Source: Mobula hypostoma (taxonomy: Eukaryota). From it: a stretch of 60,000 nucleotides of DNA. The position numbers and the translations under genes were made by a program. Where the stretch lies: NCBI RefSeq assembly GCF_963921235.1, contig NC_086097.1, positions 140,618,001 through 140,678,000 on the forward strand, written 5' to 3'. The notes under the pieces were generated by a model that was not told the origin of the DNA, did no database searches, and worked only from the letters and a program-made list of their open reading frames with translations. Below are positions 1-60,000 of this stretch, one piece after another (the stretch's first letter is position 1; each line of letters opens with the position of its first letter).

Positions 1-822
1 CTCCTATACTCAATGCTCTGATTAATAAAGGCCAGCATACCAAAAGCTTTCTTCACCACCCTATCCACATGAGATTCCACCTGCAGGGAACTATGCACCA
101 TTATTCCTAGATCCCTCTGTTCTACAGCATTCTTCAATGCCCTACCATTTACCATGTATGTCCTATTTTGATTAGTCCTACCAAAATGTAGCACCTCACA
201 TTTTTCGGCATTAAACTCCATCTGCCATCTTTCAGCCCACCCTTCTAACTGTCCTAAATCTCTCTGCAAGCTTTGAAAACCTACCTCATCATCCACAACA
301 CCACCTATCTTAGTATCATCTGCATACTTACTAATCCAATTTACCACCCCATCATCCAGATCATTAATATATATGACAAACAACATTGGACCCAGTACAG
401 ATCCCTGAGGCACACTGCTACACACCATCCTCCAATCTGACACACAGTTATCCACCACTATTCTCTGGCATCTCCCATCTAGCCACTGCTGAATCCATTT
501 TATTACTTCCATATTAATGCCTAACGATTGAACCTTCCTAACTAACCTTCTGTGTGGAACCTTGTCAAAGGCCTTACTGGTCCATATAGACAACATCTAC
601 TGCTTTACCCTCGTCAACTTTCCTAGTAACCTCATCAAAAAATTCAATAAGGTTTGTCAAACATGACCTATCACGCACAAATCCATGTTGACTGTTCCCA
701 ATCAGACCCTGTCTGTCCAGATAATTATATATACCATCTCTAAGAATACTTTCCATCAATTTACCCACTACTGACGTCAAACTCACAGGCCGATAATTGC
801 CAAGTTTATTCTTAGAACCCTT
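1..822 (-). mobile_element. CR1-clade LINE ORF2 (RT) fragment
   Basis: ORF 574..849 GNYRPVSLTSVVGKLMESIL...QHGF...SCLTNLIEFF...VDVVYMD. It continues to the window edge through PQGSVLGP and KYADD-like motifs. Confidence 0.85.
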
Positions 823-2010
823 TGTGCGTGGTAGGTCATGACTAACCAATCTTATAGAGTTTTTCTAGGAAATTGCCAGGAAAGTGGATGAAGGCCGTGG
901 ATGCTGTCTACATGGACTTTAGTAAGGAATTTGACAAGGTCCAGCGTGGGAGTTCTGGTCAAGACGGTTCAGTTGCTTGGCATTCAGGGTGAGGTAGTGA
1001 ATTGGATTGGACATTGGCTTTGTGGGAGAAGCCAGAGAGTGGTAGTAGAGCCTGTCTGACTGGAGGCCTGTGACTGGTGGAGTGCCGCAGGGATCAGTGC
1101 TAGGCCCTTTGTTGTTTGTCATCCATATCAATGATCTGGATAATAGTATGGTTAACTCGATCAGCAAATTTGTGGATAACACCAAGATTGGGGATGTAGC
1201 GGACAGCAAGGAAGGCTATCATGGCTTGCAGAGGGACCTGTATCAGCTGGAAAAATGGCAGTTGAAATTTAATGCAGACAAGAGTGAGGTTTTGCACTTC
1301 GGTAGGGCCAACCAGGGTAAGTCTTACACAGTAAACAGTAGGGCACTGAGGAGTCTGGTGGAACAGAGAGATCTGAGAATACAGGTCCGTAATTCATTGA
1401 AAGTGGCACCACTGGTAGATAGGGTCATAAAGCTTTCTTATGTTTAAGTTATATAAGAGGTCTGATTTGGAGTACTGTGTGCAACTTTGGTCATCTACCT
1501 ACAGGAAAGATGTAGATAAGATTCAAAGAATGCAGAGAAAATTTACAAGGATGTTGCTGGGTCTGGAAGACCTGAGTTATAAGGAAATATTGAATAGGTT
1601 AGGGCTGTATTCTTCAGAATGTAGAAAATTGAAGGGAAATTTGATAAAGGTACACAAAATTATGAGGGGTTAGATAGGGTAAATACAAGCAGTCTTTTTC
1701 CACTGAAGTTTGATTGGGACTACAACCAGAGGTTATGCGTTAAGGATGAAAAGCAAAAAGTTCAAGGGGATCATGAGGGGAAACTTCTTCACTGAGTGGG
1801 TCATGAGAGTGTGGAATGAGATGCCAGCACAAGTGGTGCTTGCAAGCTCAATTTCAACATTTAAGAGAAGTTTGTACAGGTATATGGATAGTAGGGATAT
1901 GGAGGGCTATGGTCCCAGTGCAAGTCGACAGGAGCAGGAAGTTTAAATGGTTTTGGTATGGGCTAGATGGGCCAAACAGCTTCTTCCTGGGCTGTACTTC
2001 TCCATGAGTC
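819..2010 (+). mobile_element. CR1-clade LINE 3' fragment, joined 5'-to-5' to the previous element
   Basis: ORFs 1070..1447 (GVPQGSVLGPLLF, KFVDNTK), 1440..1673 (LEYCVQLWS) and 1710..1946 (TTTRGY..NFFT..VWN); frameshifted. Confidence 0.85.
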
Positions 2011-2036
2011 TACGTCAAAATGTAAAAAGTACTTAC

Positions 2037-2182
2037 GTAGTCCTTCACTGCCATAGGCCAGGTCAGGTGGCACTTTGATGAAGCGCCTTTCATTTACACA
2101 CATCCCTATCAGAGCTTTGTCCATCCCGGCAATCAGTCGGCCTTTGCCCACAAACACATTGTGAGTGGAACCTCGGTCATAG
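2037..2182 (-). CDS. FKBP9: FKBP9 coding exon 2 (146 nt; rest of PPIase domain 1)
   Basis: Acceptor TCTCTTCCAG (AG = 2184-2183) and donor C|GTAAGT (2036-2031). Reads (S)[48 protein letters not shown], matching FKBP9 ([23 protein letters not shown]) better than FKBP10. Phase fits exon 1. Confidence 0.92.
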
Positions 2183-2754
2183 CTGGAAGAGAAAGACCAA
2201 ATCAGGGAAACTTCAAACTCAGCCCAACAAGAGTTCAGAGATTCTTAAACCTGAGCACAGTCAAAACTTCTAATGAGTCCTTAAGGATGAAAAACAGTCA
2301 CTTCACCTAATTTAATTATCTCATACTTGAACCCCAGGTGGTTACTTTTTCATCCTAATTGACCTTGAAAAGATGGTGGTGAGCTCCCTTCCTGCAATGT
2401 TGCAGACCAAGGAGCTCCTACAATACTGATAGTGAGAAAATTCCAGGTTAGACCGGAGATGAAGAAGAACTGGCAATACATTTCCAAGTCAAGATGGCAA
2501 CCCTAGGTGGCACATGACTTGGCATCTCATTGAATCATGAGCTGTGTAGTGTTTTGCTCAGATGTCACAGAAGGTATCAAGTTCTCGGAGAGTTGCTGGG
2601 AGTTGTTTGTTACTTAAATGAGCGGATAAAATTCTGTCATACTCCTGGACGGACCTTGGATGTCAGGTAGTCACTCACTGCAGGATTCCAGCTCCTGACC
2701 TGTTATCATTGAGTTCAAATTGTTGATCCAGTTGACTTTCATGTCAGTGATGAC

Positions 2755-3060
2755 TTTCTATTCGACCAACAACAGTGGTATCATCAGCAAATTTAAATAT
2801 GGCATTAGAGCTGCGCTTAGCCTCACTATCATAAGAATAAAGCGAGTAGAACAGGGGGCTGAGCAAACAGCTTTGTGGTGAATGGGCTGGGATCTGTAAG
2901 TGAGGAACTTGAGGATCCAATTGCACAAAGAGGTAGTGAGGCCAATGTCTTGAAGCTTATTGACCAGTTTTGAGGGGATGATAGTATTCAATGCTGAGCT
3001 ATAGTCAATGAAGAGCATCCTGATGTATAGATCTTCGCTGTCCAGATGTTCCAGGGTTGC
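2755..3060 (-). mobile_element. Rex1/Babar-type LINE RT fragment
   Basis: [24 protein letters not shown] and [20 protein letters not shown]. Confidence 0.75.
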
Positions 3061-3735
3061 AGTTATTTACTATATCCAGTGCTCCTGGTGTGGCCTGTTC
3101 CATATCAGTGAGACACAACGTAAATTGGGGACCACTTCGTCAAGAAACTTCACGCTGCCACAAATGGTGGTACTTCCTGGTGGCCACCCACTTCAATTCA
3201 ACTTCCCTTTCCCATTCCAATATGTCAACCATGGCCTCCACTACTGCCAAGATAAGGCCACATTCAATCTGAAGAAACAACATCTCATATTCCACTTGTG
3301 TAGACTCCAACCTGATGGCATGAACCTCAAAATCTGTAACTTCTGGTAAATTTCTCCCCCTTCCCCTACTCTTCGTTCATTCCCCATTTTGGTTCCACTC
3401 TCATCCCTTCTCTCCTCACTTGCACATCACCCCCACCCCCCACTGCCCCTCCTCCACTCTCCTCTCCTATCAGATTTCGTCTTCTTTACTTCTTCCACCT
3501 ATCACCTCCCAGCTTCTTACTTCATCCCCTCTCCTTCAACCACCCACCTCCTCCCCACGACCTGGTTTCACCTATCACCTGCCAGCTTGTACTCTTTCCT
3601 CTCCCCCACCCCCCATCTTCTTATTTTGGCTTCTGCCCCCTTCCTTTCCAGTCCTGATAAGGATCTCAGCCCAAACGTTGACTGGTTATTTCACTCCACA
3701 GATGCTGCCTGATTTGCTGAGTTCCTCAATCATTT
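3060..3735 (+). mobile_element. Penelope-like element 3' part (GIY-YIG endonuclease remnant plus 3' repeat)
   Basis: [38 protein letters not shown] and QHLIFHLCRLQPDGMNLKICNFW. Followed by a pyrimidine tract and a degenerate hammerhead-like motif at 3649-3684. Confidence 0.75.
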
Positions 3736-3930
3736 TGTATGTGTCATATAAAAAATGCTTTAATTTAATGGTAAGATCATCAAATCCACAGTGACTTAGC
3801 TGGTTGAATTCAGAACTGGCTTGTCCATAGGAGGCAGAGGGTAGTGTGTGATGGGACTTATTGTGGCTGGAAGTCTGTGACTAATAGTGTTCCACAGGGA
3901 TCCATACTGGCACTTCTGCTATTTATTATA

Positions 3931-4228
3931 AACTCAGTGGCCACTTTATTAGGTTCAATTGTGGAACCATCTGAGCAAATGAGAGAAGGAATATAATTAT
4001 TACAAGTGACAGGGTGGGAAGAGGGTATAATTCTCTTTTGCACACCACTGTTGTAATGCGATGTTATTTGAGTTACTGTCTCCTTCCTGTCAGCTTCAAC
4101 CAGTTTGGCCATTCTCCCACAGAACTGCCGCTCACTTTTTTTATTTTTTGCATCATTCTCTGTTAACGCTAGAGACTGTTGTGTGTAAAAATCCCAAGAG
4201 ATCTGCAGCTTCTGAGATACTTAAACCA
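3931..4228 (-). mobile_element. Tc1/mariner remnant
   Basis: TIR-like end CTCAGTGGCCACTTTATTAGGT at ~3933 and transposase-like MAKLVEADRKETVTQITSHYNSGVQK. Confidence 0.65.
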
Positions 4229-4392
4229 TGGAGTATGGGGGGGAATGAGGGAGAAATCTCAATGGAGCCTGTCAAATGCTGAGGACCTGAATGGGGTGGA
4301 TGTGGAGAGTGTGTTTCCTGTGGTGGGAGTGGGGAAAACGGTCAATTAGGATGCAAAAGTAACCACCTGGGGTTCAAGAATGAGATAATTAC

Positions 4393-4532
4393 GCAGTCCT
4401 TCACTGCCATAGGCCAAGTCAGGCGGCACTTTGATGAAGCGCCTTTCATTTACACACATCCCTATGAGAGCTTTGTCCATCCCGGCAATCAGTCCGCCTT
4501 TGCCCACATTGTGAGTGAAACCCCAATCATAG
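4393..4532 (-). pseudogene. FKBP9: Duplicated FKBP9 exon 2 (140 nt; pseudo-exon or alternative exon)
   Basis: Near-identical to 2037..2182, with the same TCTCTTCCAG acceptor and a C|GTAATT donor. Reads (S)[46 protein letters not shown]: a 6-nt in-frame deletion and no stop codon. Confidence 0.85.
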
Positions 4533-4589
4533 CTGGAAGAGAAAGACTGGCAAAGGGTCCACAAACTTTTTCTTGCAACTGTGTATATG

Positions 4590-5260
4590 GCAAAAAAAAT
4601 GGCACATGGAGCTTATCTTGGCCAAATGTGAAGAGCTGCACTTTAAGATGTCAAAGGTACAGAGACACTACACTTATATCGATAAGACCTTTAACAGTGT
4701 TGATGTTCAAAGGGATGTTGGGCTCTAAGTCTTAGCTCATTGAAGTGGCTGCACAGGTTAATGGGGTGGTAAAGAAGGCACAAGGCATTATTTAAGGAAC
4801 TGAGCTCAAGTGTTGGGACACAATGTTACACCTTTCTAAAACTAGTTAGGCTGAAGCTCGAGCATTGCATTCATTTCTGATTGTATCATTACTGGAAGGA
4901 TGTGAAGGGTTTGGTGAGAGTACAGAAGAGGTTTTTATCAGGATGCTCCCTGGATTAAAGGGCATGTGCTCTAAGGGTAGGTTAGTCAAACTTCTTGGGT
5001 TGATTTCTCTGGAGTGGCAAAAGTTGAGTGGATCTGATAGAGGTTTATAAGATTACGAGTAACATGTATAGAATACCAATATCTTTTTCCCCGGAACTGA
5101 AATGTCCAATACTAAAAGCCATTCATTTAAGGTGAGAGGGGGTAAGTTCAAAGGAGATGTATGGGTGCTTGGAATGCTCTGCCAGGAGTGGTGATGGAGG
5201 CAAAAATGATAGTGATATTCAAGGGACCCCTTAGAAAGGCACATGAATGTGCAGGACATG
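4590..5260 (+). mobile_element. Degraded CR1 3' fragment (continuation of the piece at ~3780-3930)
   Basis: KWHMEL.., GVVKKAQG, FIRMLPGLKGM..GRLVKL-like motifs, heavily decayed. Confidence 0.6.
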
Positions 5261-5380
5261 AGGAAATCTGCAGATGCTAGAATTTCAAGCAACACACATA
5301 AAAATTGCAGCTGCGTTCACCAGCAATTTTTATGAATGTGCAGGAAATGGAAGGATATTGACATTGTGTTGGCTGAAAGG

Positions 5381-5770
5381 AATCAGAATCAGGTTTTTTA
5401 TCACCAGCATGTGACGTGAAATTTGTTAATTTAGCAGCAGCAATACATAATGCAATACATAATATAGATGAAAAACTAAAATAATAAGTAAATCTTATTC
5501 AGTATACTTTATACAGTATATGTATATGACATTAAAAATCGTGCAAAAAACAGAAATACTATATATTAAAAAAAGTGAGGTGGTGTCCAAGGGTTCAATG
5601 TCCATTTAGGAATCAGATGGCAGAGGGGAAGAAGCTGTTCCTGAGCTGCTGAGTGTGTGCCTTCAGGCTTCTGTACCTCCTACCTGATGGTAACAGTGAG
5701 AAAAAGGCATGCCCTGGGTGCTGGAGGTCCTTAATAATGGACGCTGCCTTTCTGAGATACTGGTCCCTGA
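5381..5770 (-). mobile_element. Rex1/Babar-type LINE 3' end with (CTGATT)n tail
   Basis: YLRKAASIIKDLQHPGHAFFSLLPSGRRYRSLKAHTQQLRNSFFPSAI. Tail AATCAGAATCAG at 5381. Same family as 27505-29397. Confidence 0.8.
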
Positions 5771-7021
5771 AGATTAGGTTAGTTGAGCATTTGGTGACTA
5801 ATTTAATTAGTTTGGCACAACATTGCAGACTGAAAGGCTTGTTCCTGTGCCATACTGCTCGATGTTCTCCCTGTGACCATCCGGTGATGCAGTTTTCTTC
5901 CACAACTGCAGGTCATTAATTCAATTATATGCATAAATTGTCTCCAGTCTGGGAGGGTGCTGAGAAGATCACAGAAAGGCAGAATGTGAAAAGTGAGAGA
6001 AAGGGTTAGAGCAAAATGAGTGAAGGTTTGGGAAAGTTGAGACTGTTACAGTATGTTGTATGGAATATGGACAACTAAGCAAGGAAGCTTATTAATGAAG
6101 TAAAGATGGTTGACACTGTCCCAAGGATCTCCTGTGGACGCCCCGAGGCTGGAATGATTAACTGAATAACCACAACTACTTTCCTTTGTGTAAGACGACT
6201 CCAACCACTGGGGTGTTTTCCCTTCGATACCCATTGACTTCAGGAATACTGAATCCCACCGTCAAATGTTGCCCTCAAGTCAAGGGAGATGTAAACAGGA
6301 TGAAATTTGCAAAGCTGGAGAACATAATTCAACTACAACCCAAGCAGCTCCCCACAGAGTCAAATTCTGTTCCCGCCCCCTAATAACAGAAAGCTGCCGC
6401 GTGGACACGGCTCAATTAACCGCTACCTTCAAATCCACATCACCGTTCTTCAGGGAGGAGACAGGGTTTTGTAAGGCTTTTGCCCCGGATCTCCTCACCT
6501 CTGGGATCTGCGCAACCCAGGGTTCCCTTCAGCCGGATCTCCACGACCCCCCGGAATCCACTCACCGCCCCCCCCACCCCGATCTCAATGGTCTCCCGGG
6601 TCCCGCGACCGCCAAAGTTGGGTACACAATCTGTGGAATCTCGTCCTATCCAATCTCGTATTTTCCCGGTCCCAGGATCAACAACTCCGATGACCTTAGC
6701 TGTCCCGAGATCTCCAAACCCTGGACCACCACGCAAGATACCCCGATCTCCAGACCAGCAGACCTGGCATCTCCTCTCCCTCAGTATCTCCTGGACCTAG
6801 GATCACCCAGGTATCGTAACCATCTCCGGGGCGCCTTGAACTCCAGAATAATCAGTTAATCCCACCCCCCATCCCCATCACTGGAGTAAAAGGCGCGGGA
6901 CCGATATCCCTTTTCGATCTCTGGATCATCAGACTGGGACACCTCCCACCACCACAACCCACCACGATCCCAGGATTAGCAGACACGGTTCTCCCGGCCC
7001 GGGCGGGTGTGAAGGCGGTAC

Positions 7022-7224
7022 CTGGAGTCGAAACCCTTTCCCCCGGCCAGGGTTCCCAGGTAATGGTAGCGGACGAAATCCCCTGGCTGCACCGCCCGTA
7101 AGCACTCCCGTGGCTCGAACCGCTTCTCCACCACCACATCATCCACCGGCACCGGGGGCGCCTTTCCCGCTACCCCGAGCAGTAACGCGACCACCAGTGT
7201 CAATTCCATCCCGCCACCCATCAT
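7022..7224 (-). CDS. FKBP9: FKBP9 coding exon 1 (signal peptide and start of PPIase domain 1)
   Basis: MMGGGMELTLVVALLLGVAGKAPPVPVDDVVVEKRFEPRECLRAVQPGDFVRYHYLGTLAGGKGFDS; donor AG|GTACC at 7021. The start codon is uncertain (in-frame ATGs at 7278, 7224, 7221, 7209). Confidence 0.9.
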
Positions 7225-7762
7225 CGACCCGGCCCGACACGACCGAGATTGACGACGTGGGCTGCAAAGCGGAGCCATCCGGGGCGAGGCTATTGTAACC
7301 CCGCCCGCGACTTCACATTGGACACAGCCGATCCAAAGTGATGGATAGGTGCAGCTGATTGGTGATCGGGATGTCAATTATCCCGCGTGGTTGTCGGGAT
7401 AGAATCCCAGAGGAGCCAAGAGATCAGCCGTCTGCCGGCGGAGTGGGGCTACCCCGGAGATCCATTCGTGCAAGGGGGTTCAATTGGCAGAGGGGGGTCC
7501 AGTGCAACGAGACAGAGATCTAGTGGCTGAAGAGGGATACAGAGGAATTAGAGCGAGAACTGAGTGGTGGAGCGGAAATCTTGTAGTGCTAGAGGGAATC
7601 CAGTCCGACTAGAGCGGACATCCACCAAAACTAGAATAGGGATCCATCGGCAAAGTGGAGATCCAGTAGGGGCCCAGTGGCGCTGGTAGAGCGGATCAGG
7701 GATCAAGCGGGGATACAGCGGCCGTCGAGCAGTGATTGAGCGGCAAGGCGGGTTCAGACGGG
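7225..7762. promoter_or_regulatory. Putative bidirectional CpG-island promoter and 5' UTRs of FKBP9 and CRTAP
   Basis: 538 bp between divergent ATGs, inside a CpG-rich block (~6400-8250). GC box CCCCGCCC at 7299-7306; ATTGG (CCAAT) at 7317, 7358 and 7483; GACGTGG at 7254-7260. Confidence 0.75.
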
Positions 7763-8209
7763 ATGCGGCCGGACGCTATTTTTACCCTGCTCCTGGTGTG
7801 CTGTGGCGCGGGGCTCGCCCAGTATGAGAAGTATAGTTTCCGCAGCTTCCCGCGGGACGAGCTGATGCCGCTGGAATCGGCTTATCGACACGCACTGGAT
7901 CAGTACACGGCAGAGAACTGGCAGGAGTGCGTGGAGTTCCTGGAGATGAGCCTGAGACTCCACCGCTTGCTTCGAGACAGTGAGGCTTTTTGCAACCTCA
8001 ACTGCAGCACGGTGCGGTCCCAAGAACCCTCTCACTTCGGCCGCTTCACCGAGCTGCATCTCTTTAGCAACATCATGAGCCGAGCCCAGTGCCTGAGGAG
8101 ATGCAAGCAAGGACTGCCCGCCTTTCGCCAGTCCCAGCCCAGCCGGGAGACGCTGGAGGAGTTCGAGAAGCGCGAAGTCTACAAGTTTCTCCAGTTTGCC
8201 TACTTTAAG
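7763..8209 (+). CDS. CRTAP: CRTAP exon 1 (cartilage-associated protein)
   Basis: ATG 7763; signal peptide, then [29 protein letters not shown]...SEAFCNLNC...[18 protein letters not shown]...KFLQFAYFK; donor AAG|GTGAGA. Confidence 0.96.
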
Positions 8210-8410
8210 GTGAGAGAGTGAGTTAGAACAAAACTCAACGGTGTTCCCAGAGATCTGTGACCAAGCGTGGAAAGAAGGTGGGGGGGGGAGGGGGGAAAGA
8301 AGAAGGCGTATCCGGCGGTCCTTCCCCCCTCCCCCCATAGATACCTTTGTGCATGTCCGCCTGGACTGTAAGTGGACCCTTAGATATAGAGACCAGATGG
8401 CACTGAGCAT

Positions 8411-9862
8411 GTTACAAGAAAAAGTTTGTGAACCCTTTACAATATAATTACTCATAAAATGTGGCCTTATCTTCATGTATGTTACAATAATAGACAAGCA
8501 CAATCTGCTTAAACTAATAACAAGCAATTGTACTTTTCAGCTCTTTATTGAATGCATTGTTTCATCATTCATAGTCCAGACTGGAAAAGTATGTGAACCC
8601 TTGTATTTAATAACTGGTAGAACCTCCTTTAGCAGCAATAACCTCCATCAAGTGTTTCCTGTGGCTGCTGATCAGACTTGCACAACAGCGGGGAAGAAGT
8701 TTAGACCATTCCTCCAGACCAAACTGTTCCAGGGATACCTTGCATGAACAGCCCTTTTCAAGTCATGCCTCAGTATCTCAATTAGATTAAGGTCTGGATT
8801 CTGACTTGGCCATTACAGAACATGCATTTTCTTCTTTAAGCTATTCTACTGTTGATTTACTCATGTTTCAGATCATTGTTTTGTTGCATCATCCAACTTC
8901 TATTAAGCTTCAGGTGATGGACCACCACCCTGACGTTCTCCTGTAAAATGTCTCGATATGATTTTTAATCCATTGTTGTCTCAACAATTGCAAGCTGTCC
9001 AAGCCCAAGGCAGCAAAGCAGCCCCAAATGTTGATGCTTCTTTACCATGCTTCACAGTTGGGATGTGATTTTGCTGTTCGTGTGCAGAGCCCTTTCTCCT
9101 GCAAATATTTCTGCCAAGAAGTTAAACTTTTGTCTCATCTGTTCACTAAGCATTGTCCCAGAAGCACTGTGGAACACCCAGGTGGTCTTTTGCAAATCTG
9201 AGATGTGCAGCAGTGTTTGTTTTTGGAGAGCAGTGGTTTCCTCCATGGTGTCCTTCCATGAACACCATTCTTGTTCAGTGTTTTACATACAGAAGACACA
9301 TGACCAGAGACTTTAGCAAGTTATAGAGATTTCTGCAGGTCTTTTAATCTTACCCTTAGGTTCTTTTTCACCTCTTTCATCATTGCACATTGTGCTCTTT
9401 GCAGGATGCCCACTCCTAGGGAGAGTAGCAATGATACTGAACTTCCTCCATTTGTAGACAGTCTTTCTTGCTATAGACTGATGAAAAGTCTTTAGAAAGT
9501 TTTTATAGCCTTTTCCAGCTTCTTGCATCCGTACAATTCTTCTAAGGTCCTCTGAAAGTTGTTTTCAGAGGAATTTAGAAGATTGGGGACTTCCAATCTC
9601 ATCTCCTTGATTGGAATACCTGGCCCCAAGTATCTTTTGTGGAAGGCATTACCCTAGAAGTTGACATACCTTTTTTTGGACCTAGACTGAGATTGTTTAA
9701 ATGGTGCATTCAGTATCAATGAGAAGTACAATTGTGTGTGTCATTAGTTCAGGAAGATTGTGTTAGTCTATTATTGGGACAGGTGAAGATAAGACCACAT
9801 TATGAGTAATTATTGCAGAAGACCAGGTAATTGCAAAGGGTTCACAAACTTTTTCTTGCAAC
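8411..9862 (-). mobile_element. Tc1-family DNA transposon with both TIRs and a decayed transposase
   Basis: Left end GTTACAAGAAAAAGTTTGTGAACCCTTT is the reverse complement of the right end AAAGGGTTCACAAACTTTTTCTTGCAAC; the inverted match extends inward (ATAATTACTCATAA..GTGG). Transposase N-terminus EAGKGYK..HQS..VYKWRKF..TLPRSGHPAK. Confidence 0.88.
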
Positions 9863-12800
9863 TCAATGCTTTCTCTGTCCCTGGCGCTGTGAAGACTAGA
9901 GCTGGCCACATTGGCAAGAAACACTCCACTCAGCAGCATCCTGTTAGATATTGCTTGGCTGATGGTGAGCTGATCCCTCGTCAGGACCTTTACACAGAAC
10001 CCGAGACTCTGTACCAACACAACAGTCCTTGAATATGTCATGGGGTGAGACTGTCACCCTGATTCTTCCGTGTATGTCAAGGTGGTTAGGAAGGATATAC
10101 AGAAGTGTGTTAAGGTTCATTTGAGTGGCTACATAACACAGAGCTGTGGTCTGTTCCATGGACACTCTGAGATAAACATCACTACTGCTTGAAGATGATC
10201 AATTCAGCAAAAGATACACTTTGGTCTGCCAGAACTTATTGGTGTTCCAGTGAAAAGAGTTGTTCACAGGTACAAAAGCCGGTTCCTTGGTGTACTGTGA
10301 TCAAACTGACCATCAGATACCTGCTCATACTAATCCCATTTTCCATCACTTCTCCTTAGATTTCCATGCCACAGAGTGTCCCACCACCCTTTTCACACTT
10401 TGTGTTCCTGATTTAAATCTCTTGTATGAAAAAAAAAATTCTTCCTCAAGTCTGCCTCCCCTTAACATCATTTTCCTGCCACAACAAATTACTATGTTCC
10501 ATTGTTATCCGAAGTCCATCAATTTCTATATGGAAGAAACTCAATGAATGGGATTCTAAGATGGGGAACTTCAGAGGTTTACTGCACTTTGAGTTCAAAT
10601 TTCAAAGTAAACTTATCAAAGTTCATACAGTATATGTCACAATATTCCACGAGATTCATTTCCTTGCAGCCATTCACAGTAAATACAGAGAAATGTAACA
10701 GAAACACACAACAAAGATGGACAAACAACCAATGTGCAAGAGACAAGCTGTGCAAATAAAAGAACAAAGCAATAATAATAAATATTGTGAATGTAATTGA
10801 AGAGTCCTTGAAAACGAGTCCACAAGTTGTGGGATCTGTGAAGAAACTTAGAATTTCAGCCCTAACTGAATTACCCTTTATTTTGAGACTATGACCACTT
10901 TCTGCATTTGGAAGCCTTAGCCGGGGAAGCATCCACAGTTTGCATACTCTGTCAAGCACTTTAGGATATTTGTTTCCATAAGGTCACTGATTGTTGTTAA
11001 ATTCTAAATAGAGACCTAGCCTGTTCAATCTCTCTCTCAAGTAAAAGACCCATGATACCAGGGAACAGGACAATGAATATTCCATTACACAGATTCTCTA
11101 GCAAAGTATATCATTATTCAGCAAGGAAACCAAAGTTCTATAAGGCTCCAGAAGTCCGATTTCACCAGGGTGCCTGAGAATTTCAATGATCCAAGGTTTA
11201 GGAAAAAAAGAATCGACAGTAGATAAAATGGCTACGTTCAATGCAACCTTGGTTACTTGTACACCCAAGGAAAACTGTACTCTTATACTCAGGTATGCTT
11301 TATTGTATTAAAGGGCAACATGGCATTGTCCTTCCTAAGTACCTGCTGCATTTTCATGCTAGTTTTCAGTGACATTTGTACCAGAAACCCAAGTTCCACT
11401 TAACATCACCATTTCCCATCATTCACCAACTAACAGTCTGTATTGCTATGCTGAAGTAGAAAGCCTCACATTTTTCCATGTTCTCTTCCATTGCTCTGTG
11501 ATTACCACTTTACTGTCATCCTTTTCCCCTTGAATCACAATTAGTTCCTCCATGAAACTGTAGATACCTATAATTAAATCCACTGTTGCATGCAATGCAC
11601 CTCCACTGCTTTTAGATCATTGGAAAAAAAAAAGGGGATTTGAAGATCAGTACCTCAGAGCTAGCCCAAAGCTCATGGTGTACAGTACATAACGGCAGTG
11701 ATCATAAGATATAGGAGCAGAATTAGCCCATTTGGCCCATTCAGTCATAGTTGATTCTTTTATTTCCCCTCCTCACCCCTTCTCTCCTTAACCTTTGATG
11801 CAATGGCCAATCAAAAACCCAATCTCTGCCTCAAGTACACCCAGCGACCTGGCCTCCACAGCTGCCTGTGCTAACAAATTCACCACCCTCTGACTAGACA
11901 AATCTCTCCGCATCTCTGTTTTAAATGGACGCCCCTCTATCCTGAAGCTGTGCCCTCTTGTCCTAAACTCCCCCACCATGGGAAACATCCTTTCCACATC
12001 TTCTGTCTAGGCCTTTCAACATTCAAAAAGTTTCAATGAGATACTCCCCACCCCCCATCCTTCCAAATTTCAGTGAATACAGGCCCAGAGCCATCAAATG
12101 TTTCTCGTATGATAACCCTTTCATTCCCAGAATCATCCTTGTGACCCTCCTCTGAAACCTCTCCAATGCCAGCACATCTTTTCTTAGATAGGAAGCCCAA
12201 AACTGTTTACAATACTCAAGGGACTCAAGGTGAGGCCTCACCAGTGCCTTATAAAGCCTCGGTATCCCATTCCTGCTATTGTAGTCTAGACCTCTTGAAA
12301 TGAATGCTAACATTGCATTTGCCTCCTCAACACTGATTCAACCTTCAGGGTGTTCTGCACAAGAACTCCCAGGTCCCTTTGCATCTCAGATTTTTGGATT
12401 TTCTTGCCATTTAGAAAATAGTCTGTACATTTATTTCTACAATCGAAGTGCATGACCATGCATTTTCCAACATTGTATTTCATTTGCCACTTTCTCCTGT
12501 CCAAGTCCTTCTGCAGCCATCTTGTTTGCTCAAAACTACCTGCTGCTCTATCAATCTTCATATCCTCTGCAAACTTAGCAACAAAGCCATCTATTCCATC
12601 ATCTAAATCATGGATATACAGCATAAAAAGCAGTCCCTACACCCACCCCTGCGAACACCACTAGTCACTGGCAGTCAATCAAAAAAAGATCCTTTTATTC
12701 ACACTCGCTGCCTCCTACCAATCAGCTAATGCTCTAATCATGCTAGTAACTTTCCTGTAATTTCATGGGCTTTATAAGCTGCCGCACGTGTGAGACCTTG

Positions 12801-15800
12801 TCAAAGGCCTTCTGAAAATCCAAATATACAACATCACTGCATCCCCTTTATCTGTCCTACTTGTAATCTCCTCAAAGACTTCCAACAGGTTCGTCAGGCA
12901 AGATTTTCCCTCAAGGAAACCATGATAATTTTGTCCTATCTTGTCCCATGTCACCAAGTACTCCATAACCTCATCCTTAACAATTAACTCCTTCCCAACC
13001 GCTGATGCAAGGCTAACTGGTCTATAATTTCCTTTTTGCTGCCTCCCTCCTTTCTTAGAGTAGAGTGAGATTTGCAATTTTCCAGTCCTCCAGAACCATG
13101 TCTGAGTCCAATTATTCTTGAAATATCATTAGTAATGCCTTCACAATCTCTATTGCTGCCTCTTTCAGAGCCCCAGGGTGCAGTTCATCTGGTCCAGGTG
13201 ACTTTTGTGCCTTTAGGTCTTACAACTTTTTGAGTGCCTTCTAACTTGTAATGGTAACTGCATTCACTTCTCTTCCCTCACATCCTACAACATCTGGCAC
13301 ACTGCTAGTGTCTTCCGTACACATATACACATACTTGAAAAAGCTTCCTTTACCCACCTTGATATTGTTTGCTAGCTTGCTTTCGTATTTCATCTTTTCC
13401 CTGCTAATGATTCTTTTAGTTGCTCTCTGTAGGGTTTTAAAAGCTTCCCAATCCTCTGTCTTCCCACTAATTTTTGCTTTGATATATACTCTCTTTCACT
13501 TTTACATTAGCTATGACTTCCCTTGTCAGCCACAGTTGTACTATTTTGCCATTTGAGTACTACTTTGTTTTTGGGATACAAAATCTCCTTCCAACTTACT
13601 TTGGCCAACTCCTCTCTCATACCACTGTATTTTCCTTTACTCCACTGAAAAACTGCTATGTCAGAATTTACTTCCTTCCTATCAAATTTCAAATTGAGCT
13701 CAATCCTATCTTGATCAATGTCTTCTTAGTGTTCCTTTATCTTAAGCTCCCCAATCACCTCTGGTTCTTTGCATAACACCCAATCCAGTATAGCTAATAG
13801 TAGGCTCAAAGACAACTGCTCTAAAGAGCCATCTCATGGGCATTCAACAAATTCACTCTTGAGATCCACTACCAACCTGATTCTCCCAATCGACCTGCAT
13901 TTTAAAATCTCCCATGACAATCATAACATTGCTCTTTTGACTCGCCTTTTCTATTTACTGTGGTAATCTGTAGTCCACCTCCCAGTTACTGTTTGGAGGC
14001 CTGTTTATAACTGCCATCAGGTACCCCTGCAGTTTCTTAACTCAACCCACAGGGATTCAACATCTTCCAATCCCATGTCACAACTTTCTAATGATTTGAT
14101 AACATGTTTTACCAGCAGAGCCATGTCACCCCCTCTTCCTATCCCTCCAATACAATGTGAAACCTTGCATATTCAGCTCCCCACTACATCCATCCTTCAG
14201 ACACAATTCAGTGATGGCCACAACATCGTACCCAACAGTTTGTAAAAGTTCCACAAGACTATGCACATTATTTCTTGTACTCTGTGCATTGAGATACAAC
14301 ACTTCTGCATCCCTAATGCACTGAAACTCACCCTGCTAGCTGCAATTTTGCCTTATCATCTGCCTTCCCTTCCTGACAGTCTGACTGTACACTATCTTTG
14401 TTTTTTTAAACCATCCGTCCTGTCCCAGGTCCCTTCACTCCAGTTCCCAGCCCCCTGCCAAATTAGGTTAAACCCTCTGTAACAGCTCTAACAAACCTGC
14501 CTGCCAGAATATTGGTCACGCCTCAGGCTCAGGTGCAACCCGTCCCTTTTGTATAAGTCATACCTTCTCCAGAAGAGATCCCAGTGATCCAAGAACCTGA
14601 AGCCATGCCCCCTGCACCGGCTTCTCAGCCATGTATTGATCTGCCAAATCATCCTGTTTCTACCCTCACTGGCACTTGGTACAAGTAGCAGTCCAGAAAT
14701 AACCTCACTGGAGGTCCTGCTTCTCAGCTTTCTGAGTAGCTCTCCAAATTCTATCTTCCAAGACCTCATTGCTGTTCCTTCCTGTGTCATTGGTACCAAT
14801 ATGTACCAAGACATCTGGGTGCTCTCCTTCCCTCTCCAAAATGCTGAAGATGTGATGCAAGACATCATTGACCCTGAGACATAGGAGCAGAATTGAGTCC
14901 ACTGAGTCTGCACCGCCATTCTGTCCTGGCTGGTCCTGGATCCTCCTCAACCCCACGCACCTGCCTTCTCACCATAACGTAGTTTCCTGATTGGTCAGGA
15001 CATCAATCAATTATCGCTTTAAACATAACCACGTTCTTGGCCTCCACAGCTGTCTGACAGAGCATTCCACAGGTTTACTACTCTGGCTCCAAAAAGAAGA
15101 AAAAAAGTCCTCCTTACCTCTGTTCTGAAGGGTCGTCCCTCAATTTCGGGGCTGTGCCCTCTAGTTCTGAACACCCGCACAACAGGAAACATTGTCTCCA
15201 CATCCACCTTATCTAGTCCTTTCAACAGGTTTCAATAAGATCCAACACCGCCCCCCCCCACATTCTTTAAAATTACAGTGAATACAGGCCTAAAGCTGCC
15301 AAATGCTTCTCATATGTTAACCCCTTCATTCCCAGAATCATCCTTGGGAAACTCCTCTGGACTCTCCAATGACAACACATCCTTTCTGGGATATAGGCCC
15401 CAAAACTGTTTACGATACGCCAAGTGCAGCCCAACTAGTGTCTTATAACGCCTCAGCATTATCTCTTTGTTTTATATTGTATTCCCCTTGAAATGAATGC
15501 CAACATTGCATTTGCCTTCTTTACCACAGAGTGAACCTGTAAATTAACCTTCTGGGAATCTTGCACAATGACTCCCAAGTCCCTTTGTACCTCTGATGTT
15601 TGAATTTTCTCTCCATTTAGATAATAGTCTGCACTATTGTTCCTTTTATCAAAATGCATCATCGTACATTTCCCAACACTGTATTCCATCTGCCCCTTTT
15701 TTTGCCCATTCTTCCAATTTGTCCAAGTCCTGTTACAATCGCATTGCTTCCTTAGCACTGCCTACCCCTCCACCTATCTTGGTATCATCCACAAACTTTG

Positions 15801-18800
15801 TCACAAAGCCATCAATTCCATTATCCAAATCACTGACAACCAATATGAAAAGTAGCGGTCGTAGTACTGATGCCTGAGGAACACCACTAGTCACTGGCAG
15901 CCAACCAGAAAAGGTCCCCTTTATTCTTGCTCGCTGCCTCCTCCATGTCAGCTATTCCTCTATCCATGCCAGTATCTTTCCTATACTGCCATGGGATTTT
16001 ATCTTGTTCAGCAGCCTCGTGTGGCACCTTATCAAATGCCTTCTGAAAATTCAAGTAAATGACATCCACTGCTTCTCCTTTGTCCACGATGCTTGTTACT
16101 TCCTTAAAGAACTCAACAGATTTGTCAAAGACAAGATTTCCCTTCGCAGAAACCATGTTAAATTTGACTTATTTTATCATTAGTTTCCAAGTATCTCAAA
16201 ACCTCATCCTTAATATTGGACTCCAACACTCTCCCAACCACTGAGGTACAGCTAAATGGCCTGCAATTTCTTTTGCCTTCCTCCCTTCTTAAAGAGAAGG
16301 TAACATTTGTAATTTTCCAGTCCTCCAGAACCATGCTAGAATTCTTAAAGTCCTTAACTTCCCTGTCAGCCACGGTTGCCTATCCCTGACATTTGAGAAC
16401 TACTTCTGTGGGACATACCTATCCTGCGTCTTGTGAACTATTCCCAGAAACTTCAGCCATCTCTGGTCTGCTGTCAAAATGCCAGTATCCTCCTCCAATC
16501 CACCCTGGCAAGCTCCTCTCTCATTCCTCTGTAATTCCCTTTATTCTATTGTGATACTGATACTTGTGACTTATGCTTCTCCCTCTCAAATTGCAGTTCC
16601 AGGGATTCCTTTACCTTAAGCTCCCTAATAAGATCTGGGTTATTATACAACACCCAATCTAAGATAGCCTTTCCCCAAGTTGGCACAAGCACAAGCTGCT
16701 CTGAAAAGCCATCTCATAGGCACCCAACAGATTCACTCTCTTGCGATCCGACACCAGTCTGATTTTCCCAATCCCTTTGCATATTGAAGTCCTCCATTAC
16801 AATTGTGACATTACCCTTATTACATGCCGTTTCCAGCTCCCTTTGCAAACTCAACCCTGCATCTTGACTGCTATTTGGAGGCCTATATATGTGATTCCCA
16901 TAATAGTTTTTTTTTAACCCTTGCAATTTCTTAACTCCACTCAGAAAGATTCAACATTTCTTCGACCCTGTGTCACCTCTTTCTAAAGATGTAATTCCAT
17001 CACCTACCAACAGAGCGACACCATTGCCTTTGTCTTCCTGCCTATCCTTTTAGTACAAGGTATATCCTTTGATATTAAGCTCCCAACTATGACCTTCTTT
17101 CAGCCATGACTCAGTGATCCCCACAACGTCATACTGACCAATCTCTTAATTGTGCGACAAGTTCATCCACCTTATTCCAAATACTATGTGCATTTAAATA
17201 CAGCACCTCCAGTCCTGCATTCTTCACCCTTTTGAATTTTGCTGCTGTGGTATAATTTAATTCTTTGCACTGTTTGCATTTGTACCCAGTCATTGGCTTG
17301 TCCTTCCTTACATCCACGATCTACTTGTAAACCTGCTGGCTCATCCTCAGCTCTATCATCCTGGTTCCCATCCCCCTGCCATATTAGTTTAAACCACTCC
17401 CAACAGCTCTAGTAAACCTGCTTGCAAAGATATTGGTACCCTTCAGATTCAAATGCAAGCTTTTGCAGAGGTGCCACCTACCCCAGAAGAGGTCCCAATG
17501 ATCCAGAATCTGAATCCCTGACCCCTACTCCAATTCTTCAGCCACACATTTATTTGCCACCTCATTCTATTCCTATCCTCACTGTCGTGTGACACAGGCA
17601 GCAATCCTGAGATTACTACTCTTGAGGTCCTGCTTCTCAACTTCCTTCCTAACTCCCTGTACTCTGTTTTCAGGACCTGCTTCCTTTCTCTACCCATGTT
17701 GTTGGTACCAATATGTATGACTTCTGGCTGCTCACCCTCCCTTTTCAGGATATTGTGGATGTGTTCAGAAACATAGAAACATAGAAAATAGGTGCAGGAG
17801 TAGGCCATTCGGCCCTTCGAGCCTGCACCGCCATTTATTATGATCATGGCTGATCCTCCAACTCAGAACCCCGCCCCAGCCTTCCCTCCATACCCCCTGA
17901 CCCCCGTAGCCACAAGGGCCATATCTAACTCCCTCTTAAATATAGCCAATGAACTGGCCTCAACTGTTTCCTGTGGCAGAGAATTCCACAGATTCACCAC
18001 TCTCTGTGTGAAGAAGTTTTTCCTAATCTCGGTCCTAAAAGGCTTCCCCTCTATCCTCAAACTGTGGCCCCTCGTTCTGGACTTCCCCAACATCGGGAAC
18101 AATCTTCCTGCATCTAGCCTGTCCAATCCCTTTAGGATCTTATACGTTTCAATCAGATCCCCCCTCAATCTTCTAAATTCCAACGAGTACAAGCCCAGTT
18201 CATCCAGTCTTTCTTCATATGAAAGTCCTGCCATCCCAGGAATTAATCTGGTGAACCTTCTTTGTACTCCCTCTATGGCAAGGATGTCTTTCCTCAGATT
18301 AGGGGACCAAAACTGCACACAATACTCCAGGTGTGGTCTCACCAAGGCCTTGTACAACTGCAGTAGTACCTCCCTGCTCCTGTACTCGAATCCTCTCGCT
18401 ATAAATGCCAGCATACCATTCGCCTTTTTCACCGCCTGCTGCACCTGCATGCCCACTTTCAATGACTGGTGTATAATGACTCCCAGGTCTCGTTGCACCT
18501 CCCCTTTTCCTAATTGGCCACCATTCTGTTTTCCTATTTTTGCCACCAAAGTGGATAACTTCACATTTATCCACATTAAATTGCATCTGCCATGAATTTG
18601 CCCACTCACCCAACCTATCCAAGTCACCCTGCATCCTCTTAGCATCCTCCTCACAGCTAACACTGCCACCCAGCTTCGTGTCATCCGCAAACTTGGAGAT
18701 GCTGCATTTAATTCCCTCATCCAAGTCATTAATATATATTGTAAACAACTGGGGTCCCAGCACTGAGCCTTGCGGTACCCCACTAGTCACCGCCTGCCAT

Positions 18801-19657
18801 TCTGAAAAGGTTCCGTTTATTCCCACTCTTTGCTTCCTGTCTGCTAACCAATTCTCCACCCACACCAATACCTTACCCCCAATACCGTGTGCTTTAAGTT
18901 TGCACACTAATCTCCTGTGTGGGACCTTGTCAAAAGCCTTTTGAAAATCCAAATATACCACATCCACTGGTTCTCCCCTATCCACTCTACTAGTTACATC
19001 CTCAAAAAATTCTATGAGATTCGTCAGACATGATTTTCCTTTCACAAATCCATGCTGACTTTGTCCGATGATTTCACCGCTTTCCAAATGTGCTGTTATC
19101 ACATCCTTGATAACTGACTCCAGCAGTTTCCCCACCACCGATGTTAGGTTAACCGGTCTATAATTCCCCGGTTTCTCTCTCCCTCCTTTTTTAAAAAGTG
19201 GAGTTACATTAGCCACCCTCCAATCCTCAGGAACTAGTCCAGAATCTAACGAGTTTTGAAAAATTATCACTAATGCATCCACTATTTCTTGGGCTATTTC
19301 CTTTCTTTCTTTTTAAATCTTTTTATTGAATAAGTATACAAAAAGGTAAACCATATAAACATTAATACAATGTTAAAATATAATAAAATTCCAGAAGGTA
19401 TCAATACCAAAAAAAATACTACAAACAATGTAATTTAAACATAAAAAACCAAGATAACATAATAGTATACTAAATTTTATATATATATCAATGGAAAAAA
19501 AAGAAAAAAAAAACCCCAAAAAAAACCCACCGTGCAACTAACTAAAAGCAAAGCAAAGCAATGGGCTAACTTGAAACCAAACAGAGTTAAACTTAAAATC
19601 ACGTCCTCAATCCCGACCTCCATTAAAAACAGTGAAAAAAAACAAGAAGGGTATGTA

Positions 19658-21397
19658 TTACATTAAATGAAAGTATCGAATAAAAGGTCCCCAAATCTGT
19701 TCAAATTTAAATGAAGAATCATAAAGGTTGCTTCTAATTTTCTCCAGATTCAAACATAAAATCGTCTGAGAGAACCAAAAAAAGGTAGTTGGAGCATTAA
19801 GCTCTTTCCAATGTTGTAAAATACATCTTTTTGCCATTAAAGTAAGAAATGCGATCATTCTACGGGCTGAAGGGGAAAGATTACTAGAAATTTTAGGAAG
19901 TCCAAAGATAGCAGTAATAGGGTGAGGAGAGATATCTATATTTAATACCTTAGAAATAATATTAAAAATATCTCTCCAAAAAGTTTCCAAAGTAGGACAA
20001 GACCAAAACATATGAGTTAAAGAGGCTATCTGCCCCGAACATCTATCACAAAAAGGATTAATATGCGAGTAAAAACGCGCTAACTTATCTTTGGACATAT
20101 GTGCTCTATGAACCACTTTAAATTGAATTAGGGAATGTTTAGCACAAATAGAGGAAGTATTAACTAATTGTAAAATCTGCCCCCAATCATCCACAGAAAT
20201 GGTGAGCCCCAATTCCTGTTCCCAATCTACCCTAATCTTATCAAATGGAGCTTTCCTAAGTTTCATAATAATATTATAAATCATAGCCGATGCACCTTTC
20301 TGACATGGATTGAGGTTAATTATCGAATCTAAAATATATGTAGGAGGAAGCATTGGAAAGGAAGAAAGTATGGTACTTAGGAAATTTCTAACTTGTAAAT
20401 ATCTAAAAAAATGTATTCTTGATAAATTATATTTATTAGATAATTGTTCAAAAGACATAAGGGAACCATCTAAAAATAAATCCAAAAACCGTAAAATACC
20501 CTTAGTCTTCCAGGTTTGAAAAGCGCGATCCGTAAAAGAGGGAGGAAAAAATATGTTACCTAAAATAGGAATCGCTAACCCGAATTGATTAAGATCAAAA
20601 AATTTTCTGAATTGAAACCAAATGCGCAAAGCATATTTAACTATCGGGTTAGAGACCTGCTTAAGGCGTTTCGAATCAAAAGGGAGAGAGGAACCTAAAA
20701 TAGAGCCAAGTGTATAACCCTGAACAGATTGTAGTTCCAATGCTACCCATTTAGGAATAGATAGTATATCCTGATCAAGTAACCAAAATTTCATATGTCG
20801 AATATTAATAGCCCAATAATAGAATCTAAAATTAGGTAATGCTAAACCTCCATCTCTCTTAGCTTTCTGTAAATGTATTTTACCCAGTCTCGGATTCTTA
20901 TTCTGCCAAATAAATGAAGAAATTTTAGAGTCAACTTTATCAAAAAAAGATTTTGGAACAAAAATTGGTAATGCCTGAAACACATTTAAAAATTTTGGCA
21001 AAAAAAACATCTTAACTGCATTAATACGACCAATCAAAGTTAAATATAAGGGAAACCATTTAGATGAAAGTTGAGTAATATGGTCTATTAATGGTAAAAA
21101 GTTAATCTTAAATAAATCTTTATATTTACAAGTAATTTTAATCCCAAGATAAGAAAAATAATTATCAATCAATTTAAATGGAAATTTATAATATAAGGGA
21201 AGATGTTTACTAATCGGAAAGAGTTCACTCTTACTAAGATTTAATTTATAACCTGAAAAAAAACCAAGTTGTGCTAATAACTCTAAAACAGCAGGATTGG
21301 ATTTCTCAGGATTAGAAATATATAACAGTAAATCATCAGCATAGAGTGATAATTTATGGAACTTTAATCCCCGAGTTATCTCAGTAATATTTGAAGA
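19658..21397 (-). pseudogene. L1 ORF2 C-terminal part (RT YADD to zinc knuckle), open frame
   Basis: HKLSLYADDLLLY (YADD 21343-21332), SGYKLNLSKSELF, YLGI, GGLALPNF and CDRC..LTHMFWSC in one uninterrupted frame. Confidence 0.88.
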
Positions 21398-21843
21398 TTA
21401 AGATCTCCGCCCCAGATCAATGAAAACTCGTTCAAATTCGGAAACTGATTAAACAATGATTTATAAAATTCCGGACAATCCATATTAGGAGCATAAACAT
21501 TAACCAAAACTACTTTTTTATTAAATAGTAAACCACTAACCAATAAAAATCTACCATTCGGATCAGAAATAATATCCTGTTGTATAAAAGTAACTGAGGA
21601 ATCTATAAAAATAGAGACGCCTCGAATCTTAGCATTGGAGTTCGAATGAAATTGTTGTCCCTTCCAGAATTTAAAAAAACGTAGTCTGTCCCCCCTCCGT
21701 ACATGGGTCTCTTGTAAAAATAAAATTTGTGCTTTAAGTCTCCGGAACACTTTAAAAACTTTATTCCTTTTAATAGGATGATTAAGACCGTTAGTATTCC
21801 AGGAGACAAAATTAATGATAGACTCCATAAATCCTAAAGTCAA
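21376..21843 (-). pseudogene. L1 ORF2 endonuclease N-half, truncated at GGDLN
   Basis: FVSWNTNGLNHPIKR, ILFLQETH, LVNVYAPN, WGGDLN, then an out-of-frame join. Confidence 0.88.
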
Positions 21844-22553
21844 CCCACATCGAGGGGGATTGACGATAGGCTCGACCCACGAACCCGGAGAGGAAACAGA
21901 ACATACAAAAGATACCGGGAAAAAGGACGCAACCAGTACTTCAATAATGTATATAGCCCAAAGAGAAAAAAACTAAAACGTGAAGCCCCTCCCACCACCC
22001 GCCGCCCCAAGACCCCAAGGCAAAATCTAAAGCAGACCCGCCGGAAAGAAGCAAGCGCTAAAACTACCCCCATGACTTCCGGTATACGCTCCCTAAAAAA
22101 AAAGGTATAAATATGAAAAAGATCAGCTAATTGTAAAACAGTAAAAAAGTAAAAAAAAGGTAACTCAATTAAAATACACACACAACAGAACAAAAGCCAG
22201 AAAATATATATTAAAAAAAAACCACAATAGACCCCAAACCCATGAATAAACAAAAAAACAACAAGAATAAATAAGATTATTAACATAAACTAGTTATAAA
22301 AAGCAAAAGAAAATAAAATTTTAAAAAAACTACAAAATTTAAGGCCACACAGGAAATACGTAAGATGACAAACAGGAAGTAACCACCCAAAATCCCCTGG
22401 GAAAAGAAAGAAATGACGCAGTTAAAAAGAAAGTTTAGCAACCATATTAAGAAATCAAAAAAATAAACTTTTCTGCCCAAATAGGGCACGAAAAAGTTAA
22501 AACCAACCAATTCACAGCCTCCGATCAACGGAGATAATTAAAAAAAATAGCAA

Positions 22554-23453
22554 TTAAGATGTTGAAGGTGACAATTGATCCAGATAACTCTGGGCATCCG
22601 ATGGAGAATCAAAAAAACGAAGGACTCCATCTGACATGCGAATCCTTAGACGTGCAGGGTACAGCAGCGCTGGTCTTAAATCCATCTTATAGAATTCCGA
22701 CATCACAGATCTGTAGCGAACCCGTTGGTCCCAGATTGGTTTACTGAAATCTTCCACGAATCGGAACTTAAGATCCGAAAAATCAATAAAACCTTTAGAT
22801 CGAGCGAATCGAAACAGTCTCTCCTTATCTTGAAAGTAATGAAAACGTAAAATAACATGCCTAGGTCTATCTGACCTAGACGAGTGTGATGGGATTCTGT
22901 GAACACGATCCAGTAGCGGTGGTTGGTCAGGAAATACAGTAGGGAATGCATCTTTTAAAAGTTGAGAAAAAAACTTCATGGGGTTGTTAGATTCAACAGC
23001 TTCACGCACCCCAATCATTCGTAAATTCTGCCGTCGCATCCTAGATTCCAAGTCAGAGTTTTTAAAAGTCAGAAAGTCAAGTTTCTTCTTCATTACATTA
23101 ATTATTTCTTCGATTTTCCCCATCTTAAGCTCACTTTGTTGCGCAGATTTTTGAAGATCAGATATAGCCGACTGATGTTCCGCAATGGATGTTTGCATCT
23201 TATCGATTGAATCGGCAATTTTCTGGAGATTAATTGAGATCTCCGTATGAATCAGGTCCATAACAGAACCTGCAATTTCCGTACGAATCATCTCCCTAAC
23301 AGAGGTTGAAATTTCCCTCTGAATTAACTCCGATATAGCTTTCAAAGTCACCGGTGATTCAGTTGGAGGAAAATCCATGCCTTTCGGTTTAACCGGAGGT
23401 TTACCATCCTTGCCGTTTTTCCCGTTCTTAGACATAGCAGATCTAAGTTCCAT
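22554..23453 (-). CDS. L1 ORF1p (coiled coil, RRM, CTD), intact 299 aa
   Basis: DLESRMRRQNLRMIGVRE, LDRVHRI, PRHVILRFHYFQDKE, FVEDFS and LLYPARLRI are typical L1 ORF1 motifs. Confidence 0.9.
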   Translation of the reverse strand: MELRSAMSKNGKNGKDGKPPVKPKGMDFPPTESPVTLKAISELIQREISTSVREMIRTEIAGSVMDLIHTEISINLQKIADSIDKMQTSIAEHQSAISDLQKSAQQSELKMGKIEEIINVMKKKLDFLTFKNSDLESRMRRQNLRMIGVREAVESNNPMKFFSQLLKDAFPTVFPDQPPLLDRVHRIPSHSSRSDRPRHVILRFHYFQDKERLFRFARSKGFIDFSDLKFRFVEDFSKPIWDQRVRYRSVMSEFYKMDLRPALLYPARLRIRMSDGVLRFFDSPSDAQSYLDQLSPSTS

Positions 23454-26400
23454 CTAGTTATCAGAGAGTTCAATTTAATTCAAAGTATTGTAAGAGTTGA
23501 TACCTTAATGGTTAATTAAAGTATAGCTGATCATAGAAAAAAAAACTCAGAGGTAATGGAGCGAGTCAAGAACGCGACTTCACTCCATGAGCGCTACCGG
23601 AAGTCCCCCGGGCTATTTCCTTAAGCACTCTAGGATGCAGACCATCTGGCCCTGGGGATTTATCTGCCTTCAATCCCTTCAATTTACTTAACACCACTTC
23701 CCTACTAACATGTATTTCGCTCAGTTCCTCCATCCCACTGGACCCTCTGTCCCCTACTATTTCTGGAAGATTATTTATGTCCTCCTTAGTGAAGACAGAA
23801 CCAAAGTAATTATTCAATTGGTCTGCCATGTCCTTGCTCCCCATAATCAATTCACCTGTTTCTGTCTGCAGGGGACCTACATTTGTCTTTACCAGTCTTT
23901 TCCTTTTTACATATCTATAAAAGCTTTTACAGTCCGTTTTTATGTTCCCTGCCAGTTTTCTCTCATAATCTTTTTTCCCCTTCCTAATTAAGCCCTTTGT
24001 CCTCCTCTGCTGAACTCTGAATTTCTCCCAGTCCTCAGGTGAACCACTTTCTCTGGCTAATTTGTATGCTTCTTCTTTGGAATTGATACTATCCCTAATT
24101 TCTCTTGTCAGCCACGGGTGCACTACCTTCCTTGATTTATTCTTTTGCCAAACTGGGATGAACAATTGTTGTAGTTCATCCATGCAACCTTTAAATGCCT
24201 GCCATTGCATATCCACCGTCAATCCTTTAAGTGTCATTTGCCAGTCTATCTTAGCTAATTCACGTCTCATACCTTCAAAGTTACCCCTCTTTAAGTTCAG
24301 AACCTTTGTTTCTGAATTAACTATGTCACTCTCCATCTTAATGAAGAATTCCACCACATTATGGTCACTCTTACCCAAGGGGCCTCTCACAACAAGATCG
24401 CTAATTAACCCTTCCTCATTGCTCAAAACCCAGTCCAGAATAGCCTGCTCTCTAGTTGGTTCCTCGACATGTTGGTTCAAAAAACCATCCCGCATACATT
24501 CCAAGAAATCCTCTTCCTCAGCACCTTTACCAATTTGGTTCACCCAATCTACATGTAGATTGAAGTCACCCATTATAACTGTTGTTCCTTTATTGCACAC
24601 ATTTCTAATTTCCTGTTTAATACCATCTCCGACCTCACTACTACTGTTAGGTAGGCTGTACACAACTCCCACCAGCGTCTTCTGCCCATTAGTGTTACGC
24701 AGCTCTACCCATATCGATTCCACATCTTCCCGGCTTATGTCCTTCCTTTCTATTGCGTTAATCTCTCTTTTAACCAGCAACGCCACCCCACGTCCCCTTC
24801 CTTCATGTCTATCCCTCCTGAATATTGAATATCCCTGAACGTTGAGCTCCCATCCCTGGTCACCCTGGAGCCATGTCTCTATGATCCCAACTATATCATA
24901 ATCATTAATAACAATCTGGACTTTCAATTCATCCACCTTATTACGAATGCTCCTTGCGTTGACACACAAAGCCTTCAGGCGCTCTTTTACAACTCTCTTA
25001 GCCCTTATACAATTATGCTGAACAGTGGCCCTTTTTAATGCTTGCCCTGGATTTGTCGGCCTGCCACTTTTACTTTTCTCCTTAGTACTTTTTGCTTCTA
25101 TCCTCACTTTACACCCCTCTGTCTCTCTGCACTGGTTCCCATCCCCCTGTTGTGAACTAACCTTCTCACGCCTAGCCTCACGGACCCTGGCACCTGGGTG
25201 CAAACTACCATTCGTGTTTCTTTTTTGTGTCCACAGAATCATCTATCTGTCTCCCTGACTACAGAGTCTCCTATTACTGCTACCATCCTCTTAAATTTCC
25301 TGTCCTTCAGAACAACCGGGCCAGACTCAGTGCCAGAGGCATGGCCGCTGTTACTTCCCCCAGGTAAGTTGTCCCCCCACCCCAGTACTCAAAATGGAGT
25401 ACTTATTATTTAGGGGGACAGTCACAGGGGTGCTCTCCACTATCTGACTTTTCCCCTTCCGTCTCTTAACAGACACCCATGCATTAGCTCCTTGTAGCTC
25501 TTGTCTATCCCCTCCTCATTTTCTCTAATAATCTCAAGGTCATCAAGCTGCAGCTCCAGTTCCCTAACACTCTCTTTAAGGAGCTGCATCTCAATGCACC
25601 TGTTGCAGATGTGGCCATCAGAGAGGCTGGAAGTCTCATGGAAATGAAGGATGAACTTACCTACTTATCTCGTCGAAGCCTGTTAAGCCAAAGCCTTACC
25701 ACGCTGTCTCAGACCACTCTGACAATGACTGCTCTGCTAGACAGTACCTCTCTTTTATGGAGACTGGGTTTTACAAGCTCCGTTCCAGACCTGCACGGGT
25801 ATGCTTCTACTGCATCTGTGCCACCATCCAAACATACCGTTTGGGAGTCCCATGCACATCCACAGAATCTCCTGCCTGTTCCTCTGACTATCAAGTCCCC
25901 TTTCACTATCGCTCCCCTCTTTTCCCTCTTTCCCTTCTGCATCACAGACCCATGCTCAGTTCCAGTAACTTGGTCTCCATAGCATTCCTCTGGGAGGTCG
26001 TCCCCTGTAACAGTATACTCATATTGAGGGGAATGGCCAGTGTTAGGGTGCTAACTGTCTATTTGCCTTTCCATTTCTTCTCCTGGCAGTCACCTAACTA
26101 CCCACCTCCTGCAACTTTGGTGTGACTACTTCCCTGTAACTCTGATCAATGATCTCCTCACTCTCCCGTACAAGCCAAAGGTCATCCAGCTGCTGCTCTA
26201 GATCCCTAACATGGTCTTCGAGGAGCAGCAGCTGGATGCACTTCACACAGATATACTTCCCTAGGAGACTCTGGGTCTCCCAGGGCTCCAACATCTTGCA
26301 TGAAGAACACACAATGTCCATTTAAACTGCGCTAAGTGCCCCTAACACAGTAAGAGGAAAGAGAACTTACTCAGAGCCAACTCCTCTTCTGAGCTGAAGC

Positions 26401-27516
26401 CTCCTCTGAACCAAAACCTGACACTGGGCCACTCCCAACAATGGCTGCTCCGCTTGTCCCTTCTGTACTACTGTTTTCTCCTCTCTGTGCTGCTCCCGCT
26501 AACCTACGAGAAACCTCCTCACTGTCTGCTGCTCCCGCCGCTGAAATCCCTTTATGCTTTTGAAATAACAGGTAAATCAAAGCATTGGGGAGATACTCTA
26601 ATGCTGTCTCTACCACATGTTCCAAATTCAGTAATGGAATAAGTGAACCAACATCAGTTGTTCAATCCCGGAACTCAGTCTGTTCTGGTTGGGCAGGTCG
26701 TGATGTTCAGAATCCAACACCAGGCACACTCTTCCAAGATCTGTCACAGGTGGGTGGAGATTACCGGATGAGTAGAAGAAAATGGTCACAAATGTACCCA
26801 GAGCCACCTGGAAGAAATGCATCACTTCTTCTGATGCTGGGAATCACTGATTTATGCACCTTGAAGTGCAGAAGAAGCTTTTAGAGTGGTATTAAGGATT
26901 TGTAATCACTTTCAGCCTGCTGCTGTCCACTCAGACAGCACCAGCCCCACTTCTGGAAGGGATTGCAGTTCCCACACTGGCCTCATTAGTCATCACATAA
27001 CCAAAATCAAAGCAGGCTATCTTCAGTCCAATGGCAAGACAGAAAGGAGTTTTCCTCTTATGCAGCACATCTAAATCCCCTTGAAGTTTCTGGATCTTTG
27101 TGATTACTCACATTCCCACAGCTTCATGTCAGCAGAATCAGAAATCTTCACATTTGGTTCCCTCTTTGACCAAGTAGTTGAGTGCTTGTACCAATTCTCG
27201 CAGTACCCTAGAAATCATAACCTGCCAACTTGAGAAAGATCTGCTTATTCCCAGTCTTTCAAGTTGTTAGCCAAATCTCAAAGTACACTCGTATATTTCC
27301 CCCAATTCCATGTGCTCTAATTTTGTTCATTAGTATCCTTGTTTAAGGCTGCGACAAGAGTCCTTGACAAGGACAGCTTGAACCCTAATGTTGGAGTATC
27401 CGAAGCAAGGAGCAGGACACAATATCGAACTGGATCAAGAAGACCACAGAACAAATACTAGGCAAAATCAGTAGTAAGGCCATCAACCCACAGCTCAGGT
27501 GTTCCTTATGTCAGTA

Positions 27517-28588
27517 TGTAAACTTAAAAAAACTGCCAGACCAAACAACCACAGCACAAAAGATCGTTACTTATCTTTTCACCCGTTTATTTCTTTCAGC
27601 TCAGCCGGCGAGTGAACTTGGTCCCGACATCAGGGGAGAAGCATTCTCATCCCTCCGGTGGTTCAACAAGTTCACTGCCTGATGTCAGAATTGTTAGAAG
27701 TTATAAGGCCACCGATACAAAAGAACAATCAGTTTGATAAGCATAACAGCCAAGTCAATGAACTATTGATATAAAAAAGTTTTTGGTTTTCGGTCACGCG
27801 CTGGGCACTCAGAGAGATTCGGTGGGGGGCCGTGGTCAAGTGATTGGTGACTTGGGCTGGCTCCCCCTACCAAACTTAGTCTGGTGAGGAAGGTGTGAAG
27901 ACACCCAGCAGGACCAAAAAAAAACAAGACCTGACAAAGGGCAGATGAGCTCCTTGTGAGCCAACGGCCATCTTCCGTGGAAGAGATTAAAGCCTCACCA
28001 CGTATCTACAAATCGTACGCTATGTACCTAGTTAGAAGAGACATGATGAACTTGGGCGCTGCACCGTGTGCCTGGACCTGCCCAAGGCCTCCGCCTAAGG
28101 AAGGGCTGAGCTCAAAGAAGCAGCCGCGGCTGGAGGCCGACACGGCCTTGGGCTCAAGTTTGGCAGGGGCAGTGGAGGGCGGTGCCAAGGCGGCCAGCGA
28201 GAACAAACTGATGGAGAGGCTGTACTCGGTGCTATCACAAGATCAAAGAAGATGGAGGTGCATATCCGCCAACCCCGGATTAGGGACGGCACCCACTGAC
28301 TGACTGACTGACAAAAGAACAATCAGTTTGATAGACACTCCAGCCATTTTAATTAAGAAAGGAATCTCCTGTCTAATTTCCATCAGGTACCGCCTTTTGT
28401 TGAAACCAAAAGGTGTGAAGAATCAGGAGGAATCGTATTGTGGATCTGGGCGAACTTTTACCCTTATCTTGCTCCAAAGAGGCAGCTGTAAGACATTATT
28501 CAAACACACTGCAGTCACAGACATAGTTGGTACTTAACCTATTATTTACAAGAATCTGAGAATCCCCCAATTCCCTTAAACTTTATCA
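27517..28588 (-). mobile_element. Solo LTR 1 (TG...CA, 4-bp TSD AGTA) carrying a ~530-bp insert
   Basis: AGTA at 27513-27516 and 28589-28592. Homologous along its length to 29890-30557. TATA-like TTATAA (~27701) and AATAAA (~27586) on the minus strand. Confidence 0.85.
27780..28311 (+). mobile_element. Short retroposon with an RTE/RTE-X-like 3' end and (CTGA)n tail
   Basis: Absent from the sister LTR; ends ..QDQRRWRCISANPGLGTA followed by (CTGA)4; CpG-rich. Confidence 0.55.
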
Positions 28589-29889
28589 AGTAAGACAAAA
28601 GAGCTGATTGTAGACTTCAGGAAGGGTAAGACGAAGGAGCGCGTACCAATCCTCATAGAGGGATCAGAAGTGGAGAAAGTGAGCAGCTTCAAGTTCCTGG
28701 GTGTCAAGATCTCTTAGGATCTAACCTGGTCCCAACATATCAATGTTGTTATAAAGAAGAAAAGACAGCGGCTATACAGTACTTTATTAGGAGTTTGAAG
28801 AGATTTGGCATGTCAACAAATGCACTTAAAAGCTTCTATAGTTGTACTGTGGAGAGCATTCTGACAGGCTGCATCACTGTCTGGTATGGAGGGGCTACTG
28901 CACAGGACCGAAAGAAGCTGCAGAAGGTTGTAAATCTAGTCAGCTCCATCTTGGGCACTAGCCTACAAAGTACCCAGGACATCTTTAGGGAGCAGTATCT
29001 CAGAAAGGCAGCATCCGATATTAAGGACCTCCAGCACCCAGGGCATGCCCTTTTCTCACTGTTGCCATCGGATAGAAGTTACAGAAGCCTGAAGGCACAC
29101 ACTCAGCGATTCAGGAACAGTTTCTTCTCCTCTGTTATCCAATTCCTAAATGGACGTTGAAGCTTTGGACGCTACCTCACTTTTAAAAATATACAGTATT
29201 TCTGTCTTTGCACATTTTTAAAAATCTATTCACTATACCTACCTAATTGATTTACTTGTTTATTTATTATTATTTTTTATTTTATTATCATTTTTCTCTC
29301 TCTCTCTGCTAGATTATGTATTGCATTGGACTGCTGCTGTTAAGTTAACAAATTTCACGTCACATGCCGGTGATAATAAACCTGATTCTGATTCTGAATT
29401 CTTGAGCCATGATTTCCAATTAGTGGAACCATCCTGAACCTTTAAAGGGGCCACATCAGCTATCCATACTCCACTGAGCTTGGGCATCTAAATCCCAGAA
29501 GCTGGTGCAGTTGGGGGCATCTCATAACAGGACGCCTCCCCTATGGCTGACTCCTGATGGTCCCGGCTGCTGAGAGAGGCAGTGATGGTAATTGTGGATG
29601 AGAGCTGGATTCAGGATGTCTCTTTGGGGCACCCAACACCTTTCCTCAGGTCTGAATCCTCATGATGGCCACGAATCTCTGACCTGCATACACAATGCGC
29701 AGTAGCCCAAGCCAGAGCTCTTCCAGTCAGAAGAGAGATAATGAAAGCCATCTTTCCACACTCCAGAGGGAACCAGGACAGTTGGAGTTCAAAAGCTAAT
29801 GAGCACTGCATGAGGAAGCCACAGCAAGAGCCCACGCCACTGTCAAATCTCTGTGGGGTCAGAAGATGGACTGGCTCCGCAGAGCGACC

Positions 29890-30557
29890 TGTAAACGTAA
29901 CTTTGCTGGATCAAATAACGACAGCACACAAAGATCGTTACTTATCTTTTCACCCGTTTATTTCTTCGAGCTCAGCCAGCGAGTGAACTTGGACCCAACA
30001 TTAGGGAGAGAATCTTTCTCATCTCCCCGGCGGTTCTACAAGTTCACTGCTCGATGTCAGAATTGTCAGAAGTTATAAGGCCACCGATACAAAAGAACAA
30101 TCAGTTTGATAACCATTCCGGTCAAGTCAATGGACTATTGATACAGAGAACAATCAGTTTGATAATTATTCCGGTCAAGTCAATGGACTATTGATACAAA
30201 AGTGCAATCAATATGTTAGACACTCCAGCCATCTTAATTAAAGAAAAGAATGCCCTACCTGATTTGCTGGAGCCACAACTTAATTACAAAGATAAGAACA
30301 TCCGTCAAATTTGTGCTTTAATTAAGAAAGGAATGTTCTGTCTAATTTGCATCAGGTACTGCTTTTTGTCAAAATCAAAAGGTGTGAAAAGCCCAGAGAC
30401 ATCTTATGTGGATCTGGGCAAACTTTAACCCTTATCTTGCTCCAAAGAAAGCAGCTGTGAGACATTATTCAAACACACTGCAGTCACAGACATAGTCAGT
30501 ACTTACTTCATTGTTTACAGGGAACTGAGAATCCCCCATTCCCTTAAACTTTTATCA
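29890..30557 (-). mobile_element. Solo LTR 2 (668 bp, TG...CA, 4-bp TSD GACC)
   Basis: GACC at 29886-29889 and 30558-30561. Internal ~52-bp tandem units (GATAC..AGAACAATCAGTTTGATAA..CAAGTCAATGGACTATT). Inserted in the sushi-like gag. Confidence 0.88.
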
Positions 30558-30859
30558 GACCGACAACCTCACCTGAGCAACTTTGGCTACCCTCCTGCAA
30601 TAGTTGGCAAACGGCAACCTGGCGGTTGTGTCTCTCCAGGCTCTGTCTTGAAATTTTCTTGCTGTGGCTGACCACAGAAGACAAAAGGCCCCGTCACCCC
30701 ACTGGGTCCATGTTGGCTCAATCGTACTGTGGTGAGAGTCCTTGACAAGGATGGCTTGGACCCAAATGCTGAGGTATTCAAAGCAAGGATTGTGCAAGTG
30801 GCATGATTAGGGGTGTCTCGTAACAAAGGCTTTTTGAAAATCCAAACACACCGCATCTA

Positions 30860-31680
30860 GTCATAAAGTTATACAGCATGGAAACAGTTCCTTGAGCTCA
30901 ACAGATCAGTGCTGACCAGGTGCATACATAAGCAATTCCTATTTGCCTGTGTTCGACCCATATCTTCCTAAAGCTTTCCTATCCATGTACCTGTCCAAGT
31001 CTTATAATTCTACCCACCTCTACTCTGGCAGCTCGTTCTACATACCCACCACTCCATGTGTGAAAAAAAAACTCCTCCTCAGGTCCCCTTTAGATCTTCC
31101 TCTCTTCTTAAACACATGTCGTCTAGTTTTAGAATCCCCCACCCTTTGAAAAAGACTGATCATTCACCTTGTCTAAGCCACTAATGACTTTATAAACATC
31201 ACCGTTCAGCCTCCTGCCTTTCGGGGAAACAGTCCCATCTTGTCCAGTATCTTCTTATAACTCAAGCACTCAGTCCCACTAATACCCTTCTAAATCTTTT
31301 CTACTTAATGACATATTTTCAGTTTAATGACATATTTTCTCTAGCTAGGTGACCAGATTTGTGCACAATATTCCAAGTATGGTCTCTCTAAAGTCTTGTA
31401 CAGCTGAAACATGACGTCCCGACACTTGTACCCATTACACTGACCAATGAAGGACAGCATGCCTCTTCACCATCCTATCTACCTGTGTCATCCTTTTCAC
31501 AGAATTTTGTATCAGTACTTCTGAACTTTCTGTTCTATAGCACTTTCCAGGGTCCTGCCATTTTCTGTGAATGTCTTGCCTCGGTTTAACTTACCAAAGT
31601 ACAACACCTCACGTTTGTCTGAGGTAAATTCCGTTTGCTATTCCTTGGCACGCTTCCCCAGTTGTTCTAGATCCACCAAT
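30860..31680 (-). mobile_element. Degraded CR1 3' fragment
   Basis: Recognisable CR1 ORF2 C-terminal and 3' UTR sequence, many stops. Confidence 0.6.
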
Positions 31681-33062
31681 ACCTCCTATTTCATAATGCA
31701 GATATGTTCCAAGACTTAGCACTATTCCCTAGCTTCTATGATCTACTGGGTGCATCTCATCTATTAGATAATCCTCAGCGCACGTTTGTCTCTCCTTATT
31801 ATCCCAGTGTTGGGATTCGAGCGTTAGCCAAACAATTGAGAAAAAAAGGATTTGTCCTTCCGCAGACATTTACAGGCCACCCAGTAGTTTCTTGCTCTCA
31901 AAACAACAGATAAGAGGAACTTATTTTCATAATTGGTGCTCTGAGATATAGGCTGGTTGGCTCTGTATAAGCACTCATCTCTTTTAGTCCTTCCCCTCAG
32001 CTCAGTCAATTTGATCCCCATCATTTACTTAGATGCCTAAATTATTCAGCTAGGCTGCTTCTGTGGCTGTTTTCATACTTGCTGCCTACTGTGAATGCTG
32101 TCACAAGTAGTGTTCTGGGGCTGGTGGTTTAAAAACCATAGCAAAGATGATACTGGAAGCTACTGCAATATTCTGTTTCTCAGTCCCACATTTGAATCAT
32201 CGCTTCAGAAAGTGTCATTTACCGTTTAACTTAGGGTTTTCATTTCCTTCAGCTAGTCGCTCTGTAATTTTTCTTTGGTGGAAATTGAAGCAAAGTGATT
32301 TGCAGCGAGTGAATGTGGAGGGAGGCTGTGCTCAGTGACCTACGGCTACACCTGGCATTTCCTGTTGCAATGTGTGCTTCCTGGGATGAATTCAGGTTAC
32401 CCCTGTGAAAAGTTGGGGATCTCTCTTTTCCAGTTATTTCCAGACCCTGTAGGTTGCTACTTTTACTCTCTGAAAGGAAGTTTAGAATATTTCCTACTGC
32501 CTCCACAGTAATTCATTAATATGTGGGAATAGATGTTGAGAAGATCATAAAGTAGTGGCTGATTATGGTGACCATTCAACCCATTTACATCTTCTGTCCT
32601 CCACTAATATTTCCATTTCTATAGAAGCACATTATGTCCGAGGGAACAATAAAACAGTTCCCTTCTTTCACTTTGCATTCATTCTAACAGACAGGCAATG
32701 ACAGTCATACTGATGGACTCCAATAGCAAATCTCCTCTAAACTTAGATGCCTAATAGGAAGATCCTCTCTCCAACACAACACAACTCACAAAACAGCTTA
32801 AGATCAGGCAGGTAGATAGAGGGGTACAGTATATACATTATTGATGTGTCTGCTGAGGCACTAGGTCATGTGGAGCATTATACCAATAGAAGTTCTGCAC
32901 ACGATGCATTGAGGAAGAGTCAGGGTGTTTGAATTCTGACAAAGGCTCTGTCCAGATCTCATCAAGGAAACGTCAGCTTATTGGAATGTTCTTTCCACTT
33001 TGGTGTTAGTTTCTGACTGATTATATTGCAGCCTAATGGAGCTCTTTGTCCTTTTGTATCAG

Positions 33063-33212
33063 GTCAATAACATTCCCAAGGCCATCTCAGCAGCACATAC
33101 CTTTCTCCAGAAGCACCCTGATGATACAATGATGCAGCAGAACATGGCTTATTACAGCAGTTTACCTGGCTCTGATGAGTTCATTAATGATCTGGAAGTG
33201 AAAAGCTATGAG
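33063..33212 (+). CDS. CRTAP: CRTAP exon 2 (150 nt)
   Basis: [67 protein letters not shown]. Confidence 0.96.
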
Positions 33213-33927
33213 GTGAGTGGAAGGCATGAGAATGCCCCTGGCTGGGACCTCTTCCAGCCGTTGGTGCCGATTAACTGAACTCTTGACAGCTTGCACTCAT
33301 TCCTCAAACACACTTCATTTACTTGTGCACAAGGAGAGCAGCATGGCCCCTTTCATCACACTACTCTGAAACCTGAACAAAGAAATGCCAGTTTTATACA
33401 GAAATTGACCAGTTTTATACATATAATGATCCAATAGAAACTCTGTGCACTTCTGAATCCCATCATTTCTATATTTAATTGCCAAACATAATGGATATTT
33501 CAGTCATTCTTCACCAATTAAGTCCATGCATTAAAGGACGATACTTGAGTAGTAATAAAATAATGGTCCAATAGTAAGTGATGCTGTAGAATCCTTGGCT
33601 TGCATCTTTACCTTGTCTTGGTATACTCAGTGACCTTGGTTCCCAGGCTTGAACAGAAAGGCTGCGCAAAAGTTCTTTAAAACGTCCTGTTCAGCCTGGG
33701 TGACTGCACACTGTCTCTGACAGCTTATCATCTTGACTGTTGCCTCAGTGAGCTTTCACACAGTAAAAGGCTGTACAAAGTGTCTGCTCTATTCGGTTAG
33801 CACATATTTTAACATTTACTTTGCTGCAAATCCCACACAGACACTGTTGCTTTCCCGTGTGTCTGAACTGAGTGGAGGAACAGAGCAAAGATAGTCACTA
33901 AAATGGTATATATGAGTAGAAAGATAA

Positions 33928-34322
33928 GTAGAACATAGAATAGTACAGCACAGTACAGGCCCTTCGGCCCACAATGTTGTGCAGACCCTCAAACCCTGCC
34001 TCCCATATAAGCCCCCACCTTAGATTCCTCCATATACCTGTCTAGTAGTCTCTTAAACTTCACTAGTGTATCTGCCTCCACTCAGGCAGTGCATTCCACG
34101 CACCAACCACTCTCTGAGTAAAAAACCTTCCTCTAATATCCCCCTTGAACTTCCCACCCCTTACCTTAAAGCCATGTCCTCTTGTATTGAGCAGTGATGC
34201 CCTGGGGAAGAGGCGCTGGCTATCCACTCTATCTATTCCTCTTATTATCTTGTACACCTCTATCATGTCTCCTCTCATCCTCCTTCTCTCCAAAGAGTAA
34301 AGCCCTAGCTCCCTTAATCTCT
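33928..34322 (-). mobile_element. Young CR1 3' end
   Basis: ERRRMRGDMIEVYKI..TRGHGFKVRGGKFK..FFTQRVVGAWNALP; tail AGAACATAGAATAG. Confidence 0.8.
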
Positions 34323-34324
34323 GA

Positions 34325-34670
34325 AAGTGAGGGAGAATGCAGAGATTCAGAGAACCTAGTGTGAGTGGAGAAACGAGTGTCTGATGGTATAGAAATCCAG
34401 TGAACCCTGTTTGAGTGGAGAAACCAGTGACTGATAATGCAGAGATCCAGTGGACCCAGTTTGAGTGGAGAAACCAGTGACTGGGTTGAGATCCAGTGAA
34501 ACCACTGTGAGTGGAGAAACCAGTGACTGATGATGCAGAGATCTAGTGGACCCAGTTTGTGTGAACCCACTGTGAATGGAGAAACCAGTGGCTGGGTGCA
34601 GAGATCCAGTGGACCCAGTGTGAGTGGAGAAACCAGTGGCTGGGTGTAGACATCCAGTGGAACCACTGAC
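34325..34670. repeat. Composite ~45-50-bp tandem repeat (GAGTGGAGAAACCAGTG..GCAGAGATCCAGTGGACCCAGT)
   Basis: About 7 imperfect units built from CCAGTG sub-repeats. Confidence 0.8.
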
Positions 34671-36397
34671 TGGTGGTACAGCGTGCCTGTTCTGTGTCCA
34701 CCCACACTGCAGGGCTCCAGATTTATTGACGGTGTGAGTCCAGCCAAGACAACAGTAGAACAGTCACAATCAGGGCTTATTAAAAAGGTTCAGCAACATG
34801 AGATGATGCACCTGTAGAGACAGTTGATGGAGCCTATCCTGTGGTTTTATCAAAATATGGGTTACAGACCTCATTGATCCAGTAAAGTCTCGCTGCCTCG
34901 CCACGCTCAGCCAATCCATGTTGGTGATGATCGTCTAACCACAAAGGTGGCAGATGAATGCAAGTGCTGAGAAAGATTAATGTGGGTTTGGCTTGTGGGG
35001 TGGGCTGTGAATGGACGTTGATACAGGAGACTGAATGTTGTTTCAGCCTCAATCTTTATGAAAAGCCTTCCTTCTACCAAAGTACAGCACAGAAACAGGC
35101 CCCTTAGCCATTCTAGTCCATGCCAAACCATTTAAACTGCCTGTTTAGTCTTAATCTGTCTTCCAGGGTGCAGCAAGGGATTGTCAGTCTTTTGAGCTGA
35201 TTTTAATTATGCTGAAATTACACCCCAGTACTTGTGGAGACACAAGGGGCTGCAGATGTTGGAATCTAGAGTGAAACAAACAGCTGGAAGAACTCAAGCA
35301 ACACAGACAAAATGCTGGTGGAACGCAGCAGGCCAGGCAGCATCGTTGAGCTGGAAGAACTCAATAGTTCTAGCAGCATCTGCAGAGGCAGAAGGATAGG
35401 GGCAGCCATCATTTTGGGTGGCCCTGCATCAGGACCATTAGCCCAGAGATGGCCAGGGCTTGAGGCCCTGGGATCCAGGGGAAGGTTGGACAAGCTAGGA
35501 CTTGATTCCTCATGGCACAGAAAACTGAGGGGAGACTTTATAGGTGTATATAAAATCATGAGTGGACCTCATCTTTTTCCTATTATCTAGATGTCATAGG
35601 CTTAAGATGAGAGGGGCATATTTAAAAGGGACCTGAGGGGTTTCACTGGATGGAACAGGCTGTCCAAAGAAGTGGAGGCAAGTACAATATCAATATTTAA
35701 AAGACACTTGGACAGGCACATGGATAGGAAAAGTTTAGAGGGATATGGGTCAAATGCTGGCAAACAGGTCTAGCTTGGATAGACATATTGGTTGGCATGG
35801 AAAAGTTGGGGCAAAGGTCCTGTTTCCGTGTTGTAAGTCTCTACATCCTGTCTGCAAAACATCTCCATGCAATCTGGACAGATGATGCAGTTGTTGGTCA
35901 TTTAAACTTTTCATTACTGTCATTATGACTTCTACAGTCTCCAACAAAACCCACTGTAAGCATGACTTCCAGTATTTCACCTTCCGTCTGGGCATATTGC
36001 AGCTCTGGGGACTCAACAGTGAATTCAGCAACTTCAGATAACCAGTCTTTCCTATTTGTGTCAGATTCAAGGACATTGACCTTTAATATTAATTTTGTTT
36101 CTCTCTGCACTATTGCTGTCTGGTCTGCTGAGATTTTCTAGCTTTCTCTTTTGTTTCACATTCAAGCAACTACTATTGTGCCTTTTACAGAATCCTCTCC
36201 TGCGTGTTCATTTGTTTATGATTCCCTCCGTCACCTGTTAACAAGGCAGCTCTGAAAGCACAGTGTCATCTAGACGTCCTTGGTCTCCATGCTATTACAG
36301 ACATTCATCCTATTCTTTCCACTCCTTCTGCCCTTTACAACTTCAAACATTTCTTTACAAACAGACAGTGCTGACTAGGGCTGTTGTGGAATTTCAG

Positions 36398-36569
36398 ACT
36401 CTCTTCCTTCGAGCAGTGAAAGCCTATAATGCAGAGAACTACCCAGTGTCTGTTACTGAAATGGAGATGGCCATTCCTGACTACCTCAAGGCTTTTGATG
36501 AGTGTATTGCTACCTGCGAGAGCTCTCGGGAAGTGAGAGAGTTTAAAGATTTCTATCCATCCATAGCAG
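36398..36569 (+). CDS. CRTAP: CRTAP exon 3 (172 nt)
   Basis: [63 protein letters not shown](G)|GTTTGT. Confidence 0.95.
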
Positions 36570-36994
36570 GTTTGTGCATATTTTCTAAAAGTTTTGTTCT
36601 TGTTGGGCGATATAATTAAGGAAGAATTATACAGAAACTATTTCCTTTCCCTGTCCCTCTCCCCCTTCCTCCCTTCCCACTTTTCTTTCCAGCTCCTGCT
36701 TCCCTCATCATTCCATGATCAATTGTTTTTTTAAGGAGTTGATAAGCTAAAGCATAGCTCCTATTGCTTTTAATTTGGCCAGACAGTTAATGACACCGAT
36801 ATTTGGTATTAAATTGGTAAAGGGTCTTTAATTATCAACACTTTTTAAATTAAAGGCAGAATAATCCCATTCATAGCTATGTTAATTCATTTACATCTTG
36901 TGATGTTTTGTAGTTGAGGTGGTGGGTATGACTGTCTTATGGTGGTTTGTGCCGGGATAATATTACGAAGTAAAGAGACCTTTTCTGCTTCCAG

Positions 36995-37123
36995 ATCATT
37001 ATGCTGAGGTTCTGCAGTGCAAGGTGAGGTGTGAACCTGATTTAACCCCTGTTGTTGGAGGCTTTCTTGTGGAGAAGTTTCTGGCTACAATGTACCACTA
37101 CTTGCAGTTTGCTTATTATAAAC
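36995..37123 (+). CDS. CRTAP: CRTAP exon 4 (129 nt)
   Basis: CTTCCAG|(D)[42 protein letters not shown](C)|GTGAGT. Not in the ORF track; read directly from the sequence. Confidence 0.95.
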
Positions 37124-37871
37124 GTGAGTAAACTGGGTTTGAGGGGCAGTACTGATTTTAAAAAATAGTGAACTGCAAACTTTCTCTCGATCCCATGCTG
37201 CAGGGCAGTCAGTCTGTAATGAGCTTGTAGAAGGATAATTAAGCAACAGTGGAAGGGCTGCCTTGAACAAAACCAGGGAAAGTTGATGGGAGGGGGACAA
37301 ACAGAATGATCACATCTTTCAGTAACATTCTGGGATTTCTCAGGTACAAACTTCCTGTAGCTCTGGGATGTGGGAAGCGATGAGACTCAGTTTTAGATCT
37401 ATGCGTGTACGAAATGCCCCAATTCTTTGCACACAGTTAACGTACTGAGTGTGCACCCTGCTACTGACCGAAAGAGTCTTTGGCAGATGGATGATCGATA
37501 GGAGATGAGTGCCCATCTGCCCATTGGGAAATCAGTGACCAACTCTTGCTGGGAGAGAAGTGATTACCTGCCCTTTGGGTGATGCCAATTAGCTTCTAAT
37601 GTATAAGGCAGATGTTCAGTTGTTTGCAACAGCACTATCCCAGATTTCACACTCCCAGCATTAAATGCTAACCCGACCACAGTTTACTCAAGGATTGGGC
37701 CCAATGGTCCAAAAAGTCTGTTGGAGCTAGTATGTTGGTTACATACTGATGTGTCTTCCTTGGAAAGTACGAGTAGATTATGACTGGGTGTGGCATAGGA
37801 ACAATGATAACCCTGCAGTCCCCCTTGTGGCAACGTTACCTTGGCTTTTTTTTCCTACTGATATCTTGCAG

Positions 37872-38017
37872 TCAACAACATGAAGAATGCAGCCCCGTGT
37901 GTGGCAACCTACCTATTGTTTGATCCAGAAGATTCGGTGATGAAGCAGAATTTGGTTTACTACCAGTACCACAAGGAGAAGTGGGGCTTGACTGATGAAG
38001 ATTTTGCACCGAGGCCA
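37872..38017 (+). CDS. CRTAP: CRTAP exon 5 (146 nt)
   Basis: TTGCAG|(L)[54 protein letters not shown]. Confidence 0.95.
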
Positions 38018-38266
38018 GTACGTAACCAGAGGGTTCTGTGGGGAATTTGGCAGGTGGGTTGGGGGGTGGGGGGTGCGCGGGGATAGGGTAAGAATTAAAA
38101 GGGATGGAATTTTTTTGTTAGTTTATGGATATAGAAGTGTTGGGCAGAGACTCCCAGCACCCACTCAGTCAAACCACAGAATTGCCTTCCCTGTCCAACA
38201 ACAGCTCCTCTAACCCTTCCCTTCAACAGCTCCCCTCCCTCCCCTTCAACAGCTCCCCTCCCTGCA

Positions 38267-38748
38267 CTTCACAGCTTCTACCCTGTCCTAACTTTCACAG
38301 CTTCTACCCCATCCTAACTTTCACAGCTTCTACCTCATCCTAACTTTCACAGCTTCTACCTCATCCTAACTTTCACAGCTTCTACCTCATCCTAACTTTC
38401 ACAACTTCTACCTCATCCTAACTTTCACAGCTTCTACCTCATCCTAACTTTCACAGCTTCCACCCCGTCCTAGCTTTCACAGCTTCTACCTCATCCTAAC
38501 TTTCACAGCTTCCACCCCGTCCTAGCTTTCACAGCTTCTACCTCGTCCTAACTTTCACAGCTTCCACCCCGTCCTAGCTTTCACAGCTTCTACCTCGTCC
38601 TAACTTTCACAGCTTCCACCCGGTCCTAGCTTTCACAGCTTCTACCTCGTCCTAACTTTCACAGCTTCTACCTCATCCTAACTTTCACAGCTTCTACCTC
38701 ATCCTAACTTTCACAGCTTCCACCCCGTCCTAGCTTTCACAGCTTCCA
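38267..38748. repeat. 26-bp minisatellite, ~18 copies (CACAGCTTCTACCTCATCCTAACTTT)
   Basis: Period of 26 measured directly (AACTTTCAC at 38290, 38316, ...). Confidence 0.95.
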
Positions 38749-39935
38749 TTCCTGCCACTGCCCTTCAGAGCTCGCATTCTTGTCTCTGCCATTCAGTAGC
38801 TGAGTAAAACAAAACTGGGCACCAGGGTTCTCCCACACCACCTTGTGTCTCGGGTGTCTCACCTGGCAACTGAGCCTTCATCTGGGAAAGCCAGGGAATC
38901 AGCAGAGTACCAGGAAATTGGAAGGGAACTTCTTCGTGTGCTCCATTGGATGAGGGGAGTTCCTCCAGGAGATCACTTTGGCCCCAGTAACTGCTGTTCA
39001 ACCCCTAGTTCCTTGGGTGAGTCGGAACCAGATCTCACCTGAGATAAATGAGCAGCTCATGCAGTCCAAGTGAAGGGCCTTGACCCAAAACGTGGACTGT
39101 GCATTTCACTGCATGGATGCTGCCTGACCTGCTGAGCTCCTTGTGCGTCCCTATCATTTACCACCTGTTCCAGTGCCCACTGCTCTCTGACCTAGTCCAG
39201 ACCTGAGGATATCTCTATCCCCAACAACAATGAAACAAGTTGTCCTCATCTAGTAAACAGCATTTAAGCTTTTTTCCTGGCGTCAGTGCTGGTGGTCCAC
39301 ACCCAGTTAGTGTCTATCCTTCACCCACTGTTTCAAGCCCCATCATTACCAGTTGCAGAGGCCATAAATGGACACAATATCTAACCAAAGGAGTCAACCT
39401 TAAAGAGGATAGTCATTCAAGTGCAGTATGCACCCTGTTGATGTATCAGTCCGAATCTCCCCGACATGATGAAACTTTGACTCAAGCCGATATATACTCT
39501 TAGGAGCTAGCGATTTCTTTTGAAAATCAGCACATGGTCTGCAGGTACAGAACACACATGGCCATGCAATCTGTTTGTGTTTGGAAACAAGTTACAAAAC
39601 CATTCATTGCTGTGATGGTGGGATTTCAGAGAGGGGAGCATAGGTCAGGCCTAGAGAGGAGACTGAATGTGGGAGGAGATTTGGAAGGGTGAGTGGAGAA
39701 GGATGGTAGTGATTGATAAACAAGAGGGAGAAGGTGGGGAGAAATAGTATTATGCATCTTTATGTACACCATGGGATGTGCTTTAACACAGTGATGTAAT
39801 GTCCCATCACAATATCAATGAATTATTTTGGGAGTGTGGTGACTGCTGTTGTTGGGATTGATCAATGCATGGATATTTAGCCATTGAACAAATATACCAG
39901 CTCTTAAATGATCTTTAACTGTGGTTAATTTCCAG

Positions 39936-40019
39936 GAAGCTTTGCGATATTACAACCAGACCAAATTTCAGCTTCAGATGCACGAGTTTGCCCAGCAACA
40001 TCTAATGGATGATGATGAG
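39936..40019 (+). CDS. CRTAP: CRTAP exon 6 (84 nt)
   Basis: TTTCCAG|EALRYYNQTKFQLQMHEFAQQHLMDDDE|GTAAGT. Confidence 0.93.
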
Positions 40020-40539
40020 GTAAGTCAAGACCACTCTGTGTTGAACCATGCAATCTCCATTGGCCATCAGTGGAGGAAGTGGTAAAGCAGATAACACATT
40101 TCACAGTGAAAATCTCTTCACTGTACTTCAGTGCATGGGACAATGATAAGCTATTTCCCAGTGAATCCACAAGCTATGGTGAACAGGTAGGCATTGGAGT
40201 CCAAAAGCAAAAGTATTCTGCAAGTCTGGGGTCTTGGCGTATCCACATCTGGAGAGGGATGACTTTAACCTCACTCTGTCAGATAGACACATTTATTACT
40301 AGCAGCAGTGATATTCCAGGGGCAATGGGAATTATCCTGTGGACAACTCCCATGGATTTGGATTACACCGAGAACACTAAACATTCTAGTGCATGATTCA
40401 CACAAAGTTAGCAGGCAGGCCCATCAAGTTGTGAAGAAGGCAAATGGTGTTTTGGCCTTTATTACAAAAGGTGTGGAGTTTGGTTGTAATTGTACAGGGT
40501 GTTTGTGAGTTCTTGTCTGGAATACTGTGTATGGTTTTA

Positions 40540-41080
40540 ATTAGATTTAGATTAGATTATGAGGACACTCAGTCCTCGTTGATTGTCATTTAGAAATGCA
40601 TGATTAAAAAATGATACAATGTTCCTCCAGAATGATATCACAAGAAACACAGGACAAACCAAGACTAAAACAGACAAAACCACATAGTTATAACATATAG
40701 TTACAACAGTGCAAAGCAATACCGTAATTTGATAAAGAGCAGACCATGGGCACGGTAAAAAAAAGTCTCAAAGTCCCGATAGCCTCATCATCTCATGCAG
40801 ACGGTAGAAGGGAGAAACTCTCCCTGCCATGAACCTCCAAGCGCCGCAAACTTGCTGATGCAGCACCATTGGAAGCACCCGACCGCAGCCGACTCTGAGT
40901 CTGTCCGAAAACTTCGAACCTCCGACCAGCCCTCCGACACTGAGCACCATCCTTTGGCGAGCGCCTTGACCCCACCCCGGCCGGTGAGCAACAAGCAAAG
41001 CCGAGGACTCGGGGCCTTCCCCTCCGGAGATTCTGGATTACACAGTAGCAGCAGCAGCGAAGCAGGCATTTCAGAAGTTT
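40540..41080 (-). mobile_element. Short CpG-rich retroposon with a (CTAAT)n-like tail, inserted in a CR1 fragment
   Basis: TTAGATTTAGATTAGATT at the left end. The host CR1 (LEYCVWF|..PYL) resumes at ~41080. Family not recognised. Confidence 0.5.
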
Positions 41081-44000
41081 CCTTATCTAAAACAAAATCA
41101 GAGAAACACTGGAGGACATCCAAAGGAGCTTTACCAGGCTATTTACTGGACTGAGAAGGTTGTCCTATCAAGAGAAGCTAATTGGGTTACAGCCATATTT
41201 AGAACAGAATATAGGTAATTTTATTGAACATCTCACATCCTGAGGGGAGCGTGGCTGAGTAATTATTGAAATGTTTATGTTGTTTGGATTTTTGAGAACA
41301 GATATAATTTCAAGATAAGGACTCATCATTTAAAACAAAGGTACTGTATGTCAAAATTTCTTCTCAAAAAGTGTGCTGAATCCCTCAGAGATCTGTGGAG
41401 GGCAGCTTAGTAACTGTATTTAAAGTGGAGGTAGATAACCTTTTAAAATAGGGGATTGTGGACTGTGGGGATCTGGCAGAGAAGAGGTGATGAGATCTGA
41501 AATAGATCAGGCATAGTTTTATTGAATGGTGGGGCAGGGGCTTGCTTGAGGAGTCAAGTGGCCTATTTTTACTGCTGTTAGGATCATTGGTGGGTATCAG
41601 TCTGTGCTCTGAGCCCCTGAAGTTTAGGAGGGAGTTTGGCGGAGTTAGGAGTTGAGATGTGAGATCGTCCCTGTCCACTCATTTCCTGCTGGCTACTCCC
41701 AGGGATTATGCAAACTCTGGAACAAGGAGTGGAAGAACATGGGGAATCACACAGGACAAAGACCCATAAAATGGTCAGCTTTGAACAGGCAGATTTTAAA
41801 TTACCCTGTGTGGGTTGCTGTAGATAATTCATACATTATTTCAAGGAATGGTTCAACTAGCATACATGTCCATGAGCCTGGACCAGTAATCCAAGGACGT
41901 GGGATCAAATCAGTTAATTAAATAGTCTAGAACTATTTTGTTTTCAAAATGGTCTTGGTAATCAGGAGGGTCCACGGAAATACTGAACCGTGGTAAAACT
42001 TCCTGGGACCATTAGGTCCTTTGGGAAGGAATATGTTGTCCTTACTGAGCCTGGCCATTAGTTGATTCCCAAAGCACCAGTGTGCACTTGCAATTTTCTT
42101 CTCATAGTAAATTCTGTCCTTAACTGGGTGTGCAAACAGCATGGAGAACTAGAGGCAGAATTATGCCTCTATTGTAGCTACAACATTAGACCCCGTAATA
42201 AACTGGTCTGGATATTATCTATAATTCTTCATTGTTCAGAATTTGTGAGGCTGAATTGTTTTTTGAATTCTTGAGCACCACCAGTAAATGGTGATGCACT
42301 GCAGCATGTCATTGACAGAACTCACCTGCAGGGGGTGATAGAGACCACATTTTGGAAGTTTTCCAGATTCTAAGTCCTCCGTGCTTCTAAACTTTCTGCA
42401 AACAAAGCTTCTAAGTTTGTGCTGCTTATCCGTTCATTATTCTGTCCCAAGTTTGTCTGTTCTGAAAAGACAGCAATTCATGTATGTTAAGCTTTGTTTA
42501 AACCAGATTCTATATTTTGGTTTGTCGTAAGGGGCAGGAAGATGTGACTGAGTGAGGCAGGTGGGAGGGGGAATCCAAGAGGTAGTGCTGGTGGAGCCTC
42601 AGCCCTTGAGCTTGTCTAACAGGTCTGAGATTCTTGTACAGACAATAGAGGGGGCTGTAGGAAGGATGCGCAACCTAACCGTGCATGGCATCATGGTTTA
42701 GGGAGACGTTAAAGAGAAGAGAAGAGAAGTGTAGTTGTAATAGGGGTTAATTGGCCTAACACCTTCAGCAGCCACTCCTCATGTTCTTCCAGAGTAGATC
42801 CAAACACTATCAAGTCATCTAGATACACCAACACCTCGAGCAAGTTCATATCCCCCACTGTCCTCTCCATGACCCTCTGGAAGGTGGCTGGGGCCTTGGC
42901 CCCGATATGCCTTGGGGCATTTGTTCGAACTGAAAGAATCCCAGGGGACAGATGAAGGCCATCTTCTCTTTCTCTTTATCGGCCCCACTCATTGGAATCT
43001 GGTAATACGCTCTCCACAAAACCACTGGGAACCACTCAAACAGGCCAACACATCTTCAACCCTCGGGACCGTATACTGGTCAGGGACAGTGCGCCGGTTC
43101 AGGGTCCTGTAGACCATGCATTCCCATTTTCCTTTCTAGCCACTACTATGTGGGACGCTCAGGGGCTCCAGGACTCCGCGATAATCCCCGCATCCTTCAA
43201 CTGGTGCAAGTGCTGCCGCACATCTTCCACGTCATCCGGGGCCAGCCGCCACGACCTTTCTCTAAACAGAGTGCTCTTGGAACAGCCCACATCAAACTCG
43301 CCCTGAGAAAAGACATCCCCTAGCTTCAACATCTTCTCCACCAGCCTTCTCTTACACTCCGGCGGTACGGGGGAGTCCTCAAAATTAAAGGCCTCCTCAG
43401 TCAGCCGCCCCCGTTCTCCAATAGTTTTCCTCTAGTGGGCCTCACGGGGGTGCTAGACATCACTGTCACTGGGAACAAGTGCGCGAGGGGCATCCCGCAC
43501 TTAAAGGTGATCTCCGTCTCCGTTGTGTTCCTTACAATCACCCCCATCCTGCGTGCCAGTACAGCCGAGGGCCTTTGCAATTGAGGTCTCACCAGCACCC
43601 CAGCCGGGAACCGAGACTCCCCTTCGAGGTCTTCCGGGGCGTCTACTAACAGGGCCTTGCCCGCTGGTACTCCAGGGAATCTGGGGGTCCCCAACACTAG
43701 TGCCACCTTCCCTGGCTGTATCACTTCAGGCCTCGCCAAAGTACACCACACTGTCCTTCGTTTGCACTCAGGATCCAGCCCCCTGTGGCCACCCGCTTCT
43801 TTGAACGCCGCTTGAAACACTGGGTGTACCGAGAGGGTTTCCAGAAAGTTCTCCCCCGCCTTCTCCTTACAGGCTCCCAGGAGCCGTTGCACCAGAGGGG
43901 AGTTAGTCCCCGCCAGAAGGGCAGAGCCACCTGTTTCTACCGGATCCGGACAAACCAACAGCAGCCCCTCAAGGGCTTCCGACATTCCCACATCACCCTC

Positions 44001-45750
44001 CGAGAATTCCAATCTCACTGGCAGGTACCCATCGTATGGGTAATCACCATCACTTATACCCCAAATCTCCAGGGCATTAAACGGGATCATGGGCAAACAC
44101 TTTAGATATTTGTTGTAGAATGACTGGTACAATAAGGTGACCTGCGACCCGGTGTCAAGGATGGCCCTTGCAAAGACTCCCTCCATCTGTAGGGGCTTGC
44201 AGGGGTCCCATGGCAGATTTCGGGGAACGTATTCCTCCAGAGACTCCAGTCGGTTCCCTCACTGAGTCTCTCCTCGGTTTCCTGACACCTTTCTTAGTCA
44301 CCCAGGGGCTTGCCCTCCGCGGGGCGTCTTGTCTCTCACAATCCCTCCAGAAGTGTCCCTCTTCCCCACAGCTGTACACCTCCTGCCGCTCACATTCCCG
44401 CCGGAAATGCCCCTTTTTCCCACAGTTATAGCACACGCTACCCACCGCCCCTCTCCTCCCGGGACGCCTGCCACTTCCAGCCCACTGCACGGCCCGCCCT
44501 CTGAAGGAGATGCTCTCCCTGTCAATCCACTCATGCGAGGGGTCCCTACCCACCTGGGACCCCTTGGGTCGCTCGGTTCTCAACGCTGCCACCACCTCCT
44601 GTACTGCTGAGGATCGTCCCCAGTGGCCAGAGTCCTCCTTCTGGCCCAACGCGCTCTCATCCTCCCGCACCTCTAAACAGCTGACCGATCGATGGAGGGG
44701 GGCTCCTTTTATAGGACTGCCGGAGACTCCAAGCCACCTTGTCCTCCCCCAGGGAACCCCTAGATAGCTGATTCATCCTCAACTTCACCACCTCATCCGC
44801 CCTCACTACCCCTCAGCACCGCAACCCATTAAGCATTATCTCCAGCCGAAAAATGTATTCTGAGAGCTTTTCCCCTCTTCCCTGCCCCATGTTTTGAAAC
44901 TCCACTAAAAGCTCCCAGGAACCTCCCATCAATCCAAACGCACCCTCCAAAGCTTCCAGATACTCCGCAGGGAAGCCGAGCGCTGTTCAGCTTTCAGTCC
45001 CCGGACGACACCAGCCGCCATTCCCCGCAGACTTTCCACCAATCGCTGTCTCTTTTCCTCATCCAAGCCTGGCCACTCCCCAAACAACTGGGACGTGTTT
45101 TCGATCCATGTCTCATAATCGTCCTCCCCTTCCGGGGTAGGCGTAGCTCCTGAGAAAATTCTCAGCTTTGGGTGGGGCCCCTCGGCCCTTCTCACCAGGG
45201 GGGGTAATGGCAGCTGCCAACTCGGAGGTCTCACCTCTAGCTGGGGGACGGGGCCTGACCAATCCTTCCCACTCTGACCCCTCTTGCCCCTCTTCCCTCA
45301 TTACCCCGAGAACTTGTTCCCTCGCAAATTCCTTCAACCCTCCATCTCTGGCTACTGGCACCTCCCCGGTGTCTCATCAAACTCTTCCTCCGGTGTCTCC
45401 TCACATTCATCCTCTGGGAAGGTGTGGAGGCCCCATGCCCCCGCCTCCCCTGGACGCCGACTGTCACTGGCAGTTCCAATGTCATGACGTCAGCACTCGT
45501 ACGAACCAACACCCAGCTTGATTCCAGTTCTTTACCACACCTTCTAGCTATCAGTTCTACCTTGCTGATAGCTTTAATCAGACTCAACCCTCGCACTAGC
45601 ACTTCTTCCAAAGTGCAGAAATCCACCCCACTTAACACGCATGCATGATTAACCGGTACGTCCTCGAACTCACACCAGCTTACAATCTTATCCCGGTCCA
45701 TCTCCGCACTACTTAACGTGGCGATTTATACAGCTTACACAGAATTCAAC

Positions 45751-45767
45751 CCCGGACGATGGCCCCA
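45751..45767 (-). other. Primer-binding site, tRNA-Pro-like
   Basis: TGGGGCCATCGTCCGGG lies 4 nt inside the LTR and resembles the tRNA-Pro PBS TGGGGGCTCGTCCGGG. Confidence 0.7.
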
Positions 45768-45771
45768 GAAA

Positions 45772-46381
45772 TGTAATGCGCAGGGCTATCGGCTTGTGTT
45801 TATCTAGGGGAAACCCCGTCTGCCCGCCAAACTGTGTCTCACGGTTGCGTAGTTGCTGTGTAATGCCACCTGGTACAAACTCATACATCAAATATCAGAC
45901 AGCACACAATCTACAATTTACAGATTACACTTTATAAGTCTTACTGGAACTATGTAATTAATAGAGATACAATATAAAAGGGAAAGTAAAAGGCACCAAG
46001 CTTATCAGAGTTCAACCACTTCGTGCACAACCATTGGAGCTCAATTAACAGGGTCCTCTTTCCACCATTCAATCTCCTCCGACCCCCTCGACTCGCCGCT
46101 CGGGGGTCGACCAGAGGGCGTCCAGCACTTCCTTCCTCTTCGGTTCTCCTCCCGAAAACCTGCCAAACCACCCGGTTCCCAGAATATCACCCACAAAAAG
46201 AATAACATGGACACTTATTGCTTCATCCCCTCTCTTATCAATAATATAACCCAAACAAGCGGGAGAGAGAGAACTCCTTACATCGCAGTTATTATTACAG
46301 AAAAGCCATTTTTATTATAACATAAGAAAGAAGCCCTTTTATTAGCGTTAGCAGTAACATAAAAGAAGTAACCACCTTACA
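45772..46381 (-). repeat. 5' LTR of the Gypsy element (610 bp, TGTAA...TTACA)
   Basis: Minus-strand termini TGTAAGG and GCATTACA, directly followed by the PBS. Confidence 0.85.
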
Positions 46382-49300
46382 CGGGGCATTAGACACAATT
46401 CTTCACTGCAAGGATCAAGAGTCCTGAAAGTTGTATTGTCTGCCCGGTGTCCAGGTTCAGGTCATATTATCTGACCTGCAGAGGAATTTGGAATTGGAAG
46501 GAAAAGATCCAGTAGTTGTGGTCCCCCATGTAGGTACTTAAATAGAATGAGGACAGAGGGTCTGCTGAGGGAATTTGAGTAGTTAGGGACTGAATTAGAA
46601 AGCAGCACCGAAAAGTAAATAATTTCTGAGTAAAGGGGAAGGCCAAAGTAGATTGGAAGGGGACCGAGAAGGGATGATGGTAGCATAAAAGCAAAAGAGA
46701 GGGCAAAATTGCAAAAGTTACAATATTGCAAAAGTTAGCGGGAAGGTAGAAGATTGGGATGCCTTTAAAAAACAACAGAAGGCAACCAAAAAAGCAATAA
46801 AGGGAGAAAAGATGAAATATGAAGCATGATAGAGTGTGAGGGGTGGAATTACTAGTTAGGGAAAATGACACAGCTGTGCTCAGTCAGGACAGACTGGAGA
46901 GTTCCTCTACTGAAGCATCTAAAGGTAGAACTGAAAAATAAGAAATGTTTGATTACATTAATAGGATTATATTATAGACCACTCAAAAGTCTGTGACTTC
47001 TTAATCAGTACATAGAAAGACCAACTAGAGTGAGTGCAATACTAGATCTCCTATTAAGGAATGAGTCAATGCAGGTGGCAGAAATTTGCATAGAGGAACA
47101 CTTTGCATTTAGTGATCATGATGCCTTTAGTTTCAAGGTAGTTATGGCAAAGGATCAGTCTAGTCCTCGAGTTGAAAATTAAAATTGGAGAAAGGCCAAT
47201 TTTGATGGTATCAGGAAGGATCTAGCAAGTGTGGATTGGGACAGGTGGTTTTCTGGCAAAGGAGTACTTGGTAAGTGAGTGGTGTTCCAAAGTGAAATTT
47301 TGAGAGTACAGAGTTCATTTGTTCTTGTCAAAATAAAAGACAAGGATAACAGGTTAGGAGCTTTGGTTTTCGAGAGATATTGAGGCCCTAGTTAAGACAA
47401 AGAAGGAGGTGCATTGTAGGTATAGGCAGACAGGAACAATTGAGGTACTTGAGGGGTATAAGAAATGCAAGAGAACATTTAAGAAGGAAATTAGGCCGGC
47501 TTAAAGAAGGCATGAGGTTGCTCAAGCAGACAAGGTGAAGGAGAATTATGAGGATTTCTACAGACACCTATATAAAGAGCAAAAAGATAACAAGGGACAG
47601 AAATGGTCCTCTGGAAGATCAGAGTGGTAATCTGTGAATGGAGTCAAAAGAGTTGGGGGATATTTTAAATGGATTTTTTGTAGATGTATTTACTCTGGAG
47701 ACGGACACAGAGTCTATAGATGTGAGGCAATACAACAGCAAAGGCATGGACCCTGTACAGATTACAGAGGAGGAGGTGTTTGCTGTCTTGAAGCAAATTA
47801 GTGTGAATAAATCCCCAGGTCCTGACAAGGTGTCCCCTTTGACCCTGTGGGAGGCTAGTACAGAAATTGCAGGGGCCTGAGCAAACATATTTAAAACATC
47901 TTTAGTCACAGGTGAGGTGCTGGAGGATTGCAGGATAGGTAATGTTGTTCTGTTGTTTAACAAAGGCTCTAATAATTAACCAGGAAATTCTAGGCCAGTG
48001 AGGCTGACATCATTAGCGGGAAAGTTATTGGAAGGTATCCTAAGGGACTGGATATATGTATTTGGATAGACAGGGATTGATTAAGGATAGTTAACATGGC
48101 TTTGTGTGTGGATAAGTCGTGTCTAACCAACCTTAGACTTTTTCAAGGAAGTTACAAGGAAATTAGATGAAGGTAAGGCAGTGGATGTTGTGTACATAGA
48201 TTTTATCAAGGCCTTTGACAAGATCCCGCATGGGATATTGGTTAAGATGGTTCAGTCGCTTGGGCATTTAAGATGAGGTAGTAAACTGGATTAGACATTG
48301 GCCTTGAGGGAGAAGCTACAGAGTAGTAGTAACTGGTTGCCTCTCTGACTGGAGGCTTGTGACTCGTGGAGTACCAGAGGGATCGGTGCTGGGTCCATTC
48401 TTGTTTGTCATCTGTAGCAATAATCAGGGTGATAATGTGGTAAACTGGATCTGCAAATTTGTGGATAACACCAAGATTGGGGGTACAGTGGATAGTGAGG
48501 AAGACTATCAAAACTTGCAATAGGATTTGGATCAGTTGGAATAGTGGGCTGAAAAATGACAGATGGAATTTAACGTAGACAAGAGTGAGATGTCGCACTT
48601 TGGGAGGACCAACCAGGGTGGGTCTTACATGGTGAGTGGTAGGGTACAGAGTGGTAGTGATTGTAGTAGAACAGAGGGATCTGGGAAAACAGATCCATAT
48701 TTCCCTGAAAGTGGCATCACATGTAGATAGGGTCATAAAGAAAGCTTTTAGCACATTGGCCTTCATACATAAATCAATGTGTTGAGCACAGGAGATGGGA
48801 TGTTATGCTGAAATGGTAAAAGACATTGGTAAGGCCTAATTTGGTGTATTGTGTCTGGTTTTGGTCACCTCCCTACAGGAAAGATGTAAATAAGATTGAA
48901 AGAATGCAGAGAAAATTTGCTAGGATGTTGCCAGGACTTAAGGGCGTGAGTTATAGGGAAAGATTGAACAGGTTAGGACTTTATTCCCTGGAATGTATGA
49001 GATTAAGAGGAGATTTGATAGAGATATACGGAATTATGAGGGGTATAGATAGGGTAAACACAAGCAGGCTTTTTACACTGAGGTTGGGTGAAACTACAAC
49101 TAGGGGTCATGGTTTTTGATGAAAGGTGAAATGTTTCGGGGGAATATGAGGAGCAACTTCTTCACTCAGAGGGTGGTGAGAGAGTCTAACAGGCTGACTG
49201 CAGAAGTGGAGCATTCAGGGTTAATTTCAAAATTTCAGAGAAATTTGGGTAGCTACATGGATGGGAGAAGTTTGGAAGGCTATGGTCCGGGTGCAAGTCG

Positions 49301-49385
49301 ATGGGACTAGGTAAATTAATGGTTCAGCATGGACCAGATGGGCCACAAGGCCTGGTTCTATGTTGTAGCATTCTGTGGCTCTATA
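46382..49385 (+). mobile_element. Decayed long CR1 (its ORF1 part at ~42540-42746 is separated by the Gypsy insertion)
   Basis: VVVIG|..RGIDT..CLPG across the Gypsy element; KSPGPD, RPNLVYCVWFWSP and TTTRGHG motifs. Confidence 0.8.
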
Positions 49386-51345
49386 GCTCTGTGAAAATAA
49401 GCTAGCTAGTAATATGAAAGAGGACACCAAATGTTTTCTCGGGTATTTAAAGAGAGAGGCGAGAATGGATGTCGGACTTCTGGAAAATGACACTCGGGAA
49501 GCAATAATGGGGAACAAGTAAATGGCTGATGAACTGAATTGATGTTTTGCATCATCCCTAGCTGTGGAAGACACTAGTAGTTTGCCATAAATGCCGTTGA
49601 GTGGGGAGGGGGCAAAAGTGAGTGCAGTTGCTATTACTAAGAAGATGCTTGAGAAGCTGAAGAATTTGAAGGCCAGTGTCACCTGAGCAAGATGGACTAC
49701 ACCAGGGTTCTGAAAGAGGCAGCTGAAGTGATTGTGGATACATTAGTGGTGGTCGTTCAAGAATCACTTGTGTCAGCGATGGTTCCAGAGGACTGGAAAA
49801 TTGCAAATATCACTCCACTCTTTAAAAAGAGAAGGAGACAGAAGACAGGAAGTTATAGGTGGGTTAGTCTGACTTCAGTGGTTGGTAAGATTGTAGAGTC
49901 AATTATTTAGGATGAGTTTCGGGATATTTGTACTTGAAAGCACATGATAAAATAGCCCAAGGACAAGGGAGACCTTGCTTGACAAATCAGTTGGAATTCT
50001 GAGGAAGTAACAGGCAGGATAGACAGAGAGGATATTGTCTACTGGATTTTCAGAAGGCTTTTGACAAGATGCTGCTAAACAAGATAAGAGCCCATAGTAT
50101 TATAGGAAAGGTACTCGCATGGTTAGAATATTTGCTGACTGGCCAAAGGCAAAGAGTGGGAATAAAGGGAGCTTTTTCTGGTTGACTCCCACGACTCTTA
50201 ATGTTCCTCAGTGGTTGATGTTAGACGTATCAATGACTTGGGTGATGGAATTGATGGCTTTGTGGGCAGCCCGTGTTGAGGAAGGAGAGTCAGCCGGAGC
50301 ACTTTGACAGATTAGGAGAATGGACAAAGAAGTGGTAGATGGAATACAGTGGTGGAAAGTGCATGGTTATGCACTTTAGTTGAAGGAATAAAGGCCACAG
50401 ACTATTTTTTTGAATGGGGAGAATTCGAAAATCAGTAGTGCAAAAGCACTTGGGAGACCTAGTGCAGGGTTCCCCAAAGGTTAACTTCCTGGTTGAGTCT
50501 GTAGTAAGGAAGGCAAATGCATCTTGAGAGAGTGAGAAAATAAAAGCAAGAATGTAATACTGAGGCTTCATATGGCATTGGTCTGACTACATCTGGAGTA
50601 TTCTGAACAGTTTTAAGCCCTTTACCTAAGGAAGAATGTGTTTACATTGGAGAATTTACAGAGGAGGGTTACAAGAGTGATCCTAGGGATGAAAGGGTTA
50701 ACATATGAGGACTGTTTGATGGCTGTAGGCCTGTACTCACTGGAATTTAGAAGGAGGACAGGGAGACAGGGATCTCGGTGAAACCGACAGAATATTGAAA
50801 GGCATGGATAGAACGGAGGTGGAGAAGTTGTTTCCAGTTGTGGGAGAGTCTAGGACTAGAGGACACAGCCTCAGAATAAAAGGACATCTCTTTAGACAGA
50901 GATGAGGAAGAATTTCTTTAGCCAGATGGTGGTGAATCAGTGGAATTCATTGCCACGAATGGTTGTGGAGACCAAATCATTGGGTATATTTAAAGCGGCG
51001 GTTGATACTTTCTTGATTAGTAAGGGTGTCAAAGGTTACAGGGAGAAGAGTGGAGGGGTTAAGAGAGATAATAAATCAATCATGATAGAATGGTGGTCAT
51101 ACTCGATGGACTGAATGGTGATCTGCTCCTGTATCATGCAATCTTATGAATCTGTGGAATTTGTTGCTACAGAGGGCTATGGAGGCCAAATCATTTATGT
51201 ATTTAAGGCAGAGATTGATAAGGTTTTGATTGGTAAGAGGTGAGGGTGGGAGAATGGGACAGAAAAATATCAACCATGGTTGATTGTCAGAGCAGACTCT
51301 ATGTACCAAATGGCCTAATTCTGCTCTTGCGTCTTGTAACCTAAT
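49386..51345 (+). mobile_element. Decayed CR1 ORF2 and 3' ends
   Basis: RVLKEAAEVIVDTL..PEDWKIANITPLFKK; MRKNFFSQMVVNQWNSLP. Confidence 0.75.
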
Positions 51346-51664
51346 ATTGAACCAGACATTCTAAGATTGAAGAGTTCAGCTTCCAAAGACCTTATTTATT
51401 TTTTCTGTATTTTGTGTGCCTGTGCTGTGTTGGTGTGGGTGTGTGTTGGTGCGTGTGAATGAGTGTCTGTGTGGTAGTTGCCTGCCAGGAGCTTCGGTTC
51501 ATTACACTTACTCTTACGTCTCACTCCCTCCTCTCCCTGCACAGAGGGAGTATTCTTAGCAAACACTGCTCAAGAATTTTGCAGTGAATTCCTGATCATT
51601 TATATCGAAGCACAAAGTCTTCATGATGGAATGGATGTATTTGATCATTTACAGAACTTTTTTG

Positions 51665-53815
51665 GTTCAGAATCAGGTTTAATATCACTGGCCTATGTCG
51701 GGAAATATGTTGTTTTGCAGTAGTACATTGCAATTTGCAATATATTATGTATTGCAGTAAGAAATATATACAGTGTGTTAAAAATAAATCAAATAAGTCA
51801 TGCAAAAAGAAAGCAAAAAAGATTGTGCGGTTCATTGTCCTTTCAGAAATCTGATGGTGATGGGGAAGAAGCTGTTCCTAAAATGTTCAGGGTACGTCAT
51901 CAGGCTCTTTACCTCCTCTCTGATGGTAGCAATGAGAAGAAGGCAAGTCCTGGGTGGTGGGGGCTCCTGAATGATGGATGCCACCTTCTGAGACATAGCC
52001 TTTTGAAGATATCCTTGATGCTGAGGAGGCTAGTGCCCATGATGGAACTGGCCGAGTTGCAGCTATTTCCAATCCTATGCAGTCACCTCTCCACACCAGA
52101 CAGTGATGCAACCAGTTAGAATGTTCTGTTGGTTCACCTGTAGAAATCTGCAAGTCTTTGGTGACATACCAAGTCTCTTCAAACTCCTAATGAAATAGAG
52201 CCACTGTTGTGCCTTCTTTGTAATTGCATCGATATGTTGGGCCCAGGATACTTCCTCAGGAATTTGAAACTGCTCACCCTGTCCACTGCTGATCCTTTGA
52301 TGAGGACTGCTTGTGTTCTCTGGATTTCCCCTTCCTGAATCCCACAATAAGTTCCTTGGTCTTATATTGAGTGCAAGGTTGTTGTTGCAACTCCACTCAA
52401 CCAGCTGATCTATCTCACTCCTGTTCGCCTCCTTGTTATCGTCTGAATTTCTGCCCACAACAGTCGTGTCATCGGCAAATTCGTAGATGGCATTTGAGCT
52501 GTGCCTGCCCACACAGCCGTGGAAGTAGAGAGAGTAGAGCAGTGGGCTAAGCATCCTTGAGCAGTGCCAGCATTGATTGTCAGCAAGGAGGAGATATTAT
52601 TTCCAATCTGCATTGACTGTGGTCTGCCAATAAGGAAATCAGGGATCCAGTTGTCGAGGGAGGTACAGAAGCGCAGGATTTGAAACTTGTTGATTAGTAC
52701 TGAGGATATGATGTTGTTGAACTCTGAGTTGTAATCAATAAACAGCAACCTGACATAGGTATCGCAATTATCCAAGTCATCTAAGGCCGTGTGTCGAGCC
52801 GGTGGGATTGCATCCACTGTAGACCTACTGGGGCGATAGGTAAATTGCAGCAAATCCAGGTCCTTGCTCAGACAAGAGTTCATTCTGGCCAGGACCAACC
52901 TGTCAAAGCACTTCATCACAGTAGATGTGAGTGCTACTGTATGATGGTCTGTGAGACAGCTCACCCTGTTCTTCTTGGGCACTGGTATGACTGTTGCCCT
53001 TTTGAAGCAGGTGGGTACCTCCAGTCATAGCAGTGAGAGACTGAAGATGTCCTTGAACACCCCCACTAGTGGGTTGCAGCAGGCTTTCAGTATCCTACCT
53101 TCAGGTGTACTTTCAAAATTTTCACTCCTCGAACTTCAATCAGAATTGTTTTCTCGCTCTTAAAATAACTCATGCTTGGACTTCTTGTATAGTTCTTGAT
53201 GACGGTCTTGAGTATCACATATCTAGCCCTCAACAGACTATAAATCTCTTGGTCTATCCACGGCTTTTGGTTTGGGTATGTCTGGTATGTTTTTGGAAAG
53301 CACACAGGTCTTAATGAAATCAGTGACAACTGTGGCATATTCATTCAGATTTGAAGATGAACCCCTAAATATTGTCCGGTCCGCTAACACAAAGCAGTCC
53401 TGTAAGCATCCCCCCATCTCTCTTGACCATTCCTTTGTGGCCCTCACCACTGGTGCTGCGGTCTTTAGTCTCTGCCTGTATGCCGGGAGTAGAAGTACAG
53501 CCAAGTAATCGAACTTTCCGAAGTGCAGCCGTTGGATGGCACAGTAAGCATTCTTGATGGTGGTGTAACAGTGGCCAAGTATGTTGGCTTCTCTTGTCCC
53601 ACAGGTGATATATTGGTGGTAGATGTTCAGAGACTTCTTCAGTCTGACCTGGTTGAAATCCCCCCAAATGAATGGATGCACTGTTTTGTAAGTGCTGATC
53701 GTGGTACTCAGCTAATCCAGTGCTTCCCTGACATTGACTTGAATTGGAGTGTACACCACTACCAGGGTGATGGCAGAAAACTCCCTCAGCGGACAATATG
53801 GACAACACAACATCT
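51665..53815 (-). mobile_element. Decayed Rex1/Babar LINE (EN remnant, RT, tail)
   Basis: [59 protein letters not shown]; tail TCAGAATCAG at ~51668. Confidence 0.85.
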
Positions 53816-54354
53816 AGATGTTCATATATAATGTGATACAAAATATTATAGTTAATATGACATGGTTTAACTCCCCCATGTGTCAGTGCCCTCCTTATTC
53901 TCCAGCAATTAGCCCTGGTTTAAATGTCTAGCTATGGGTTGGGTAGTGCGCTATTCTGACCAGCTGTGCTCAGAAAAGCAAAGGCTTGGTGATTTTCCAA
54001 CTATTTGGCTTTTTGGAGTATCAGCTGGACATTTCTTCCCTTTGATTATATTGACAGAGGTAAGTCTGGGAAGTGCCTGTCATAGTGAGAGGTAGGGGTC
54101 AGGGTGCTTCCTGATTCCCAAGAGAATACTGCGTCCTGGGATCGCAAAGATCTCCAAGGGCAGTCATCAGCCACCTGTTCAAACCAGTACAATGAGGTTC
54201 TCAGCGTCATTTTGTAGTGTATGACACAGGAGTGTTTTTGTTCCTCAATGTAGCCAGCAGCTATGCAGAATCCCTGAAATTACTCCCATGAAGCATGACA
54301 GTTATAATGATTGTGTTTCTAAATTTAACATGCAGCACATGCCTGTATCTGCAG

Positions 54355-54405
54355 GGAGAAGTGCTGGAATACATGGATGATCTTCTGGAAGCTCCAGACA
54401 GCTGA
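54355..54405 (+). CDS. CRTAP: CRTAP exon 7 (terminal coding exon)
   Basis: CTGCAG|GEVLEYMDDLLEAPDS-TGA, matching the CRTAP C-terminus GEVVEYVDDLLE. Total CDS 1179 nt, 392 aa, all phases consistent. Confidence 0.93.
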   Translation, partial: GEVLEYMDDLLEAPDS

Positions 54406-56085
54406 CATGTGCAACAGGTCAAAATCTACAGGGAAGGTGAAAAAGTTGCATTACCCTTTTTAATTGCCTCATTATTTCTTCAGCGTTGACCATGACCCTC
54501 TGACTGTCTTTCAAAGATGTAACACAGATCTAATGTCCCACTCTACATACACACCCCATCCCCTCCCACAACACCTATTCTCTCCCTGCACACCACATCC
54601 TCGCCCTATTCCCTCCACCCCAACCCTCCTTCCCTATTCTCTCCCCTCCATCTTCCACCCGTTCCATTCTCAACTACAACACTGTCTACCACATCTGCCT
54701 GCCTTCACCTCCATACCTCGCACCAGACTTGTGAGCCCAGGTCTGGCCAGTGATGCTTCAGTATGCGGAAACCAAAGGGCATCATTCCCACTGCCTTCCT
54801 CGGAACCACAATGTTGACATTGCTCCGTCCTCCTTTTCCCTACTCAGTCTGGTTGATGATCGACAGCACTTTTCGCACAGTCTGCCTGTAATACCATGAA
54901 ATGGTACCCTCTGTTTTCTTTTGGCATAATTAATTGGTTTCACTCAGGAGTGTCGTCCTGGGTCACACTCATGGTCACGTTGTATTTGGTGCTGTAACAC
55001 TGAGGATTCACACTACACATCAATTTTGGTCACCAACAGCTACTTATGCTTTTCGTCCAGAAAGACCCTTGGGAGTAGGGTCACGGTGAAACCTGTTACG
55101 GGAATGGCAATCATCAAGTGTCAAAATAGAAGATACTGAAATTTGTCAGAATCTCAAACAGCAAAGGGGAAATCTGCAAGTTATTGGAGCAAGTTTGAAA
55201 TAGATCTGAAAGAACTGTTGAACGTTGACGTACGGAGAGCTTAAACCTGACACTTGTTTCATTCGCTGTCTCAAGCTCCTACTAGCTACCGTACCTCAAT
55301 GCCAGGGAAAACATTGACTCATTTATTAATGTTTGAACATAGACCCTTGATGCCGTTTTAGCAAGTCAGTGTGAAAAACCCAGAACCAATCTTTCACTGC
55401 AGCTGCCTGGGCTGGACACTTGGTTGTGAGCCATACCTCAAACAGCAGTTCCTTTTACACATTTGGCCTGTGGTTTGAATAACCCAGTGAAGCACTCCCT
55501 TTAAGTTTTTACACTCACTGAATGATCAATTGTTGCTTTGATAGCCTACATAATCTACAATATTTATAGCTCTTAAGTTGTTTTTTATAGGAAAGTCTAA
55601 ATCAGATGTCATTGCGAATGATGAGAAGGTGTGTGTTACTGGGGACACAATGCAAACCTTTGTTGGTCACTTTCAACCTCTTCCACCAAAAATATCCCAC
55701 AAAGGTTGCCCTTAAATTCTTTCCATGTTTACACCAAGCAGCAAACTGTCTTTTCACATACAACCCAAACTGGCTGAACAAAGAAACACAAGGTATATTT
55801 AACTTTTTGGATTTATTTTTGAAAATTGAAAGCATTTTGTCAGATAAAGTTTAACAAAGGTTACTCACTTGCTATTTGAGTAATTTATCTCTTGTGCCCC
55901 AACACAATCCCGAATCTCTGCTTGTTAGCCCAGCCAATGCAGAGTACGCCACAGTATCTTACAGAGAATCTTCGTTTTCATGATTACACAAATGTAACAT
56001 TATTAATCTTTATACACTACAGCCATCGTGTTCAAAATTTAAAAGATGTTTAAGAACTGTACAACCAAGTTGGTGCCTTAAGCCT

Positions 56086-56091
56086 AATAAA
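56086..56091 (+). terminator. Candidate CRTAP polyadenylation signal
   Basis: First canonical AATAAA I found downstream of the stop codon, followed by T-rich sequence. Confidence 0.45.
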
Positions 56092-56809
56092 AAACATTTT
56101 TATCTTGCTTAAAAGATTATATTTATTTATCTCTGTATGTCGCCTCAGATAAGCCCACGACACTTTACACATGGAAAAATAATTGCCTTGAAATTTTTCA
56201 GAACAGAGTGTAATGTCATTGAACAAAGATGGGTGTATACAAAATGTAGTGCTGGAAAATCTATCAAAGGCCAGTATATGTTTCGTGTGGCTGGGATATA
56301 GTGGCTTGAAACCCCATCTATCTCCAGCATTCAGTAAGGAAACCTTCACTTAGTATGATCCTCTGTGTCGGACACAGTGAATTTTCTTGTTGCCTTTGGT
56401 TTTTGAAGGAAAGATTGATAGTTACCGTGGTGTTAACTAAACCCTGCAAGCCAATTAAATTTCTTGACTTGTTGCAGGCAGTAGCCACTTTAAGTCACAA
56501 CCCCTCCCCCACCCTCCCCTTGCCAGACTCCTACTGTACATGGAATGTCTCAGCTTGTTTCTACCAATCCCTTTACCAAATCAGTGAGGCTGTCCCTACA
56601 GACAGACTCAGAAATCTTCCTCTCCACCTGTGGAGCAAGTTCAAGTGACCCATTCATTGATCTTTTTAAATATTCCACATATTGAGAGCATACCTCTGTG
56701 TAATATTTATTTATTTCTAATAGTGCTTTGAATATTCAATGTGTGCAGTGAGATGCCGGTTGTGAATGTTCCTGTGAGTGTGGATCCCCCTTCAAAAACA
56801 CACTTCCAC

Positions 56810-58017
56810 TTACACTCTCTGCTGCATTTCAATGTGTTGCCTACGCCTGACCTGTCCCTTCCCGTTCAGCTCATACACAGATGTTTTCTGGTGCCTGTGC
56901 CTGTAGCACCATGTAGCCAAGATAACAGCCAGGGTGAGCAGACCGATCACCGCGACGATGGTGGCGATCATGGGGCCCTGCTGGGAGCTGGAGCAGTTCT
57001 CCCCCCTGCAGCTCTCGACTGTTGGCTGCAGCTTGGCCTCAGCCCTATCACTGAAATTCCCGCTTCTGGTGAAGTGATCAATCGTGTCAAAGGCTGAAAG
57101 ATCTGTCAAGGTCTGAGCACTTACTTCAGGTGTGGCTGGACTGTAAAGTGTTGAAACCCCAGCTACTGGTGTCGATACTGCAGATCTGTCTACAGGGTGC
57201 AAATCCTCACTTACTGTTTCTCTAGCATTTGTGAGAAGCAGAGAGGGGTCAGTAGCAGGGTCAGAGAATTTCCACAATTCTTCAGTGACTTGACCCCACA
57301 ATGTGGTTGTGGGGATCTCACTGTCTCTACTGACACTGATTATTTCAGGCACTGGTGTCTGAACATCTAGGTGCAAGTGCCCCGTTGGTGCAGTCATGAG
57401 CCGAGTGTGATGGTTGGCCAAGGTGTTGCTTGAAGCACCTGTCCTAATTTCCATATGGTTAGAATGGTATGTAGTGGCAAGAGCTTCCTCCTGTGTTTCC
57501 ATGGATCCAGTAACCTGACTTTCTTCTGTTTCTGATATAGTGGGGTAACTGTCCACCTGGTGAAGTGATCTGTTCGTCCCAACCACTGTTTCCTTGCTAA
57601 TTTTAGTCTCATTCTGCACAATGGATGGGCCAATGGGCAAGCCTTCATCTTCTCCCGTTCGGTCTCCCTCATCATCTTCAGCCTTTGCTGCAATTTGATT
57701 ATCATTTGCAGGGATTAAAATTTTTGACTGCACATCTGCTTTCCTGATAGTGGGCTGCTCAACATTTGGGAATTCTGAGGGGAACCAAGGCAGTTGCTTC
57801 TGGCTGAGGAAAGAGACTGGTGACTCAGTTGGTTGCATGATTTCTCTGCTGCTTTCTCTTAATGACCCATCAGCTGCCTCATCTAATCCACCCTCAGGAT
57901 CTTCCACATCATCTTCAGCAGGGAGGGCTCGGTCGTGCTCTCCAGCAGGGTCTGAAAATGGCAGTGTGTCTGCATTGGAGAACTTGTCTTCATAGTCAAT
58001 GTGGCCTTCAGCTTCAT
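56810..58017 (-). CDS. SUSD5: SUSD5 last coding exon (mucin-like stalk, TM helix, cytoplasmic tail)
   Basis: Acceptor TTGTTTTACAG|(D)EAEGHIDYEDKF; C-terminus CRGENC..GPMIATIVAVIGLLTLAVILATWCY..KTSVYELN..HIEMQQRV-TAA, resembling SUSD5. SUSD5 is the CRTAP neighbour in human. Confidence 0.9.
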
Positions 58018-58713
58018 CTGTAAAACAAATAGCTTCACTGGATGAGCTTCAATTGAACATTCAATGGTACTTTTATACAATGTGGAAGATTACTGATTTA
58101 CAGGTCTTAGTTTTTTAGAATTGTCTTTCACAACTGTAGCTAATTCTCAGCCCAAAGGTTACTGAAGTTCGTTTGGGGCTTAGATTATTGGGAGAAGAGT
58201 TAATGTGCAATGTTGGTTTGGGCCTTTCTTCCTTAGATGATGCCAGGCTCAATGCCTTTGGGTAATGTCCAGAACCTCTCCATCCCAAAGCTCCCACTCG
58301 ACCACTTTCTCCACTTTTATCCCAGATATCCCTGAACCTACATCACCCAGCCTACCCTGTACTATCTACACTCCTTCAACATTCTGGCCTTGCATTACAG
58401 GCAGCACCACAACTTGCTGGAGCTGGTGAGGGCAAAGGGGTAGTGACGATACTGGATTGAGGCTCGTCTTCCCTGCCTTGGGGTTAGGGCAAGCTCCATC
58501 TGCAGGTAATTGACATGAGCAAAGTGGCACCACTGTCTCGCTGCTTCTGGCCTGATGCTCCCACCCTAGCCCGTCCCAGAGGATGCATCTGATGCTGGGA
58601 GAGAGGGAGACCATGGATCACTGTAACTGAAGTAAGGCGCCAAGTGAAATAGAACAAAGAATGGTGAAAATAATCAAGAGATCAGGAAAAATCTGTTAAG
58701 AGAAGCAGGATTA

Positions 58714-60000
58714 GTGGTTCAAATCAATGACCTTACAACAACATCTCTGAGGGTGAGGTACGCAGATGTTTCCAACGAGTGGACAGTCACAAGGCTGCGG
58801 GACAGGATGGCTTCCCAGGGTGAGTATTCAGGATGTGCGCAGCACAACTGGCAGGTGTGTTTACTGATATTTTTAATCTCCCCCTTTCCCTTACCCTCTC
58901 CCTCCTGCTTCAAATTATCCACCATTGTCTCTGTACCAAAAAAGACCAAGGTAACATGCTTGAACAGCTGGCATCCTGTTGCAGTCACCTCAATAATAAG
59001 CAAATGCTTTGAGAGGCTGGTCAAGGATTACATCTGCAGCTTGCTACCACCCAAACTGGACCCTCTACACAACCGATCGACAGATGACACAATAGCCACT
59101 ACTCTATATAGTGCCCTTACACATCTGGAGAAGAAGGATGCTTATGTGAGAATGCTGTTCTTGGACTACAGTTCAGCATTCAACACCATAGTTCCACCCA
59201 GGCTCAGCAAGAAGCTCAGAGACCTCGGCCTTGACCATGCCTCGTGCAGCTGGATCCTGGACTTCCTGTCAGATCACCGGCAGGTTGGAAAAGTGGGTTC
59301 CCTCACCTCCACCCCACTGACTCTCAACACAGGAGCCCCTCAGGGCTGTGTACTGAGTCCCCTCCTTTACTCCCTGTATACCCATGATTGTATTGCCATC
59401 CACAGCTCCAAACTGCTAATTAAATTTGCCGATGACACTACATTGATTGGCCTTACCTTAAACAATAACGAGGTGGCCAACAGGGAAGAAGTCATCTTTC
59501 TGAAACAGTGGTGTCAAGAAAACAACCTTTCCCTCAATGTTGCAATAATAAAAGAGCAGATTGTGGATTACAGGAGGAATGGAGATGGGCTAACTCCTAT
59601 TGACATCAATGGATCTGGGGTTGAGATGATAAACAACTTCAAGTTCCTCAGCATCCACATCACCGAGGACCTCACATGCTCTGTACACACCAGCTGTGTG
59701 GTGGAAAAAGGCACAACAGCGGCTCTTTCACCTCGGTCGGTTGAAGAAGTTTGGTATGGGTCCCCAAATCCTAAGAACTTTCTACAGGGGCACAATTGAG
59801 AGCATCCTGACTGGCTGCATCACTGCCTGGTATGGGAACTGTACTTCCCTTCAATCACAGGTCTCTGCAGAGAGTGGTGTGGACAGCCCAGTGCATCTGT
59901 AGTTGTTGTAGGATCATAGGTCATCCCAACCACAATCTATTCCAGCTGCTACCATCCGGGAAGCTGTACCGCAGCATAAAAACCAGGACCAACAGGCTTC
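58714..60000 (+). mobile_element. Rex1/Babar LINE RT region
   Basis: VPKKTKVTCLNSWHPVAVTS..KCFERLV, MLFLDYSSAFNT, GAPQGCVLSPLLY, KFADDTT. Confidence 0.88.

What the first reader, a model, noticed from the sequence alone, without database searches (positions are those of the whole stretch)
4340..4585. Second copy of FKBP9 exon 2 in intron 1 that keeps frame and both splice sites
Seen: 4393-4532 duplicates exon 2 (2037-2182) together with its acceptor. It has no stop codon, an in-frame 6-nt deletion (loss of FV), three replacements (R>W, S>F, R>G) and a GTAATT donor. The 140-nt and 146-nt copies have the same phase, so either alone keeps frame, while including both shifts it. Inference: this is the layout of a nascent mutually exclusive or poison (NMD) exon affecting PPIase domain 1. 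The radical substitutions could equally indicate a decaying pseudo-exon.
Basis: partly seen in the sequence, partly recalled or inferred. Interest (0 to 1): 0.7.

Follow-up and report, generated by a model that had tools for sequence, protein, structure and literature searches.

The report
Decaying exon copy from DNA repair
A ray's FKBP9 gene carries a real second copy of exon 2 inside intron 1, patched together with an inverted intron piece and a transposon end, most likely by an old DNA-break repair, and it is likely an unused, decaying pseudo-exon rather than an alternative exon.

Summary
The duplicate is real: a related organism's DNA contig spans it with the same 6-nt deletion, so it is no assembly artefact. 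It is the middle of a 244-bp mosaic: 52 bp inverted from 2313-2364, then exon 2 with only 15 nt of acceptor and 4 nt of donor, then 34 bp of a Tc1-like end. This fits template-switching repair at a transposon. 'Both splice sites' holds only for AG and GT. The donor lacks both -1G and +5G (9 of 9 real FKBP9 donors have one; U1 duplex -1.7 versus -6.5 to -8.3 kcal/mol), and the branch motif was not copied. The donor is also predicted to be buried in a 52-bp stem with its own template. The relative's copy changes a Gly and a Cys found in 144 of 144 homologues. An open frame is expected by chance 24-58% of the time. The one mRNA contig tested uses the native exon. Against this reading: a mild synonymous excess among older changes (p about 0.01-0.07), and contigs cannot exclude rare inclusion. 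Verdict: likely neutral pseudo-exon; a low-level poison exon is not excluded.

The parts
7022..7278 (-). FKBP9 exon 1, coding part (257 nt, ends in phase 2)
   Evidence: Exact spliced match to P0006; covered by the mRNA contig in 4 of 4 runs
4550..4585 (-). Outer 34 bp of a Tc1-like terminal inverted repeat (4550-4583) with its TA (4584-4585); the rest of the element is not found in 1-7300
   Evidence: 97% to the element end at 9833-9863 and 94-100% to ends in 8 of 8 loci compared; no other piece of that element family at this site
4533..4547 (-). Copied 15 nt of the exon 2 acceptor (pyrimidine tract and AG); no TNA branch motif in 80 nt upstream; a rival AG ends at -15
4393..4532 (-). Exon 2 copy, 140 nt, open frame; 9 substitutions (6 synonymous, 3 replacement) and a 6-nt deletion between TGTG microrepeats
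   Evidence: present in organism B with 6 differences in 231 nt and no gap
4387..4392 (-). Hybrid donor TGC|GTAATT, without -1G and without +5G; predicted U1 duplex -1.7 kcal/mol
4340..4391 (+). 52-bp inverted copy of 2313-2364, joined to the exon copy by a 3-nt microhomology (4389-4391); holds a cryptic donor after 4367 (predicted -7.4 kcal/mol, frame-shifting); predicted to pair with its source in the pre-mRNA from donor position +2
4243..4333 (+). Left flank: truncated dispersed repeat (about 80% to many genomic copies; LINE-like by my recall, not tested against a library)
2313..2364 (-). Intron 1 source of the inverted piece, 115 nt from the copied block; the other arm of the predicted stem
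2033..2197 (-). Source block: native exon 2 (2037-2182) with 15 nt of acceptor and 4 nt of donor; its YTNAY branch motif (A at -20, position 2202) lies just outside the copied part

Best explanation
The intron holds a 244-bp patchwork of an exon 2 copy, an inverted intron piece and a Tc1-like transposon end, likely written by one template-switching repair of a DNA break, and the exon copy is likely skipped by the spliceosome and decaying neutrally. Inferred order, read on the gene strand: synthesis started in or at a resident Tc1-like element, kept 34 bp of its end, jumped 2.3 kb to copy 165 nt around exon 2, switched strand at a 3-nt microhomology to copy 52 nt lying 115 nt away, and rejoined the far side with the rest of the element lost. 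Shown: the mosaic, its presence in a second organism, the lost branch motif and the degraded donor consensus. Predicted: weak U1 pairing and a 52-bp stem over the donor. Inferred: the repair route, skipping and neutrality.
For: Mosaic with two nearby templates in opposite orientation and microhomology. Organism B contig spans 4349-4579 unbroken. An organism C contig matches the transposon end and right flank (4550-4770; 4 other letters, 2 gaps) and runs on inward for 98 letters unlike the copy, as expected if the transposon came first. Donor: 9 of 9 real donors have -1G or +5G and score -6.5 to -8.3; the copy has neither and scores -1.7. Weak exonic and weak intronic donor halves tend not to co-occur (PMC4671708, passages). 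Acceptor: 8 of 9 real acceptors have a TNA at -15 to -45, the copy none. Stem of -84.5 kcal/mol; 48 of 52 bases paired to the source in the 2.6-kb minimum-energy fold. Since the two lineages split, 4 of 6 changes are replacements (neutral expectation, p about 0.5), including G>E and C>Y at positions invariant in 144 of 144 homologues. The copy diverged 6/140 against 10/386 in flanking contigs (Fisher p 0.39). None of 144 homologue alignments has a gap in this block. The 2939-nt X15 mRNA contig joins exon 3 to an exon 2 with native letters at three diagnostic sites.
Against: Synonymous excess: 6 of 9 window differences are silent (p 0.011-0.023). After allowing, from contig difference counts, that 1-2 of them arose in the native exon, the changes shared by both lineages are 4 of 6 or 5 of 7 silent (p 0.014-0.067; 6 of 8, p 0.005-0.010, if none is reassigned). 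Frame, AG and GT are intact in both lineages. Real exon 6 also lacks a TNA, and real exon 4 has an AG at -16, so the acceptor is not disqualified. The Pfam FKBP_C score falls only from 48.9 to 45.0 bits. Organism C's right flank is as close to the window as B's, so its outgroup status is not secure, and its 98 letters were not seen. Energies are model predictions, and U1 could bind before the partner 2 kb downstream is transcribed.
Confidence: 0.78

Rival explanations
1. The copy is a poison exon used at low level: it is sometimes included before exon 2, most likely through the stronger cryptic donor after 4367, and sends the transcript to nonsense-mediated decay; the long stem would gate it.
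For: Every copy-plus-exon-2 combination tested (4 of 4) has a premature stop. The acceptor keeps an 18/21 pyrimidine tract. The cryptic donor scores like real donors (-7.4). A poison exon needs no protein constraint, so the radical changes do not count against it. AG and GT persist in organism B.
Against: No branch motif; both donors lie inside the predicted stem. Keeping frame, AG and GT in both lineages is expected by chance in 24-58% of neutral runs (the deletion was not modelled).
Confidence: 0.13
2. The copy was briefly used in frame and under purifying selection after it arose, then lost its function.
For: Synonymous excess among the changes shared by both lineages.
Against: The same period holds the FV deletion, S>F and R>G. 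The in-frame length of the deletion is set by TGTG microrepeats 6 nt apart. The weak donor and missing branch motif date from the insertion junctions themselves. Counts are small and partly unpolarised.
Confidence: 0.05
3. The copy is a working mutually exclusive alternative to exon 2 that yields an FKBP9 with an altered first PPIase domain.
For: Same phase, open frame in both lineages, AG and GT present.
Against: Weakest donor of the gene by more than 4 kcal/mol. A 2.2-kb gap gives no steric exclusion, and there is one stem rather than competing ones. Invariant residues are hit in organism B. All 3 listed records of the genus in the 12-member cluster (P0006, P0126, P0133) use the native exon.
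Confidence: 0.03
4. The duplicate is an assembly artefact.
For: Repeat-rich intron; no raw reads of the window's own organism were laid.
Against: An independent organism holds the copy across both inner junctions, with the same deletion and its own substitutions.
Confidence: 0.01

Closest known systems
Single-copy Pack-TIRs made by gap filling (Tan et al. 2021, PMC8277862; abstract passage, 12 passages and section 8 read)
   Same: Host sequence captured at a TIR transposon from a template under 5 kb away in cis, single copy, short microhomology, transposon apparently present without the capture in another lineage.
   Different: Only one transposon end (34 bp) remains, so it is not flanked by TIRs. 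It has two templates in opposite orientation. The breakpoint is near the terminus with most of the element lost, which that paper expects for abortive repair after excision rather than for its commoner internal-break route.
MMBIR/FoSTeS locally templated insertions (Osia et al. 2021, PMC8421209; abstract only)
   Same: Short insertion copied from nearby templates with strand switching at microhomology; occurs as germline variation.
   Different: Here apparently inherited by two lineages, and it happens to carry a whole coding exon. The enzymatic route was not tested.
Tandem duplicated, mutually exclusive exons (PMC9741552, PMC6071210, PMC9013439; abstracts only)
   Same: A homologous exon pair of equal phase in one gene, with an intronic complementary pair nearby.
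   Different: Those exons are mostly ancient, expressed, with conservative changes, and use competing selector/docking pairings. This copy is young, has drastic changes, lost its flanking signals, and has one stem predicted to cover its own donor.

Membership tests
FKBP9 gene (host) | Four FKBP domains and EF hands; named orthologue | tested here: met
   P0006, named FKBP9, is encoded exactly by 10 exons at this locus; PF00254
Mutually exclusive duplicated exon | Homologous exon of equal phase with open frame | tested here: met
Mutually exclusive duplicated exon | Splice signals comparable to real exons | tested here: not met
   Donor -1.7 versus -6.5 to -8.3, no -1G or +5G; no TNA; energies are predictions
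Mutually exclusive duplicated exon | Key residues kept, changes conservative | tested here: not met
   FV deletion (0 of 144 homologues gapped); G>E and C>Y at invariant sites in organism B
Mutually exclusive duplicated exon | Exclusion mechanism (steric, or competing RNA pairings) | tested here: not met
   2.2-kb spacing; one stem only
Mutually exclusive duplicated exon | Junction reads for each alternative | tested here: inconclusive
   Only contigs were available; the native exon is joined in X15; contigs drop rare forms
Poison (NMD) exon | Inclusion gives a premature stop upstream of later junctions | tested here: met
   4 of 4 copy-plus-exon-2 combinations
Poison (NMD) exon | Inclusion seen, rising on NMD inhibition | not testable with these tools
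   No raw reads or NMD-block data offered
Pack-TIR (gap-filling type) | Captured sequence flanked by both ends of one TIR element | tested here: not met
   One 34-bp end only
Pack-TIR (gap-filling type) | Nearby cis template and microhomology | tested here: met
   2.0-2.4 kb; 3-nt microhomology at the inner switch; none clear at the two outer junctions
Pack-TIR (gap-filling type) | Transposon without the capture at the orthologous site of outgroups | tested here: inconclusive
   Organism C contig has the end and flank, then 98 unlike letters; letters unseen, outgroup status inferred
Locally templated insertion | Insert pieces match nearby sequence, with a switch of template or strand | tested here: met

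The most novel reading that the evidence does not exclude
One repair event delivered an exon duplicate together with its own antisense arm: the 52-bp inverted piece starts at donor position +2 and pairs with its template 2 kb downstream. The duplicate would be born silenced by RNA structure, which would let it persist, and opening the stem would switch on a poison exon that tunes FKBP9 in these rays.
Probability: 0.08. Interest if true: 0.55.

Novelty: new member of a known kind. Interest (0 to 1): 0.22.

Why it matters
As a neutral pseudo-exon it is a clean, dated example of how a repair event at a DNA transposon copies a whole coding exon within a gene, and of why an intact frame with AG and GT does not show an alternative exon. 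It would matter more if the inverted piece proved to be what keeps the copy silent: template switching would then make a duplicated exon and its regulatory RNA stem in one step, testable with a minigene.

Tried and rejected
Sequencing-run search: no RNA holder listed on record; X15-X18 are RNA by guess, though X18's contig joins exon 4 to exon 3 without the intron. First lay at 85% likeness on 10 kb: swamped by repeats; the joint table showed no exon junction and the copy's bins could not be read. Depth arithmetic: the exon 1, exon 3 and exon 2 5' bins equal the single mRNA contig in 11 of 12 cells; X15's exon 2 bin has 4.03 against 3.55, unexplained. Second lay: no contig with copy-specific letters in the 1 RNA-guess run laid (depth 0 at 4350-4389 and 4510-4529), and none in organisms C and D, where only the source-locus contig covers the copy. 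These blanks do not prove absence. Five of the nine native-versus-copy differences were missing's difference table for a reason I could not find, so polarity rests on per-contig counts. No relatives' genomes are held. No protein among the 144 fetched carries any of 6 copy-specific motifs; no whole-database search with the copy was run. A fold of the copy-containing domain was not attempted, since it needs a spliced sequence. FKBP10 was considered as the host and rejected. Earlier-findings look-ups returned nothing. Literature: no paper on this copy among the 15 listed of 24 or the 10 listed of 35, listings only; not an exhaustive search. No MaxEnt-type scorer was available, so donor strength rests on duplex energy and the gene's own 9 introns.

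Full report
Observation. The minus-strand gene is FKBP9: record P0006 (labelled Mobula hypostoma, on a contig of the same length as G000:C1) is reproduced exactly by ten exons, from 7278 in the window to about 16 kb left of it. Window 4393-4532 is a copy of exon 2 (2037-2182), with 9 substitutions and a 6-nt deletion. The copy alone keeps phase; copy plus exon 2 stops at residue 149 of the P0006 frame. A genome search finds the source, the copy and a 72% paralogue, and no third copy among 40 scored of 44 candidates.

Anatomy. 4340-4391 is the reverse complement of 2313-2364 (50 of 52 identical). 4389-4547 is a direct copy of 2033-2197, and the two pieces share a 3-nt microhomology. 4550-4583 is the outer 34 bp of a Tc1-like inverted repeat followed by TA; it matches element ends in 8 of 8 loci compared and the element at 8411-9863. 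The name Tc1-like rests on the long inverted repeats and TA ends and on my recall; no transposase was tested. Nothing else of the element was found in 1-7300. The left flank is a truncated dispersed repeat. The two templates lie 115 nt apart and 2.0-2.4 kb from the insert. The 6-nt deletion sits between TGTG microrepeats, so its in-frame length needs no selection.

Reality and age. In organism B one 231-nt contig spans 4349-4579 with six other letters and no gap, and a second links the left flank to the inverted piece. The insertion, with its deletion, is therefore older than the split of the two lineages and no artefact. In organism C one contig holds the two templates 115 nt apart, as in the source locus. 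Another matches the transposon end and right flank (4 other letters and 2 gaps in 221) and continues inward for 98 letters unlike the copy. Organism D also has the end and flank. This suggests the transposon came first. C's outgroup status is inferred from word shares; its flank is as close to the window as B's, and the 98 letters were not shown.

Splice signals. Only 15 nt of acceptor were copied. The native YTNAY with A at -20 was left behind, the 80 nt upstream of the copy hold no TNA, and a new AG ends at -15. Human branch points follow yUnAy, mostly 21-34 nt from the 3' end (PMC2367711, abstract). Among the gene's own introns 8 of 9 acceptors have a TNA at -15 to -45; exon 6 has none and exon 4 has an AG at -16, so the acceptor is weak but not excluded. 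The donor is the clearer failure: it lacks both -1G and +5G, while 9 of 9 real donors have at least one, and its predicted U1 duplex is -1.7 against -6.5 to -8.3 kcal/mol. Exonic and intronic donor halves compensate each other in mammals (PMC4671708, passages). The inverted piece brings a stronger cryptic donor after 4367 (-7.4), which gives a 166-nt frame-shifting exon. In the pre-mRNA the inverted piece, starting at donor position +2, is complementary to its template: duplex -84.5 kcal/mol, with 48 of 52 bases paired in the minimum-energy fold of 2,621 nt. Both donors would be covered; exon 2's own branch motif and AG lie outside this stem.

Selection. B's copy differs from the window's at six sites: R>C, C>Y, G>E, two silent changes, and Arg where the window has Trp. 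The Gly and Cys are invariant in 144 of 144 aligned homologues (120 and 24, some close relatives), and none of the 144 has a gap in this block. Post-split changes are 4 replacements to 2 silent, as neutrality predicts (p about 0.5). The copy diverged no more slowly than its flanks (6/140 against 10/386, p 0.39). Neutral simulation keeps an open frame with AG and GT in both lineages in 24-58% of runs, substitutions only. One result runs against me: 6 of the 9 window differences are silent (p 0.011-0.023). Contig counts imply that 1-2 of these arose in the native exon, which leaves 4 of 6 or 5 of 7 shared changes silent (p 0.014-0.067). That is a weak hint of early constraint, hard to square with the deletion, S>F and R>G from the same period.

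Transcripts. Four runs guessed to be RNA each hold one 2.0-2.9-kb contig that covers exon 3. In X15 the same contig continues into exon 2 with native letters at three diagnostic sites, at depth 22.4 of 22.4. The three listed annotated proteins of the genus use the native exon. Contigs drop rare forms, so minor inclusion stays untested.

Mechanism and comparison. The best account is a break in or at the transposon repaired by synthesis with two template switches, leaving an exon-shaped passenger that is skipped and decays. It works like the gap filling described for single-copy Pack-TIRs: templates mostly within 5 kb, median microhomology of 2 bp, transposon present in outgroups (PMC8277862, section 8). 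It is not a Pack-TIR, because one end is gone. It fits locally templated insertions (PMC8421209, abstract). It fails three tested features of mutually exclusive duplicated exons, which are mostly ancient, conservative and, where structure-driven, built on competing pairings (abstracts of PMC9741552 and PMC6071210). No supplements were read.

Verdict. A real feature, a new member of a known kind. Neutral pseudo-exon 0.78, low-level poison exon 0.13, early use then decay 0.05, working alternative exon 0.03. Interest 0.22. The self-silencing stem is the one unusual point and deserves a minigene test.

Noticed in passing
window 7278 (-) and 7763-8209 (+): CRTAP exon 1 starts head to head with FKBP9, start codons about 485 bp apart; the best solved match is cartilage-associated protein, E 1.4e-64.
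   Followed up: partly
L022-L024 (G000:C91:66490001-66520000): A paralogue with the same exon layout, probably FKBP10 (most exons match an FKBP10-named record better than P0006), with a short CRTAP-like hit on the opposite strand about 6 kb beyond its exon 1; probably the mirrored FKBP10/P3H4 pair (name recalled).
   Followed up: partly
window 8411-9863: A decayed 1.45-kb Tc1-like element with long inverted repeats in CRTAP intron 1, of the same family as the 34-bp end at the insertion.
   Followed up: partly
FKBP9 exons 2-8: Exons alternate 146 and 190 nt, one pair per PPIase domain; annotated ray isoform P0097 lacks exactly one pair (112 aa) in frame.
   Followed up: no
window 4334-4347: The left junction resembles the inner continuation of the transposon repeat over a few bases, which could be a further short template hop; too short to test.
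   Followed up: no
window 12000-26000 and 46000-52000: Long blocks of strong GC skew (down to -0.34, up to +0.37), probably strand-biased repeats.
   Followed up: no
window 259-442 and 1053-1236: Inverted pair of repeat fragments in FKBP9 intron 2, 184 nt, 71% complementary.
   Followed up: no
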